Below, one piece after another: positions 1 through 64,000 of a DNA stretch of 64,000 bases. Below the pieces are notes generated by a model. That model had not been told where the DNA came from and ran no database searches. It worked only from the letters and a program-made list of their open reading frames with translations. This DNA comes from Phallusia mammillata. Its lineage: Eukaryota. Positions within the stretch are counted from its first letter, which is position 1, and the number at the start of each line of letters is the position of its first letter. Position numbers and translations under genes: made by a program. The stretch lies in contig OZ281497.1 of assembly GCA_965637545.1 (NCBI GenBank), forward strand, positions 21,452,001 to 21,516,000. Reading direction: 5' to 3'.

Positions 1-1259
1 TCTCTTCCCTGAAGTGACAAGTTCAGTTGATTGAGAAGGTTAAAAATATCTGCCAGATATGCAAGTTTTCCAAGCCAAATTTCATCGGCTACTAGTGAAG
101 CTAAGTCCGCATTGTGCGCTCGCAAAAAAATTAAAACCTCCTCTCGGAGTTCAAACAGGCGTTCTACAATTTTTCCTCGCGACAGCCATCTAACTTCCGT
201 ATGGAGCAAAAGGCTTGAATGTTCTGAGCCTAGTTCATCGCAAAGTTTCGAAAACATTCGGGACTGCAGTGGGCGAGCTTTGATAGAGTTGATAACTTTG
301 ACACATAAAGATAAGACATCAGACAAAGATTTTCCTAAATGTTTCGCAACAAGCGCTTCGCGATGAATCATGCAGTGCGTTTGTATAATGTTCGGTACTT
401 TTTCCCTGATACGAGCTACAGCCCCGGAGTGCTTGCCGGTCATTGAAGCTGCACCATCGGTACATATAGCCACACATCGTTCCCACGACAGTTCTGATTG
501 TGAAAAGAAATCACAAAGTACGTTGAAAACGTCTAAACCGGTTGTTCTGCATTGCATTTGATGACAAAACATGAAATCTTCTATCATTTCATCTCCCCAT
601 GAATATCGAACATAAACCAAGAGATGTGCTTGGTTGGCAATGTCCGTACTTTCATCCAATTGGATTGCAAAATTAGTTTGATTCAGTCTCTCAAGCAGCT
701 GTGTTTTTATGTCATTCGAAAGTTCATCGATTCTTCTTGAAATCGTGTTGTTCGACAATGGAATTTCTTTAAGCTTGGCTGCACATTTGCCGTCCAAAAC
801 TACTTCACACATGTCAATTGCTGCTGGAAGAATTAAATTTTCCGCAATTGTGTGAGCTTTCTTGGCTCGAGCCACCCTTAGCGCCACTAAATAAGATGCT
901 TTCATTAATTTTTCGTTCGACACCAAAGATTGTCTAAAAGTTTTTTTTTGCTTTAAATATTCTTTCTTCTTTCTGTCAAAAAAAGCCTGTGGCTTTCCAG
1001 CTAGCTCAGGATGTTGAGCCATCAAATGCCGCTTTAACTTGGCTGGTTTCATACATTCATTCGACAATGTTTTGTAGCATATTAAACACTGAGGGTTAGT
1101 AACATCTGAAGGACATTCAATAAACCCGAGCTTAAGATACTCCTCATCATATGTTTGAACCTTTTGTCTCTTCGTCTTCCGGGATGAAACATCCTGAGAT
1201 TGCTGGGCTTCACATTCTGAATCATTCGACTTATCCTTTCGCTTCAAAAATTTATCCAT
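1..1259 (-). CDS. hAT (Buster/ZBED5-SCAND3-like) transposase, N-terminal ~419 codons, runs off the left edge
   Basis: Hand translation from ATG 1259: MDKFLKRK..., BED finger CLIC...KRHLMAQH, LSNNTISRRI, catalytic LDESTD and CTDGAASM, HCMIHRE, HTEVRWLSRG, LAYLADIF. No stop seen; missing from the ORF track presumably because its stop is outside the window. Confidence 0.95.
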   Translation of the reverse strand, partial: MDKFLKRKDKSNDSECEAQQSQDVSSRKTKRQKVQTYDEEYLKLGFIECPSDVTNPQCLICYKTLSNECMKPAKLKRHLMAQHPELAGKPQAFFDRKKKEYLKQKKTFRQSLVSNEKLMKASYLVALRVARAKKAHTIAENLILPAAIDMCEVVLDGKCAAKLKEIPLSNNTISRRIDELSNDIKTQLLERLNQTNFAIQLDESTDIANQAHLLVYVRYSWGDEMIEDFMFCHQMQCRTTGLDVFNVLCDFFSQSELSWERCVAICTDGAASMTGKHSGAVARIREKVPNIIQTHCMIHREALVAKHLGKSLSDVLSLCVKVINSIKARPLQSRMFSKLCDELGSEHSSLLLHTEVRWLSRGKIVERLFELREEVLIFLRAHNADLASLVADEIWLGKLAYLADIFNLLNQLNLSLQGR

Positions 1260-1321
1260 AAGATTTGAACTATAACACTAAAATTTAAAAACAGAAAAAA
1301 ATATCCATGTCAGTCAGGATA

Positions 1322-1528
1322 TTAGAAAAATCGCAGAGGTGGCACTGCAGCTGACTACCGGTACATGTTTGTCAAATTTATTCCAGCACAAATTTTTGCA
1401 ACAGGCTATCGCTTAGCCTCAATTGTTGTAGGCCTACTGACTTTGTAGACTACCGGAGAAAAAGCTGCGCAGAAACATATTTGAAAAAAATGTTGTCAGC
1501 TGCAGTGCTACCTTTGCTATTCTACTAA
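1322..1528. mobile_element. Small MITE-like inverted-repeat element inside the Buster 5' region
   Basis: ~34-bp imperfect TIRs: ttagaaaaatcgcagaggtggcactgcagctgac ... gtcagctgcagtgctacctttgctattctactaa. Confidence 0.6.
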
Positions 1529-1612
1529 AAGTTAACACAAATGAATTATCTGATAACTTCGATTCGTTACTATTCTATCGTCCCTTCGCTACTGCTACTC
1601 TTATACCTAAAC

Positions 1613-2099
1613 CAAAGTATATATAAAACACAAGTAGTCCAACCCATTGTTACGCGATACAGCCGCATGGACGAACGCCATTTTGTGTCCAAATTAATAC
1701 AGCAGGTATAGGGAAAAACACATAAATTGTCTGATTTTTACAAACTGGTGGGATTTAACGCGAGTTTGATAGGTAAAATTGAATAAAACTTTTGGGTTCT
1801 AACATTTGAGCGTGATAATGCACGCTGAACGCAAATATTTAAAGTTTACATGAAAATTAAGCGGCCAAATTTACATGAAAAACAGCAATTTAGCTTTCAA
1901 TATTGCGTTGAAATGTTAGAACCCGAAATTTTCATTCAATTTGGCGAATCAAATTCGCGTCTATGCTCTCCAGTTTGTAAAAATCAGACAATTTATGTGT
2001 TATTTTTCTCCACCCACAGTATCATTTTGGACACAATCTGGCTCCAAGGTTCTATTGCGTAACAATAGGTTGGACAACTTGTGTTTTATATAGACTTTG
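1613..2099. mobile_element. Nested hAT-type MITE
   Basis: ~43-bp TIRs (caaagtatatataaaacacaagtagtccaacccattgttacgc / gcgtaacaataggttggacaacttgtgttttatatagactttg); perfect 8-bp TSD acctaaac at 1605-1612 and 2100-2107. Confidence 0.9.
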
Positions 2100-2878
2100 A
2101 CCTAAACATCGTCCCTTCGCATTGAGTTATTTCTATGTTTTTATGTATTATTTTGAATTATTAAGCTAGGCCTAAGGCCAATTCGAACAAAAATTGAAAC
2201 TTCAGAACTTCATAACCTTACCACCTATGGGGTTATCTATTTTAATGCTCGGACTACATAGACCTACAGGTAGATAACCGAAAAACAGTTTAGCCTTGTA
2301 GCTATATGGCAAACCTTCCCGACTGCTATACACCGTACTTTTAATTGTTGCATCATAGACGCCGAATGCAATTTTTAGGTAGAGCAACTACCAAGACGTA
2401 CTAATTCATTTCAAATATTTAAGATTGACACGGCCTAACATTCATTAAATAATTCATTTTAGTTACGAATCACGGAAACATTCATCTGCGACAATGGAAG
2501 TACGGTACCATACAATGTCAAGCCTGTTTTCGCCATTTTGTCATATCGTCAGGGACCCCCTGTGCAGTCTTTGCGGACCCCCAGGGGTCCGCGGACCCCA
2601 CTTTGGGAAACCCTGGATTAGACCGTTATTACTTACTGTTAGTTTGTAGTCTTAGGGCATATAAATTCAAAAGCTGTATATTTATTGTGTTGTAACTTCC
2701 TTTCGTGTCAATAGTTTTTCTCGCAATTTCAGTCACTCCCAATCACAACATGTTGGTATAGTTTTGACATGATTATAACAACTTATATTGGGCATGTTCA
2801 AAAGTTTATGCAATTTTCTTATTTCCAGGTGGTAACACAGTTTTAATTTACTAAATTGTATCTGGTGCTGTTTCTGTG

Positions 2879-4142
2879 ATGCAAATCAGTAGCAGCATCA
2901 CCAGTGAAAATGATGATGGCACGGGACTTTACAAACGTCGCTGGTTTTTCCTAGTTATTCTCGCGCAAATCCAACTACTTACCGGCACGTCGTTCGCCCT
3001 GTTTGGTCAAATCAACAACTTTTTTGTGTTATACTTTGACGTTACCTACACTCAAGTGGACTGGTTAACTATTGCATATTATGCCGGACCATTGTTTTCC
3101 ACTCTTCCATTTGTCTTTCTGACGTTCAAGCGCTTGGTCGGCTTCAGACTAATCTCAGTTTTCGCAGCAGCCGCAAACGCAATTGGGTTTACCTTGTTTG
3201 CATTATCCATGATTGACCAACATCTATTTGCTGTCAGTATATTGGGACAGTTTGTGAATGGCATCGCGAACCAGGTTATCACAGTTACGCAACCCATATT
3301 TGCCGCTACTTGGTTTCCAGAGCATCAAGTGGGCACGGCTATTGGTGTTAATCTTGCTGGATACTTTATTGGATACATCATTGGTCTGATTGTTCCTTCC
3401 CATATTATGACCCTTAAGTTTGGTAACACCACACAGCCGGGTGGACATAGTGTAATAAACAAAAACAAGTTTGTATTGATAATTTTCTATACTAGTTGTG
3501 CTGTGATATCTGTCATCTCCGCAATTGCTTTGGGAATCTTTTCCACGGATCTTCCACCAAAGCCACTGACTCTGGCCCAGCGGCGAAAGAGAAATTCTGC
3601 CAAATCCATCCCCGAATGGAGAGAGTGTTGGCACCAAATAAAAACTATTTTTTTCCAACAAAGCATTTATGTTCTCAATGCTTATCTTAAGTATAGCCGT
3701 AATGCTAATTATATCTAGCATGATCTTATCTTTTATATCAAGCACCGCAATAGTTTTAGGTGTATATTTTGCACAATATCGAATATTGTATGGTGGGAAC
3801 GCAGTGCTTGGATTTTTTACCCAGATTGCAGTTGTCGTGTTGTTCGATATTTCAACGCAAACAACTTTTCCCATCGACGAGACTTTTGTAAGCATTTGGT
3901 TAGCGGGCCTTGCTCTCCCTACGGGAATTTTTTACGGCGAAATTGGTCGAGTTCTTTTCAACTCTGTTGGTGGTTTAAGTGTTGTAATATTTCAAAGCAT
4001 TGTATTTTTGTTGGGTGTAATTCTTGCGTGCTTTGCATCCCCTCAAAACCTTCGCATTGCGGCTTCATCGAGTTGTGAGTTTGACATTAGGATTGCGGAA
4101 AGTGTTGCTTTATTAGGTGAAGAATCGAACGACCAAAAATAA
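2879..4142 (+). pseudogene. SLC49/FLVCR-like MFS transporter copy 1, frameshifted and internally deleted
   Basis: ORFs 2876-3718 and 3669-4142 align with the 481-aa paralogue. Frameshift in a T-run near 3650 and an in-frame loss of ~60 codons (LPTVEFTMMSQ...KKYDR) near 3705. Confidence 0.85.
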
Positions 4143-4207
4143 ATATGTTTCTATATTTTGTCATTGAAATATTTTCTCTAGTGATTTCTCCAGCATTTAA
4201 ATTATAC

Positions 4208-4693
4208 CAGTGGTTCCCAACCTGGAGTTCGCGGACCGCCAAGGGGTCCGTGAGATGGTTTCAGGGGGTCCGTGGAGGCAAACAATTGTAGTAGCATTAA
4301 CAACAGTACAATATTTTTAAGTTCCCAAACCGTTTTTACAATCCTGCATCTGAGTGCAAACTGTTTATCAAACCCTTGGATCAGGAAAACTTGTAATTGT
4401 TACGTCCATTGTGACATAACAACACACATTAACAATAGAACGTATTGTGCTTTGTTTCAAGTATTGTACACCTGAAAATTTATCTCTTCGTTGCATAGGC
4501 TGGTACAGTACAGAACTTTATTGAGATTGAAGGACTGTAAAGGTTGACTAAAGGTCTGCCCGTAAAATCGAAAGTATAATAACGTATAATGCAGGAAACA
4601 AAAAAACATAACAAGACTAAATTGTGTTGGGGGTCCGCGGATCTATAAAATTTATAAAAGGGATCCGTGACTACAAAAAGGTTGGAACCACTG
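4208..4693. mobile_element. hAT (Buster-type) MITE
   Basis: TIRs CAGTGGTTCCCAACC ... GGTTGGAACCACTG; perfect TSD aattatac at 4200-4207 and 4694-4701; subterminal GGGGTCCG motifs like those of the element ending at 2615. Confidence 0.92.
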
Positions 4694-5062
4694 AATTATA
4701 CATTCATTGATTTTTATCGTTATCTGACAGTTGTGTCGTCGACAAGGACCGGGCCGCGGCCTGGCGCCGGTCTTAAAGGAGGTGGTTACTGGCCGTATAC
4801 TTTTCCGGTTAAATGCCCAGGAACATGTTTGTTGCAGTCTTTGTGTCAAGGCCCTTCGATCCCTTATTTAGTTGTTATTGCTAAGACAAATATTTCAGCA
4901 CTTTGTTTACGTCATTTTATTTAGTATATCATCCATACTATTATAAGTCAGTTCGGTATGAACCTTAAATTTGAACAAAACGAGCTTAAATCAGACTTTA
5001 CTTTCAGCTACGTTTATGTTTTAATTTTGTGTCGTAGTTTCAAAAGCATGTACGATTGGTAG

Positions 5063-5310
5063 CATATGTGTATGTAAGCTTGCTAGTTATAGTTTACAAC
5101 AAGAACAGAGTTATAAGCGGATCTTGGCCCTAATAGTATATTCTACGTTGGTGTCGTAATTCTGCGCTAATGAATTTTATTTTCGGCATCAACTAATTGC
5201 GATTTAAAAAAAAAAAACGTCCCGGAAAGGTTTGAGGAGTGTACTTTAGGGCCAAGATCCGCTTACAGCAATGTGCTTGTTGTAAACTACAACTAGCAAG
5301 CTTACATGTG
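5063..5310. mobile_element. Foldback/MITE-like element with ~70-bp TIRs; second copy at ~13598-13820
   Basis: taagcttgctagttatagtttacaacaag...taagcggatcttggccctaa versus ttagggccaagatccgctta...cttgttgtaaactacaactagcaagctta. Confidence 0.75.
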
Positions 5311-5700
5311 CTCTGACTGGTATAATCTGACTTTTAATCAGTCCTAACAATACTATTACCTTTTTCCCACGTAACGATATTACTAAAAAATCCGTATGAC
5401 AGGAAGAGGAGATGCAACGGAAAAGACCAGGCTTGACAACAAAAGGCAAATAAGTCACGACAGGGTGTTACAGTTTTTGAAAGTTATAATAATGCTGTTT
5501 GGTTTTGTACGTTTTATACGTTTTTTTGTTTATGTCAGATCTGAAATAGTGTATCTAGTGATTGAGATCTGTACGAATACCAAAACATTTAGTATGATAA
5601 CAAAAACGAATGAAAGGCCATGTTTAACTAATTAACGTTTGTTTTGTATCAGATCAGTATTAATAATCGTATTTTGTTCTAAAAGTTATCTAGCATTGTT

Positions 5701-7146
5701 ATGATGTTATCAAGCAGGAACATCAACAGTAATTTTGATGATGAGACGAGACTTTACAAACGTCGTTGGTTCTTCCTTGTTCTGCTTTCACTGACTCTGC
5801 TGCATTCCGGTAGCTCGATGGCCATGTTTGGCCAAATCAATAACTTTTTTGTGGCCTATTTCCATGTAACATACAAACAGGTGGATTGGATGACTATCAT
5901 CTATTTTGCAGCTCCGATTCTTTCAATAATTCCACTTTCTTTGCTGTCATTTGGACGTCTGGTCGGCTTCAAGTTTATCGCTGTTTTTGCAGCAGCCACG
6001 AATGCATTTGGTTTTGCATTGTTTGCGGTTTCTATGATAGACCGACATTTGTTTGCTATAAGTATATTCGGACAGTTGGTGAATGGAATTGCTAACCACG
6101 TCGGTAACATCGCACTACCTACATTTGCCGCTACTTGGTTTCCAGAGAACCAAATGGGCACGGCTATTGGAGTTAATCTTGCTGGATACTATATTGGTGA
6201 AACAATTGGTCTGATAGTACCATCCCATACCATGACCCTAAAGTTTGGTAACACCACGCATTCCCGTGGAGATATTGAGCTAAACAACAACAGACACGCA
6301 TTAATCGTATTCTACAGCGTTTGTGCGGTGGTATCTGTTATTTCTGCAATTCTTTTGGGAATATTAGCCACAGATCTTCCTCCAAAACCGCCGACCCTGT
6401 CTCAGCTACTCAAGCGGAATTCTGTGAAAGTCAGACCCGAGTGGCGAGAGTATTGGAACCAGTTGAAAGTTATTTTTTCCAATAAAAGCTTTGTTTCGGC
6501 GATTCTGATTTTTAGTATCACCGGAATGTTACCCACGGTTGAATTCACTATGATGTCGCAGATTATTCGGCATTTTAAAATAAAAAATCCCATCATTCCA
6601 AATGCTGACATCATGGGCGTCTATGTTATGTGTTTCTTTGCAGGTGGTTGCGTTTTGGGAACATTGTTAGGTGCGAAATTGGTAAATTTGTACAAAAAAT
6701 ACGACAGACTAATGATATTTAGTATGTTTTTATCTTTTCTATCGAGCATCGCAATATTGTTGGGTGTATACTTTGCTCAATACCATGTATTGTATGCTGG
6801 CAACGCATTGCTTGGAATATTTACTCAAATTGCACTAGTAATTATGTTTGACATCTCAATGCAGACAACTTTTCCTGTGGACGAAACATTTGTGGCCATT
6901 TGGTTAAGTGGATTAGCTTGTCCGACTGCAATATTTTACGGCGAAATCGGTCGAGTTCTTTTCAACACTCTGGGTGGTTTGGCTGTTGTCACTTTTCAAA
7001 GCATTGTATTTTTGTTTGGACTTGTCCTGGCGTGTTTTGTATCGCCACGAAACAGCCGTATTGAGGCTTCATCTAATGTCAAACTATGCACTGGAGGCAC
7101 AGAAATTACTTCTTTGTTGTGTGACCGAAGTCATGAGCCGAAATAA
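5701..7146 (+). CDS. SLC49/FLVCR-family MFS transporter copy 2 (481 aa, intact, intronless)
   Basis: About 12 hydrophobic segments; family motifs LYKRRW, VDW, GQ, WFPENQ.GTAIG, PPKPPT, TFPVDE. Confidence 0.92.
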   Translation: MMLSSRNINSNFDDETRLYKRRWFFLVLLSLTLLHSGSSMAMFGQINNFFVAYFHVTYKQVDWMTIIYFAAPILSIIPLSLLSFGRLVGFKFIAVFAAATNAFGFALFAVSMIDRHLFAISIFGQLVNGIANHVGNIALPTFAATWFPENQMGTAIGVNLAGYYIGETIGLIVPSHTMTLKFGNTTHSRGDIELNNNRHALIVFYSVCAVVSVISAILLGILATDLPPKPPTLSQLLKRNSVKVRPEWREYWNQLKVIFSNKSFVSAILIFSITGMLPTVEFTMMSQIIRHFKIKNPIIPNADIMGVYVMCFFAGGCVLGTLLGAKLVNLYKKYDRLMIFSMFLSFLSSIAILLGVYFAQYHVLYAGNALLGIFTQIALVIMFDISMQTTFPVDETFVAIWLSGLACPTAIFYGEIGRVLFNTLGGLAVVTFQSIVFLFGLVLACFVSPRNSRIEASSNVKLCTGGTEITSLLCDRSHEPK

Positions 7147-7804
7147 GTTTGTTACTTCTATTCGTATTTTGTTTCATCTTTATACACCAGCAAAGTTTTT
7201 TTGGTTGCTTTTTTGGGTGTAATTGAATGATCGCTTATCATTTGCCATGTAAGTGCTTCTGCTCTTTAGCTAACATATGCTGGGAGCTTTACGACTGTCG
7301 AAGAATTGTCTGCTTTTGGAACAGTCACATCCTTGTCTCTAAATTGGCGGAAACGCGGTTGTGGGAGATCCAATAGAAAGATTGTCGACATTTGCAGGAG
7401 TCAATCTAGAACAGGGGTGTACAACCCTTTTGATAATCACAGCCGCATCATGAGGCGCATGTTTTGCCAACTACCGCCAGTGTCTCCAGGTTGATTGTTT
7501 TGAAATTGCAGATTGAAACCAAACATATCACCAATGCCTTTTTCCATAAACATATCTGAATTGTCGATCACTCTTTACCGTTTATGTGACATCACCAACT
7601 ATGTGACCATGTTTGTGTTGCCTACCAAGTTTGCAATGTTTGTGCACAATAAGCCAAATATCTGAGAAATATTTCTAGTTGGCCTGTAACGCATATTTCT
7701 AGGCTAAACTCATTTGGACCTAGGTGTTTAAAAGACAAATATCTAAAAACAGAGTAAAAATTAATGTGAACCACCGCAATTGTATCATGCATTATACACT
7801 ATAG

Positions 7805-8362
7805 CAGGGGTGGCCAACTTGTTAGTCGTTGAGATCGACAAAAAATTTCTTAATCGTACGCGATCGACTGTTCTGTAGTATTTTAGGCTGCCACTGACAC
7901 AAAGCAATAACTCACATTTTCTGCATGCAATTTGATAAACAGTTACCCCATATATGTAGTTATGAGTTTTATTGTCAACAAAACGTCTCATATATACATA
8001 TTTGTCGTCAAAAAAGTCAGTGGAATGTTTGCGTCATCATTTCGTTCACTAACGTTTCATAGTCAGGGGTGTATCCCGTCAAAGACAGCTTAAGGCAATC
8101 GCGTAAGTGGTTGTCAGTGAGCATAGCACGGTGTTTTGTTTTGATTACATGAATAAAAACGCAGATTCATATAAATAAGTGGAACCAAAACAGTAATGAA
8201 TATACTCCGCACATTTTTTAACATTGGTGTATTTTACGTCTACAACCTGCCAGAAATCATTTTCGCCCGACCGAGCCCTGAGGAATACGTCAGCTTTTAT
8301 CGCCAACATTTCCATTTCAATTGCCGCTCTATCCAATTCAAACACTTCACTGATTTGGTTAT
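7805..8362 (-). mobile_element. 3' fragment of a hAT element with a decayed transposase C-terminus (GTF2IRD2/EPM2AIP1-like)
   Basis: TIR CAGGGGTGGCCAAC at 7805. Minus strand reads FGSTYLYESAF, then after a frameshift IKTKHRAMLTDNHLRDCLKLSLTGYTPDYETLV, typical of the hAT dimerisation domain. Confidence 0.8.
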
Positions 8363-9783
8363 TTACTTGCAATCAGGTCGTTCCTGGTCGATCAGAATGG
8401 GTGTTGTTTCAATATGGTCACTTGCTGTTTTGGCAATGTCAATGCGTCCGTACACTGGTGAAAACAGCCTGGTGAGCATCAGGGCGACAAGCGTCATTGC
8501 GCTTTGAAATGCGACAACAGCCAAGGCGCCACAAGACTTGAAAAGAGCTCGGCCTATACCAGCAAACACAATTCCAGTGGGTAAAGTTACCCCAATCAGC
8601 CAAACACTTACAATCGTCTCATCGACGGGGTAGGTGTGTTGAGTGGAGAGGTCATACAATGAGATCAGGGTAGTTTGTCCGATCAAGCCCATCGAAAAGT
8701 TTCCAACAAACAGCAGAGGAAGTTGTGCAAAGTAAACTCCCAGTGTAAGAATTCCAGATGACAGTACCACCGCAAATGTGCTAACACTGGCCAGTCGGTC
8801 ATATCTTTACATTGGTCAACCAATTTGCCTCCGATCAAGCACCCGAACACGTTTCCGACCGAGTAACTACACATGACGTAAGCGCCGACGACGTCATACT
8901 GTAGCGAAAGTTTTTCTGAAATCGCAATTTGTTTGACGATTTGTGACATCATGGTAAACTCGACTGTTGGGCACAGAAACACGATTGCGAAAACCAGAAG
9001 AACCACAATAAATGTTCGGTTTGTAAAAATCTTTTTTGTCTGCGACCAAAACTTTTTACAGCTAGTGTTTGTTGGAATGCTATAACTTTTCAGTGCTTGT
9101 GCAACTGTCGGAGGTTTGGGGGGAAGATCGGTTGCGAAAATTACCAGCATGATACCCACAATTGCGGCGATTGCTGCGCAAACACCATAAAACCATATTA
9201 ACATGTACTTGTGCTTTGTTATCGATAGATATTCTTTTCCTTTCATTGAAAAGTTTCCCGTTCCAAGTTGTAGCAAATGAGATGGCACAAGCAGGCCTAC
9301 GACGTTACCAACATGCAGTCCCATTGTATTCAGGCCCATTGCTGTTCCCACTTCGTTTTCTGGAAACCACAAAGCAGCAAACACTGGGGGTATTGTAGTG
9401 ATAAGTTGCCCTGCAAAACCGTTGAGAGTTTGGCCAACGACGCTAATAGCAAAAAGCGACTTGTTCACCATAGAAACTGCAACACATGCATATCCCATTG
9501 CACAAGATATTGCACAAACTACTGCAAGCAACTTAAAGGCAAGAAGTTTTCTATAAAACAGCAATGCCAACGGCAGCGTGACAAAAACCGGTGAGACGAA
9601 AAAAGCGACAGTCATCCAGTCCACTTGAATAAATGTGATGTTAAAGTAAGCGACAAAAAAGTTGTTGATCTGCCCGAACGCTGCAAAAGCCACGCCTAAC
9701 AACATTTGCAACAGCGTCAGTGCCGCAAGAAACAACCAGCGTCTTCCATACAGATAGGTGTCTTCACTTGTACAGATATTCAT
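8363..9783 (-). pseudogene. SLC49-like MFS copy 3, single -1 frameshift (pseudogene or sequencing indel)
   Basis: ORFs 8683-9846 and 8363-8770 join into a full-length protein if one A is restored near 8806-8810 (aaa-aga-tat-gac, K-R-Y-D as in paralogues). ATG at 9783. Confidence 0.8.
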
Positions 9784-10537
9784 TTTACTCGGTTGCTTTC
9801 TGTCCAAACTTTCAATCTGTATAAAACTAAGCAAAATAAAAAGCACACCTTATGCAATTAAGGTGGAGTTTGCCCAAACTCGCAGCTTGTTATCCTTGGA
9901 ATTGCTATTGTCGTATTAAAAGCGTAATAGCATTACTAAAACAGTCTGCTTGTCAGGAAAGGGATGCAGAGGAAGAGACCAATATTGAACTTAAAATGCA
10001 AATGAGTCGCAACTGATTGTTGCTGTTTTTCGAAAGTTAAAGTAATAATGTTTGAATGTGTACTTTTTGTTCACGAACCTTCAAAGTACTATAAACTATA
10101 AAGAATAACCGGATAAGTAAAATTTAACTGGTATCAAGGGCAGGCTATATCTAGTATATTGGTATCAAGTTGTTTGGTTTGTAACTAATTAGCCAAAGTC
10201 AAAAGATAATTTTGTGTGAGTAGTAACTTTTTGTCCATAAAATGTAACATGAATGAGGTGTTTCGCGAATTAACTGTTACTGTTTGAATTTGTTGCAACG
10301 GAAAGTTTTGGTTGTTTTTTGATAGCTGCGTTATGAAATGTGTGTTTTATGTTCGTTTAACAAACCAGCTGTTTAGTTTGCTTAATTGCTAAAAAGTTAT
10401 TTAGACGTTGATTTCGTTTGCAGCAGTAATAAGGTCAGTACTAATGCTAGAAAACTTTACTGGGTTTGAAAATCTAGTTGGTTTTTGTACCACATTCTAA
10501 ACAAGTGTAAAACCACCGTGTTGGGCGTTATTTAAAG

Positions 10538-10769
10538 CAGGGGTCGGCAACCTTTTTTTGCACTGCGGACCGTTTTTGAAACTGAAATTTTTATCGCGGA
10601 CCGGCCTCTAAAAAACTATATTTAACAATATACATGCTTAAATTATGTTATCATCCCCGGGAAGCACAGGGAAAATGTTTCAAAACATTTAACCTGTAAA
10701 CTATACTACCCGGCAACGAAATTCTCGCCGACCGGCATCGGACGGCGGACCAGCGGTTGCCGACCACAC
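10538..10769. mobile_element. hAT MITE (older)
   Basis: CAGGGGTCGGCAACC ... GGTTGCCGACCAC; degenerate TSD atttaaag/acttaagg. Confidence 0.75.
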
Positions 10770-11635
10770 ACTTAAGGAACTGGCAAGCCCATCAACGAAT
10801 CACCAATATTTTGTCAAACATATAAAATGCTTGCTAAAACGAAAAATTGGCGTATAGTTAAGAAATGTTTGTTTGTAAACTTTATTCACGACCCAATGCG
10901 TCAGGCAGTACGCCTGTTTGCGACCTTGGATCAAGATTTAAGCGGTCGTGAACATGTCAACTAATACATGATATAGGCCTACTTGCGGTCGTCCACAATA
11001 ATTCTTCTCTATTGTTAATTCGCTTTTTATTCAGCTAGGTTTAAACGTGTTTTAGCCTGAAAATGTGCACTACAATCCAACTAGAAATACTTGTCAGACC
11101 TTTAGCTCACTGTGTACAAACAATGCAAACTTGGCAAGCAACACAAACGTAGCCATATGGATGGTGATGTCTTATAAACGGTAAAGAGTGATCGACAAAT
11201 CAGCTATATCTATGGATAAAGGCATTGATGATATGTTATGTTTCAATTTGTAATTTAAAAACAATCAACCTGGAGACACTGGCGGAAGTTGGTAAAACAT
11301 GCGCCTGCTGATGCGACTGTCATTAGCCCAAAAGGTTGTGCACCCCTGTTTTAGGTTGACGCTTACAAATGTCCACAATCTTTCTATTGGATCTCCCACA
11401 ACCGCGCTTCCGCCAATTTTATACAACAATGTGACAGTTTCAAACCAGACAATTCTTCGACAGTTGTAAAGCTCTCAGCATATGTTGGATAAAGAGCAGA
11501 AGCTCTGTGTTACATGGCAAATCAAAAGCGTTCATTTAATTACATCTAAAAAAGGAAAACAAACTTTCCTGACGTAAAAAAAACTAAAACAAAATAGAAA
11601 TAAATTAATAAATTATTAATAATAAATTAATAAAT

Positions 11636-13082
11636 TTATTTCGGCTCACGACTACGGTCACACAACAAAGAATGGATTTCGTCGCCTTTAGTGCATAATT
11701 CGCCTTTTAATGAAGCCTCAATACGACTGTTTCGTGGCGATACAAAACACGCCAGAACAAGTCCAAACAAAAATACAATGCTTTGAAAAGTGACAACAGC
11801 CAATCCACCCAGAGTGTTGAAAAGAACTCGACCAATTTCGCCGTAAAATATTGCAGTCGGACAAGCTAATCCACTTAACCAAATGGCCACAAATGTTTCG
11901 TCCACAGGAAAAGTTGTCTGCATTGAGATGTCAAACATAATCACCAGTGCAATTTGAGTAAATATTCCAAGCAACGCGTTGCCAGCATACAATACATGAT
12001 ATTGAGCAAAGTATACACCCAACAATATTGCGATGCTCGATAGAAAAGATAAAAACATACTAAATATCATTAGTCTGTCGTATTTTTTGTACAAATTTAC
12101 CAATTTCGCACCTAACAATGTTCCCAAGACGCAACCACCTGTAAAGAAACACATAACATAGACGCCCATAATATCAGCATTTGGAATGATGGGATTTTTT
12201 ATGTTTAAAATGTCGAATAATCTGAGACATCATAGTAAATTCAACCATGGGTAACATTCCGTTGATACTAAAAATCAGAATTGCCGAAACAAAAGTTTTA
12301 TTGGAAAAAATAACTTTCAACTGGTTTCGAAACTCTCGCCACCGGGGTCTGACTTTCATAGAATTCCGCTTTAGCAGCTGTGCAAGAGTCGGTGGTTTTG
12401 GAGGAAGATCTGTAGCTAGGATTCCCAAAAGAATTGCAGAAATAACAGATACCACCGCACAAACGCTGTAGAATACGATCAATGCGTGCTTGTTGTTGTT
12501 CAGCTCAATATCTCCATGGCAATGCGTATTGTTACCAAACTTTAGGGTCATGGTATGGGATGGTACTATCAGACCAATTATTTCACCAATATAGTATCCA
12601 GCAAGATTAACTCCAATAGCCGTGCCCATTTGGTTCTCTGGAAACCAAGTAGCGGCAAATGTAGGTAGTGCGATGGTAACCACATGGTTGGCAATTCCAT
12701 TCACCAACTGGCCGAATATGCTGACGGCAAACAAATAATGGTCTATCATAGAAACCGCAAACAATATGAAACCAAATGCATTAGCGGCTGCTGCAAATAC
12801 AGCGATAAACTTGAAGCCGACTAGATGTCCAAATGATAGCAAAGAAAGTGGAATTGCTGAAAGAATCGGAGCTGCATAAAACATGATGGTCATCCAATCT
12901 ACCTGTGCATATGTTACATGAAAATATGCCACAAAAAAGTTGTTGATTTGGCCAAACAAAGCACCCGAGCTGCCGGAAAGCAGCTGTATTAGTGGAAGCA
13001 GAACAAGAAAGAACCAACGACGTTTGTAAAGTCTCGTCTCCTCATCAAAATTACTGTTGATGTTCCTGCTTGATAGCATCAT
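11636..13082 (-). pseudogene. SLC49-like MFS copy 4, inverted close paralogue of copy 2 with a +1 frameshift
   Basis: ORFs 12174-13082 and 11636-12169; one extra base near 12203 (tttaaaCataaaa vs tttaaaataaaa in copy 2). Confidence 0.82.
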
Positions 13083-13869
13083 AATATTGCCATCTAACCT
13101 TTATAACAAAATACGATAAGTAACTTAATACAGATCTGATACCAAAACATAGATTTAAAGTTAATAAATGAAACATTTCTTTCCTTTCGTTTTTGTTATC
13201 ACACTAAATGTTTTGGTTTTTTATCAGATCTCAAGCACCAAATACACTATTTTAAATTACGAACAATCTGACATAAACAAAAAGCTATATTATTACCAAA
13301 CCTTATACTTGATTACAATAAATGATATTTATTCATTTTTCTTTTCTTCGCTAGCTTTGTCTTAAGGTATGTTTGAGGTACGTAAAATATGTACACAACC
13401 ATACAGTATAATTTTATCTTTCTAAAACTGATACAATCTGTCGCTTCTCTGCTGCTTTTTATTGTCAATCATGCTCTTTTCCGTTGCATCTCTTCTTCCT
13501 GTCTTTCAGATTTGTGTTAGTAACGTTTTTACGTGGAAAAAGGTATAGTAGTATTGCCAGGAATGATTAAAAGGCAGATTATACCAGTCAGAGTGCTTGC
13601 ATATGTTAGCTTGCTAATTGTAGTTTGCAACAAGCACACAGTTCTAAGCGGATCTTGGTCCTAAAGTAGGCTACATTCCTGAAGTCCCGAATAGGTTTGG
13701 CCGAAAATTTTTGGGACTTTGTTTACAAAAATGCGTCTCGGAAAGGTATCAGGAATGAACTATTACGGCCAAGATCCGCTTACAACCTGTGCTTGCTACA
13801 ACTAGGAAGCTTACATATGCTTTTGAAACTACAACACAGAATTAAAACATAAACGTAGCTAAGGGTGAA

Positions 13870-14318
13870 ACAAGCCCTATTTAAGTTAGTTTTTTTTTAA
13901 AAGCTTAAGGTTCATACCGAACCGACTAACAATAGTATGGATGATATATCAACTGCAGAGGGTACGGCATTCTATCGTCTGTTTAGAGAACGGATTGTTC
14001 ACAGCCATGACATCAAACTCAAATGAAATGACGTAAACAAAGTCAAAAAAACCTTCCGGGGAGCTTTTTGTAAAAAAAAGTCCCCATTGGTTTAGGCCCG
14101 AAAGCAAGATTCACCAGCGTAACATTACGACATCACCATAGCCGGGTATAAAGCAAGCCCGATATAAGCTCGTTTTGTTCAAAAGATTCATACCGAACCG
14201 ACTTGCGATAATATCATAGTAGATAATATATCTACTGCAAGGAACACGGCTTTCTACCGTCTGGTTAGTAACACATTGTTCACACCCATGACGTTAAATT
14301 CAAATGAAATGACGTATA
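13870..14318. repeat. Imperfect tandem duplication, period ~285 bp
   Basis: aagccc...ttcataccgaaccgact...ttctaYcgtctg...attgttcaca.ccatgac...caaatgaaatgacgta occurs at ~13872-14038 and ~14155-14316. Confidence 0.75.
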
Positions 14319-14981
14319 CTTTTAAAACAATTGCGTGGGAAATAAAATGAGTCAAGTGCGCTTTTCTTTTACGTAATAACGTCATCATTTACAATGAATA
14401 CATAACTTACAGATTTATTTGGAACGGAATTCATAACGGAAATGCTGCTCAATATGACCAAAAAAAACTGACTCATAAACTGACAACTTTGTTGTCTCAC
14501 TGCAAAGTTTTTGTGTGCTTAAGTATTTGTATGGTATCCCCGGCTCCACCAGCCGGTGAGACCCACTTTATTTTGGTGCACAATTAGACAAGCATACGTG
14601 TCGACAATTGGATACAAGTAAAATTTCACTTTTCAGGCTATTATTTTTAGTTTTAAGGAACTTTGTAGGTCCGTGAAAAAAGTACATAGTCAAACAGTAT
14701 CAGTTTAACTTTCGAAAAACAGCAGAAATCAGTTGCGACTTTTTTGCATTGTATTGCGAAGCCTAGTCTTTTCCTCTCTGCGTCTTTCCTGCCATGCAGA
14801 TTTTTTTAACATTATTACGTTATGTGTTAAAACGCTAACAGTAATAGTAATACCAAGGATAACAAGCTGTGAGGTTGGTCAAACTCCACCTTAATTGCAT
14901 AAGGTGCTAAAATTGGTGCTTTTTCATTTCTCTTAGTTTTATACAGAGTAAAAGCTTTTGACAGAAAACCAACCGGGTAAA

Positions 14982-15421
14982 ACGAAAAGCTGTACAAGTG
15001 AAGACACCCATCTTTATGGAAGACGCTGGTTGTTTCTTGCTGCACCGGCGCTGTTGTAAATGTTGTTAGGCGTGGCTTTTGCAGCGTTCGGGCAGATCAA
15101 CAACTTTTTCGTCGCTTACTTTCAAATCACATTTATTGAAGTGTATTGCATACATTGACTGATTTCCGCTATTGTGGGTATCATGCTGGTAATTTTCGCA
15201 ACTGATCTTCCTACCAAACCTCGTTTTCCCACTGGAATTGTGTTTGCTGATATCGGCCGAGCTCTTTTCAAGTCTTTTAGTGGCTTTGCTGTTCTCGCAT
15301 TTTAAAGCACAAAGATGGTAGCCCTGACGGACGCATTGCCATTGCTTCAACTGCAAGTTGAAGTGACTATATGGAAACAACTTCAATTCTGATCGATCAG
15401 GAACGACCCGATTGGGAGTAA
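14982..15421 (+). pseudogene. SLC49-like MFS copy 5, collapsed remnant and inverted paralogue of copy 3
   Basis: Start ATG>ACG at 14982. Keeps only TM1, the TM6-PPKP segment and TM11-stop in 440 nt. Upstream 14700-14980 is the reverse complement of ~9785-10045. Confidence 0.88.
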
Positions 15422-15754
15422 ATGTCCAGAATTTCATCAACTTTGTTTAGCATTACCTGACCTCACTTGTTTGTATTTAAATGTTCGCATATTCCATTGT
15501 TCTGTAGCTGCTATTCTACCATTTGTCATACTGCGTAAGAGCATGTTTTATACTTTGTAAACGGTTAACGTCAACAACTATGGCGTTCTCTCGTTATGCT
15601 TGCCTTGTGGCATGAAAGCATATTTAATTTACCAATAAGTTGTTTTCACCTGTATATATGTAAAAGCATAGAGCCGTGCAGCTTTTCATTATTGTCTCTA
15701 TGCAGCTTGTTTTCACCTACTTTGGTAATTTCAGCATAAAGATGACTAACTTTA

Positions 15755-15846
15755 TTATTATTGTATTTTTCGACAATCAGGCGGCAGTCCGAGAACTGAA
15801 AATTGCCCTTTGTCGTTCACGGGATTCGAACCCAGGATACTCCCGG
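15755..15846 (-). mobile_element. 5'-truncated tRNA-derived SINE
   Basis: Pol III B-box GGGTTCGAATCCC on the minus strand, (TAA)n-like tail, 11-bp TSD gactaacttta at 15744-15754 and 15847-15857. Confidence 0.75.
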
Positions 15847-16848
15847 GACTAACTTTACTTGCATGGACCACTGTTGGTAGTATAATAGGCTATCGTTGGG
15901 TGTGACAAAAATTTGGATCATATCGAAATACATGAATAGACTGATTTCAGCATAAAGAGGACTAACTTTACTTGCATGGACCACTGTTGGTAGTATAATA
16001 GGCTATCGTTGGGTGTGACAAAAATTTGGATCACGAGAATCACAATGTTATAGCAAATAGAGCAAGATATGTGAAGTAATACGCAAGTCAAAGAACTTAT
16101 TCAATTCAACCATATACTAATAGCGCATGCTGTAAACAGGAAACTGCTGCTACACCATTACCATGGCTAAAGTTGTTGGTGTTAACCTGGTCCTTTACGC
16201 TTCCAAATCTACTTCCTATAGTTTCTTGTACGTTTAAGTAACATTTTAAAAGTACCGATACAGTTGCATAGCCTGATTAAATGCAGGATACCTACGCCTA
16301 TCAATCGTGTGACCAATTCAAACGTCCCGGAATATACTTCAAATTATACATCCTGTTTCGACAGAAGTGGTCTATTGTGCTCTCACATGTATATGGGTCG
16401 AGGCGCAGCGGCAATATGGACAATTAGGACAAGTTTCTTGGCCAGCTTCGTAAGTTTATTGGATCATTTGTGCTTAAACTTCTGATTTACCGGCTGTATA
16501 TTTGAGACTAAATATTTAGCAGGACGTGGGTCATTAAAACTGTTTGTTTATGAAATGAACCACACGGCTTCATTATTCACAGAAAGATTGTGGATATACA
16601 GTAGTGTCAAACATTCTTTCAACAGAGAGGCCTGCTGGAATCAATACACTGCATATGAGCTACAAAAACGGTTTAGGCAGTGCTGTTATAGTATACATAC
16701 GGTCATAGAGGGAGGTAACTGTTTGTTATGTCTCCGATTTTCTTGTGATTGTATGACGTTGTTTGACGTGTAGCCTACGTCATGTTTCTTTGAAAGGAGG
16801 CCTTGCAAAACTGACTTGGAGCTATATGTTGTTGTTGTTAACTTTAAA

Positions 16849-18285
16849 ATGATGGAATACAGAGAAGACAGTACAGAAACTTTGACAAGGTACAAAAGAC
16901 GATGGATTTTTCTGGTGTTTTTCACATTGCTTCAGTGTTTTCCTGGGATCTCGTTTTCCATGTTTGGCCAGATAAGCAGCTTCTTTGTTTCCTACTTTAA
17001 CGTAACCTATACACAGGTGGACTGGTTAACTGTGGCCATCAACGTGGCACCGATATTCTTGACATTGCCATTGTCTTGGACTATCTTTCGTAACATGTTA
17101 GGATTTCGAGGCATCGCTGTCATTTGTGCGTCTACCAGCGTAATAGCATTTGCTTGTTTTGCTATTTCCATGACCGACGGGTCTTTGTTTGCTCTGAGCG
17201 TGATCGGTCAAACAGTTGGTGGAATTTCTGGACAACTGGTGATGACGATCCCACCGACATTCGCTGCTTTGTGGTTCCCTGAAAATGAAGTTGGAACAGC
17301 TATTGGTGTCACTTCAATGGGCACGTACATTGGTAACTTTATAGGCTTGTTGGTTCCTACTTATTCGTTAGTCCATGGCAATGCAAATTCCACTTCTATG
17401 CGTTGGAAAGAACAGGACAAATATGCATTGATTTGGATCTATAGCACGTGTGTTTTTGTGGCAGCTGGTCTGGGCTTGTTTATTTGCATTTTTGTGACAA
17501 ATTTTCCACCGAAACCACCAACTATTGCACAGAAGAACAAACGATGCTCCGAAGAGTTTGCTAAAAACCGAACTTCAACTAAATTTTGGTTGCAAATAAG
17601 ATTTCTTTTGACCAACAGAACATTTCTTTGCGGGACGTTGGTTTTTGCCATTGTCTTTCAAACACCCATTGTGGAAACCACTATGATGTCACAAATAGTT
17701 CGAGAATTTTCTAACAGAAGCCATTTGACTTTGAAACCTTCTATTGTTGGTTCATTTACAATGTGTTTCAATTCATTGGGAAATGCTGTTGGTGCCGTAA
17801 TTGCAGGTAAACTAGTCGACAAACTGAAACATTACGATACCCTGAGCATAGTTGGCACTTTTCTGTGTTTCTTATCCACACTAATCATTTTATTGGGATC
17901 CGTTTTTGCTGTTTACCAGTTGCTTTACGTTGGGAATGCTTTGCTGGGAGTTTTCGCCCAGATCTCTTTGGTAACTATTTACGATATGACAACACAACAC
18001 ACTTATCCTGTTGATGAAACGTTTGTCAGCATATGGTTGATAGGCATCGCAGTTCCTTTTGGGCTTTTCTATGGCCCAATTGGTCGTTTAATATTTAAAT
18101 CCTTTGGTGGAACTGGAGTCCTTTTATTTCAAAGTGGAAGTTTTGCTGTTGGTGCTGCGTTGTGCTTTTTATTTTCACCTGAATATGGGCGATTGGATGT
18201 CGAAGAATCTTCGGAATCGGATCAAAATGAAAATACTCGGGTCTTAGAAAGACAAGCTCTAGTTCAACATGGTAACGTGGAATAA
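16849..18285 (+). CDS. SLC49-like MFS copy 6 (intact, intronless, ~478 aa from ATG 16849)
   Basis: ORF 16816-18285; YKRRW, VDW, WFPENEVGTAIG, PPKPPT, TYPVDE motifs. Confidence 0.92.
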   Translation: MMEYREDSTETLTRYKRRWIFLVFFTLLQCFPGISFSMFGQISSFFVSYFNVTYTQVDWLTVAINVAPIFLTLPLSWTIFRNMLGFRGIAVICASTSVIAFACFAISMTDGSLFALSVIGQTVGGISGQLVMTIPPTFAALWFPENEVGTAIGVTSMGTYIGNFIGLLVPTYSLVHGNANSTSMRWKEQDKYALIWIYSTCVFVAAGLGLFICIFVTNFPPKPPTIAQKNKRCSEEFAKNRTSTKFWLQIRFLLTNRTFLCGTLVFAIVFQTPIVETTMMSQIVREFSNRSHLTLKPSIVGSFTMCFNSLGNAVGAVIAGKLVDKLKHYDTLSIVGTFLCFLSTLIILLGSVFAVYQLLYVGNALLGVFAQISLVTIYDMTTQHTYPVDETFVSIWLIGIAVPFGLFYGPIGRLIFKSFGGTGVLLFQSGSFAVGAALCFLFSPEYGRLDVEESSESDQNENTRVLERQALVQHGNVE

Positions 18286-19256
18286 AGACCCTGTCCCATG
18301 CAACTCTTAAACGTCGTACGTTTAGGTTCGATGATGACGATGTTTGTGTGAACTTCTGCATTGAAGTAGTTCCAACCAAATTAAAATTACGCCAAGATTC
18401 AAATGACATTGCATTTCTGCGTTCACAGAGTTGGCTTTAAATATCGTGCACGTGTATTTAAATTTGTTGACACCGCGATTATAACAGCAATGTTATTTTT
18501 GCGTAAAATGCACTTTCAGCATTTGATCACGGAAGATTGTTTTCAACACCAGACATATTGACGTGTGTATTAATTGTTTGAACGTTGAAGGAGATTGCCT
18601 TTGCCATAGTTTCCGTTTATTGTTATATACATCTCCAAATTACGCAACATGTTCGCAACATCGTTTGCTAACGAAATAAAAGAAACATATCCTTCATAGC
18701 AAGCATGATTGATAAGGTATTGACAACGTGTGTCTTCTCTACCTTGGATTGAGTGCTTTCGTATCAACATGCAAATATTGTAGTAATTCAAATTTTAGAT
18801 GATGTTCTTGTTCTCACACATCACACACAAAAAATGTTTTTACATGTAGTGAAAACTTTTATTGTATTTATAAAATGCAAAGTTAAGGATGTTCCGAAGA
18901 AATAACTGTGATGTATTTCCCTAAAAGTGCATAAAGAGGGTAAACATATAAAACAATCGCAAAAAGACCTGAAACAAAGTATAACATTAAAAATATAAAC
19001 CCTGTCTAATGTTTGTTGTCGTTGCTTAAACAGAGTTTTTAGTTTACCTAAACAAGAGTTTGATTTTGGTTTAACCAGAAACAGTTAAGTAATCAAATTA
19101 GTTTGTGTGTAACTTTGTATTTCATTTTGTTTGAAAAATGGAGCTTACTCATACGATTCCAAAAATTCGTTATGTGTGTAGACTATAGACTCGTAACTTT
19201 ATGCTTTACGAACATAAAAAAACATGTGACTTAGCAACATCGATCACTGATAATAA

Positions 19257-20693
19257 TCATTTATTTTCGCGTGTGTCATTGATCAATTTTGCCGATTCTG
19301 CCACTTCGTCTACTTCACTGAGATTTGGATTCTCAAGAACGTCGAAGCGTCCGTATACGGGCGAAAAAAAGAAAGTCAGAATCAGAGCCATCAAAAAACT
19401 TACATTCTGAAATACCACAACCGCTATGCCGCCGAGCGAATTAAATATTACTCGGGAGATTTCGCCAAAAAATATTCCGAATGGTGCCAAGACCCCGATC
19501 AGCCAAACACTAACCACCGTCTCATCAATGGGATACGTCTGCTGGGTTGATATGTCGTACACAACCACCATGGTAATTTGCCCAAACAAGCCTAACAGAA
19601 AATTTCCGGCGTACAGCATGATGTACTGCGCAAAGACGACCCCTAGTGTTACAATTACAGCGGCTAGAAACGACGCCAGGCTGCTGGCTATCGACAGACG
19701 GTCGTACCGCTTGTACTTGTCGACCAATTTGCCTCCAATCAACGTCCCAACCACGTTTCCAACTGAGTAGAAACACATGACGTACACACCTATGACGTCA
19801 TGCTTCAGGGAGAGCCCCTTCGCCTCCGCGAACTGTTGAATAATTTGTGACATCATTGTGAATTCGCCGGTGGTGCCTTGGAAAATTAATCCAAATACCA
19901 AAGTGCCCAAAATGAAAGTGCGGTTTGTGAAGATTGTTTTTGTCTGGGACCAGAACGCAGGACAGTTGAGATCTGAAGGAGTCTGATTTCTTTTAAGTTT
20001 TTGGGCCACAGTAGGGGGTTTAGGTGGTAGATCTGTTCCGAAAATTGCAAGGACAACGCCAACAGATGTTGCTATTGCGATGCAAACGCAGTAGATCCAA
20101 ATCAAAGTGTATTTATTTTTTACCATCCAGTATCGCTTGTCCGCAGAAGTCAAGTTGTTCATTCTTAGCTTCATAAGGTGCGATGGCACAATAAGACCTA
20201 CAAGGTTACCGATGTACAAACCCATCGAAATAATCCCAATTGCTGTTCCTACTTCGTTTTCAGGGAACCACAAGGTTGCGTACACTGGTGGAATTGCAGT
20301 AATAATTTGTGCTGCAAAGCCGTTGATTGTTTGTCCGATGACGCCGATTCCAAAAAGTGACGAACCGGCCAAAGAAATCGCAATACAAGAAAACCCCACT
20401 GCTACTGATATTGCGCAAATAATGGCAAGAACTTTCAACCCCATAACTTGTTTAAACAGCAGCCAAGCTAAAGGTAAAGTGGTAAATATGGGTGCAATGT
20501 TAAAAGCTATTGTCATCCAGTCCACTTGGGCGTAGCCGACACTGAAGTAAGCGACAAAAAAGTTGCTGATCTGGCCAAAAGCAGAATACGATATCCCACA
20601 TAGTATTTGTAACAGCGTCAGAATGCCCAAGAACAGCCATCGTCTTTTGTATAACTGTGTGTCCGTTTCTTTGTTGGTGATATTGTTCAACAT
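19257..20693 (-). CDS. SLC49-like MFS copy 7 (478 aa, intact, intronless)
   Basis: Full ORF with the same motifs. Confidence 0.92.
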   Translation of the reverse strand: MLNNITNKETDTQLYKRRWLFLGILTLLQILCGISYSAFGQISNFFVAYFSVGYAQVDWMTIAFNIAPIFTTLPLAWLLFKQVMGLKVLAIICAISVAVGFSCIAISLAGSSLFGIGVIGQTINGFAAQIITAIPPVYATLWFPENEVGTAIGIISMGLYIGNLVGLIVPSHLMKLRMNNLTSADKRYWMVKNKYTLIWIYCVCIAIATSVGVVLAIFGTDLPPKPPTVAQKLKRNQTPSDLNCPAFWSQTKTIFTNRTFILGTLVFGLIFQGTTGEFTMMSQIIQQFAEAKGLSLKHDVIGVYVMCFYSVGNVVGTLIGGKLVDKYKRYDRLSIASSLASFLAAVIVTLGVVFAQYIMLYAGNFLLGLFGQITMVVVYDISTQQTYPIDETVVSVWLIGVLAPFGIFFGEISRVIFNSLGGIAVVVFQNVSFLMALILTFFFSPVYGRFDVLENPNLSEVDEVAESAKLINDTRENK

Positions 20694-22138
20694 GTTGCCT
20701 TGTTATATTCGTCCTAATTTTTTGCCCAAATGCTGCATAACAATGTACTTAAAATAAGGCTAAAAAGAATAAGTTTTTGTTACTGCTTAGTTTAGGTGTG
20801 TTGTGCTTGTGAACAAAAATTCTCTCTCAGGTACCTTTGGCTAAACAATTTCTAACTTGCGTAGTGTTTTGCATTAGATGAGACATAACTTCCCGCCAAC
20901 CGTAGTCCAGCTGTTATGATCTCAACTACATGCTGGATCGGACCTTGCCAAACATGGCGCACTAGTTAATTGTATACAAGTTTTTACCCAAGGAACGCCA
21001 ATCCGCCACTAAGGAGTTGCTGCTCTTTTTCATTGTTTGTGCGGCCATATGTATCGTGGCTCTGCTGAAGTTTTGCGAACAAAGATTTACCCTTTAATCC
21101 GTTTGATTGTTTGCAGCTGCAGTCGTATTATAATCGTTTTGCTCTTCCGTTTCTAAACAAACGGTTTTCACACAATGGTGGCGGGTTACGTAATGCCAAA
21201 CTTATATATAAGTTATGTTGCTAAAGTTCCACGCAGTTTGCTGACGTTTTCATTACTAATTTCAAACGCCGTTTACTGAACTCAAATACTTGTTTATCTT
21301 TGGTAGCATGCAATTAATACATTTGCTCCGTACATACAGCAGCAGGACCCCTAAACCACATGCACACCCGTGTACACGGATATTGTCCATTTATTTATTA
21401 CAAGTTACAACGGATGTATGTGAAGGGTGCAAATGATCGATAACATTTTATGCTGTGGAAACAATGATCGATTCGTTGTCTAATAGTAATACAGGTCAAC
21501 AACTGGTTCGACTATACCTGCGGTGTACAAACCAGAGGAGAAAGTTCAATTCCTTAATTACCAATGCAATAATACTCCAAAGTTAGGATCTTATTCTAAT
21601 CATCGATTTGTGTGTGTGTGGTTCCTTCTGGCGCTTGAAAATACACAAAAGGGTTTCCTTCGGTGGTTTATTTTCATGTTGAATCCCACCCTCTTTCCCC
21701 AGCACGGTGGTAAGTTCTATTAGCCTCCAAACTGGTCCAACCAACTTCCCACCCTCAGTTGTGTTACTCACAATGCGCCAATCCCACTGTGAGCCCCAGT
21801 CACATAATGCTTTATAATACGGTGTAGCTGCACCGCGTTCGGCCATTATCCACCAATTGTGCCCTCCACTGTTGGTATAGAGCTACTTACACCATACCTC
21901 ACGTCAGCCGCACATGGAGCTACTTTTCGATAGGTGGCGCAGGAGCTGAGTTATATATATATTCCTAATATGAAAGTTAAAGACACATTTAAAACTTAAA
22001 TCCTGACCACAACAGTATCAGATAATCTGCGATAATTAGAGAACTTTGTTTAACTCCATCGAAATTTTTCGTAAAAACAAACAATTACGTTGACAAAAAT
22101 ATTGGGTTTTTCAGCGCAGCAAGTATTTACTCGGTGCT

Positions 22139-23655
22139 ACGGTGCATCTTCTGTAGTACGCAGGTAACGGCTACTTTGAAACCCGTACGGACTTGGTGTT
22201 TCAAGGGTGAAGCGCAGATGCTCACCATCTGCACAAAAATCAGCAAACAATCTCATTATCGTTACTCCTTTGCGCTAATGTTTTGCTGTTTTATCAATAA
22301 CCAACAAGTAGGCTGAGGTGTTTGAAAAAATGCAAAGGTTAAACAAAAATATCTGTTGCTACCGCTTAACATTGAGAGCAGGGTAAATCTATTGTCAAAA
22401 ATGAGTTATTGTGTGAAAAAAACTAACCTTGTGCATTAATGTACATTTAGGGAGAATCATTAAGGGAAACGTATGTAGACCATTAAATACTATAGGAGCA
22501 CTGCAGAAACTGTGTACAATAAAAGCAAAGCTTATGTTTCAGTTACCGGCGAGGTCATCTTCTAAGAATTCGTCTGGAAGAATATCACTTCTCGGAACCT
22601 CATCGATGTCGATAGGAAAATTGGAACGCTGCGTCATAATGTCATAGAAGAATCTGGATGAAATTAAAACTAGATTGATTGCGAGTGGTCTGATGACAGA
22701 CATTCGATCGGAATGCAATCGCGAGTTTTGTTTTCAAATTACCGACATATATAAATTTCCACTGGTAGCAGTTAAGATGAACATAAATTCATAATTGGGA
22801 TCAGCCCTGAAGCGTCTATGCAGACCAGCGATCACGGCACACTCATATATACTTTGATTTCCACTGGTAGCTTACAATGTTAAACCAACACACATAGGTC
22901 TCATCATCTGCTTGTTGTTTAGCGGAACTCATTTAATTTCAATTTAAAAGTACATAAGGTTTGCACAAAATGGTGCAAACTGATTGAATTCATCCAACAA
23001 TTTCTTACACCTGTCGGTTCCTTCTCCTCCGCCTTCGAACAAAGATGTAAGTCAGCGCAAGAATTAGGGCAAGTAATAACGCTGCGGACACTGCAGCAAG
23101 GGCTGTCACCAATGTGGTGTTGCTTGCATGAGCTGCAGTCGAAGTTTTTGAAGAACCTGTAATTTGAAAATGTCGGACTTTGCTGCATTTGCTGCAGGAA
23201 TAAATGTGTGTGTCTAACCTACTTACTTGGTATAACATTTGTTGTCGGTGTATTTCCGGTTGAGTATAAAGAAAACATAACTGATGTCGGCTCAGTCTCG
23301 TCCTCATGCTCGAGTGAGGAGGCCTTTGTTGCATTAAGTAACATGTCGAAATGTGCCTCATCAGACCGACCTCACATAAAAAAGCGTGATGCTGTTTTTT
23401 TTCATTACTCAATACCCTTGTTTGTTGAAAAAGACTGATTCAAAACAGCATATCATGAAACCCTTGAAAATCCTTGAGGAACATAACATAGAAACAACTC
23501 AAACCAAACTTGCTTAACAAGTTTAAATTACAAACAGGCAAACATTATTTTTACATTTGCCATCCTTTTCTTAAACCTCATCTCTGACATAGAGACACAC
23601 CTGATTTTCATTAAACCAGCTTCAACCGACAATCAGGTCCATAAAGAAGTCTGAC
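22139..23655 (-). CDS. Degenerate or partial third lectin-mucin-TM gene (5' exons not resolved; possibly a pseudogene)
   Basis: Exon-like pieces: ...HAFLCE (CTLD-end-like, ~23370-23434), an S/T-rich exon (~23228-23323), TM plus stop-transfer LVTALAAVSAALLLALILALTYIFVRRRRRRNRQ (~23011-23156), and putative cytoplasmic exons near 22743-22870, 22547-22653 and 22139-22228. Boundaries uncertain. Confidence 0.45.
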
Positions 23656-24127
23656 AGTTCCTATAATACAGACTCAATCATTCACTAGCAGCTGTATGCT
23701 ATTACTAGTTGCAACCTACTTGCATAAGTGTGTCGTCATCCCGGTTTATTGCCTACGCACGAAATGGTTTCATAAATAGTCCGCCTGGTTTGTTGTCTAT
23801 TGTTGCCGCCAGAATATGCCAGCTAGTAAAAGTGCCTAATGCCAGTAAAGCTTCGTGTGGAAGCCTACAACAATTCGTTCTGAAGAGAATCTTCATTATA
23901 GATTATTTCGGTGATGCTGGATTCACCATGCCAACACTCGTTTCTTTCCATTAGTTGACGATCGCAAAAGTTATTAGCGGAGAAGTTGTTTAAAGTTTAG
24001 ACCCAAACCATTTCTTTTTGTTAACGCAAAACGAACCGTCCTAACTATTGCAGCACTTTTTTATTGTAAGACTCATTGTGTCATTTAATGTTGAATATTT
24101 GCAAAAACGAAAAGGAAAATATATTCG

Positions 24128-24213
24128 AAATGCTATGCCACGTTGCCAAATCATAAATGCTATGCCACGTTGCCAAAAAATAAAATACGAAATGCTATGC
24201 CACGTTGCCAAAT
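24128..24213. repeat. Short tandem repeat, three copies of aaatgctatgccacgttgccaaa
   Basis: Three identical 23-bp cores with short variable spacers. Confidence 0.85.
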
Positions 24214-25961
24214 CTGCATCTATAGGGTACACTCTTTCATCGGACATTTTGTTTGTTACAAACGATTTCGATGATTGACTTTTGTCCCAAATACAACCAT
24301 AAAACTAAATAGTTAAAGGTTGATGTATAGCCTAAAATGATTTTTAATGAGTGCTTTTAAGGTGGAGACTAACTATCCTATTGCTCAAACAAATGTTGAC
24401 GCAGCACTTTTCATAAGAAGCAATTAGTAAATCGGTGAAACTATGATAGTAATGACTGAAAACGTCATTATTGACGTAAGTATATTAAGAGTTGCTATTT
24501 CTCCATTAACTTGACAAGTACTATTATTTTCACTTTAATTTTTTGGTTCAAAAGATTTCTAATTTTTTTTATTCAAGCTGACTTCACAAGCATGGCGTTA
24601 TTTGTTTTCTCGTGATATCGCATTTGCAATTAGGTACAGTAAACTTAAATCTGCAACCCAGTAGTCGTTGTAATCCAAGCATTGTAGCTCATTTGCTTGT
24701 AAGTGTCAACGTTTTATTAAACAAAAATCTTCACAAAAAATTTCCGCTTGCTAACTTCATAGAGCGGTTTCAGCTTGATCTTAAAACCTTGTTGAGGATT
24801 ACCCTGTATCATTTTTTTATTTCTTGCAACGCATTTTAAATCAGCAACACATTTTTATCGTTTGATTCACAATTGTTAAAAATACTGCATTTTATCGATT
24901 TGGATTGGCCGGTACAGTCGTTAATATCTTGGTATAAAACTTGGTGCAGTTGATCGAACAACAGGAACACTGTCGTACTCATGCTCATCCGATTGATCTG
25001 CAACAATTAAAAGCATGTAAATAGTTCTGTATAGGTTATTCCAAAAAATCTGTTGGTTATGCAAACAATAGCAATTCGAAAGAGATGCCGGTAAGAAAAG
25101 AATTGAGGATCTCTGTTTCAGAAAAACTGTGGCAAATTTATTCCTGGTTGTTTTTTCAAGTTTTTTTTTAGCTTTTCATCATATCGTTTAATATGACTCT
25201 ATTCATCTTAAAATATCTGTGGTGTGACTTGTAGACTAAATTTCCTGTGGTCAAGCGACAACCAAAAGTATTGGCAAAGCTCACTCAACGTCCAGAAAGT
25301 TTGAATTCGCTGAGCGTGATGTTTGTTTTATGTAGCAGGGTGTTTGATGTGTAGGATTTTGAACTACTACTTTTTCATATAATTTCGATGTATATGTGCA
25401 TTATTGACTGCAGTTGCGAGTATAGCCATTGTTGTGTTTATAGGGCTACATGGTCGACACCGATGTACCCGCTTGCCCCAAACACTTGTCCAATTTTCAG
25501 ACTTTTGTTTTGACCACTTGAAATTATGACAACCGAAATGACTTAACCATATCTGATCTGGTACCTTTTTCGATGTAGTATGCATCAGTGTCACGACCTG
25601 AGGACGAAAGAGAAGAAGGAACGTATGACGTCAAAGGTATATTGTCATTTCTTGATCCCTGGTTACTGACGTGGCCTCGCCAATTACTGAAGCCTGGCGT
25701 ACCTAATTGAAGTTACTTAGTTAGAATCAAAAGCAAAACAAAACTTGATGTGATTTTAATGACTCGCCTGCCACGTTTATAGAATCGCTGGGTAACGATT
25801 TTAATAATTATAGAAACGATTTGTTATCACTACTTTATTGTTTATTATTACCCAACTTGTTTTTGATGACCCAAGCGTAAAGTAGGGTACACTGGTTCTT
25901 ACACAAATGACCTCTGCTTTGAGGCACATAGCAAAGCCATCTTTAGATGGTTAATATCAGT

Positions 25962-28900
25962 TCATCGGTGGTATTTAGGTTTAAAAATATATGTTTTGGT
26001 TTGGTTTATTTTGTTCGTGCGGTTAAAATAAACACCTGATCTCCCTTTATTGATGAAACTTCCTTTGAACGATTGCGTTGCCGACGTCTGAAACCTGTTC
26101 GTATAGGTGATAATTTGTCGCTCAGTTCCTGTGAAACAACATGGGCACTGGTTACCCATAGACCAACTGTTTAGTTTATTTCGTTTCTGAACGTTGCACT
26201 CATTTTCTTGAAAAACTTACTGTTTGTAAATAATAGTGGAACTGACACCAAATATTTTCTACTTACTTGGTGGGCTGATCGTGTTGTTCACCGCCGGTGT
26301 ATTTTGACCCCTGGTTGGTTGAACCAGGTGGTTTCCTCTGTTCGGGAAAACAGCTGATTTTGTTTCCAGATTATCCTGAAAATGTGGACTTCTGATCCCA
26401 TTAGTCCACGATTTTTCCGCTGTAAAATGAGATTATGTGGTTTAAAACATATTGATCTAAAACTGACAAAATAAATATAGGCGTAATATATAAGATATAG
26501 TGGGCATGGTTACCGAAGTTTCGCAGCCATTTATAAATAGCAATTGTTACTTTGTGTTTGTAGACAAAGCAAAACATAACTTACTTTAATTTGTAAACAG
26601 ATAATAATTTTTGTTTGAAAATCGCCACTTTAAAATGAGTTTGGGTGATTTGGAAAGAGGACTAACCAGTTATGGGGGGAAAGTCCTCCTGATCGGCGTC
26701 TGAATCGTCAAACGAGTCATCAATCTCAGTTTCTTGTTCACTAGGTAAGGGTGGGAGAGGTTTTTGTCTCTTTTCCCGTTCTGTTAGCCCAAAACAATTA
26801 TTTACAGGCAAACAATATGACAAGGACACGTTATACGCAAAAATAGTGCCCGTTGACTTTTTCTTGCTGTTTTACGAAACCATTCAACGATAACAATTTA
26901 ACAAAGTGCAATGCAAATAAATTTAACTTGACTTGTTAAGTTGTCACATTAGGATGTATTTAAACGTCGATTTGGTAAAAACGTAAAACTTACCCGCTAA
27001 CTCCTTCCTGTTTGCTTTTATTTTTTTCGCCGCCATTTCTTGTGCTAGTTGTTTCTGGTCGTCCAACGTTTTCGTTGTAACTTGACTGGAAGCTTTACTC
27101 GGCGCAGTAGTGCGACTGACTTTTGATTCTTGAACAGATTTTGGAGTAGCCTGTGTCTTCGGTTTTCTACGGTTCGGTTTTGTTTCGTTTTCCTCCCAAT
27201 ATTCTCTTTCCGTTGTCGTGTTTGAGGCTTTTGTTGGTTTCTGTCTCAGTGTTTGGCTGTTTACCTGCTTGGAGGTTTTACTAGAGCGGGGAGCTTTATT
27301 CTGCACTGATTTTTGGCCTGGTGATTTTGTTGAGGTTTTTGGTTCAGATTGCTTTAAAATTTTGGGTTGATTTTTCCCTTTTGAGGCATTTTTCTTTACC
27401 AGATGCTTCTTGCCCTTTTCTGTGGAGTTCTTTAAAGTTTTTGCTGTTTTTTTCTTAACTTCAATCTCGTTTTCGTAGTCTTCGTCTTCTTCATCAACAT
27501 ATTCATCATTTTCATCATAGTTGTCTCCCAACTCTTCTTCATCAATCCCATCATCTTCCTCTTCCTCAAACTCAGTATAGTCCTCATCGTCAATGTCTTC
27601 ATCATCGTTTTCTTCTTCAGTTTCCATATAATCCTCTTCTTGATCATAAAATTCCTCTTCCACATCTTCATCATCCCAGAATGTTTCCTCGTTCACCCTT
27701 TTTGACTTCTTCGGTCGCCGTTTTTGCTTTTGCACCACTTTTTGTCTCTTACTGCTGGTCAAAGTTTTTGTCTTTTTGCGTGACAAAGATTTTGTGGCCC
27801 TTTGCCTTTTTGCAGTTACCCGACCTTTAACCGCACCTCTTTTTCTTTCCAGTTCTCTACTTGCATGTGCACGTTTCTTACGTACGGCAGTTTGTGACTT
27901 GTTGACAAAATCTATTGCAAAAAATAGGTCGCTGTTTAGCTACGGCAGTTAGAAATTTATGCAGTATTTATAAAACATTGCTAACCTTTCTTTTTTGCCT
28001 TTGCTTTTTCGATCGACTCTTTCGAACTGCAAGTTTTTTATAAATATTAACAAAAGTTTTTGTTTGCAGGAACTGAGGTAAAAAATTGGTAAATTAGAAA
28101 AAAATGCAACCTTTTGTAATAAACTGATCCAAACTGCGACATGTTTCACATATTGTGGCCTGTTTTTACTAATATTGTCAAAACTGTAGTCGAGTAAATC
28201 GAGTCACTTGTAACGATTAAATGGATCGAAATGTTTATGACTAGGACTATGTACAAGTTAATTACAACTTAATTATACTATACAAGGCGATAAAAATCAC
28301 CAACTCACGCGTTGCCAGCTAGTCCTTTAAATTTCTTCACTAAACCTATCCCGGCAACACCAACAAGTCCCCCAATCAACCCTGCCCCTCCAGCCGTGCC
28401 AAGTGAAGTAAGAAGCCCAGATGGGTCATCAAGGCCACCAGCGACACCGGGCTCCGATTCTGATCCGTTTTCGGTTGCTTCAAATACAATGTACAATTGC
28501 AATGGATGATTTTTACAGGCTAATTTAATCTATATGTTAAAATATAGACCTATCAATACAAGAAAGAAACTATGTGCCCTCTAACAAATTTTGGACTCAA
28601 TCTTTGCTTAATTTGTGGATGATATCGGACAAACAAGCAGTCTTTTAGAACAAAACTGTTCGGTTGATATTATGATTATGTACTGAAGTAAAATCAGTCA
28701 GATATGTCAGTATGTTGTGATCCTTCCTTATGCCAACAAAGAACGCAGGGGCCTATAAACACAAACCAGTTATCTGTCTGTACGTTAAAATGTTCTTACG
28801 CCATATCTTTGCTAAGTGCGCATAATTTATTCACAAAAATGCATGTGCTTTCGTTTTCATCCGACTCCTGTCTACCTGCAGTCGGATCAAAATTGCGGGG

Positions 28901-31629
28901 CAACTTATTAGGCTTTCCACCTTCTGGGGCGCTGGTTGTCAACAGAGCAGTTGTGTCTTGAACCTCAGTTGTATTCACCGCAAAAGTTGTGTTCATTTCT
29001 GCAATTGACGAATTTGTTGCTGTTTCTGTGCTGGTCTCATCAAACGTTATCAATGTCGTGACAGGGACGGTTTGGGTGGTCGTGGTGGCGGCTGAACTAC
29101 CACTGGTCGTAATTGTGTCGGTGGTTACTGAAATTTGAGGGAACGTAACTATGGTTAAGTCACCTTTAATTGAATAGCAATTAGTTTAAGTGACTGAAAA
29201 ATCCCACAAGAGTGAAATATACACGTCTTTTTTACAACAGTCTGTTTTGACTGATCATAGTTGTAGATTCTAACGCAAAATTGTGAAACACTGCTGATTT
29301 ATCAATAAAGTTAGTGTCAAGGGTTGATTATAATTTTTGTTTTGGTAGCTACCATTTTTAGTCTAAAGGGCATTAATACGGAACAGAAAATGCAAATTAG
29401 GTTATTTGACCAATTAAGGGGGGTTGAATGTCTTTGATTTAAAGCGCTTTTCCATTACATTTTGAAAGAAGCTGCAGCTTGCATGGGGTAGATACAAGGG
29501 CGTCCGCAGGTTTTCGGTTAGGGGGGTCAAGGTGGGTTGACCATTACACCATCCAGACATTTTATCATTTTTATCAGTGTTTGTGATTTGGGGGTCCGCA
29601 AAGAGATCTAATGACGTCATTAGGGAAATTCCCAAAATAAAATGTTGGACCCCCCCCCCTTTAAAAATTTCTGGATACGCCCCTGGTTGTGATTATGTCA
29701 ACAGCAAATTTGAAAATTAGCGATTTTTGAAATAGCTTAGTTTCAATCTGCCAAGGACTGGTAGAAGTGTGGCAAGCTGTAAATGCAGTTTACCAGTAGC
29801 CTATATGTGGTGATTTGAGATTTGCAGTGAGCCTAAAAAGATTTGAGCATTCTGCACTAATCCCCAAAATCAATTAATTTGATATCTACGAACCACAAAT
29901 CACCATATAGCTGCATTTGTCAAAAAACTAAAGAAATTGAACAGCAAGCGTATAATCATTTTTCATCCAACAATTTTCCAGGGGGGGTCAGCTGACCCCA
30001 TTTGCCCCTATGTGCGGACGCCCTTGGGTAGATATTATTTCCGCAAAGAAATTAGGCTCTAACAACAGTAATTGTCAAAAAGTTACTGATCTTTCAGGTT
30101 TTTTTTACCTGATGTGCTTATGTCTGTTGTTGTTTCTTTCAGGGTTGTAGTTGACTCCGTCGTTGTCGGTATTTCTTCTGTAGTTGTCACCGGGACTGTA
30201 GTTGTCGGAATTTGGGTTGTTTCTATTGTGGTTGTTGCTGGTGTTGTGGTTGTTGTAGTAGTTGTAGGTTTTGTTGTTGGTTCTTCTGTGGTTGTTGTAG
30301 TTGTAGGTTTTGTTGTTGTTGGTGTTGTTGTCGGTGTTGTTGTAGTAGGTGTTGTTGTAGTAGGTGTTGTTGTTGTTGTAGTTGTTGTGGATGTTGTTGT
30401 TAGTTCTGCCGTTGTTGTCGGTGCAAGTGTAGTTGTTGTTTCTGTTAAATTGGCACAACAACATAATAATAATACATATCTGCTACAATGCGTTTTTTCC
30501 CTCTTACAAATTTTACTCAAGCGACTTTTTAAGCTTCAGGAACAATCCAGTATTTCACGTCAGCTTATTCTGTCAGAAAAGCAGTCCCGTGACTGCACCT
30601 TTGATGATCAACTATCACGTGTTTTTATCACGTGTTGTGTACACCGAACGTTATGCAGTCGATTTTAACAATTTCCAAAGCCTGCTTACCTGGTAGAGAC
30701 CTTTGACAGATGTACCTCGACTGGAACTCATTACAGCCAATATCAATCCACCTGTAGAGAGGGTCAACTGCATGTACCCATCCCATTATCACACAATCCT
30801 CGTGATCGAGATCATTGGGCTCTCCTGACGCCCACTGGGCATCTGCATCGACCAGTGGTGTTGAGTCAGACCAAATCCACTCGTTTGTCTCGTAGAATTT
30901 CTTCAAGCCAATGTAATACGATGTGGGATATTCTGAAATACCAAAGTAAAATGTTACATTTTATGGTATAGGCCATTATGAACAGTCAAAAACAGTTAAA
31001 TGACAATAGTTTGTTTTGTCCCAGTCTTGAATTTATGTTCATCTTAAACAATCTGGCGATCCCCTACTGCGAAGCTGACATGTCCAGCTCCAGCATACAT
31101 CAACTTTTGGCGCATTCTCCACTGAGCTGGATTTTTTTAGCCTGCCTTTTGCCATATGGTGGTGAATGTTTGGTGACCGGCTGATATAGCGCCTTTAATG
31201 TCCCTGGCTTATTTTTGATTAGTTTTTTTTTTTCTAAAAAGTTGTAATTTGTTCCTAATTCCTATGTCGACCCATAAATGCCCTGCGCCTATTGCCGATA
31301 AAACTCCTTAGACAGAAATTATTTTGCCAAATCCTGATTAGTGCCCAAATTTGTAAGAGCGATATCAAGCACGCCATTTTGTTTCCAATATATTCTTTGA
31401 TTAATTTCTTACCGGATGCAGTTCCGATTTTCTCAATAAGAAAGTCCTGAATGGTTTTACTCTTTATTGTAACCAGGATGGCATCACTAGCATTACATCT
31501 TTCCTCTGCTTGATAATAGGTGTCAACTGTTCCACCGATAAAGTACTCAAACTCGCCTAAAACATGCCACTGAGAAAGGCAATTGCCAACAAGTGTACTC
31601 AAAATAACGATTACCGCAAGTCTGTTCAT
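25962..31629 (-). CDS. Type I membrane protein: signal peptide, EPN-type C-type lectin domain, Thr-rich mucin stalk, Gly-rich TM, long charged cytoplasmic tail (~868 aa)
   Basis: Phase-consistent exons 31629-31413, 30932-30690, 30441-30109, 29127-28876, 28477-28309, 28026-27986, 27911-26994, 26780-26667, 26419-26267, 26128-25962 (2607 nt). CTLD motifs YYIGL, WIWSD, WASGEPND, DCV, WIDIGC, YICQ. The last exon is the least certain. Confidence 0.8.
29495..30026. mobile_element. Intronic hAT-type MITE containing the end of a second element
   Basis: TIRs CAAGGGCGTCCGCA ... TGCGGACGCCCTTG; perfect TSD ggtagata at 29487-29494 and 30027-30034; internal terminus ...ctggatacgcccctg near 29685. Confidence 0.88.
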
Positions 31630-33580
31630 TTTATTACAAGATTATTATATCTGCGCGATAAAAATATTTTTTGTTTATAACCAATTTCTTTTTCAAAGCC
31701 AAATTCCTGTTAATAAGGCAAAATTGTTTTTTTCTACAACTTATTTCGCTTTCTCTAACAAGGACAAACCTAATTAGTTTTGTAAGGTATTTTTTAAGTC
31801 TATCAAAGACGTTTTTTAATTACCTTGCGGCCTAAACTTAACACTCTTAGTTACAAGTACCCTGTTGCAATATTGGAAATCGCTAAAAGCTTATATGTTC
31901 TATCACTATCACTGCAATTCCTAAAATCACTTTCACGGAAAATCAGTGTCGATTTTTGACCCTTGCGTCATACTTGACCCTTGTGTCATAATTAAAATAT
32001 CAAACATTTTTAGTTTATTTTTTTTCGATAGGCTGGTGCTGACATTTACCAAATGAACAAAAACGACACGGGTCAAGATATATGTGCAAAATTGCTAATG
32101 GGTATTCACTAAAGTTGCGCAATTTTGCTGTATTCGTCCGTAATACCCTTAATTGTGTCTGCAACTTAACGACCATTTCTCAGTCTATCTACGTGAATCT
32201 GCAAATTGACACCACTTCCGCCGTGCATTTGACTGCGGTTGTATCGCGAATGAAATATGCTTGATGACTTTTAGCTATTATCTTAGTTTAAAAAGTGAAT
32301 GAGTTTTAAAAGCAGTATATTTAACTCAATATATCAAGAATAATGCCTGGCAATCCATTCGCTTAAAACGTATAGCGTTTAAAACTGAACTGTTTATTTG
32401 TTAGTTTAATGGAATCCTTTGCAAAGGCAAATGAACTGCTGCAGTATACCACATTTAAAAACGTGTCATATAATTTCAAATTTATCCTTTTCATCCGAAA
32501 ATATTGTAAATTTACATAGAAAAGGACAAAAGAAAAGACGACCCATAGAAGCAAAAAATGCACAAAGATTTTAGTTTTGGTAAACTACCCATGGAAGCAA
32601 AAATACATTAGTTTTGGGAAACTAAAAAAAAAAAATTGTTGTTGGTTGTATCTTGGAATAGAAATTTGTATTATTTGACACATCCACAAACACTACAAAA
32701 CGCAATATAGCATTTCAGTCTTACAGTAGGAAAACCACACACTTTTTCATTTATCAGCAAATAGCCATCGGCAAAAGAATATCATGACTGTTAAGTGTAT
32801 TGTGTTGCAATTTTGACGTCACTTCCAGGCGGTAGCATATTTACTTGCAGTCGTTATGTCTATTTAAAGCTTTAGACCCAGCGTTCTGCGCACATTGTAA
32901 CTCCGCGATAATCGCTTTTATCAGTACGAAGAAAAACATAAAAAATGTGACATGGTTGCTATTCGTCCAATTTAACTTTTCTGATTGATTTCTGCCTAAT
33001 AGCCTATATCTTTTTGTTTGGAACTTGATGTGGCAGATTCGTCGGTTAGAATAGAAACGCCTTTTTCGGGAATTATCTGTCGATAAATGAAAATATAACT
33101 AAAAATTCAAGTAAACTCAGCAGCTTTCAAAAAAACATTTGATTTTCACACACTACAAGTTGCTATACGCCGTGTTGACTGAAGAAATGCCATTGTCGCT
33201 AAATTCATCTTAAAAGCATTTAAAAGTCGCAACATCTTAAAGTTAGAGCAACAGTACTGGGGGTTTGTTGGTTACCCTTACAGGGCCGAAAAACATCTGT
33301 GACAAGCATGAATTAAAATTTAAATGGTCCTCTCCGCCCACTGGCTGATCTCAAAGTAACCAGCCTATTCAATGCAGCTAAACCCACTCATTGTGACGTG
33401 AGAAGCGCTGTGTGGAAGTATTCAAAAATAAAATGTAGTCACAATGCCTGGAAAACCACTTGCTTTGCCGTACATGGGTACAGATGGTTATTAGTTTGAG
33501 GCAAGCAAGGCAAAGGCAAAGTAGTATCAACAAACTGACTTTACTGTGTGAACGATGCGCAACTGTCGAGCTAAGTGGTA

Positions 33581-36502
33581 ATGGCGCCATTCTTATTGTT
33601 TTTCCTTGTTGCTATCACCTTGAGCCAACCTGGCGCAGCAGAGTGGATAAATTTCGCCAACCACGAGTACAAAGTTGACTTTAGAACCGTCAGCAATTTT
33701 TCCGCAGCGCTGGGATTATGTGAAGAGATGTTGGCAACCCTTGTAGTTGTTGAATCTGAAAATGTTCTCGATTTCCTTTTGGGGGAAATAGGAAATCTGA
33801 CTGGTAACGTTGTTAAAACATTGTACAGATACGGTTTTAAATGGCAGCCTTACTGTTTTAGATGCACCCCACACGTTCTACGTTGCCAGGACGAATTTAA
33901 CGGATAACGACAGCAACGAAGGTTCAAACACTACCTGTTTGGGTGTGATCAAAATGAATGGCACAGAAGAAATGATTTATCAAATCAGCAATATATCTTG
34001 TTTTACGCCAGCAGGGTAGAAATATATTCACCAAATCTTGACGTTGGTATTTTGTACTAAACGTACTTTTAAGCAGGTTGATTTGTGAGCGGAATACAAG
34101 CTTACAAACAACACAGTTTACCGAAACAACAACTACGTTTGCTACGTCTGTGAAGACTACAACTTTTATCGATAGTGATACGACCACTCCGGAGAAAGCA
34201 ATTGGTACAAAGTCAACCTTTTGTGAATACTTAAATAGACAAATTCAAACTAGAAGCATTTTGCTCGTGTTTAGGGACGGCAAGTGCTTCTACGCAAACA
34301 GGGTCAAGCAAATTCAGCACAGAGTCAAGTACATCCGATGCACCGACAACAACTAGTAATGGTAAATGGCTGTTTACTTATTTACCGTCAGCAGTTGAAA
34401 ATTAAAGCAAGTGAAACCAGTCATTGATAGTATAAGTGTGAAAAACGTTGTTATCAAATCTCACCAAGTTTTATACTTTTTACATTGTCTTGGTAATATA
34501 TTGTTAATAAAAAACTGTTTACATTTGTAGAGACAGTGTCTGGAGTGCCACCAAGCGGAGGTTTAACACATACACAGGTGACAATCATTTCAGCAGTTGG
34601 TGCGTGTGTTGGAACGCTTCTGGTGACGATGGGTTGTTTCCTCCTGTGGCGCATCACTCGCGGAAGGTGGGCGTAAACAAAAAGTTGTTTACAACATTTT
34701 ATATTGACGTAACTTAGGTAATGTTTTGCTAATCCCGGTAGTGACTCGCTTTTTCCGACTGCATGATACAAAATATGTAACTACTGATCTTATTTTTGGT
34801 TTGTTTCCAAGTCTATTAGACCCTACAATAGTAACAAAAAATAACTAACAATTAATTATTGTTTTTTGTTTTGAAGAAAAATTTTAAAAGTAAGAAAAAG
34901 ACAAATGCAAGCTTTGTCTCTTAAATACCGTCTACAAAACAAACCTGATTACAACGCAAGTTACCAAGAAGGTAACCTTACAAACAAACTTGCAGGTTCT
35001 GCAAAACTTTAAACTAAAATATATATTTTTTATTAGAAACTGACGAAAGTCCGCCCGTTTCCAAAGCACCCAAAACTGAGGATGAGCAAGCATGTAACAA
35101 TCACAGAATACCAACCAAAGTTTCATACAAAACGACCCAGTTTGGCTCCGAAGGTCAAAAGTCTCCTAAATCTGCAAACAGCACTGACTTTCCCACTTAC
35201 GGACAACACGAAGATCAAGTCTTCTCAACTTCATCTGCTTTAAGACTAAAGAGAAGGGCAAGTTTTCCGCCCGATTTCCATGGCAACAATGACGTACGTG
35301 TCAGCTACAAATCGAATGGAAAATCAAAAAGCGATAGAGCATCGTTGAGCAGTATATTCCTGAAACGGAACGACACAAGGTCAGAAAGTGTTGATTTGCG
35401 TCAAAGCACCATAAAAGATTTGTTTAAAATTCAAACTATCGTTTCTGAATTCGTAAACGGATCAACAAACGTAGGATCTACAAAGATACAAACTGCGACC
35501 AAGTCAAATATCCAGAAACCAGAAGAAACTGAAATAGCTACAAGAATTCCAAATGATGGAAATCACACAAACAATGAAAAATCTTGCAGCAACCAAAAGG
35601 AAGAAGGACCTTCCAAAGAACTACAGGATCGTACGAAAATTGATAATAGTCAATCAGGCGAAATTTTTATTTCATCACCCCAACCTGGTCATGTAAAAAT
35701 GCGCCATGGAGAAAAAGACCTTGCCAGCAAAGGACGGGCCTTTCAAGACTCGATTGCGAAAGGCGTTCGACGACTGAGCCAACCCTTTCGCAAAGGCAAA
35801 ATGTTTGAGGTAGTATTTGCACAAGACGCTGACGACGATATATACCTCACAATGACTGGAAACTCTAAGACCAAAACTCAAGAACAACCAATGAGCGACG
35901 ATATCTACACTGCAATGTCTGGCGAAAGTAAAAACAAAACCCCAGCAAATTGGAAACCGCCGAAAAATCAGATAAAGAAACCAAACGTGGTTTCGAAAAA
36001 AGCACCGACTATCCGTCCACCTCAAGCAGAATTTCGAAAACCTTCAGATCCATACGTGGCTTCGAGAATGCCCTGGCAAGACCAAGATGACAGTCAAGAC
36101 TATGTGGACATGTTTTCGAAATCTCAAGTCCATGTTGGTGCAATAGGACAAGATAGCGTTTATACTGATATGCACGGCTCACAACACATGCCAAGCCGAC
36201 CGGCTATTCATGGTAACAGCAGCAGTCTCGGTCGTAGCCAGACTCAAAGACCGAGACAACAGCGGTCAGCCATGGAACGAAAATTGAACGCTTCTGTTTC
36301 CGGACAACAGAAGTTTCACACAATGAATACGAGGCGCGACGATGATTATGAGGACGTTTCAACACTGCCTCGCGTAACATCACACCACAGCGATTATTTA
36401 AAACCAGCACCAGAGCGCCATACTGACCCCAAGCGATATAATCGAAATTCGAGTGTTTCCCCATACGGAAGTGGGGTTGCACCGCATGTGCGAAATTGGT
36501 AA
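33581..36502 (+). CDS. Type I membrane protein: signal peptide, shortened C-type lectin-like domain, S/T-rich stalk, TM, ~525-aa tail with multiple YxxM motifs (~762 aa)
   Basis: Phase-consistent exons 33581-33803, 33862-34015, 34077-34204, 34275-34361, 34531-34666, 34877-34971, 35037-36502 (2289 nt). Exon 1 is paralogous to exon 1 of the opposite gene; the domain ends GLICER; TM IISAVGACVGTLLVTMGCFLLW. Confidence 0.82.
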
Positions 36503-37785
36503 AGACAGTAGCAGTCAGAGACTAAGCTTAGTAGTCTCTGGTAGCAGTACAAATGCAACCCAATAGGTTGTGCCCTAAAAGTGCAAACGTAAAATTTGTT
36601 TTTTGATTTTTTATTATTATCCGCTAGATGACGCTAGTGTACCGTATGGCATTTTGTCTGCAATCCGTTTGATGTGCGACAAGCAATCAGACGAATTTTT
36701 GACATAGACCTAATCAGTATACGTACTTGATTGCATAGTGATATTAGGTGATATTGTATGAAGAAGATTTTGACTATGGTTTAACTTAACCGCGTAAGAA
36801 TGAACAATGTAAACTTTGGTTTGAAGGCAAACTGTTATTTCATTGTTTTTGAAAAACGGTAATATTGCCTATGCAAAGTTTAACAAAAACATTTATTTCA
36901 CGTGGTAGAAACCAGCCTTTTCCATTTCCTTGCCCGGAAGATGAAATTAACTTGAATACAATTTTGACATTAAATTTCAGGATTTTGCACAACGATAGGC
37001 TACTCGTTAATAAAAGACCAGAAAACCTTCTATGACTAGCTTGGTTTGGTAGTTTTGAAAGATAGGTCGGCAATTTAAAATCATTACGTAACCTTGCTAT
37101 TGTCAATCTGCGCAATGAGTTGAATTCAAAGTACGTATCCTAGCGCCATTGGATTAGATACCAAGCAAAGGCTTTGCACCTATACAATTTGGTCAATCAA
37201 TATAATTTAAGACATAAAATACAACTAAATTACTATTCTTGGGTACAACATACCGGTAAGAAAGGAACCGCGTCATCAAATTCGAACTGGGACGCATTCG
37301 ACACTGCATTTTTTGTGACGTCATAATGCAAGGGCGACAAAGCGTGACGTACGTTTCTTCGTGATTTGACGATTGCTTTACTTGTTGTTTGTTTTGTTTG
37401 CGCTAGTTATCTTGTGTGATAGAGTGATAAATTCTTCCTAGCTTGGATAGTTTGTGTAAGAAAGACAAATGCAGCTTAGGCTATCAAATTATTCGCAATA
37501 GTTTTGTGCTAAAAATGAAAAAAAGTATTTTGTGGAACATTAGATTTAGTTATTAGCTTCAACAACAACGTCAGTACTCTAAAACTAGAAAGGGAAAGTA
37601 AACACAATTAAAAAGAATTAGAAAAAGAAAATAAATACTAACAAGCATTTTGTACATGTTTTTCACTTTGGTTATTCACTATGCAGCATTTGATGAAGGT
37701 TTATTTAGCATTTGAACAAAATTGCTGTGTTTAACAACTTAAAAAGGTTAAACTTAAAGTGAAACCAATGTAAACATTTTACTGA

Positions 37786-39875
37786 ATGGGAAAGATAATT
37801 AATATGAGCGCTGATTTTGCCCATCAAGAAACACTGACTTTGCACAAGTTGGTGTTTAACAATGACATTTCAGGAGTATCAAAGTATGTAAACCGCAGCA
37901 AGTCAGCCCAGCTTGCTGATCAGCTGGATCAACATGGAAACACACCGTTGCATCTTGCTGTCATGCTTGGCCACAAAGAATGTGTTCAGATTCTTCTCAA
38001 ACACAATCACACTGTTAATGTCAAAAACATATATGGTTGGACTCCGTTGCATGAATCAATTAGCTATGGTGACAGACAAACCATAACATCACTGTTTAGA
38101 GCCATAAGAAAGCAAAACAAAACTGCCATTAAGCATAAAAAGCCTGAGATTCGCAGAGCTTTGGAAGCAATCGGTGGCAATTTTTCTTTGGAAATGAAGT
38201 GGGATTTCCAAAGCTGGATCCCTTTTGTGTCAAAGATTTTGCCATCAGACATATGTAAGATCTACAGAAAAGGAAGTCGCATTCGACTTGACTCAACCCT
38301 GGAAGATTTTAGTGACATGAGATGGATTCGTGGGGATGTGACATTTTTGGTAAACTTTGACACTGAAGGGGAACCTGACATTGTACTGATGGATAATAGG
38401 TAACCTTATTAAATGTTTTAATCCACTACAATTTCATAAACTGTAATGCCAAGTATATATATACTGGCTGAAATGTGTTTGATTATCCTCATGCTAAAGA
38501 AAGTACCACTTTGCATTTGTTTTTCTTTGCATGATTACTAGCACATTATGTTGTGTGGTATGCATTAGGTTAAGTAAATATAACATTTGCATTTTAAAGG
38601 TTATCACACAGTAGCTCATGTAAATATGTTTAGAGTTAATTGTTTGGTCATGGGTGCACAATGAGTAACAGTGGTGTATGTTATGATAGTTATTTGATTG
38701 GCCACTTGTCTTGAAAAGAAATCAAATTGCCCTAAATAAGAACAAAGTGACCATTGAAAGAGCATAAAATGTAGTGAAGTGTTAATTGAAATGTACTGAA
38801 AATTATGATTTATGCATTTTTTGGTCATTCATAAAACAATTGAAATGTTAAAGTTGTATAATTTCTGCATTTTATGACAGTTCAATGGCAATATCGTTCT
38901 TAGTTGTTCATTGTCTTGATTGTGATTCTGAAAACTTTTTGGAGTAAATTCAAATGTTACAAAGACAAAATATATCTGGGGCCTGGTTTATTAGGGTAAT
39001 GTTATGTATTAAGTAATATTTTCTAATGAGAAATGTGATGTCATATATTTTCCAGGAGAAAAGTTTACCAACGCATGCAGCAATCTTCGAATGAACGTGA
39101 AGCCTCAATTGAAGATGAAGTGGATGTTGCAATGAGTAGCGATATCATTGATGTGGCTGTGAAAAGCAAAGCATCTGTCATCGAAAGAGTTAGTTCAGGC
39201 TGGTTTTTCAGGCATGAGAAAACTGAAAAAATTGGAAGATTTGAAGCAGACTTCTATCGAATATCTGGCCTTTTGGTACAGACTAGGAAACGCAGAGAGC
39301 ATTTGTCCGAGGAAGACATTCGGCGCAATAAGTCTCTGCGCGACGCCTTTAAGCATGCTGAAAACACTGAAAAGTTCTTGGAAGAAAGTGTTGATGAAGA
39401 ACCAGAGAGAAGAAAGTCATTACCCGCACCTGAAGGTCAGAAGATGTCATGGGACCAATATCACAAAAGCCTTGCTGCCTCAAACCCATGTTTGGGAAGG
39501 TACCCCAGAGAGAAAATAAATCAAAAACAGTTTGACCCTGTAGTTGGACTTAGTGCTGACTTTCCAGTTAGGTTGGAGGATTTGCTGCCTATTTTGGAAG
39601 CTTTAGGCCCAAAAGGAAAAATGTTCTCAAAGCTAAAAGACTTTATCAAGCTAAGACTACCTCCTGGCTTTCCAGTACGAGTTGACCTACCAATTTTCCC
39701 TGCTGTAAAGGCCACTGTCAGTTTTACCCAGTTCCAGTTTTCTGATGCACTTTCAGACTCTATGTTTGATGTCCCAAGGTCGTACAAGGAAGACCGCGAG
39801 TGGTTTGAAAAAACTGCCAAAGAAAAGCAACAAGAAATGGCAAAACTCAATAGCAAATCTGGAAGCTCAGTCTAA
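37786..39875 (+). CDS. ANKRD13C: Ankyrin repeat domain-containing protein 13C
   Basis: Exons 37786-38399 and 39056-39875 (phase-2 intron, join DNRRKVYQR). GNTPLHLAVMLG, ISYGDRQ, WDFQSWIP, RKRREHLSEEDI, LPPGFPV; no UIMs at the C-terminus. Confidence 0.9.
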
Positions 39876-40431
39876 ACTTTCAAGTATTGGCAAAAGTCTA
39901 CTAATTATCATAACACCAACTATACAGTAGTTGATTAGATTTTCCTCTTTAGTTTCTTCTTCTGCATTATTTTTCTGCCTGTTTTTAGTTTGTTTTACGT
40001 TTTAAGTGCAATTACTTTCCCTTTTACTGCACTTTTTATGTATGGGATATATATACTGTATGCATGCAGTTTGCAATGAGATTGAAGTTGGTTGCAGTGT
40101 TATCTGCAATCGGTGATACAATTGTAGTACATATGAAGGGTATCTCGCAAACCTATGCTTGTTCATTGTTATTTGTTTCTCGGCAGAATTATTCGTTTGT
40201 TTTTTCTCGCATTATCCTGGTGACTATCCATGATACACACTTTTAGACATTACTTATGCACCATGATTTTATCTTCACATAATTATAGACCAACGTACAC
40301 GATAAAAGTCACGTGACAATCAAATCATGGTGCAGTTGAGAGTTTTATTGCATCTGCATATTTTTATGAAGTATGATTTTAATTGTTACTTTCTTTTGAT
40401 GCTTAGGTTGAAGTAGCCATAATTTATTGCG

Positions 40432-41187
40432 ATGAATATTTTGCCGAAAAAAAGCTGGCATGTGCGCAACAAAGACAACGTCGCCAAAGTGCGCAAGGAC
40501 GAAGAAGAGGCACGTCTTCAAGAAAAAGATCGACTCCGAAGAGTGGCTTTAGCGGAGCAGGAATCTCGCACTGAATTGCTTCGAAAGCGCGCACGGGGAC
40601 TTTCAAACACCACAGACACGCAGTTGGCACGTAGCGAACCGGGCACAACGACCAATCTGTTCAAAAACTTAGAGACCGATGCAAAAAATGCCGAACACGA
40701 AGAGGAAAAGAGATTGGAAAAGGAGGCACAGGAGAAAAAGATTGGTTTGTTGACCTACCTTGGACAGAGCGCGGTTGAGACAATGAAAGATGACGACAAG
40801 CCTTGGTATTTCAAAGCCCCTCAGCGAACAGCCGACGAATCAAAAGACTCGAAACGAAAAGCGTCGCTTGATCCTCTTAACGATATGAAAGAGCATTTAT
40901 CTAAGAAGAAAAAGAAGTCGAAAAAGTCACATAAAAAGGAAAAGACGCATTCCCACGAGCGGCGAACCTCTAGCGGTGCTGGCAAAGACGACAAGATGAT
41001 GCAAATGCGCAAGGCCCGGCTGCAGAGAGAAGCTCAGGAGAGACAACGCGCTAAGGGACTGCTGGAAAAGCATTACGGCGTTGCTAAAGCAAACGATGAC
41101 TCACCGCCCCGACAATCAACGTTTGTCCCGAAATACAACAATCAGTTTAACCCTCTTTTCGCTAGGAATAATAGAACGTCAAAATAA
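40432..41187 (+). CDS. LENG1: Leukocyte receptor cluster member 1 homolog (CIR-N domain)
   Basis: MNILPKKSWHVRNKDNV, KIGLLTYLGQS, PWY, LDPL, YNNQFNP motifs; intronless CDS. Confidence 0.92.
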   Translation: MNILPKKSWHVRNKDNVAKVRKDEEEARLQEKDRLRRVALAEQESRTELLRKRARGLSNTTDTQLARSEPGTTTNLFKNLETDAKNAEHEEEKRLEKEAQEKKIGLLTYLGQSAVETMKDDDKPWYFKAPQRTADESKDSKRKASLDPLNDMKEHLSKKKKKSKKSHKKEKTHSHERRTSSGAGKDDKMMQMRKARLQREAQERQRAKGLLEKHYGVAKANDDSPPRQSTFVPKYNNQFNPLFARNNRTSK

Positions 41188-41816
41188 AATACACGTAAAG
41201 CAGTTTGGTCGTATAGCCACCACTGAATACCGTGGAGGATTTTAATAAATGACAGCGAAAATACACCAGAGCTAAACCAGTCAAAATAAAATGTACTCCA
41301 AGCAGTTTTGTTCATATGACGGCCACTGAATATTGTGTAGGATTTTAACAAAAGACAGGCAAAAAACATCAGACCTGGTCTGGCAACTTTCTGCAGTTTG
41401 TTACTCTTGTTGTCAGTATAAATTGCTTAGAAACTAGGGTGGAATAACTTGCAGGCAATTTTGCAGAATCGCTTGTAATCTATTACGTTATCTTTCACTT
41501 CGTTGCTCTGCTCTATCGTTTTGGTGGGCGAAACCTGAGCAAAATTACAAGTTCTTAAAAAAAATTAGCTTAGTATTTTGTTTAGCATCACCCCAGTTGA
41601 ACGACAAATTTGTTCAATAAACCTACGCTACCACCGAGTCTCAATCTGTTTAGCCCGAGAGTACAATTAAGTTTCTAAACCATAACTTTGATCTAAAGAT
41701 TTTGCATTTGGTTACGGAGGAAAAATTCAACCCAGAGGGCTTAGATTGATAGTTCAACACGTCATCACTCGTCTTTTCTGAGTTCAAAATATTACACATT
41801 TTTTCTACCCCACGGG

Positions 41817-41974
41817 CAGTGGTGGGATTCAGCCGGATCGCACTGGTTCTATAGAACCGTCTCACGAAATTTCATGAGATCAGCGAACCGGTTAACATTA
41901 CTGGTTACTGTCAATGGATTTACTGTCAATGAACAGGCTGAAAAATATGACAAAAATGTTGAATGCCACCACTG
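41817..41974. mobile_element. 158-bp hAT-type MITE
   Basis: TIRs CAGTGGTGGGATTC ... GAATGCCACCACTG; perfect TSD cccacggg at 41809-41816 and 41975-41982. Confidence 0.88.
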
Positions 41975-43599
41975 CCCACGGGCAACGGGCAAAGATAAAA
42001 TGTTGTCTTTAAATTAAATAAATCAAAACCAGTTTTTATATAAGTAGCAATTTGATTTATAAAATAGGAAATAATAAAAAATATATTTCTGCAAGTAAAA
42101 ATGTCTTGAAAATCGGCAAAACAAAAAAATATGCATTTCGAAGGGACAATCCCATTTCGGCAACTATTGTTACGGTTCAATAGTCACATGGCGTACTGTA
42201 AGGATTGAAAAGAACTGGAGGTAAGTGTTGTCGAAAATGCAAACTTACTACGTTTTTCTCTTGTTAATCTAACAGCATCGCCAAAGTAATTGCATTTCTC
42301 ACATTTTGCTTTTCTTAAAATGCTGGGTACACATGCAGTTAAAATTATAGGGCGAAATGCTGATGTGCTTGCAGCAAACATTTTTAAATCATGCTCATTC
42401 AATCATACTCATTCAATTTGTATCTGCATAAATCCATGTTTCAGTGCTAGGTGGCAACAGATATTTCAATTGAAAAATTGCTTTGGGCTTGGTATTTGTT
42501 TGTGTGATAATAGTTGGTGGGTAATGTCAAATATTTCTGCCAAGTACTAGAAAAAATGTAGTTTATAGGTTTCTGTTTACTGGATACATTCCCTCGATTA
42601 TATTAAACACATCAACTTTTGACAAATACAGTTGCACAATTAATAAAATTACAGCCAAAAGCAACTATTATTTGTAAAACTGCTTCTTTTGAGTGCATTT
42701 AGTTACATAAACATGATCAAACAATAGATGCAATGAACTATTTATATATGTTACAATAATATATTATCCAAACATTTCTGGTCTCTACACCCAAAACCAA
42801 TAACTGCAGCAACGTTTTAATTATAGTGGTAAAAAAAGAATAAAAAATAAATGGATAGATAAAAATATACAGTTTAAGTTGGTTGGTGTGGTTAACTTGT
42901 ATTTTTTTTTACTTTCATTCATTTTAGGAAAAGGGGTTTTGGTTGGGATATTTAGTAACCTACTCTGTGTTTAAAAACCTTTCATTACATTTCCCAGATA
43001 TGATTTACACTTTTTATCACTCAAAAAAAAACATAATTGTATTTCTGTATCAAATGAACCTAATCTTCTTAACAAATCAACTTTAGAAGTTTATGATACA
43101 TTTGTTGTATATTGCACATTATGATAATACACATACATGAGAATAGCTCTGTAATATGTGTTTGGTAAATCAAAAACATTAATATTGATGATGACACTGT
43201 GTTAGACAAGTAAGGACATAATGTCTCCAGGTCCCACTGGGTTTTCTAGACCAGTTATACAGGCACCAAATTATGGAAAATGCACCTATACATTTTGCAA
43301 CCTGTTGTTGCAATGCAGTATGATAAAAATCAGAAATGAGTTTTTCATTGAATGGTAAAAATACTTGAGGAACCATACCTGCATAAAACACACATACAAG
43401 TCAAATACAAGTTCGTTAATTTATTAACCGTTTTTAACTTGGTATCAAAAGTGATGTATGCTCTGTGTCATTTACTGGAACTTAAGTCTGATTCTGGCTA
43501 ATCATTAGTCATGCCACTGGATTCAGCGCTTAAAACAGAAGTTGCGATTTAGAAACAACACATTGTGCGACAGGCTGTAGCATGTTTGCTCGGCAAGCA

Positions 43600-43800
43600 T
43601 ATCCTCCGAGAGCGCCGTCGATGACGTCATCAACGCAATACACAGAGCAAAAAAGGCAAATCTCCGCGACCGAAAACGCTCTCGGATTTTTTTGCCGCGA
43701 TTGGAGCCATTTAAATCTTGTTACCGATTGTCGCGGACGCATTGTATCAAAACTGTGTGAAAATTTCCGCATAAACTTGCTTTTTTACGTAGAAAAGGAA
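43600..43800 (+). promoter_or_regulatory. Probable RNF220 promoter/5' region
   Basis: CpG-enriched block just upstream of the ATG, with palindromic ATGACGTCAT (CRE-like, 43621) and reverse CCAAT (gattgg, ~43699). Confidence 0.45.
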
Positions 43801-43801
43801 A

Positions 43802-46800
43802 ATGTCAGGTAAAGAAATATGGACTAAAGAATTGCTAGCTCCATAAACGGAGTTTTAATTTTAGTGATGTTGTTTTTAACTTCGTATATTTGTCCACAGG
43901 TGCAGATAAGTTTTCACCCTCGATTGGACGATATCAAGCGGACGTGAGGTAAGTCCATGTTGCTAACCGTTCACGTGTGTCATTACCTGCAATTTTCCGC
44001 CCATTTTAAAGCATTTTGTATTTGTTAAATTGCCGATGTAAAATGCCTAGTAGACCTTTGCCAATATCGGCGATTTAAAGGTACAACCTTTATTTGAAGG
44101 TCCAACCTTAGGTACAAGTACAATCAAAATGAGATCCCCTTTCTTTGATGGTATAAGTTATTTCCGGCTGAAGCAAAACGTATTTTACAACGTTCCTTTA
44201 GTTGTACAACGTTAAGGCTAATTAAAAATTTGTTTGTTATGGTATACGTATTATTCACTTGCAAGCACCTTTATATTACTGCATCCTACAAAACTCAACA
44301 CAAAATGGCGGCGTGTATTACGGTTTTATTTACGTTTTTTGAAGATATTGCAACAACCCTACACAGCAAGGAATACAAGGACTTTCAATTTCCCCGCCTT
44401 CCATCTCCGCATCCGTTCCTCCCCCTGCGCCTCACCCTTTTATCGCGCACTTTTATCCAATTGCGCCGGGAATCGAGCAATCAAATTCCGGCTATCAGAT
44501 CCCAACAAACTCGATCCCGCAACCGTCTTCAGCCGCTGCGCTTTACGCACTTGCTGCTTCCGGATGTGTAGGACAGAAACTGTCGTCCCAGTTGTTACGA
44601 AGTGAGATTAAAGCTTTTTGTTTGATTTCGTTTGTTCTACTTTTTTCTAGTGAATAAATACTACAATATTTTCTAAGCCAGCTATAAGCTTATGGCTTAT
44701 TGACAAAAAATATTTTTTGTTTGAACATACGAAACTGTTCTCACGTTTTAGATTTTCAAAGCAAGGCCCATAAGCTTGCAATCCAATCCGAAACCAAACA
44801 TAATCTTTCGCGTGACAATATCTCTCCACCAGCAAAGAAACAACGTCAACAGGTTGGTGCCGAGTACAATTGTCACTAAAATATTACTGTAGCTTAAAAC
44901 GTACCGACATTTGTTTTAAAGCAATAAAACTTGGGGCGTATACCGTCAAATCCTTCGAAGAAACAAAATCGTTTCTATGTGAAGATTGTATATTTTGTCC
45001 ATACGCATTTATTAGTTTCTTTTTCAAATAGAGAAGTTCTCATTTGGAATCATTGAGCTAAAAACCCGCTATCTGTGTTTTTTGATTTGTCGGTAAAAAC
45101 GCTTTGATATTTGTTATGTTTCTTTTTTAAAGTTCGACGTCGTTTCGTTGACTGACAATTCTCCTCCTCGGGCATCCAACGCCCCCTCATCCGCATTTAC
45201 CCCCAACAACTTTGTCCCATACGCGCAAGGTGAGTTTAAGGTTTGGGGTTGGCATCCCCCAAAATTTTGTAAGCAAGCTGTTACATTTGTTATCATTTGC
45301 AGTCGATGCCAATATTTCCATTTACTGCTCTCCTTTTATTTTTTGGCTTCCGGTCATTTTTGATTTTAATTTAACAAGCAGACGTTTGTTTTACGTCATT
45401 GAATGGTGAAGTAATATGCATTCAGCAATGTGCTGGAAAATTATTGCAAAAAAGGGGTATTGCGCGATTAGTGAGGTAATATGTTATAATGAAAACAAAA
45501 TGCCATTTCTGTGTGGTAATAGGTTTGTATGGACTGATTCGTTACTGTTCCCTAATTTGTTTAAAAAAATTCGGCCGTGCAAACAATTTTCCTAGCCTTT
45601 TTTTTCTTTTTCTATGGCGCTGTAAAAACTCTACTTAAAACATTCCGATCGAACTAGTTTTCTACCTTTCTACCCGTCGACCAGGCAACTATTTCGGAAC
45701 ACCTAAATCGGCAAGCCCCTAATGTTTTCTCTTCTGTTACTTTATCTTGCTCCAAAGCAGTTTTCCCCTATTTCGATTCCGTGGATTCGTGGGGGCAGTG
45801 ACCAGTGAGGCTTTGTAGGTCCATGAGAGGGTTTCGTTGGTACACAAAAAAGATTTTCTAGAAACAGTTTTGAACTACCTACTGTTTCATTACCTAACAT
45901 TTTGATCGAGCTTATGATTTGTACGCAAAAATATAGTCAGGCACCTAATAAGGCTAAACTCTGGATCAAGTTCTAACCTCCTGGGCGATAAGGCAGTGGA
46001 GGAGCGTCCACAAAAATTGGCTCGTATATTCGCGTGGATTTGCAGCGGTCTCATTGTGCTGATAGCATCGCAGCGGCTATAGCTAGAGGTGTGTTGTTTA
46101 CGTCGCTTTACGACCTGTACGTGATTAAGTATCTGATCGTAACACTCACACCGGAGACTGTCACATACCGAAGGTCATCGACTTATTTATCATTTCTATG
46201 GCCGGTTGCCAAGTAACTGTGCCTGCTGGAAAGCGCGTCAATGGCGGTGGTGATGCGCATTTTTATTGGAAAAAAATCAAACGATGATTTGGAATAATAA
46301 GTTCATCGCTGTGATTGCGCTTATTATGAAATATTCCTATAAATCGATTTATGTGATTATTGTACGATGGATTTTACCCGTTAATATAAATCATCTTGCA
46401 CTGATAATAATCATAAGAGCGATTGTTGAAAGGTCTTTGAATTGAATGCATTCACTAAACACGAGCTTTATGGCAGTTTATTTGTATCAAACATCAGTCA
46501 CAATTTCCTCGTCCAGAAGAGAAACAAATATATTTTGAACGAAATAGCAAAGATCATATTGCTAAAAAAATGTACACACTTCTTGTTCAGTTACTTTGTT
46601 TATGGCGTTTATCCTAAAATTTAATAGAGTATCACAATTTTTATAATTTTAAATAGAAACAAATTTCTACTTTCAATAGATAAACGGTAAAAACATTTTT
46701 GTTTCGGTTCGAACCGAAAAACATGTGCTTTTGCTCGCATAACAAACAAAACAATCCCAACTGCACCCGCATGGCCAATTTCTAAGAAATTATCTGTTTC

Positions 46801-49800
46801 AATCAGAATTTCTTGTGAAGCGATTGAATAAACATATAGTCCGTCCTAAATATAACATGAAATGTATGTTTACACAAAGGCGGCTGGAAGAGAATTGAGA
46901 TACCTAGCCTAGACTTGGAATGCCCTAAACTTTTAATAAATAGTCCACTAACAGCGTTTTAAGATATTGTGGTTTCGGTGTATTTGGAAATGTCCATACT
47001 TGTTTGTTATTCTGATCAACCCGATTGGTCGAGTACACTATAAAATCGAAATCTGTTCGGCATTTGTTTTTTTCGGAGAATTTCCTGTTTTGTTTTCTCG
47101 GCGGCCAAGTTGCTTATTCTGCGACTTTACTTCACACGGAAAACTCTTCTTACAAAAAAGTATCTGAAAATTAAAAATCGTTTCAAAGTAACGTAATCAG
47201 TCAATGATTAAATATGAAATGTATATTTTTCGCATAAACGGCTTCTTTATAAGTTACATTTAAATTGATAATTAATTTAAAGTCAAAGGATCGAAACCAT
47301 AAATTCCGCATCCATTTGCGTCCTAAGAATTACAACCAAAATCTTTGCGTTCAGAAATTAGTCCCAAACCACAAAAATGATAATTTGTTTCTTCGAATTT
47401 TCGACAGGGTCTGACGTCCAAAAGGTAAAATGCCAACAAGCAACCAACCACAAAACGTTGTGAGCGGAGTTTTTCTTATCTCGTCTTACGCTAATGGCCC
47501 CCGCGCCGCCGAAATGAACATCGGGCTCGCATGTTCGCTGCTAATCCGGAGAATACGCACTGTTTTCCCGCGACAGGATCTCGCTTATCTCGATCCTTAT
47601 CTGGCCGCTGCGACTCCGATTACCGGCATGGTAATCTCGAAAATTCGCCACTTGCTCAAACGAGTCCGTTCTCCTCTAAGCTTGACTCTCCGCAGTCTAT
47701 TAACACAGCTTCTCGTTTCGATCCTATCTGGTTTGGTGTGAGGCCTCTTCGTCGCCTCATGTCCCTTCCCAACTGTTAACATTACAAAGCGTTCATTGTC
47801 TTTGCCTTGTTTTAATCTTTCTCTCATCGGATGCTTGAAGTATGAATCAGGTCCTTCTGGTTTTCCTTATAAGGTCTGGCGTCTTCCGACTTCCCGACTG
47901 AAGATAACCTTTCTGCATTTTTGGTTTTCGTTGGAATATTTTTTTACCTAAAATTTTGTGGTCAAAAACCTACCTCTTGAAACAAATAGTACATACACTT
48001 AAATGACACGGTTTAGTACATGTCTTTCTTTTATAAGTGTAAGAAATCAGTTGAAACTATGTTTGTTTTTTTGTTGTCATTTTCCTAAGCACCATTATTT
48101 AAAAAAAAACATGCGTTATAAATTGAACGTCGACAAAACGACTGGATAAGCAAAATCAAATTTCAATTGAATAATGTAATTACTGTTTTTTTTACAGGTC
48201 TAAATGCATCGTCAATAACAGCTTGGCAACAGTTGATGCGACGTTTCCGTGGTGGAGAAGGAGCATTCGAATCTCACCAACCCGCAGGAAATTCAGCAGA
48301 ACTTTTTCGAAACTACTGCGCCGAATTCGCGGCGGCAACCCAAGTTCGTTCGTCAAACCCAGGCCAAGGATCTGGTTTCCCGTTGCGGGGGAACGAACCT
48401 CACTTTACCGCCAAGAATCTCTACGGAGCGTCAATGTTCTCGTCGCCTGAGAGAATGGTGTCAGACCCCTATATGACAAAGCGACCGAGCACAAGTCCAA
48501 CGCGGCGGTGTACATCACTAGCTGGTAGGAATTTACGTTGTCGAAAGTGTTTTCTGTTGGCGATGATAGTGCTTAACTGATTTGTGTTTAAGATAAGGGA
48601 GGTAACGAATTCTCCCCGCAAAGCGAAGGTACAAATGCTGAGGGAAATTTTACTACAAAGTCACAACCTGCAATGCGAGGTAAAATTTGAGTTTTCTTTT
48701 TCAGAGCTGTTTTGTTAAAACAGTGTCTGTGATCAAATTATTATTTTTGTAACAGACATTTCTCAGTCCTGCTCTCCTGGATGTCAGGAGTCACGTGATA
48801 CCATCGTCGATGTTGATTCGCCATTTCCGTCGACCAATGGGATATGTTTGAGCGCCTCGCCTGTCTTATTGGACGAATTGCAAAGGACCCGAAGACGTAA
48901 GTTCAGCTGTAATAACAAAGTGTTTACAATATTATGTTTCAATTTGCTTGTGTATTAATTAGTTATCTCAAATTGTGTTCGAGAAAAGATCTTTCCAAAA
49001 ATCTTTTAAATGAGTTATATCTTTTTTGTCCAAAGTGGATTATCCGTAAAACTTATATGTAACCCATCAGTAATTAACATTCAAATACAGATAAGATTGG
49101 CAAAATCTTTCAACTAAATCATTCCAAACGCGCAGTTAAAAGTGCCCAGCTCAACAATGGTATACCTCTTTGGATAAATCCCAAACAATCAAAGTTCACT
49201 TGTTCATACACAAGATAGCATAATCCTAAAATGAAATAAAAGTTTTGCAGAAAAACACCAGATAATAAAATGCAAAATTTTATCAAACACAGGCCGGTGG
49301 CATATGGTCATTGTTTACATAACCAGCAAGTGCAGTGCACACTGAAACAACTGTCAAATCCATAGGGGGCGGTTGACACCCCGCGCGGCTCGTTTGTTGT
49401 TGCAACGATTTAAGGACATTGCGCGTGCCTTTATGAAAATCGACCGGCGGTTATTTTCATCAAACTGGCACGATCCGTGATTGACGCTCGTATAATAAAT
49501 CTAGTATACTCTGTAGTATTGTTGACGTTGGGGAATATTTTCAACGTAAACGGGTGTTATGTAGTATGAGCGGTTGCGTGCCAAGAACGAGACGATATTT
49601 TCAGTTATGGTTAAAACGTACAAACAAAAGCAGGCTCAAACTGTTCTACTCTATTTTTAACTTTGAAACATTAAACACATACTTAACTCCCAAGGCTTTT
49701 AGTGCTGAATGGCAAGGCCCGTATCGTTACATTTGGTAAATTGACAAGTAAAAGAATGTAAAAATTTAAATTGGCTAAAACATTCCAGCAGCCTTTTTTC

Positions 49801-52800
49801 GTCTTTGTTTTTTGCCGGCAAGTCTTTAACTTTAGTTTATTGCAGATAAGTTTAAGAAAAAATAGTTGCTCTTCGTTTACGCATAGTGACAGATATCCTT
49901 TGGGCAATAGTGATTTCGAATAATTAAATGAAAAGTCACGTGTTTACAAAACGAAACAGCTTCGAAATTTTTCGGATGACTCATAAATTGCGGTTTGCGA
50001 AAATTTCCCATGCTTTCACCTGAGAATGACACAAAGTTGTTGACAAAATTCCGGGTCACTGACTGCCTTGGTACTGTTGTTATCTCAACTACCATCAACC
50101 TGATACGGCACTCTGCCAAAAAACCTAAATCCATCTCGTAACACACCTTAGCACAGTGATCTTCCAGGGATCAACTCATATGACATTTTGACAATTTCCA
50201 TATAGCTAGTTTTTGAATCCGCTGAGTTTATTGACCGTGTTAAAAGGTTACTATGATTTAAACCCCGTTAAACTTTTAATATGCACATACTGGTAAATTT
50301 GTGAGCCTTCGAGAACACGCTTTGTATGTCCGTGTTGAAACTGGTACAAAGCTTAATGTCCCCTATTTGTATTTTGCGTTTAAGGTGTAAATGCAAAGGA
50401 AACGTTTTTTTCATGTGTCAGACCATTTTAAATTTCACTAATACTTAAAATAAGAAAAGTTAAAGTTTTGCTTGTGGAGGATTTTAAAAATCTGTTTTTG
50501 GAAATTTGCTCATGAAACAATTGACTTTTTCGCAAAACCAAATATTTTGAAAGTTCATTCTTTATTTTCTTCCTTTTTTAAGCAAGTTGCGAAGGCAAAA
50601 TATTTTTGTACGTTTTAACAGATTAATTTTTTCACTAACACACAAAGTTAGAAAAAAATATTTAGCAGATTTTGCTTATGCAGGATCGTTAAAATCTCTG
50701 TGGTAATTTTATGCGGCGACCAAACTCATAAAACGATAAAAATGTTGACGGTCTCAAAACCCACTGAAAAAACTGGCTTAAAAAATTTATACATAATTCC
50801 ATCATTAGTGGATTTGCAGCCTCTGCAGCTTCTGCTTGTCATTGTTTGCAAAACAATGCGATAGGGCTGGCTGGGATTGGTACCGTGTTGCCGCAACCCA
50901 GTTGTTTATGCCAAAGACTCAGATCACATTGCCATCTTGAGTGCATACAAATGACAGATCACAAGATAGTGACATTAGCGTCGAAGAGGCCATTTAGCTG
51001 CTCGCTTCACAATTGATTGCAGTCTGATTTCAGGTTTTGGGTCCAAAGTTTATTGGGTTTGGTGAATTAGCGCGCAGCGACTTGAAAGCGTTTAACATCG
51101 CTGCGGTTTTCTTGCCTTAATATCCCGAATTATCTGTTATGACTGGATAATTACCATCAGGGTAAAGGGTTGTTGCGGTATGAATGTGTTATCAGCATTT
51201 TGTTGTGTAAATATCGCATTATTCTCTAAAATGCCCAATGAAAACGCACGTGTTACCACAGTTATGCAAATGCTTGCGTGTTTTACAATTTTAACACAAA
51301 TTATTGCTGTTTTGTCACTTGACGTTCTTCAATGCTAAAAATTTGGACTTTTCGGTTCGTTTTTGACGTTTGGAAAATGGCTGTTCGTTCGGAAAATTGG
51401 TTGATTTGTTTTCAAAAACAGGCTTTTTTTGCAAATAAGTCGAATGTACATTTCATCTCCAATTTCTGTGTCGCCATTTTGACTTTGCATTATTTAATAG
51501 TCGCAAAGGACTTGGATTAGAAATTTGTGTTTTAAACTTATGCAGGCAAACGTAGCAGTCCAATGGTGGAGACGTGTCCTGTATGTGGAATAACAGTTCG
51601 TCCATCCGAGGTGATTCCGCATATGCGACAGGAACTTGAAAGCCTTGAAAGAATACCAAGGTACTTCAAGTCCTGAAAAAAATGTGATCACACGCTTGTT
51701 TATGTATGTTTCATAATGATGGTGCAGATTTGTTAAAAACAGTATTTTGCTACTGTGTGAAAATAGAATTATAAACTATAGTGTTTTGAGATAAGTTTTT
51801 CGTTTTCCATGTAGTAATCTAATGTTACAAATCTATCGACCTAACTGCTATAATTTCGTATTTAATCCAATGCTTATCTTGTTTATCATAAATGTCTGCA
51901 CTAAATCAGGTAAAACCGTTTCTCCTAAGAGACATCATGCATTTTTGACCATCAGCCTAAACAAGAGATTAGTTTATATCCGGGAATAGCATGTCGTCAC
52001 ACACCAACAATGAATGACGTACAATTGACGTCAGTTTGATTGACATTGTTGTTTTCCGAGCAGCCTGGAGCGCCTAATAATGGTTTTTAGTTTGTTGCCA
52101 TTTGATCGACTACATGACATTATCGCGACACAGTCCTGATTGCAATGTCACGATTTCAATTTCGTTGACCTTGAAATGAGGTGACGTAAACATCCCTCAA
52201 TGACGTAAACATCTCCTAATCTTTGCCTTTCTGTTCTCCCAGTGAAACAAGAAAGAAAATTACGAATTATCGAAGAAGTTCGGCTGAGAGGAGGTCAGCG
52301 ACTTTCAGGTGTCCTGGAGTAAGTGTATGTTTTCATTTGCAAGTCAATTTTTGGGATTATTTTTGTGTAATATAGAGTTCGATTTTTAGTGCAAAAAACA
52401 CCACTGCGATTTTTGAAACGTAAGCAATGTATGTATTGTGTATAGCAGATGCCGACTTGACTCCTTTAGGCATACGACCCTTTGTGTTCTGATAATAGAT
52501 GTATAATTTCTTTCAAAATGTTTCTATTTTTGGGTTCATTTAGGTCAGTCTATGTGATTGGGCACAATTATTAATGAGGATAACTGACTTATGGCTTGCG
52601 GCCAATTTTCTGTATGTTAGTGATCATGCGTTTTTCCTAAAAAATGATTTTCGTCCAAATCCGGCGTGCACCACCCGACATACAAAACTTCTTTCAATTC
52701 TGTTTTTTGATTTTATATTTTCATTGACTTTTTGAGAAGTTTGTTGGAAACAAAAACTTTTTCAAACGGTCGGGGAACCTTTACTGCCTTATTCAGGTCT

Positions 52801-55800
52801 ATTCGATATTAAGCCAAGCATTTGTCATTCTACACACAATGTGTTTTGCAAACCTAAACCTTGAATGTTAAGTTTGTTTTCAAATTAGAACTGTAAACGA
52901 GCCTAAACTCAAGACAGTTAATCGATCAAGAATTCGTTTGATCTTTCCAACTGTTATTGGGTTTTCGGAACCGCGGACAATTAAAAAGTGCGCAATCCCT
53001 GCGATTCACATCTCAACGCAAACCAGAAACTGAAGCACACAACCAGCGCAGTGTGTTCGCGCCCAATAAGCCATTACGATACAAGCTGCCGCATAAACAA
53101 ACACCGATCCTGCTTGCTAATTACCCTAAAGTTACTCATAACTGTAGATAACATCAGTGAAGATTAAACGGATCTCGTCAATTAAACTCCCATTACCGGG
53201 TTGTCGCTTCACGCCGTGGGCAACCTGAGGCCGTCTACTGCGGTCTGGAAGTCAAGGGCTTAGGGATAGGAGACTTTATTTAGCAGCCAACGGTATGTTA
53301 TCGCACTTAAGACTTTACTGCCTCTTTTTTCCCAGTCAACCTCGGCCACGAGTGCCACCTCCAGCAACAAGCGCTTGTCTGATCGTGACCTCTCACCCAA
53401 GACCAACAGGAATAATCGACGAAAGGTATTTGCTCATAATATGTGTTTTGACAGTTCAAGTTTTACTGTTGCAGTGTCAATTAAGTGACTACACCTAAGT
53501 GACTAAAACTAATGTAAGGCTCAGTCATAAATGGGCCTCATAATGCTCAACAAGCAAAAATACACATTACCAAACGGCAGCACAGTTTGTTACAGCGATT
53601 AATACACAAGTGCAGTGGTTCGTAACGGTTTTTCTTGTCGACACACCCGTTAAGCCACCAACAGGTTTTAGAACCCCTTGTTGTATTTTGCGCAAAATTC
53701 TTAATTTTCCATGGCGTTAGATTCTCGATCTTGGTACCTGCCAGGAACGCACCCATAATGAAGTTTAACAGTGTGTATTGTGCTATAGCGGTACCGAATT
53801 ATTAAATTAGTGGTGCACACGATTGTTTCGTAATTGGCGAGCTCTAAACGCCACTTTTTCGAAATACTTGACATTACCAAATCGGCTAAATTTGGGTTGG
53901 GCCGAAACCCAATATTCGCCCGTTTTGCCAAACAAATTTAGTCGTTGAAAGTAATACTGTATTCCAGGTGTTATTCATTGTTGGGTAGCTGGATTTAAAT
54001 AGCTGCTTAAACATGCTTTTGGTTACACGGCTATGCTTGAGCTAATGAGAGTTTATGCATTTGGAAAACATGATGCAGAAATTACGTTATCGACGTGTTG
54101 ATCTCACAGCCAAGGCTTTCAATGTACTTAAAATGATCAAAAAAGTAAAAACTCGGATATGAGTTAGTTTTTTCAAATAGAATCGTATACTAGTAGTCTC
54201 TGCGCAAACATCTCGCTGGTGGCAGTAAATTATTATCAAGTTTTCAAAACGTTTTGACAACATGTTTAATTAAGCCAGTCTGTTCTCATTCCGTCACGCC
54301 GTAACTATGTCCGAAATCGCGATGTCGTGTTGCAAAATCCCACAACTGATAAGAGGTCGCTTTAACCAATCTCACACACCCGAATGAGTAATAGAGTGTG
54401 GAGGCCGGCTGTGGGCAATGACAAGCCCAAGCCACAAAACAAAATGTCGCCGTGGTGTTATCGAGCAACACGCTCTCGTCCGTCACAGGTCGGTCTTCTC
54501 TCTATGATGTCTTGTGTCTTATCGATGTTGGCAAACAACACCTCCCAATGTGGGAATGCCGTGCGGTACTGGCGGGATGGGCAGAATAAGCTTAATCAAA
54601 ACCGATCGTAAATCATATTACCCTCTGCTACTGTAATTATTGATAGCCGGTTCGGCGCACTGGCGGGAAATATTGGATAATAGGAAAGTCAGCGCAACTG
54701 ATTGTGCAGGGTTTTATGATGAATTCACTGCTCAAGTCCCCTTTTATTCGTCGGACTTGACATTACATGATTTGTAAATGGGATGTTTTTAGTCTTGTTT
54801 GAGGGCGATAAATGAAACACAACACATGTTTTTGCTTTTATCCTTAATTTAAGTTATATATATCATAAAATAACGATCGGAAAAAATCTGATGCAATCAA
54901 AACTGGTCTTGACAATACTTTCTAGGCCAGTCTTTTTGACTGAAATGAAAACGCTATCAAAACTCGAATCTAGTTCACTGTAAACGCCTCAACGTGAGTT
55001 CACTCAAAGGTCAAATGACCAAGTCCAATCCTAAAGGCTTGATTTACAACACGGCATGGAGCGATTTCTGCACCTGTCCAACACGCCTATAACGCACACA
55101 CCAAACAGCCGTCGTCACCATGGCAACCGCGCCCGGTCGCGCGTCAGGACTGCTTGTGACGTCACGTGGCGCGTTATTAATTGTCGCGACGAGTTACGGA
55201 GGCCCAAGCCGCACCGAGGACCCAGGTTTATTAATGGCTCTTTAAACCTCACTCTTCGTGTTGCCGACGCAGTACTGGTGATTCGCTATTTGGCTTGGCA
55301 CTTGTGCTAGGACGTTCGGCGCGTTTGATAATCTCCCATTTGCCGCGCAATAACGCGTCCCAACGATTTACGACACCATTTGTAACGCTCGCTTCGAAGA
55401 CTCAATCTTCAGGTTGTATTTCCCGGCCAATCAATGAGTCCTTTGCGCTCCGTCGGCCAGATCTGTTTCGTTGTTTGATCATCAGGTATTTTTACCGGCA
55501 GTGGTACGGTTTAATGTCTTGTGGGAAAACCATGACGTTGAACTGTTTACCTATTGGTTTGAACTTTACCTAATACCGATGAGCTACAATGCTGTCAGTG
55601 CTAAATGTGGAACAACTATACCCTTGTGGGGTCAAATGTTCACTGACCTTAAAAATTTCTTGAAAAAGATTCTCCCTATTTCCTTTTATGATTTGTTTTG
55701 CTTATGACTCCGGCGGCCTCCACTGAGGGTTGTGACAAAATTCAAGAGTATATAGTGAACGCTTGTTTTTCCCCACATACATATAGAGCAGAGGTCCTCA

Positions 55801-58800
55801 ACATAGGGAAAACGTACACCCAATAAAGAATTTCGGCCTTTTTGTAATGAATAGGAATAACAAACTTTGCGGGATTGATAGAAACAAGAGGGTAAATTTT
55901 TCTTTAAAATACGAAAAAATGGGGTAAATACGAAAACAATTGAGAGCTTATACAGTAGTATTGGGCAACATAAATTCCTATGATAAAATGCGTCATGACA
56001 CTTTGCTTTGGAATAGGAAGTTTCGGTATTGTAACTGAAGTAGGTAATAAAATTTAGTTTTTCATATTAAAGTGCTATAGCAAACCACGGGAATTGTGTG
56101 TGTTATTCCAGAGTAAGCCACTTTTTTCCCTTTAATATTCAGGGTCAGCATGATATAGATTGTTCTGTAATCGAAGGGCTTACGACGCTCAACACCTTTA
56201 ACTCAGTTCGTTTTTCAATGCAAAAAATCCATTTTACCCCCAAATCGGCCCACACACTCGAATTTACGTCGGCGACAAGGCTATAATTGCCCTGCGACAT
56301 TACCGGGTCTTGCTCTCAGGTAAAATCTAATTAGCCATCGACCACTGCACGTCGCAAGTCGAAAGGTCGTTATTGTTCCGTATGTCGTAGGCTCGTTCTG
56401 ACAGCCGCAGCTCCGCTGATTTATGGCGTTCCAATCCAACGACGCGCATTTAAACGCTTCCATCGCGAATTAGTGACGACCGTTCGATTTCTGTCCAACG
56501 ACTTGTGCGATAAACGATTTGGCACCCAGGGAATCAGGCCTTTCAGAAGGGTCCTGATTTCTAATAGGCAATGATTGATCACCTTCGGCACCGAGCCTCA
56601 TATGTCCGGACGACGGCGTCGGGCACTTATTTGTGAATCTAATGTTCTGCTTTACGATTTGCTGTGCTTGCGCTACGCGGCGCGGCGGATTTAATATTTC
56701 GCTTTGCCTTGTTTTCGATTTAGATGAATGGATTAGGAACGTGCCCCCGCTGGGTTTATTGTAACACTATAGTCGACGTGGAGCCTCAAGACAGGTTGAA
56801 AGGTTCAGTCCTGAAATAAGAAACTGTTTGTTTTTGCGGCATGTGAAAATAGGCGGAATGTCTTTTCGTGATGATAGTAGATAGTGATGATTTGGAAAAC
56901 AGTGGGGTATCTTCGGGGAGGGCGATTCCCTTTGGGGTTTGTAACTTGCAGTTTTGTTTGGGTATTCTAACATAAAGACTTTTTTTTAGTACCTCACCCT
57001 GTACCAGTTAACCTACAAAACTAAATAAACAGATAATCCTGTTTTTATCACGCTTTATTCCAACATAATTTTTAGGCATAAAGAAAATTATAAACAAAAA
57101 ATTAACTTTGATTTGACTTACGATAAATTATCAATTTCCGATTTTTTTGTTTTGGGGGCTGCGTGAAAGCATTGTATTTTGAGCATTGCTGTTTTAACAC
57201 CAAATACAAATATTCAGTACTGAAACGAAATAAATTATTGGATATTGTTTTATACATACAGTGCAGAAGTTTTCAACAGGCAAAATTGGTTGTGCCATAG
57301 CAATTATTCTGGTCTCAAGAGTTTACTTTAAACTGAAATATATTTTCTCAAAAAATACTTGACAAACGTTTCGTCCTCCAGGTTGCATATTTTACCACGC
57401 CAGGAGAAATACAAGTTTCTTTAAACTCCCTTTTCATTGACACAGACATATCAGAAAGTACGAAGCAACCGAGTTGACCGTCTCAACACTCGAGTGGGTC
57501 AATGCATTCCACCACACAACGTATCATCGTCCTTTTTCGGCAGCACCGGGCACCTCTGGGCAGCATCGACCAGCAATGGCTCCGGTCATTTGGAAGATGC
57601 TTGTTGCCCGGTATGCTCGTCACGCATCAGTGGTTCCCTGTCATCCGTGAACGACCACGTGGAAGCTTGTTTACGTCGGGTATGTAAAGTAGGGTGGCAG
57701 AAATATGAGATTGTATATGAAACTGAAAACTAATATATCAATGGCTTTGTCAAGTAAATGTCATCGGCATACAGTGCGTCAAGAAAGTGGCGCTGCTTCC
57801 TAAATATTTTTTCTTATTATTTTACATATTTTACAAACGTATGTTGAAACAAAGAGGGTGGAAAGAGAAATTAATTTGTCTAAAAAAATTAGCAAATTAA
57901 AACGAAGAACACCACTATTACATAAAAACACTGTTTTCTAACAAAAAATGCCATTTTTACCCAACTAGTGACAGAAATATTAATCACATGTCAACGGCAT
58001 TTTATTCATCTACAAATATACAACAAAGCGAACTGGCAAGGTCAGGTCACGTTTGTTTGTCTTTCATCTTTCACAATTCAATATATTGCGCTTAGTCGCT
58101 TCGGAATTTCAACGTCAGAGGCAGATGTGAAACTAAAGGGAGACCCCGAAACTGAAGGTTTTAAATAAAAATCAATCAAAGCGACACGAAACGCTAGGCG
58201 ACAAGTGCAAAATCAATCTAAAGGCAACAATATGCTAGAAGGAAACCAGAAAACAATATAATAGGAGGATAAAAAACTTCGAAATTAAGCTCACAAAAAT
58301 TAAAGATTTCGGACATAGAGTTTTGTAAAAAATGTGTGCATATTGTAATGTAATATCAAACATTTTGGTAGTTGTTCTGGCGGCTAAATTATTGTTTTGT
58401 TTTTTTTGTGACTTAAACGATTCTTTTACGATAGTGGCTGTAAGCACTATGGGCCTTTTATTAGTTTGGAAACGCAATGGCGCTGCTACATTCTGACATA
58501 ATCAGTACATTCCTATTCAAATTTACACACACAAAAAAAACTACGAAGTATTATACGAAAAAACACCACTTTTGTCAAGTTATAATTTGGACTATTAAAT
58601 TTAAAAAAATTCAACAACTAATTATGGTGTTTGTTTTCCTTTATCTCATGTCAACAAGTAAATTAAGCAAACCACTTTTTTGTGTTTAAAGCAAAGAGCC
58701 GCGTCCCGTCAAGTCGACGAGGAAGAGCTGGTTGATGTGGAAGGAACCTTGGACGTGCCGAGTCACAATTACGGCAGTTCGAGTGGTCCTGGATCAAACG

Positions 58801-61800
58801 ATGATGATCGAAGCAACAAAAGCTTCGGTTCCGAGTACGAGTGGTGCGGACAGTCGCGGGTTCGAGTCTCGGCGCTGGCGGAAAGCGCTTCACGACTCGC
58901 CTCCAGCTCGGGGTATCACTTGATACGACCATCATCGCCCGGAAACGACCAGGTTGGCACTACAGTTGCTGTTATTTTGGTTTTTAAGTGGTAACTTACA
59001 CTGCAGAACAAAAATGCTTTATAAATTAATTTTCAGTGAATACGATTTTATGTGAGATTTTACAACGGCCAAAGTATCAATGAATTTGTAAAAATCTTGT
59101 TTTAAATTACTCTCTGTAACACAAAGATTTGGTATTTTTTAACTTGTAAAATAAGTCTTCTGGATTGGATCCTAAAATATATTGTCTGTTTTTCTACAAA
59201 ATTGCATCTAAAATCAAAGACCTACTTGTACACTATGCGCTAGTGCAGGGGTCACCAAACTTTTTTCGCCGCGGGCCGGATAAGTTTAATGATAATTCGC
59301 GCGGGCCGCATAGTTTACCCCAGTGGTCTTCAACCTTTTTTATAGGCGACCCATATTTAAGGGAAAATGAAATCAGAATTTACATGCGACCCCATTTTTT
59401 TCAACACTGAGAAAAAATGTTTTAAGTAATGCTGAACGGAAAGACTATTACACAAACTGTACATAATTACCAACAAATATGGCGATACAAAAGTATTACG
59501 AAAAAAGTTTTAAGGCGTTTCATTAAAGACATAAACCCAATTTTTGGAACACAAACTTGTCAAATTGTTCAACATTTCGTTTGCACTGTTAGTGAAATGG
59601 TTGCGCCTGTATACTGTCCACGAATTTTTGAAGCCGCGGCTTGACTTTGCACAAGCTTAACCGCATGTTATGCTCCACTTCCAATCGATTACGATGTTTC
59701 GTTTTTAATACACTCATTGCACTAAATCCTGCTTCACACAGCCACGTGGTTAAAAACGGGATTAGAAAAATTTGGCATAGTTGGGTACCTTGCAGAAATA
59801 ACTATTCACTCGTTCTGGTGTCACCTTAAATAAGACAACCTTATAGTGTTGAGTCATAATACACATTGTCCAAACCCATTGTTACGCGAAAGAGGCATTT
59901 TCTGTTTTTTCACTACCACGATTTAATTGCAACAGGTAGCAATCTGTACTACAAAACAAGAGCAAAAGAACATAATATTAGTTTCATTTTCTGTTATCAA
60001 TTTTAAAATGCAATAAATTAAATTCGGCGACTTATTGCGACCCCAGAAAAAGTTTAGGCGACCCCACTTGGGGTCGCGACCCATAGGTTGACGACCACTG
60101 GTTTACCCCATGCTCTAACGCCGTCTCCAAACTTAGCCCGCGAGGCAATTTTTTAATTTTTACTACACCCATTTAAAATCCGGTGATGCGACTATTAATT
60201 GTATAGTTAGTTTTATTTGGAAAGCAATGCTTGTATATTACGTCACAAGCAAAAACGAAGGCAATTGTTTGCGCACAATTGACACTTGTAGTCTTGTCTG
60301 TGACGTAACAAATTGACTTTGGATCAATCCTGGACGTTGTAATCCTTTGAAACTGGGCAAAATCAATTCTACATTTCGCGACAGGAAAAGTTTCGTAAGG
60401 AGTAGATTAATTTTTGAATGTTGCAAAGTTATCAATACGATTTGGCAAACCAAAAAATGTGGTCACGGGCCGGATGAAATGACCTCGCGGGCCGGATCCG
60501 GTCCGCGGGCCGTAGTTTGGTGACCCCTGCGCTAGTGTCTCGCGTAAACACAACGTCTTCGCTTAAAACTTTAGGTGCATCACATTTGTTTCAACAGCAA
60601 CAGAAAATCTTGCAAATAGCTTGTGTTTTTATGGGTCCCCTTCTATGAAGGAGACACATATTGTTTTTGTCCGTTTTTTTTCCTTTTTTTCTTTTTTCTG
60701 TCTAACGCTGGTTTGTTAAACGCGTTTGGTCAAGAAAGAGTGCTCCAAATTTATTAACATTTATACAGATGTTACATATTAATCCAAATTTGATCCTCCT
60801 GAAGTTTGACCCCGAATGACCCAGCAGTTCACCCGCAGGCCCCCAAATCGTATTTTTTTTAAAAACGGCTGTACTGACTAAAGTACAGCATCTCTGAGTG
60901 ATATGCTTTGTTGTTTGGTGCAATATAAGATAATTTAAAGAATTTTGTATCTTTTTTTTCGATTCACCCATTTTCACCCCTTAAACCCCCAAATATTCAT
61001 TTCTGTCTAACTCTGGTTTGTTAAATGCGTTTGGTCAAGAAAGAGTGCTTTAAATTTATTCAAATTTGGACAGATGTTAGTTATTGTTCCAAATTTGATC
61101 CTCCTGAAGTTTGACCCCAAACGACCGAGCGGTTCACCCACAGGCCCCCATAACGAAAAAAATTAAAACAGCTGTACTGACTAAAGTACATAATCTGAGA
61201 GTTTCATGCTTTGTTGGTTGGTGCAATGTAAGGTATTCTAAAGAATTTTGTAACTTTTTATTGGATTTACCCATTTTACCCCTTAAACCCCAAAAAATAT
61301 TGGAACTACAGATCCTTTTATTTTTGTTTTTTAGTTGTAACTTACAATGCAGAACAAAAATGCTTTATAAATTAATTTTCAGTGAATACGATTTTATTTG
61401 AGATTTTACAACGGCCAAAGTATCAATGAATTTGCAAAATCTTGTTTTAAATTACTCTCTGTAACACAAAGATTTGGTATTTTTTAACTTGTAAAATAAG
61501 TCTTCTGGATTGGATCCTAAAATATATTGTCTGTTTTTCTACAAAATTGCATCTAAAATCAAAGACCTACTTTTACACTATGTGCTAGTGTCTCGCGTAA
61601 ACACAACGTCTTCGCTTAAAACTTTAGGTGCATCACATTTGTTTCAACAGCAACAGAAAATCTTGCAAATAGCTTGTTTGTTTTTTTTGTAATGCTTTCG
61701 AAACCGCGAAGTTTAGAAAATACCTTTGATTTCAATATAACTATGTTTAAATCCGTTTTCAGTTTCTCAACGTTGAAGCTGACGACACACAGTCATTTGG

Positions 61801-62595
61801 GCCCGTCCAATTTACTGAAGAAGACCTTAACTCGTGTCGTACTAACACCGATCACACAGAAGAGAACAAGACCTCTAAGTCTGAGTAAGCATATAATTTT
61901 TCTTTTGGAGGTCCAGAAATAGTGGGTTTGGGTCGCTGAAAATTGATACACAGCACTTACAAATGACGATAAATTTTTGTCATGTTTTCTGGCGTAAGTA
62001 CATGGAACTTAGTGTACACCATAAGAGAGTGGCTTCTTCTTGCCTTCGCTTGCGTTGGGTGGTTTCGTTGTCACACAATGAACCTTCTCTTTTTGCTGTT
62101 TTGACAGTAGCCTCCCTGTAACCTCGTTTGCCAATACATCCAGCTCAACCGACCCTGAATCACGGGACAGTACGGATGACCATGTATCTCCGCTCGAAGA
62201 CGCCACCGAGCGGTCACTTCGCTGCAACATTTGCATGGTAACTAAATCATAGGAAAACAACTTAAAGTCTCAAGCCAGACTGACAGAATTTTGCGAACGC
62301 CATTCTTGCAGTGTTTGCATTTTTTTCGGGCGTTTATATTTACGTTTACTGCCATTTATGGATAAAGGCAACACCGTATTTTTTTTATCTTATTTTAACT
62401 TTTGTTATAGTGTTTCCATTTTGAACTCATGACTCAACTTAATTTCAGGATACCTACACTGACCCTGTAGCGTCCATCCAGTGTTGGCATGTGCACTGTG
62501 AACGTTGCTGGCTCCGAGCTCTCTCTGTTAAGAAGCTTTGTCCCCAGTGCAACGCGATAACCACCGCCACCAAATTAAGAAGAATCTTTCTTTGA
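43802..62595 (+). CDS. RNF220: E3 ubiquitin ligase RNF220 (~746 aa, 16 coding exons)
   Basis: Exons 43802-43808, 43900-43948, 44345-44601, 44752-44852, 45133-45229, 48198-48524, 48593-48679, 48756-48896, 51546-51660, 52243-52318, 53336-53425, 57446-57679, 58692-58952, 61763-61884, 62108-62237, 62449-62595 (2241 nt, in phase). Motifs CPVC..VRPSE..HMRQELE, TYQKVRSNR, EYEWCGQSRVR, RING CNICM..SIQCWHVHCERCWL..KKLCPQC..LRRIFL. Confidence 0.92.
59246..60529. mobile_element. hAT MITE (outer) in an RNF220 intron
   Basis: TIRs CAGGGGTCACCAAACT ... AGTTTGGTGACCCCTG; perfect TSD cgctagtg at 59238-59245 and 60530-60537. Confidence 0.93.
59321..60100 (-). mobile_element. Inner hAT deletion derivative carrying a Buster transposase C-terminal remnant
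   Basis: TIRs CAGTGGTCTTCAACC ... GGTTGACGACCACTG; TSD gtttaccc at 59313-59320 and 60101-60108. Minus strand reads IPFLTTWLCEAGFSAMSVLKTKHRNRLEVEHNMRLSL...QAQPFH. Confidence 0.92.
60628..61310 (+). repeat. Element with 5' hairpin, T/C-rich tract and two ~305-bp tandem units (HINE/Helentron-like)
   Basis: atgggtccccttc-tat-gaaggagacacat hairpin inserted in a T-tract; repeat units at ~60695-60998 and ~61001-61300. Confidence 0.55.
61325..61680 (+). repeat. Second copy of an intronic direct duplication (first copy ~58975-59245 plus 60538-60625)
   Basis: Near-identical sequence; the MITE target site is empty here (cactatgtgctagtgtctcgcg). Confidence 0.9.
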
Positions 62596-63682
62596 GGAAT
62601 AATATTAACTCCCTTCAATACCGACTAGGCTGCCTAAAAACCAATAGAAATCTGGAAATTATGATCCAAGTGTTAAATGTTTTTTCAACTTACATAAAAC
62701 TGTCTGACTGTTTTCGTTAAATGTAAATATATTCGTTCTTTCTTTGCTTTTTCTCTCGCTAAAATTTCTTATGTGATCAGAATGGACCTAGTTTATAGAC
62801 CACAAAACTTGTTTACAGCCCATTTCACTTCGAGATGGTATGAATGTTTTTGGATTTGTGTTGATGCAAATCTGTGTGACACTTGTGGTCTGTTTTCGTG
62901 TCTTCGTTTACTTCTTGCTGTGTTTTTGCATGTTATCTGTTGTGGACTGCTTGTTCTACCCTTCGTTACTATTAAACGAAACCTGCTAAAATGTTGTCAC
63001 TTTTTTATGCAAATGATACATTTTGAACTTTCTTTTTTTCTAAAAATGATTAAAACCTTGCCAACGTAGTTAAGGTAATTACAAGGAGTTCGAAAAAACG
63101 GGTATGGCTTGTCGGAGAATAAAATGCTTGACGGTCAATAGTTTAATACCATGCTCCAGGAATAGGAATCGTATCTTGTTTTTATTTATCACAGGCAATA
63201 ATAAAAGTTTCTGCAGAACCAGAATTCACAAAAAAATAATCGCTGCGCTCATCCAGACACGATCCTGATTTCTGAGGTCATGTGTTTTTATGTAAATAAA
63301 TAAACTTGAAATGAAGGTATTTCATTAGTTTTAGCTGCTAATTATTAAGTCTTTACTCTGCTTATGTTGCGTTAAATTACCACAGAAAAATATTTTGTTT
63401 CTTTGAACCTTGGCCTTGCCTCTTGAAATGGGAACTAAAGTTGAGCAACTTGCGGCAAAATAACGTCAATTTTGCAAGCGTTTATCAATGTTTTTGCAAA
63501 AATCTCATGCAAATGTATACGAACTATAGTTCTTTTTATGATGGGAGAACAATTACTTGTATCAATTTGCATATATTTGCAACAGTTAGCAAATAAAATT
63601 AAGAAGTACTGAAGTAGTACTAAGATTCATCTTTTTTCTGTTAATGTTTTAGAAATATATTGGTGCACATAAAGTTTGCACC

Positions 63683-64000
63683 ATGACAACTAGCATATTT
63701 GTTGCTGTTTTATTTGGTTTGTGTGTAACTGTTAATGCCACAGCAGCTTTTCACAGGACTCGTTCAACTCTTGATGACTTGTATAGTTATCCAAAGAACC
63801 AGAATAGTTTGTCAGGTATTCCTCCAAAATCAAACGGCTTTACTCCAGGTTCTGCAGCCCAACCATTTTCACTGTGGACTCTCCGAAATGGCATGGTAAC
63901 ATATCCAAGTAAGGATTTCCCAAAAGGTGTGCCAATTGGATTTCATGCATTTTCCAACAAGTCTGCATTTTTGGAGTGCATGTGGACCAATAGCAATTCT
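63683..64000 (+). CDS. 5' end of a secreted protein; tentatively like animal PA-domain/PNGase-F-C-terminal-domain proteins
   Basis: MTTSIFVAVLFGLCVTVNATAA signal peptide, open to the right edge; G.TPG.AA.PF.L.TL and FHAFSNKSAFLECMWT recall that family (from memory); splice acceptor at ~63652. Confidence 0.6.
   Translation, partial: MTTSIFVAVLFGLCVTVNATAAFHRTRSTLDDLYSYPKNQNSLSGIPPKSNGFTPGSAAQPFSLWTLRNGMVTYPSKDFPKGVPIGFHAFSNKSAFLECMWTNSNS

Follow-up and report, generated by a model that had tools for sequence, protein, structure and literature searches.

Why seven intronless copies of one transporter gene should lie side by side in the ascidian Phallusia mammillata was the question raised by this locus on contig OZ281497.1 (assembly GCA_965637545.1). 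The window, meaning the whole stretch of DNA analysed, is 64,000 nucleotides long, and coordinates are given within it. The initial annotation described seven SLC49 genes within 18 kb on strands +,+,-,-,+,+,-, in every state from intact to collapsed, without coding introns and beside intron-rich neighbours. All seven were found again on the same strands (Table 1). Three are intact, three frameshifted, and one collapsed, and no copy has an intron-like gap. The seven copies stand, but not their confinement to 18 kb: six more lie upstream of the window, and the full array is 13 copies over 45 kb, five intact and eight broken. Nor are all the neighbours intron-rich; ANKRD13 consists of two long coding stretches, and the Cir_N gene is one ORF.

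Table 1. Transporter gene copies and mobile elements of the array (positions within the window).
Feature	Coordinates	Strand	State or details
Copy 1	2879..4142	+	Pseudogene; +1 base at ~3648, 180-bp deletion at 3705
MITE, high-copy	4208..4693		14-15 bp terminal inverted repeats, 8-bp target-site duplication
Copy 2	5701..7146	+	Intact single ORF, 481 aa
Copy 3	8363..9783	-	Frameshifted; -1 base at 8806
MITE-like element, second, high-copy	10538..10766		Ends similar to those of the MITE at 4208..4693
Copy 4	11636..13082	-	Frameshifted; +1 base at 12203 in this assembly
Copy 5	~14982..15423	+	Collapsed remnant; stop and two large internal deletions
Copy 6	16849..18285	+	Intact single ORF, 478 aa
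Copy 7	19257..20693	-	Intact single ORF, 478 aa

Copy 4 is an inverted duplicate of copy 2 plus its flanks (2.8 kb, 88% DNA identity), with identity rising to 97-98% over ~450 bp of the 3′ half. Copy 5 is the residue of an inverted duplicate of copy 3; what survives is the 5′ flank, the opening 175 bp (at 91% identity to copy 3), ~30 middle codons, and the 3′ end. Amino acid identity is 65% between copies 1 and 2 and 57% between copies 3 and 7. The deletion in copy 1 takes out most of TM7-TM8. Assembly error was rejected as the source of the copy 1 and copy 3 lesions, as contigs of runs X1, X2, and X3 cross both gap-free; these runs come from two studies, and X1 may be the source sample. Only copy 6 has full-length contig cover, from four RNA-like runs in two studies (RNA status presumed), and missing contig cover of copies 1-5 and 7 in such runs does not amount to silence. 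The first of the two mobile elements, which we take to be hAT-like, has very high contig depth.

Membership of SLC49 is supported by Pfam, PDB matches, fold, and tree. MFS_1 scored above the Pfam cut-off in all three intact copies, and all five matches of a PDB sequence search were FLVCR1/2. An AlphaFold model of copy 7 (pLDDT 93.4) has a predicted 12-TM MFS fold closest to FLVCR2. FLVCR1/2 fill the best 12 Foldseek and VIA rows, the best fold match having Z 47.4 and rmsd 2.1 Å over 421 residues at 22% identity. Top clusters in the ESM Atlas are FLVCR-like.

The array is one cluster of a much larger radiation. At least 76 intact intronless genes of the same clade lie on seven chromosome-scale contigs of the P. 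mammillata genome, which rules out a unique local event and bears out the proposed lineage-specific expansion. In 897 kb of examined sequence there are 78 full single-ORF SLC49 genes, 76 of which join one clade with 101 database proteins; the loci number 118 in all, 40 of them broken or partial. The clade has SH-aLRT support of 100 in a 54-row IQ-TREE phylogeny without DIRC2, in which it sits on long branches. Of the two affinities examined within SLC49, the FLVCR side stood and grouping with SLC49A3 did not: a branch with support 99 separates the clade from SLC49A3, and SLC49A3 itself (Amia P0004) clusters with different genes of the Phallusia genome, in which there are four separate SLC49A3-like genes. 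Nor does the clade join the FLVCR1/2 orthologues, whose group (support 99) contains two multi-exon genes of the same genome. Ten of the 101 database members were traced to a named species, all ascidian (Phallusia 3, Styela 4, Clavelina 2, and Ciona 1), while the other 91 may include non-ascidian proteins. Several deep lineages in the tree are common to other species. Among 54 metagenome loci, 33 hold a full single-ORF clade member, 16 of them distinct.

Loss of introns relative to multi-exon relatives is evident: the clade has 76 single ORFs, against 8 to 10 exon matches in FLVCR-type genes. The single-ORF state was read from Phallusia genome and metagenome loci, and one Styela member bears the label 'isoform X1'. 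One clade member alone is interrupted by an intron, which lies in the TM5-6 loop, clear of FLVCR exon borders. A founder local to this array is not upheld: Ciona, Styela, and Clavelina proteins belong to the intronless clade, which spans the ascidians, so the intron loss is old and no feature of this array. Retroposition may have been its route; a founder older than the ascidian orders would have lost any poly(A) remnant and target-site duplication. The search for an intron-containing parent returned multi-exon FLVCR-type genes (G000:C1:11.73 Mb and C8:12.07 Mb), both retaining the choline pocket W-Y-M-Q-N. It returned no nearer parent, because Ciona P0128, joined to the clade as a weak sister (support 83), lacks a close counterpart in the Phallusia genome. 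Intronless arrays of this clade are thus widespread. A literature search found no published account of the clade, although supplementary gene-family tables and subscription papers may list the expansion, and the available text of PMC13160678 contains nothing on invertebrate SLC49.

What the proteins carry was approached through the cargo pocket. A W125A change is reported to abolish uptake by FLVCR1 (PMC10557757; PMC11168923). Tryptophan at this column is present in 0/76 genome and 0/101 database clade members (6/101 are gapped there), compared with 26/33 FLVCR-like proteins outside the clade. Against the reference pocket W102/Y130/Q191/N222/F324/Y325/Q447, W102 and Y325 each occur in 0/76 genes. 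The extracellular gate aspartate (D124) is retained in 74/76. Choline or ethanolamine transport by the clade is unlikely, because the choline pocket is gone. Databases call clade proteins 'choline/ethanolamine transporter FLVCR2-like', a label to which the pocket gives no support.

Pockets also differ among clade members. Variability at pocket sites exceeds that of randomly drawn sets of TM sites, both across 37 groups at 60% identity, which have 36 distinct pockets (P = 0.0008), and among 98 database members (P < 0.0001). Between subfamilies no part of the membrane domain varies more than the pocket; within subfamily A the constraint on the pocket is normal (omega 0.23 vs 0.23). Outside the clade, 31 FLVCR-like proteins show no greater conservation in the pocket than at other TM sites (mean percentile 46), and a conserved pocket stands out only in a hand-picked set of 11 near-orthologues (P = 0.005; P = 0.08 by residue class). 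Arginine or lysine lies in the pocket of 59/76 genes and in none of this array's copies. The pockets read M-Y-F-N-Y-P-T-C in copy 2, F-I-N-G-T-P-I-V in copy 6, and Y-F-N-A-L-T-T-A in copy 7, where two aligners, hhalign among them, agree on all eight sites. These neutral to aromatic residues suggest small solutes, uncharged or weakly basic, as candidate cargo.

The clade has further features at the C-terminus and in TM7. An acidic dileucine, [DE]xxxL[LI], is present in the C-tail of 24/76 genes (shuffled mean 2.8, maximum 9) and in 16/37 groups; 49/86 database members have it, compared with 0/31 proteins outside the clade. Copies 2 (EITSLL) and 7 (ESAKLI) carry it. The strict motif is missing from 52/76 genes, including copy 3 and copy 6 (ERQALV), and from six inspected named Ciona, Styela, and Clavelina members and P0138. 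A dileucine in the N-tail was found in 12/76 genes and 4/37 groups, the latter count reached by 16/500 shuffles. A TM7 glutamate or aspartate occurs in 82/129 members of the array's subclade, compared with 0/11 FLVCR orthologues; copy 2 has the glutamate, as does copy 7 (Glu277).

Purifying selection and recent loss mark the array. Pairwise dN/dS is 0.15-0.46 with broken copies included, and their low values indicate that the lesions are recent. Positive selection was not detected by M8 vs M8a in groups A (26 genes), B (14), and W (8), with p = 0.5, 0.16, and 0.18, respectively. These codon models were our own approximate implementation, with the scale parameter for group A at the edge of the grid. 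An M8 vs M7 result in group A (p = 0.036) was rejected as positive selection, being accounted for by a neutral class. Pocket omega is raised in the array's recent copies (0.60 vs 0.33, p = 0.012; one of three groups, with 5/8 rows broken). Mixed intact and broken clusters, purifying selection, and lineage-specific subclades, the features of a birth-and-death family, are all present, and breakage of 8/13 array copies is consistent with no single copy being much needed.

The reading preferred here builds on direct observations: copy number, clade, fold match, pocket loss and variability, C-terminal dileucine enrichment, purifying selection, and recent copy loss. With modest confidence, the array is regarded as a cluster within an ancient intronless offshoot of the FLVCR branch that spans the ascidians. 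Its intact members are predicted 12-helix transporters that likely move small solutes other than choline, different ones in different subfamilies, and are probably lysosomal or vacuolar. Growth and decay of the array through local duplication and pseudogenisation are part of this best explanation. An intron-free FLVCR-type copy would have arisen before three ascidian orders split, with the multi-exon FLVCR genes keeping the choline job. The freed copy may then have gained the C-terminal [DE]xxxL[LI] and with it endolysosomal sorting, as DIRC2 is sorted through N-terminal ERQPLL, and different pockets would have been fixed in different subfamilies. In the array's large subclade, the TM7 glutamate, a putative proton site, could have allowed H+-coupled export from acidic compartments. 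The exported cargo would most simply be what intracellular digestion yields in a filter feeder. It is doubtful, though conceivable, that ascidians made dozens of variable-pocket vacuolar transporters out of a nutrient carrier with one substrate, and that these fill or empty the special acidic vacuoles of blood cells and tunic cells (with pigments, metal ligands, and tunichrome-type or defensive metabolites as cargo) or sort what a varied microbial diet yields.

The clade's genes might instead share one broad job, such as polyspecific efflux of dietary or microbial compounds, with pockets drifting under relaxed constraint and mostly neutral birth and death. This is a possibility of secondary weight. 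It is favoured by the broken 40/118 loci and 8/13 array copies, by the lack of detected positive selection in three gene groups, and by one pocket common to many recent duplicates; relaxation would also be expected to raise pocket omega in the array's recent copies (0.60 vs 0.33). Yet within subfamilies the pockets hold steady (omega 0.23 in group A) while their charge differs between subfamilies, Arg/Lys being in 59/76 pockets and in none of this array, and several deep lineages are common to other species, all of which fits poorly with drift.

The location could differ instead. Plasma-membrane carriers of nutrients or osmolytes in gut, pharynx, or epidermis, placed like FLVCR1/2 but moving other small solutes, with a tail motif that serves only recycling or basolateral sorting, seem rather unlikely: the dileucine is far commoner in the clade than in shuffled tails and occurs in none of the 31 outside proteins, and a TM7 acid residue would suit acidic compartments. 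Even so, the closest solved structures are plasma-membrane uniporters, 52/76 genes lack the strict motif, and ascidian genes known by the label SLC49A3, not by clade, are reported as hubs of salinity-responsive modules (PMC10159005). Host-virus conflict, in which the genes would have grown in number and drawn apart so as to evade or decoy viruses, would suit a large, fast-turning family whose top-ranked M8 sites lie mostly in loops, and FLVCR1 is a retroviral receptor in mammals. It is very improbable here; the codon models support no class of sites at omega > 1, the measured excess variability sits in the buried pocket, and we know of no ascidian virus that uses an FLVCR-type receptor.

Humans have four SLC49 genes, whose cargoes (heme, choline, ethanolamine, and pyridoxine) are not yet fully agreed. 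With at least 76 intact paralogues and ~36 pockets on one fold, the clade is a ready set for learning how the SLC49 fold selects cargo, and a test set for the shift from surface uniporter to lysosomal, perhaps proton-coupled, exporter. It supplies candidate transporters for ascidian vacuole biology. If the vacuolar repertoire is real, a trait specific to tunicates would have its molecular basis here, and SLC49 specificities would be on offer as a natural library. Taken alone, the array is unremarkable; the genome-wide radiation is the part of interest.

Among known systems, human FLVCR1 and FLVCR2 (SLC49A1/A2), choline/ethanolamine uniporters, share the 12-TM MFS fold and their side of the SLC49 tree with the clade. 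Unlike them, the clade is intronless, has at least 76 copies, lacks W102 throughout and Y325 in all 76 genes of this genome, and gained the C-terminal dileucine and TM7 Glu. DIRC2 (SLC49A4) is described as a lysosomal exporter of pyridoxine that is H+-driven, with an N-terminal ERQPLL lysosomal signal (PMC9719028). As an SLC49 protein with an acidic dileucine of this type, it is a possible model for the clade's mode of action; the clade's signal is C-terminal, and the comparison is by motif, with trees that omit DIRC2. A genome search with a DIRC2 motif pattern, a query too weak to bear on whether the gene is present, gave no match. SLC49A3 (MFSD7) and C. elegans HRG-13/14 are reported as vesicular heme exporters, in a source that counts eight SLC49 homologues in C. 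elegans (bioRxiv 10.64898/2026.07.31.742071). They resemble the clade as SLC49 members acting, by that account, in vesicles on non-choline cargo, but the clade is split from SLC49A3 by the support-99 branch, and the genome's four SLC49A3-like genes are separate. FLVCR-like expansion is a kind already known: the velvet mite Dinothrombium tinctorium is reported to have clusters of 47, 27, and 21 genes with ~25-30% identity to FLVCR1/2 (PMC6275457). As reported, that expansion is lineage-specific like the ascidian clade, but it is arthropod and presumably independent.

Seven related SLC49 transporter copies, in states from intact to collapsed, had been described in the initial annotation. Six-frame ORFs, self-BLAST, and tblastn bore out both points, and the array is real. 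Copies 2, 6, and 7 each form one uninterrupted ORF (478–481 codons), copies 1, 3, and 4 are frameshifted (Table), and copy 5 is a remnant of ~440 bp. Contigs assembled from three sequencing runs (X1, X2, and X3; two studies), of which X1 may be the source, span the copy 1 and copy 3 lesions gap-free. Copy 2 and its flanks were duplicated in inverted orientation as copy 4, with 88% identity across 2.8 kb. Copy 5 is likewise an inverted duplicate, of copy 3; the copies therefore spread as DNA. Six further copies lie upstream of the window (two intact, three broken, one remnant), and the whole array holds 13 copies in 45 kb, 5 of them intact.

Pairwise dN/dS among array copies is 0.15–0.46 where dS is unsaturated. 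Broken copies fall within this range and so worked until recently. dS is saturated between copies 6, 7, and 3 and the copy 1/2/4 group; thus, the array is old. Contigs from four RNA-like runs (two studies) cover copy 6 and its flanks without skips and leave the neighbouring unique DNA of copy 7 nearly bare, which suggests that copy 6 is transcribed; the runs, found using this stretch itself, are only presumed to be RNA.

Table. Features of the window and related loci elsewhere in the genome (contigs C1, C4, C5, C7, and C8)
Feature	Coordinates	Strand	Description
SLC49 copies 1–7	2879–20693	+,+,−,−,+,+,−	
Copy 1 lesions	~3648; 3705		Extra base (+1); 180-bp deletion
Copy 3 lesion	8806		−1 base
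Copy 4 lesion	12203		+1 base
Block upstream of copies 2 and 4	4925–5521; 13380–13948		Non-coding, 70% conserved
Inverted repeat	5072–5307		Inside the upstream block
Copies 2/4 high-identity stretch	6600–7050; 11730–12180		97–98% identity (89% in 5′ half); possible gene-conversion tract
Copy 6 and flanks	16519–18643		
331-codon frame	26944–27939		Basic stretch, long acidic run, Lys/Ser/Thr-rich part; no Pfam match
C-type lectin gene exons	28300–34400	−	Thr-rich stalks; Lectin_C match 30631–30960
494-codon open frame	35018–36502		Several YxxM-like motifs; no Pfam match; presumably resembles a signalling adaptor tail
ANKRD13, then Cir_N protein	37786–41187	same strand	Two long coding stretches, then a single ORF; intron-poor genes, possibly an operon
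RNF220 exons	57425–58994		
Larger clade arrays	C4:25.51–25.63 Mb; C8:15.58–15.67 Mb		
Multi-exon FLVCR-type genes	C1:11.73 Mb; C8:12.07 Mb		
Multi-exon SLC49A3-type genes	C4:18.43 Mb; C5:0.55 Mb		
Two-exon clade member	C7:7518137–7519993		
Single-ORF SLC49A3-like pair	C1:12363970–12365445; C1:12373403–12374995		

Intact copies match Pfam MFS_1, and all five PDB sequence matches are FLVCR1/2. An AlphaFold model of copy 7, built from a 129-row alignment, has a pLDDT of 93.4. FLVCR1/2 structures fill the top 12 places among its structural matches (best: Z 47.4, rmsd 2.1 Å, 421 residues, 22% identity), ahead of VMAT1 (Z 40.0).

Genome searches and 897 kb of fetched sequence yielded at least 78 full-length single-ORF SLC49 genes and at least 40 broken or partial loci over seven contigs, both lower bounds because only the best candidates were scored. 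In a FastTree of 219 rows, 76 of the 78 genes belong to a single clade (support 100) that also takes in a two-exon gene and 101 proteins from databases; the other two genes are SLC49A3-like and fall outside. IQ-TREE (site-mixture model, 54 rows) also recovered the clade (support 100); a split with support 99 places it with FLVCR and apart from SLC49A3, outside the FLVCR orthologue group (group support 99), and the tree does not single out its exact sister. Both trees were built without DIRC2. Ten of the 101 database proteins were named (6 of 24 clade members looked up, 4 via word searches), and all are ascidian (Phallusia, Ciona, Styela, Clavelina), from genera that together represent all three ascidian orders. 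Three named Phallusia mammillata proteins match genes of this genome at 99.4, 99.6, and 100%, which identifies the animal as this species or one almost indistinguishable from it. Metagenome contigs carry a full single-ORF clade member at 33 of 54 loci (16 distinct at 92%).

Multi-exon FLVCR-type genes (n = 2, with exon borders in common) and SLC49A3-type genes (n = 2) remain in the genome. The one intron of the two-exon clade member (GT-AG, likely gained) falls in the TM5-6 loop and not near FLVCR-type borders. Since the FLVCR-type genes share borders and this lone intron sits elsewhere, a single loss on the stem most likely left the clade intronless. The SLC49A3-like pair, set against multi-exon relatives in the same genome, is by gene structure a separate, second intron loss within SLC49. 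Intronless genes make up 38% of operon and 15% of non-operon genes in Ciona (PMC2760879) and thus are not rare in ascidians.

Reported choline contacts of FLVCR are W125/W102, Y349/Y325, Y153, M154, Q214, N245, F348, and Q471, and W125A abolishes uptake (PMC11168923, PMC10557757). These eight pocket columns were read against fish FLVCR2 (P0107), which maps gap-free onto human FLVCR2; hhalign and MAFFT agree at all eight sites of copy 7. Trp at the W102 column occurs in 0 of 76 clade genes and 0 of 101 database members, but in 26 of 33 FLVCR-like proteins outside the clade. Across 37 groups clustered at 60% identity, 36 different pockets were found, and the sites vary more than random TM sites (P = 0.0008), as they do in 98 database members (P < 0.0001). 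Pocket variability is average in the wider outside set (n = 31); in 11 near-orthologues of FLVCR, chosen by hand, it is below that of random TM sites (P = 0.005). Arg or Lys occupies the pocket in 59 of 76 genes; array pockets are uncharged. Most C4 array members share an F-R-N-E pocket and most C8 array members have two or three arginines, residues that hint at anionic cargo.

We lean modestly toward a reading in which the clade proteins move small organic solutes by a rocker-switch mechanism, many of these proteins sit in membranes of endolysosomes or vacuoles, subfamilies differ in cargo, and the repertoire is maintained as a birth-and-death family. A weaker but serious candidate is a single broad function that the copies share redundantly, with the pocket under relaxed constraint. 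Approximate codon site models found no omega > 1 class in three gene groups, and pocket omega was raised in only one, the array's recent copies (0.60 vs 0.33; p = 0.012, uncorrected). That the proteins are cell-surface carriers is doubtful, and change driven by viruses is very improbable.

The pattern [DE]xxxL[LI], which we take to be a lysosomal sorting signal, follows TM12 in 24 of 76 genes, against a mean of 2.8 over shuffles and with 0 of 500 shuffles as high; it is also present in 16 of 37 groups and 49 of 86 database members having a tail, and in 0 of 31 outside. Copies 1, 2, 4, and 7 carry it and copies 3 and 6 have near forms only; it was not found in the inspected named Ciona, Styela, and Clavelina members. 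Reported lysosomal targeting of DIRC2 is via ERQPLL, and DIRC2 exports pyridoxine with H+ (PMC9719028). At the TM7 position of copy 7 Glu277, the array's subclade (n = 129) has Glu/Asp in 82 and Gln in 29, whereas FLVCR orthologues have a hydrophobic residue; the position may be a proton site.

Searches of the open-access literature turned up no earlier account of SLC49 radiating in ascidians. The one ascidian paper among the matches only lists SLC49A3 with other hub genes (PMC10159005). Eight SLC49 homologues are reported in C. elegans (bioRxiv 10.64898/2026.07.31.742071). A comparable FLVCR-like expansion has been published for the velvet mite, with 47, 27, and 21 genes (PMC6275457).

What the first reader, a model, noticed from the sequence alone, without database searches (positions are those of the whole stretch)
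26667..28026. Blocky basic-acidic-basic cytoplasmic tail with acidic tyrosines and a Src-type SH3 ligand
Seen: after the TM comes a K/R block (QKQKRRPKKSKR), a ~75-aa D/E block with six Tyr (EEEFYDQEEDYMET, DEDYTEF, DNYDENDEYVDEEDEDYENE), another K-rich block, EREYWE, then KPLPPLP. Known: RPLPPLP is the classic class I Src SH3 ligand; acidic DY(E) sites are Syk/ZAP70 substrates in SLP-76; charge-blocky IDRs occur in nucleolar/condensate proteins. Inference: a kinase-recruiting, condensate-forming tail, or an intracellular domain that enters the nucleus after cleavage.
Basis: partly seen in the sequence, partly recalled or inferred. Interest (0 to 1): 0.7.

Follow-up and report, generated by a model that had tools for sequence, protein, structure and literature searches.

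The report
Sea-squirt lectin receptor's charge-block tail
A sea-squirt gene predicted to encode a cell-surface lectin receptor carries, unlike the relatives surveyed on its chromosome, a very long inner tail of alternating positive and negative blocks, with tyrosines buried in the acidic block and a Src-binding-type proline motif, which likely acts as a built-in signalling scaffold, though its splicing, expression and partners are untested.

Summary
The sequence features are real. They lie in exons 6-8 of a predicted 12-exon, 915-aa type I C-type lectin receptor (minus strand, 31629-24921) of an ascidian, very likely Phallusia mammillata. Charge segregation is far above shuffles (kappa 0.455 vs 0.146±0.026). 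Six of 7 exon-7 tyrosines sit in a 77-aa block with 50 D/E (P=6e-5). KPLPPLP is unlikely by chance. The exon phases match a database-annotated paralog, so a separate nuclear transcript is unlikely. The gene belongs to a very large family on this chromosome (172 near-full lectin exons found; the scan noted this family before, not this tail). Its tail is an outlier: relatives use YxxV/I/L/M (308 of 621 Tyr), exon 7 has 0 of 7, and the tail has no ITAM, hemITAM or ITIM. Best reading (0.45): a charge-gated scaffold for Src/Syk-type kinases and Grb2/Nck-type adaptors, all found in this genome; LAT and SLP-76 are reported absent from ascidians. It is not an SLP-76 or LAT member. No homolog of the tail was found, and the membrane segment is marginal. 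New variant of a known kind; interest moderate.

The parts
31413..31629 (-). [quoted passage not shown]
   Evidence: Lectin_C positions 3-32, E 0.064, below cut-off; same length and phase as exon 1 of paralog P0052
30690..30932 (-). Exon 2: second half of the lectin domain, with EPN and W-I-D in place of WND
   Evidence: Pfam Lectin_C E 1.1e-7, above cut-off; aligns to CLEC4C/mincle; alignment A1
30109..30441 (-). Exon 3: Thr-rich mucin-like stalk
28876..29127 (-). Exon 4: Thr-rich stalk with three N-glycan sequons
28309..28477 (-). Exon 5: Gly-rich predicted transmembrane segment (28415-28338, 19-residue KD mean 1.85, 8 Gly) followed by KKFK; phase 1 to 2
   Evidence: acceptor weak (58th percentile)
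27986..28026 (-). Exon 6: 41-nt basic linker exon, phase 2 to 1
   Evidence: the only phase-compatible route from exon 5 into exon 7; acceptor weak (65th percentile); paralog has the same short 2-to-1 exon
26994..27911 (-). Exon 7: 918-nt, phase 1-1 exon encoding the basic-acidic-basic polyampholyte
   Evidence: acceptor 95th and donor 98th percentile; mostly low-confidence in AlphaFold2, helices at 2-43, 143-166, 282-304
27691..27909 (-). First basic block (exon-7 part; net +34 over residues 396-492)
27460..27690 (-). Acidic block, 77 aa, net -50, with Tyr507/513/530/550/556/564; includes one YxN (DYENE) and FFAT-like EFYDQEE
26994..27459 (-). Second basic, S/T/Q-rich block (net +30 over residues 570-729), including EREYWE at 27210-27193
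26667..26780 (-). Exon 8: KPLPPLP (26763-26743) and a second small acidic patch (net -11)
   Evidence: single copy in the genome
26267..26419 (-). Exon 9 (predicted; a stronger-scoring acceptor at 26456 would truncate at 780 aa)
26036..26128 (-). Exon 10 (predicted; second YxN)
25565..25702 (-). Exon 11 (predicted, least certain; alternative in-frame acceptor at 25597)
24921..24997 (-). Exon 12: terminal exon with EHEYDSV (24986-24966), the only family-type YxxV, matching the Nck SH2 consensus; stop codon; AATAAA at 24821

Best explanation
This is the predicted cytoplasmic tail of a divergent type I C-type lectin receptor of a large ascidian family, and it likely works as a charge-gated kinase and adaptor scaffold built into the receptor. 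Shown by sequence: lectin domain, mucin stalk, Gly-rich hydrophobic segment, blocks of +34/-50/+30, six acid-embedded Tyr, KPLPPLP and a terminal YDSV. Inferred with good support (about 0.85): all lie in one protein with the tail inside the cell. Inferred, weaker: at rest the basic blocks bind inner-leaflet anionic lipids and fold against the acidic block, masking its tyrosines. Ligand-driven clustering would bring in a Src-family kinase through KPLPPLP-SH3 binding. Src and the Syk-type kinases, the latter recruited in trans by ITAM-like relatives, would phosphorylate the acidic tyrosines, shifting the charge balance and opening the tail. pY564 (YEN) and pY898 (YDSV) would then bind Grb2- and Nck-type SH2 domains, promoting clustering and actin signalling in immune cells.
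For: Twelve GT-AG exons join to 915 aa without a stop. Paralog P0052 (Phallusia mammillata CAB3231619.1) maps near-identically to this genome and has the same 72-codon exon 1 and the same TM (1-2), short (2-1), long tail (1) phases. The family signals through tyrosine tails: among 89 tail-like ORFs behind 80 of 202 lectin hits in 1.39 Mb, 41 carry an ITIM-type and 13 an ITAM-type pattern. Charge blocks, Tyr clustering and the proline motif exceed shuffles. In the block, Tyr occurs 6 times while His and Ala, also one base from Asp, occur 0 times. Each block Tyr has 6-8 acids within ±5, against a family maximum of 5 in 621. ZAP-70 favours acid-flanked, K/R-free sites (PMC5089863 passages). Two tandem-SH2 kinases with SYK/ZAP-70 as best full-architecture matches exist here, and their FG loops keep basic residues at the ZAP-70 538 and 544 positions by my reading of the motif. 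Four Src-type genes (one checked against the PDB), Nck and two Grb2-type SH3-SH2-SH3 genes are present. YDSV fits pY-D/E-x-V/P (PMC8187788 passage). LAT and SLP-76 are reported absent from ascidian genomes (PMC12582321 section 17).
Against: 0 of 7 exon-7 Tyr have +3 V/I/L/M against 308 of 621 in relatives (Fisher P=0.015), so most are poor SH2 docking sites and lack the +3 hydrophobe that kinases prefer. The tail has no ITAM, hemITAM, ITIM, YxxM or PxxxRxxKP. Asp(-1) and YxN are at chance level. The Syk-type kinases lack the K541/K542 equivalents and have near-neutral kinase domains (+4 and -2, against +7 reported for ZAP-70). The membrane segment is at the bottom of the family range (1.85 vs mean 2.75; 3 of 124 as low; 8 Gly vs maximum 6) and has no Cys. 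The acceptors of exons 5 and 6 are weak, and an acceptor at 28072 would give a short-tailed 444-aa form. No relative of exon 7 was found, so no motif is shown to be conserved.
Confidence: 0.45

Rival explanations
1. The tail is translated and cytoplasmic but is a fast-evolving, low-complexity charged spacer. It acts by bulk charge (membrane, cytoskeleton or self-association), and its tyrosines are aromatic stickers or drift from Asp codons rather than phosphosites.
For: No homolog anywhere searched. The exon is 44% A. Five of 6 Tyr codons are TAT, one base from GAT. Phe and Trp cluster in the block as well (10 of 13 aromatics). No SH2-type +3 residues.
Against: His and Ala, equally near to Asp, are absent from the block. 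KPLPPLP and YDSV lie in separate exons and fit binding consensuses. The family as a whole uses tyrosine tails.
Confidence: 0.22
2. The tail tethers the plasma membrane to the ER: FFAT-like motifs in the acidic tract bind VAP, while the basic blocks bind PI(4,5)P2/PS.
For: With a matrix adapted from Table EV4 of PMC7705450 (position 4 changed by me to D/E), EFYDQEE scores 2.0 and three more sites score 2.5, 3.0 and 3.0; 0 of 89 family tail ORFs reach 2.5. ORP1's FFAT is EFYDALS.
Against: 17% of shuffles of the block score 2.0 or better, and 5.6% give three sites at 3.0 or better. Position 5 is Gln rather than Ala/Cys. The matrix is an adaptation. VAP was not looked for in this genome.
Confidence: 0.1
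3. The main product has the charged region outside the cell. Exons 5+6 are skipped (in frame, 845 aa) or the weak hydrophobic segment passes through the membrane. The result is a secreted lectin-mucin whose acidic tyrosines would be sulfated and whose RKKR site would be cut by furin.
For: Exons 5+6 form a 210-nt phase 1-1 unit, both with weak acceptors. The membrane segment is marginal. Exon 7 has five N-glycan sequons (P=0.08) and RKKR lies at residue 429. Acid-flanked Tyr as sulfation sites is recalled knowledge.
Against: 29 uncharged residues flanked by DD before and KKFK after fit type I topology. The paralog keeps the same exon series with a TM. The SH3 and Nck-type motifs make sense only in the cytosol.
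Confidence: 0.1
4. After shedding and intramembrane cleavage, the tail enters the nucleus or nucleolus, where its K/R and D/E blocks act on chromatin or RNA.
For: Seven K[KR]x[KR] NLS-like words and strong charge blocks. Gly-rich membrane segments are cleaved in some receptors (recalled).
Against: No nuclear-protein homolog or Pfam family. Basic words are expected in any such block. No cleavage evidence. A free GFP-tail would go to the nucleus anyway, so that test alone would mislead.
Confidence: 0.07
5. Exon 27911-26994 belongs to a separate transcript for a soluble nuclear protein, for example through spliced-leader trans-splicing.
For: Neighbouring housekeeping transcripts carry leader-like 5' ends (loose ends at 37688 and 40405).
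Against: The first ATG in the exon is out of frame and the first in-frame ATG is at 27627, inside the acidic block. The phases match the receptor and its paralog.
Confidence: 0.03

Closest known systems
Ascidian single-CTLD type I receptors in databases: Phallusia mammillata CAB3231619.1 (P0052), Ciona XP_002129946.2 (P0082), Clavelina lepadiformis LOC143458643 (P0074)
   Same: Signal peptide, one lectin domain, stalk, TM, tail. 30-38% identity over the ectodomain. Same exon phases as P0052.
   Different: Their tails are short (whole proteins 207-355 aa) with YxxV/I/L motifs or none. This tail is about 520 aa, charge-blocked, with polyacid tyrosines and KPLPPLP.
Botryllus FcoR coreceptors (PMC12582321: abstract, sections 13 and 17, passages)
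   Same: Clustered ascidian receptors with tyrosine tails. The relatives here share the [AD]VYxxV core-2 motif (17 of 89 tail ORFs). The review PMC12065747 (passages) speculates that some FcoRs stand in for LAT/SLP-76.
   Different: FcoRs are Ig/sushi proteins with ITIM, hemITAM and core motifs. This is a lectin, and its tail has none of those except one terminal YxxV.
SLP-76/BLNK and LAT scaffolds (PMC5089863 passages)
   Same: Disordered, acid-flanked, K/R-free tyrosines; proline motif; YxN sites.
   Different: No SAM or SH2 domain, no PxxxRxxKP, no +3 Pro sites (SLP-76 site sequences recalled), no palmitoylation Cys, a large lectin ectodomain, and flanking basic blocks. No sequence homology found.
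Vertebrate group VIII (layilin, MT-75) and group XV (Bimlec) CTLD proteins (PMC514892 passages; layilin architecture recalled)
   Same: Single-CTLD type I membrane architecture.
   Different: Orthology not tested. The CTLD's closest hits are ascidian paralogs. Their tails are much shorter (recalled).

Membership tests
Ascidian single-CTLD type I receptor gene family (P0052-like) | Homologous C-type lectin domain nested among the chromosome C4 paralogs | tested here: met
   31-52% identity to 18 aligned paralogs; nested on a long branch (0.88 vs median 0.12) in a 173-sequence FastTree, with weak local support
Ascidian single-CTLD type I receptor gene family (P0052-like) | Exon plan: 72 codons + phase 1, CTLD exon 1-1, TM exon 1-2, short exon 2-1, long tail exon from phase 1 | tested here: met
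   one annotated paralog mapped, some other paralogs may differ
Ascidian single-CTLD type I receptor gene family (P0052-like) | Transmembrane segment followed by basic residues | tested here: met
   KD 1.85 plus KKFK, at the low edge of 124 family candidates
Ascidian single-CTLD type I receptor gene family (P0052-like) | Typical but not universal trait: YxxV/I/L/M-rich tail | tested here: not met
   0 of 7 in exon 7, 1 of 12 in the tail, against 308 of 621; this is the respect in which it is a variant
Ca2+-dependent mannose-type lectins | EPN motif | tested here: met
Ca2+-dependent mannose-type lectins | WND motif | tested here: not met
   W-I-D here; the middle position varies across the family; sugar binding not testable here
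ITAM/hemITAM/ITIM receptors | YxxL/I pair, acidic-xYxxL, or I/L/V/S-xYxxI/L/V | tested here: not met
   regex scan of the 520-aa tail; definitions
SLP-76/BLNK | SAM and C-terminal SH2 domains | tested here: not met
   no Pfam family on exons 7 and 8; remaining exons are short and low-complexity
SLP-76/BLNK | Acid-flanked Syk/ZAP-70-type tyrosines | tested here: inconclusive
   context fits (6-8 acids within ±5) but Asp(-1) not enriched; phosphorylation untested
SLP-76/BLNK | GADS-binding PxxxRxxKP (consensus recalled) | tested here: not met
LAT-type transmembrane adaptors | Minimal ectodomain and juxtamembrane palmitoylated Cys (recalled) | tested here: not met
   about 370-aa ectodomain; no Cys in TM or tail
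LAT-type transmembrane adaptors | Several Grb2-type YxN sites | tested here: inconclusive
   two sites (564, 822); one in the block arises in 28% of shuffles
Class I SH3 ligands | R/K-x-L-P-x-hydrophobic-P (RPLPPLP type) | tested here: met
   KPLPPLP; 0.2% of shuffles; consensus from PMC11842026 passage; binding itself not tested
FFAT-motif VAP ligands | E-F/Y-F/Y-D-A-x-E in an acidic tract, score 2.5 or better | tested here: inconclusive
   adapted score 2.0, reached by 17% of block shuffles

The most novel reading that the evidence does not exclude
An ascidian lectin receptor that carries its own LAT/SLP-76 equivalent: a polyacidic multi-tyrosine Syk substrate, switched by flanking polybasic blocks, that nucleates phosphotyrosine-driven membrane condensates for a family of over 150 ITIM/ITAM-type lectin receptors, in a lineage reported to lack both scaffolds.
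Probability: 0.15. Interest if true: 0.78.

Novelty: new variant of a known kind. Interest (0 to 1): 0.42.

Why it matters
Ascidians have nearly the whole ITAM/ITIM pathway but reportedly neither LAT nor SLP-76, so what scaffolds Syk output in these closest invertebrate relatives of vertebrates is open. This gene gives a concrete, testable candidate, and an unusual receptor tail whose charge blocks could act as a phosphorylation switch. It also points to a very large lectin-receptor array with tyrosine tails that I found in none of the papers searched. If the tyrosines are not phosphorylated, it is an ordinary orphan charged IDR on a family outlier.

Tried and rejected
RNA: no RNA holder was listed. 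Contigs of X3, X5, X8 and X9 laid on 24800-29300, and of X3, X6 and X12 on 24800-41500, gave no cover of the receptor's exons or of the neighbouring lectin gene, while ANKRD13 (with its 38397-39054 intron) and the gene at 40423 were covered in 3 of 3. This blank is no evidence on expression. DNA run X1 matches 24800-29523 without a difference, but it may be the assembly's own source, and it gave no alleles for a selection test. Homologs of exon 7: none in the own genome, among longer proteins, in 1.84 billion representatives, in the Atlas, in Pfam or in earlier findings. Low complexity limits all of these. Exons 5 and 8 are single-copy. A dimer prediction of the Gly-rich segment gave no verdict (score 0.03). 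No SH3-peptide complex was folded. A look-alike KTLPKLP ORF in the lectin array belongs to a P-loop protein, not a tail. I first guessed Clavelina; P0074 is at most 51% identical here and P0052 identified Phallusia. I had recalled FcoRs as lectins; the paper shows they are Ig-family. Subscription papers such as Azumi 2003 were not seen.

Full report
Observation. A 331-codon open frame spans 27939-26944. Within it the 918-nt exon 27911-26994 encodes a basic block, a 77-aa acidic block (50 D/E, six Tyr, 27690-27460) and a second basic block containing EREYWE. KPLPPLP lies in the next exon (26763-26743). Charge segregation is extreme (kappa 0.455; shuffles 0.146±0.026; 0 of 2000). Six of seven Tyr and ten of 13 aromatics lie in the acidic block (P=6e-5 for Tyr). 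The strict proline motif occurs in 0.2% of tail shuffles. The exon is coding: base shuffles give 18.6 stops on average and never an open frame. Single-sequence AlphaFold2 leaves 145 of 305 residues below pLDDT 50, with helices in the first 43 residues, after the acidic block and at the end.

The gene. Twelve GT-AG exons from 31629 to 24921 join into 915 aa without a stop: signal peptide, split C-type lectin domain (Pfam Lectin_C above cut-off for exon 2; EPN kept, WND changed to WID), Thr-rich stalk, a Gly-rich hydrophobic segment followed by KKFK, and a tail of about 520 aa. Net charges are +34 (396-492), -50 (493-569), +30 (570-729) and -11 (737-758). With matrices trained on 75 acceptors and 75 donors picked automatically from paralog lectin exons, the exon 7 sites rank at the 95th and 98th percentile of the region's 402 AG and 351 GT. 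The acceptors of exons 5, 6 and 9 are weak (58th, 65th, 74th). Exons 9-12 are less certain than exons 5-8. The junctions are inferred, not seen in RNA.

Organism and family. The genome is 240 Mb and the window lies on contig C4. P0052, named Phallusia mammillata CAB3231619.1, matches a C4 locus near-identically along its length, so the animal is very likely that ascidian. That paralog has the same exon plan as this gene: 72 codons plus one base, a phase 1-1 lectin exon, a 1-2 TM exon, a short 2-1 exon, then a long tail exon from phase 1. This is the best support that exon 7 is the receptor's tail. That the record derives from mRNA is recalled, not checked. The first in-frame ATG in exon 7 is at 27627, which argues against a separate transcript. 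A search with exon 2 returned 150 matches (150 of 252 candidates scored), nearly all on C4. I fetched 1.39 Mb around most of them. It held 202 lectin hits (172 near full length), 124 with a TM candidate, and 89 tail-like ORFs behind 80 hits (filter: at least 60 aa, hydrophilic, at least 12% D/E, at least 3 Tyr; stop-to-stop ORFs include some intron; tails failing the filter were dropped). An earlier scan note (e1-9991832) also describes a very large receptor family on this chromosome.

How it differs from relatives. In the 89 ORFs, 308 of 621 Tyr have +3 V/I/L/M; 41 ORFs have an ITIM-type and 13 an ITAM-type pattern; none has a strict class I motif; acids within ±5 of a Tyr never exceed five; 40-residue net charge stays between -0.375 and +0.275. 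Here exon 7 has 0 of 7 such Tyr (P=0.015), 6-8 acids around each block Tyr, and windows of -0.70 and +0.475. The lectin domain sits on a long branch. The membrane segment is among the least hydrophobic (1.85 vs mean 2.75; 3 of 124 as low) and the richest in Gly (8 vs at most 6). No homolog of exon 7 was found, so conservation could not be tested.

Mechanism. The partners exist in this genome: two intronless tandem-SH2 kinases closest to SYK/ZAP-70, four Src-type genes (one checked), Nck and two Grb2-type genes by domain order. ZAP-70 selects acid-flanked, K/R-free tyrosines through FG-loop lysines 538/541/542/544, with Asp(-1) contacting 538 and 544 (PMC5089863, passages). By my motif reading the ascidian kinases keep basic residues at 538 and 544 but not 541/542, and are near neutral overall. 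KPLPPLP fits the class I consensus (PMC11842026, one passage) and terminal YDSV the Nck consensus (PMC8187788, passages). LAT and SLP-76 are reported missing from ascidian genomes (PMC12582321 section 17; PMC12065747 passages); I did not test their absence here. I therefore favour a receptor-borne, charge-gated scaffold (0.45). Every signalling step is inferred.

Against it. Most block tyrosines are not SH2-type sites. Asp(-1) (3 of 6) and YxN are at chance level for the block (P=0.18, 0.28). There is no ITAM, hemITAM, ITIM or GADS-type motif, so Syk would have to be brought by another receptor. Rivals are a bulk-charge spacer (0.22); an FFAT-based ER-plasma membrane tether (0.10; adapted score 2.0, reached by 17% of shuffles; PMC7705450 passages and Table EV4); a secreted form skipping exons 5+6 in frame, with sulfated tyrosines (0.10); a cleaved nuclear fragment (0.07); and a separate transcript (0.03).

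Comparison and verdict. It is a member of the ascidian single-CTLD type I receptor family by homology and exon plan. It is not a member of the SLP-76/BLNK, LAT or ITAM/ITIM classes, though it may work like the first two. PMC5465252 (passages) mentions ascidian type II CD94-like lectins, an ITAM glycoprotein and ITIM/ITAM transcripts, but not this family. PMC514892 (passages) gives the vertebrate groups. PMC12373286 (passages) had nothing relevant. Six searches listed no description of the family or tail, none with the word Phallusia. Other papers were seen as listings only, and the FcoR paper's supplements were not read. New variant of a known kind; interest 0.42; novel case probability 0.15.

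Noticed in passing
window 33581-36502 (+): Head-to-head second receptor gene, 1.95 kb away: predicted 733 aa, degenerate lectin domain (no EPN/WND), same TM(1-2)/short(2-1)/long-tail exon plan, and four YxxM sites (PI3K-type, label recalled) plus DDDYEDV in a tail exon of nearly 490 codons. It could be a co-regulated partner.
   Followed up: partly
window about 23440-21460 (-): Third membrane protein just downstream: short S/T-rich ectodomain, strong TM followed by six Arg, and small tail exons with FFYDIM, EYIYNS and DLYYY; 5' end not found. Resembles a transmembrane adaptor.
   Followed up: partly
G000:C4 23.4-29.0 Mb (L002-L081, L091-L144): Array of at least 168 near-full lectin exons with TM exons and tyrosine tails (ITIM-type in 41, ITAM-type in 13 of 89 tail ORFs; DVYAQV/DVYAVV like the FcoR core-2 motif); alternating tail types near 25.4 and 25.9 Mb suggest paired receptors.
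   Followed up: partly
L082:1453-3348, L083:1542-3389 (G000:C2 25.61 Mb): Two tandem, intronless Syk/ZAP-70-type kinase genes.
   Followed up: partly
window 37688-41298 (+): ANKRD13 and a LENG1-like gene (name recalled; Pfam Cir_N weak hit) abut (contigs end at 40453 and start at 40405-40447) and show leader-like loose 5' ends in RNA contigs, suggesting a trans-spliced operon.
   Followed up: no
window 2855-20702 and L145: Tandem array of intronless MFS transporter genes on both strands, some frameshifted.
   Followed up: no
window 26120 (-): An AG 8 bases inside exon 10 would shift frame and end the protein at 837 aa with NYHLYEQV, a family-type YxxV motif; use unknown.
   Followed up: partly
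L084:2532-8300 (G000:C4 21.56 Mb): SH2 adaptor gene with repeated YEEPWD/YDDPWD motifs (SHB/SHF-like, label recalled) about 50 kb beyond the window.
   Followed up: no
G000:C4 28709661-28711517 and 29010001-29011557: P-loop ORFs followed by leucine-rich repeats (NLR-like, label recalled, not scanned) inside the lectin array.
   Followed up: no
window 29520-30026 and 31049-31185: High-copy repeats in introns 3 and 1 of the receptor (very high contig depth).
   Followed up: no

Follow-up and report, generated by a model that had tools for sequence, protein, structure and literature searches.

CD19 and the long cytokine-receptor chains join a recognition ectodomain to a long non-catalytic docking tail, and comparators of the CD6/CD19 type have SRCR or Ig ectodomains. 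The non-catalytic tail of CD6 has 244 residues and docks SH2 adaptors directly (PMC5440646). In the ascidian Halocynthia roretzi, an ITAM-bearing membrane glycoprotein of haemocytes mediates aggregation and phagocytosis through PI3K, and these two ascidian haemocyte responses use tyrosine kinases and PI3K (PMC5465252). The original prediction for the locus described here assumed that docking platforms normally sit only on separate adaptors, which is not supported in that form, since CD6 (PMC5440646) and the Halocynthia glycoprotein (PMC5465252) are receptors. The vertebrate type I receptor layilin has a tail of 131 residues (residues 244-374), which binds talin (PMC2132847). FF and FcoR of Botryllus schlosseri are allorecognition receptors encoded by co-expressed head-to-head genes, and the FcoR tails carry tyrosine motifs (PMC12582321).

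The window, which is the whole stretch of Phallusia mammillata DNA that was analysed, has 64,000 nt and contains no N. It holds gene A on the minus strand and gene B on the plus strand, with LENG1 as a neighbour gene of the pair. Both genes are intact GT-AG models, with 12 exons and a predicted product of 880 residues for gene A and seven exons and 762 residues for gene B, and all exons are in frame and stop-free. The order is the same in both: signal peptide, C-type lectin-like domain (CTLD), Ser/Thr stalk, membrane segment and long tail. The ATGs diverge from 31629 (minus) and 33581 (plus), as predicted, and the 1,951-bp upstream interval common to both genes (31630-33580) is a candidate divergent promoter. 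The predicted likeness of the first exons is confirmed by 31% identity over 52 residues (E 2e-6), both exons ending in phase 1, and exon-by-exon comparison gave no similarity between the tails, which are unrelated as had been stated. Short-read contigs from two DNA runs are identical to 31149-36599 with zero differences, which rules out an assembly error as the source of gene B.

Exon 1 of gene A (31413-31629; all exons of this gene lie on the minus strand) encodes the signal peptide and the first half of the CTLD, scoring E 4e-11 on the family exon-a profile and weakly on Pfam Lectin_C (E 0.06). Exon 2 (30690-30932, 243 nt) encodes the second half and matches Pfam Lectin_C at E 1e-7, above the cut-off; with the core cysteines kept, gene A belongs to the C-type lectin-like domain superfamily. 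PDB matches of this exon are CLEC4C, mincle and E-selectin. In the family alignment, Ca2+ site 2 keeps EPN, the downstream Glu and Asp, while WID replaces WND. Sugar binding by gene A is uncertain because Ile replaces the Asn that WND has in canonical CRDs, and the product is possibly a Ca2+-dependent glycan binder. The stalk of 195 residues (54% Ser+Thr) is formed by the Thr-rich mucin exon 3 (30109-30441) and the Ser/Thr exon 4 (28876-29127). Exon 5 (28309-28477) encodes the predicted membrane segment, then KKFK, and ends in phase 2. This segment of 29 uncharged residues is marginal, weak and Gly-rich, its best 19-residue hydropathy being 1.85 with 8 of 19 Gly, compared with 2.06 in gene B and 2.8-3.0 in relatives. 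The 41-nt juxtamembrane exon 6 (27986-28026) goes from phase 2 to phase 1 and has a 47-nt exon of Styela clava LOC120344945 as its counterpart.

The CTLD of gene B is spread over three exons of the plus strand. Exon 1 (33581-33803) encodes the signal peptide and the first CTLD half, ends in phase 1, scores E 1.6e-6 on the family exon-a profile and is 31% identical to exon 1 of gene A. Exon 2 (33862-34015, ending in phase 2) encodes the second half, in which the long Ca2+/sugar loop is deleted and both cysteines are kept, and it aligns at both ends around the deletion (shuffle p=0.001 with cheap long gaps). Exon 3 (34077-34204) provides the final CTLD strand, with LICER, and the start of the Ser/Thr stalk, which has 85 residues and continues in exon 4 (34275-34361). 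The CTLD has no Pfam Lectin_C match, and exon 2 is unmatched by Pfam, hhalign and PDB. By its alignment, the domain of gene B appears to belong to the family and to have shed the long loop, and given the missing sugar loop its ligand is probably a protein. Exon 5 (34531-34666) encodes the membrane segment (hydropathy 2.06) and ends in phase 2, and the basic juxtamembrane exon 6 (34877-34971) goes from phase 2 to phase 1.

The tails have 485 residues in A and 525 in B, so they are much longer than that of layilin (residues 244-374; PMC2132847), as predicted. The earlier model gave 473 residues for tail A; its description of both tails as long and disordered stands, and order-promoting residues make up 17% of tail A and 22% of tail B. 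Exon 7 of gene A (26994-27911) is the large tail exon and encodes a basic block (30 K/R in 77 residues), an acidic block and a second basic block. The acidic block (27460-27675, minus strand) has 72 residues, of which 48 are Asp/Glu and six are Tyr, with one YEN, and these tyrosines are candidate Syk-type substrate sites. Exon 8 (26667-26780) carries KPLPPLP (26743-26763), a class I SH3 ligand, together with an acidic stretch, and the tail continues in the predicted exons 9 (26267-26419) and 10 (26036-26128). The end of gene A had been placed at 25962, a stop that arises from reading through the donor at 26035. Beyond this donor there are two further predicted phase-1 exons in frame, missing from the original model, which extend the product to 880 residues: exon 11 (25565-25597, 33 nt, GT-AG), which adds YYIE, and exon 12 (24920-24997), with an acidic YDSV motif and the stop. 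AATAAA-type signals lie downstream of exon 12, and gene A probably ends at 24920.

Exon 7 of gene B (35037-36502, plus strand) is a tail exon of 488 codons and a stop. It has four YxxM motifs (YLTM, YTAM, YVDM and YTDM; 35843-36172), each preceded by acidic residues, where 0.34-0.38 are expected (p=1e-4 in global and local shuffles), and six motifs that combine acidic residues with YxxPhi (p about 0.001). Further downstream, YEDV follows DDD (36347-36358), as in the Nck-type SH2 consensus, with YLKP 16 residues after it. Gene B thus carries the YxxM set of PI3K-recruiting co-receptors and adaptors (CD28, CD19, IRS style), gene A being without YxxM, and its tail looks like a PI3K docking platform. 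A search of 5.8 billion proteins, limited to 0.55-1.75 times the length of the tail exon, gave no homologue, and the Atlas gave only sub-threshold look-alikes. The claim that the tails are rich in acidic-context tyrosines is therefore statistically strong for B and weak for A, where p is 0.02 against local shuffles (0.19 for the original model) and pattern counts against shuffles give no YxxPhi excess. Pattern search found no canonical ITAM, hemITAM or ITIM in either tail, and the reading of A and B as ITAM/ITIM receptors is rejected.

Profile searches for relatives, which had been proposed as a check, recovered an ascidian family that includes Styela clava LOC120344945 (XP_039270223, uncharacterized), so the stand-alone system first suggested is not supported. 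Both share the family CTLD signature, the phase-1 intron that splits the domain, the membrane exon ending in phase 2, the short exon ending in phase 1 and the tyrosine-motif tail exon or exons after it. Exon 2 of gene A scores E 2e-26 on a family profile built without it. LOC120344945 has the same CTLD subfamily, a stalk, the same membrane and short exon phases, and a large tail exon; it is 43% identical to exon 2 of gene A and its corresponding exon likewise has 243 nt. Its tail of 461 residues contains four YxxM, 11 YxxPhi and two PLPxIP motifs. It differs in a tail sequence unrelated to those of A and B, in an extra Ser/Thr segment before the CTLD and in an intact long loop. The locus reproduces the RefSeq protein exactly; the gene is known from annotation, and we found no study of it. 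With the same design, phases and a 461-residue tail with four YxxM, this gene also leads us to reject uniqueness of the architecture. Layout and intron phases are shared with the Styela RefSeq protein, so in both A and B the ectodomain and the long tyrosine tail are most likely parts of a single chain, as the original prediction had it.

Tails vary widely in the family, from about 30 to 525 residues. LOC120344507, which together with LOC144422995 neighbours LOC120344945, has ITIM-like repeats in its tail, other members have 107-residue tails with 6-7 Tyr, and a Clavelina member has a tyrosine-free tail of about 30 residues. Sequence searches and exon-by-exon comparison found the tails unconserved between species, so conservation of motifs cannot be checked by alignment. 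A recent duplication of A and B is rejected, since both resemble genes of another species more closely than they resemble each other. Synteny followed through LENG1 gave no receptor exon within 10 kb at eight loci from four ascidian sources, and ANKRD13 is kept beside LENG1 at one of the eight; no contig is recorded for the LENG1 copy of the window itself. In gene C no CTLD remnant was found, even when stops are read through with X. A literature search found no paper on an ascidian CTLD-mucin-transmembrane family.

The reading that we favour, with a probability of roughly 55%, takes A and B as two intact genes that diverged long ago within an unstudied family of ascidian type I CTLD-mucin receptors with freely varying tails, and gives each its own platform for docking SH2 proteins, in B by way of PI3K. 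Layout, family membership and motifs are evident from the sequence, and the signalling steps that follow are inferred from them. The YxxM enrichment in B and the differing tyrosine sets across family members count for docking, and the lack of a YxxPhi excess in tail A and its marginal membrane segment count against it. The receptor, raised on its glycosylated stalk, would be clustered by its ligand; kinases of the Src or Syk family would phosphorylate the acidic-context tyrosines, and SH2 proteins would then bind the phosphorylated tails directly. B may use its four YxxM to recruit PI3K p85 and YEDV to recruit an Nck-type adaptor, with PIP3 and actin remodelling as the expected outcome, for example in engulfment, adhesion or aggregation. 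In A, KPLPPLP could serve to anchor a Src-family SH3 domain, and the acidic multi-tyrosine tract and YDSV would be available besides. The likeliest site would be blood cells or barrier epithelia, an immune setting being suggested by analogy only. The head-to-head layout may give shared regulation, and obligatory pairing is not needed.

It seems unlikely that A and B form a co-regulated heterodimer in the manner of FF/FcoR, with A sensing a glycan by its EPN loop, B acting as a signalling co-receptor without sugar binding, and a bidirectional promoter between them. The 1,951 bp between the ATGs give the head-to-head linkage of such paired receptors, and FF/FcoR genes are head-to-head and co-expressed (PMC12582321), but one FF/FcoR partner is without tyrosine motifs while A and B are both long-tailed, and short intergenic distances are common in the compact genome of Phallusia mammillata. 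The two chains complement each other in build, A keeping the loop and having the SH3/acidic tail, B lacking the loop and having the YxxM tail, and the Gly-rich membrane segment in A is of a kind suited to the packing of helices, although with stalks of 195 and 85 residues the two domains would sit at unequal heights. Two family genes are also head-to-head in a second ascidian assembly, where A and B each match a different gene best (50 vs 35 bits and 39 vs 31 bits); however, about 7 kb separate those genes, which match each other better (69 bits) than they match A or B, and the Styela members are arranged head-to-tail. Tree tests, which use exon 1 and are weak, reject neither pairing (p-AU 0.17-0.37). 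Two runs containing gene A are DNA; in two runs guessed to be RNA, reads compared over 30600-36599 matched only at a repeat in intron 1 of gene A and gave no spliced read or transcript contig, which fits restricted expression but proves nothing. We consider it improbable that A and B are a conserved, co-transcribed pair of ascidian lectin sensor and co-receptor, in which IRS-like and LAT-like adaptor functions would be built into two chains, with tails about twice the length of the longest non-catalytic tail described for a mammalian immune receptor, and one chain would have traded the sugar loop for a partner or protein surface.

Adhesive or surface-organising mucins in the style of layilin, CD43 or podocalyxin offer a further, rather doubtful explanation, in which tail A would act through its charge blocks on anionic lipids or ERM-type linkers, the tyrosines would be incidental and the setting might be epithelial, tunic-forming or reproductive. 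Basic-acidic-basic blocks dominate tail A, which lacks YxxPhi enrichment and whose acidic-context signal is nearly lost when the shuffles are local. ERM proteins bind to basic clusters beside the membrane (PMC2132847), and the Atlas places layilin clusters among the closest look-alikes of the Styela protein (0.88, no more than a lead). Against this, the YxxM counts of B and the Styela protein are far above chance, Tyr makes up six of the eight one-transversion derivatives of Asp in the acidic block of A (p=0.004, post hoc), and the last exons of gene A each add one tyrosine motif.

It is very improbable that the long tails arise from faulty modelling or that the genes are decaying, with separate or unspliced tail exons and short-tailed receptors: the missing spliced reads and transcript contigs and the resemblance of tail A to a low-complexity nuclear protein are outweighed by 12 and seven in-frame exons without a stop, open tail exons of 918 nt (A) and 1,466 nt (B), introns of just 65-282 nt between the membrane and large tail exons of both genes, an identical phase pattern in the annotated Styela gene and DNA contigs that are identical to gene B at every base.

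The closest living relatives of vertebrates as a group are the tunicates, of whose cell-surface signalling receptors few are known to date. The family joins one lectin-type ectodomain to tails of about 30 to more than 500 residues, whose tyrosine sets are PI3K-type, inhibitory-type or acidic, and it occurs in at least two distantly related ascidians. Within it, gene B and the Styela protein become candidate receptors upstream of the tyrosine-kinase and PI3K dependence of ascidian phagocytosis and haemocyte aggregation.

Among the known systems, layilin and chondrolectin share with A and B a signal peptide, one CTLD, a stalk and one membrane segment, but the talin-binding tail of layilin is short where A and B have 485 and 525 residues, and the ascidian signature CVxMGW differs from theirs. 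Neither appeared as a named relative in sequence searches, where the best single-domain relatives are ascidian, and on these grounds A and B are not placed in the layilin/chondrolectin group, which is marked by an orthologous CTLD and a short tail with a talin-binding motif. CD6 likewise joins a recognition ectodomain to a long non-catalytic docking tail; its ectodomain is SRCR, its tail of 244 residues is half the length of those of A and B, and there is no homology. The Halocynthia glycoprotein, which we take to be A74, is also ascidian and has cytoplasmic tyrosine motifs, but, compared by description only, it has two ITAMs where A and B have none. FF/FcoR are likewise ascidian receptor genes in head-to-head pairs, but with Ig-like ectodomains and with tyrosine motifs (ITIM, hemITAM and core motifs) in one partner only; their co-expression is shown, while the A/B pair is known here from the genes. 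Long non-catalytic phosphotyrosine receptor tails and head-to-head receptor pairs are thus already known, and a receptor with its own docking tail is an established principle; what is new in A and B is the combination and the tail length.

Gene A (31629-24920, minus strand) and gene B (33581-36502, plus strand), whose start codons are 1,951 bp apart, are real, intact genes of an ascidian receptor family with a C-type lectin-like domain (CTLD), a mucin stalk, a membrane segment and unusually long tails. The predicted model of A has 12 exons and encodes 880 aa, and that of B has 7 exons and encodes 762 aa; in both, every intron is GT-AG and no internal stops occur. The original prediction ended A at 25962, which corresponds to a read-through of the donor at 26035. 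Beyond it, a further pair of small phase-1 exons stays in frame, contributing YYIE and an acidic YDSV. The longer predicted end, at 24920, is preferred because in relatives from another ascidian the membrane exon likewise precedes small phase-1 exons with tyrosine motifs. Database searches with these spliced models took one exon at a time as the query.

Exon 2 of A clearly encodes half of a CTLD (Pfam E 1e-7); its nearest solved structures are CLEC4C, mincle and E-selectin, and its best single-domain matches include a distinct CTLD subfamily with named members in Styela clava and Clavelina lepadiformis. This exon retains EPN and the subsequent acidic ligands but has WID in place of WND, so Ca2+-dependent sugar binding by A is possible, not certain, judging from these residues. 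The putative CTLD of B has no match in the domain libraries (Pfam, hhalign and PDB). B and A share 31% identity in exon 1, which in B also matches a family profile made from other species only (E 1.6e-6). Exon 2 of B, which aligns to the family exon with a score above 1,000 of 1,000 shuffles, keeps both ends and both cysteines and lacks the long loop of Ca2+ and sugar binding. B also has an additional phase-2 intron ahead of the last CTLD strand. The stalks have 195 aa in A (54% Ser+Thr) and 85 aa in B (46% Ser+Thr). The membrane segment of B is ordinary, and that of A is an uncharged run of 29 residues, the best 19 of which have 8 Gly and a hydropathy of 1.85, followed by KKFK.

The tails of A (485 aa, 12 Tyr) and B (525 aa, 15 Tyr) have few order-promoting residues, show no relationship when compared exon by exon and contain no ITAM, hemITAM or ITIM in a pattern search; a search with the tail exon of B among 5.8 billion proteins, limited to 0.55-1.75 times its length, returned no homologue. 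The tail of B has four YxxM motifs in 110 residues, compared with 0.34-0.38 expected (p=1e-4, shuffles), and also YEDV and YLKP, preceded by acidic residues. In the tail of A, YxxM is absent and YxxPhi (Phi, hydrophobic) is not enriched. This tail consists of two basic blocks separated by an acidic block of 72 aa that contains six Tyr, and then KPLPPLP and YDSV. The acidic context of its tyrosines is marginal against local shuffles (p=0.02), and Tyr makes up 6 of the 8 one-step Asp derivatives in the acidic block, an over-representation found post hoc (p=0.004). Therefore, the docking platform that had been proposed for both tails is well supported for B but only plausible for A.

The reading we prefer, with a probability of about 0.55, is that each receptor signals by itself, docking SH2 proteins on its tail. 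The receptor layout and motifs come directly from the sequence, and the SH2 preferences applied are well established in vertebrates; everything said here on phosphorylation, binding partners, ligands and cell type is putative. Ligand binding would cluster the receptors, Src- or Syk-type kinases would phosphorylate the acidic-context tyrosines and the phosphorylated tail would dock SH2 proteins. B would recruit PI3K and a Nck-type adaptor, and A would serve as an anchor for a Src-family SH3 domain and offer its acidic multi-tyrosine tract.

Styela LOC120344945 encodes a protein of 782 aa in which a signal peptide, CTLD, stalk and membrane segment precede a tail of 461 aa with four YxxM, 11 YxxPhi and two PLPxIP motifs; the genomic locus reproduces the annotated protein exactly. 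Its second CTLD exon has 243 nt, the same length as in A, and its membrane exon (phase 2 end) is followed by a 47-nt exon (phase 1 end) and a large tail exon, a phase pattern that is the same in A and B. This pattern, taken from the Styela annotation, is the best support for the predicted linkage of ectodomain and tail in one chain in A and B. Other tails of the family have 283 aa with four ITIM-like motifs, 107 aa with 6-7 Tyr, and about 30 aa with none. Given this diversity in length and motifs, the family thus retains its ectodomain and exchanges its tails. A literature search, whose coverage excluded most subscription journals, found no publication on this family.

In the Styela locus, another gene (L009:1-7700) encodes two CTLD and thrombospondin-like repeats, a mucin stalk, and four ITIM-like motifs in its tail; with the YxxM-rich gene beside it, it forms a candidate inhibitory/activating cluster. 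An ORF with an acidic tyrosine-rich segment and kelch-like repeats (L009:16078-17175, minus strand) adjoins LOC120344945 downstream. In the Clavelina locus, a second family gene, of 1,371 aa with several lectin domains, starts at L010:22232-22852, 9 kb from the short-tailed member.

Obligate pairing of A and B is an unlikely alternative. Two genes of the same CTLD family are also head-to-head, about 7 kb apart, in another ascidian assembly, ERZ25067582 (L012:476-2328, minus strand; L012:9105-12228, plus strand), with tails apparently assembled from small tyrosine-motif exons; the Styela family genes are in head-to-tail order. A has its best score with one ERZ25067582 gene and B with the other, and both of these genes have the full loop, so they do not share the loop deletion of B. 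Because they resemble each other more than A or B, and tree tests of A, B and these genes reject no grouping, a conserved pair is suggested only as possible. The A-B interval contains twice an exact 10-mer resembling an NFAT/RUNX composite (32729-32738 and 33450-33459), picked post hoc, which has no other copies in the window (0.19 expected).

A role in adhesion or at the cytoskeleton, in which the tyrosines of A are incidental, is slightly less probable still; the marginal tyrosine signal in A speaks for it, and the YxxM enrichment in B against it. An artefact is very improbable, and short-read DNA contigs from two runs are identical to the window at 31149-36599 and 30600-31083. Over 31149-36599, the 10.7-kb contigs of both runs have no heterozygous sites; in an ascidian locus of immune type this would not be expected, although contigs drop variants. 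Among the runs searched, none from RNA has coverage of A or B.

Downstream of A, a third receptor-like single-pass gene, gene C (21480-23370, minus strand), has six in-frame exons with canonical splice sites. They encode a stalk and a strong membrane segment, with a phase-2 end, and then a tail of about 100 aa in which YDIM, YRKV and a terminal YYY occur. Neither a signal peptide exon nor a CTLD exon was found upstream, and the 5' part may have decayed. A piece in an intron of C (22772-22800), which imitates a tyrosine motif exon, is related to a short repeat of high copy number that lies in intron 1 of A (31049-31185), where contig depth is very high. The window, which has no masked bases, comes from a compact animal genome, and A and B are flanked by an SLC49-type transporter array on one side and by ANKRD13-LENG1 on the other. 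The array (2876-20693) is a tandem series of SLC49/FLVCR-type MFS transporter genes without introns, on both strands; a frameshift or stop splits those near 3718 and 12174. ANKRD13 is followed by an intronless LENG1 at 40432 (both within 37786-41187), an adjacency also present in another ascidian (L002). In protein searches, the closest relatives of LENG1 are ascidian or unnamed, and the best named one is from Ciona intestinalis (56%).

The original prediction contrasted A and B with vertebrate single-CTLD receptors, which agrees with the 131-aa tail of layilin (PMC2132847) against 485 aa in A and 525 aa in B. It also placed tyrosine docking platforms of this size usually on separate adaptors, but long non-catalytic docking tails are already known on receptors such as CD6, whose 244-aa tail binds GADS and SLP-76 directly (PMC5440646). 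A Halocynthia haemocyte glycoprotein has two ITAMs and acts through PI3K (PMC5465252), whereas the A and B tails have none. The FF/FcoR allorecognition receptor genes of Botryllus schlosseri are, like A and B, ascidian head-to-head genes; the members of each pair are co-expressed, and one of the two carries tyrosine motifs (PMC12582321). A receptor with a long docking tail is a known design, of which A and B are a variant with unusually long tails.
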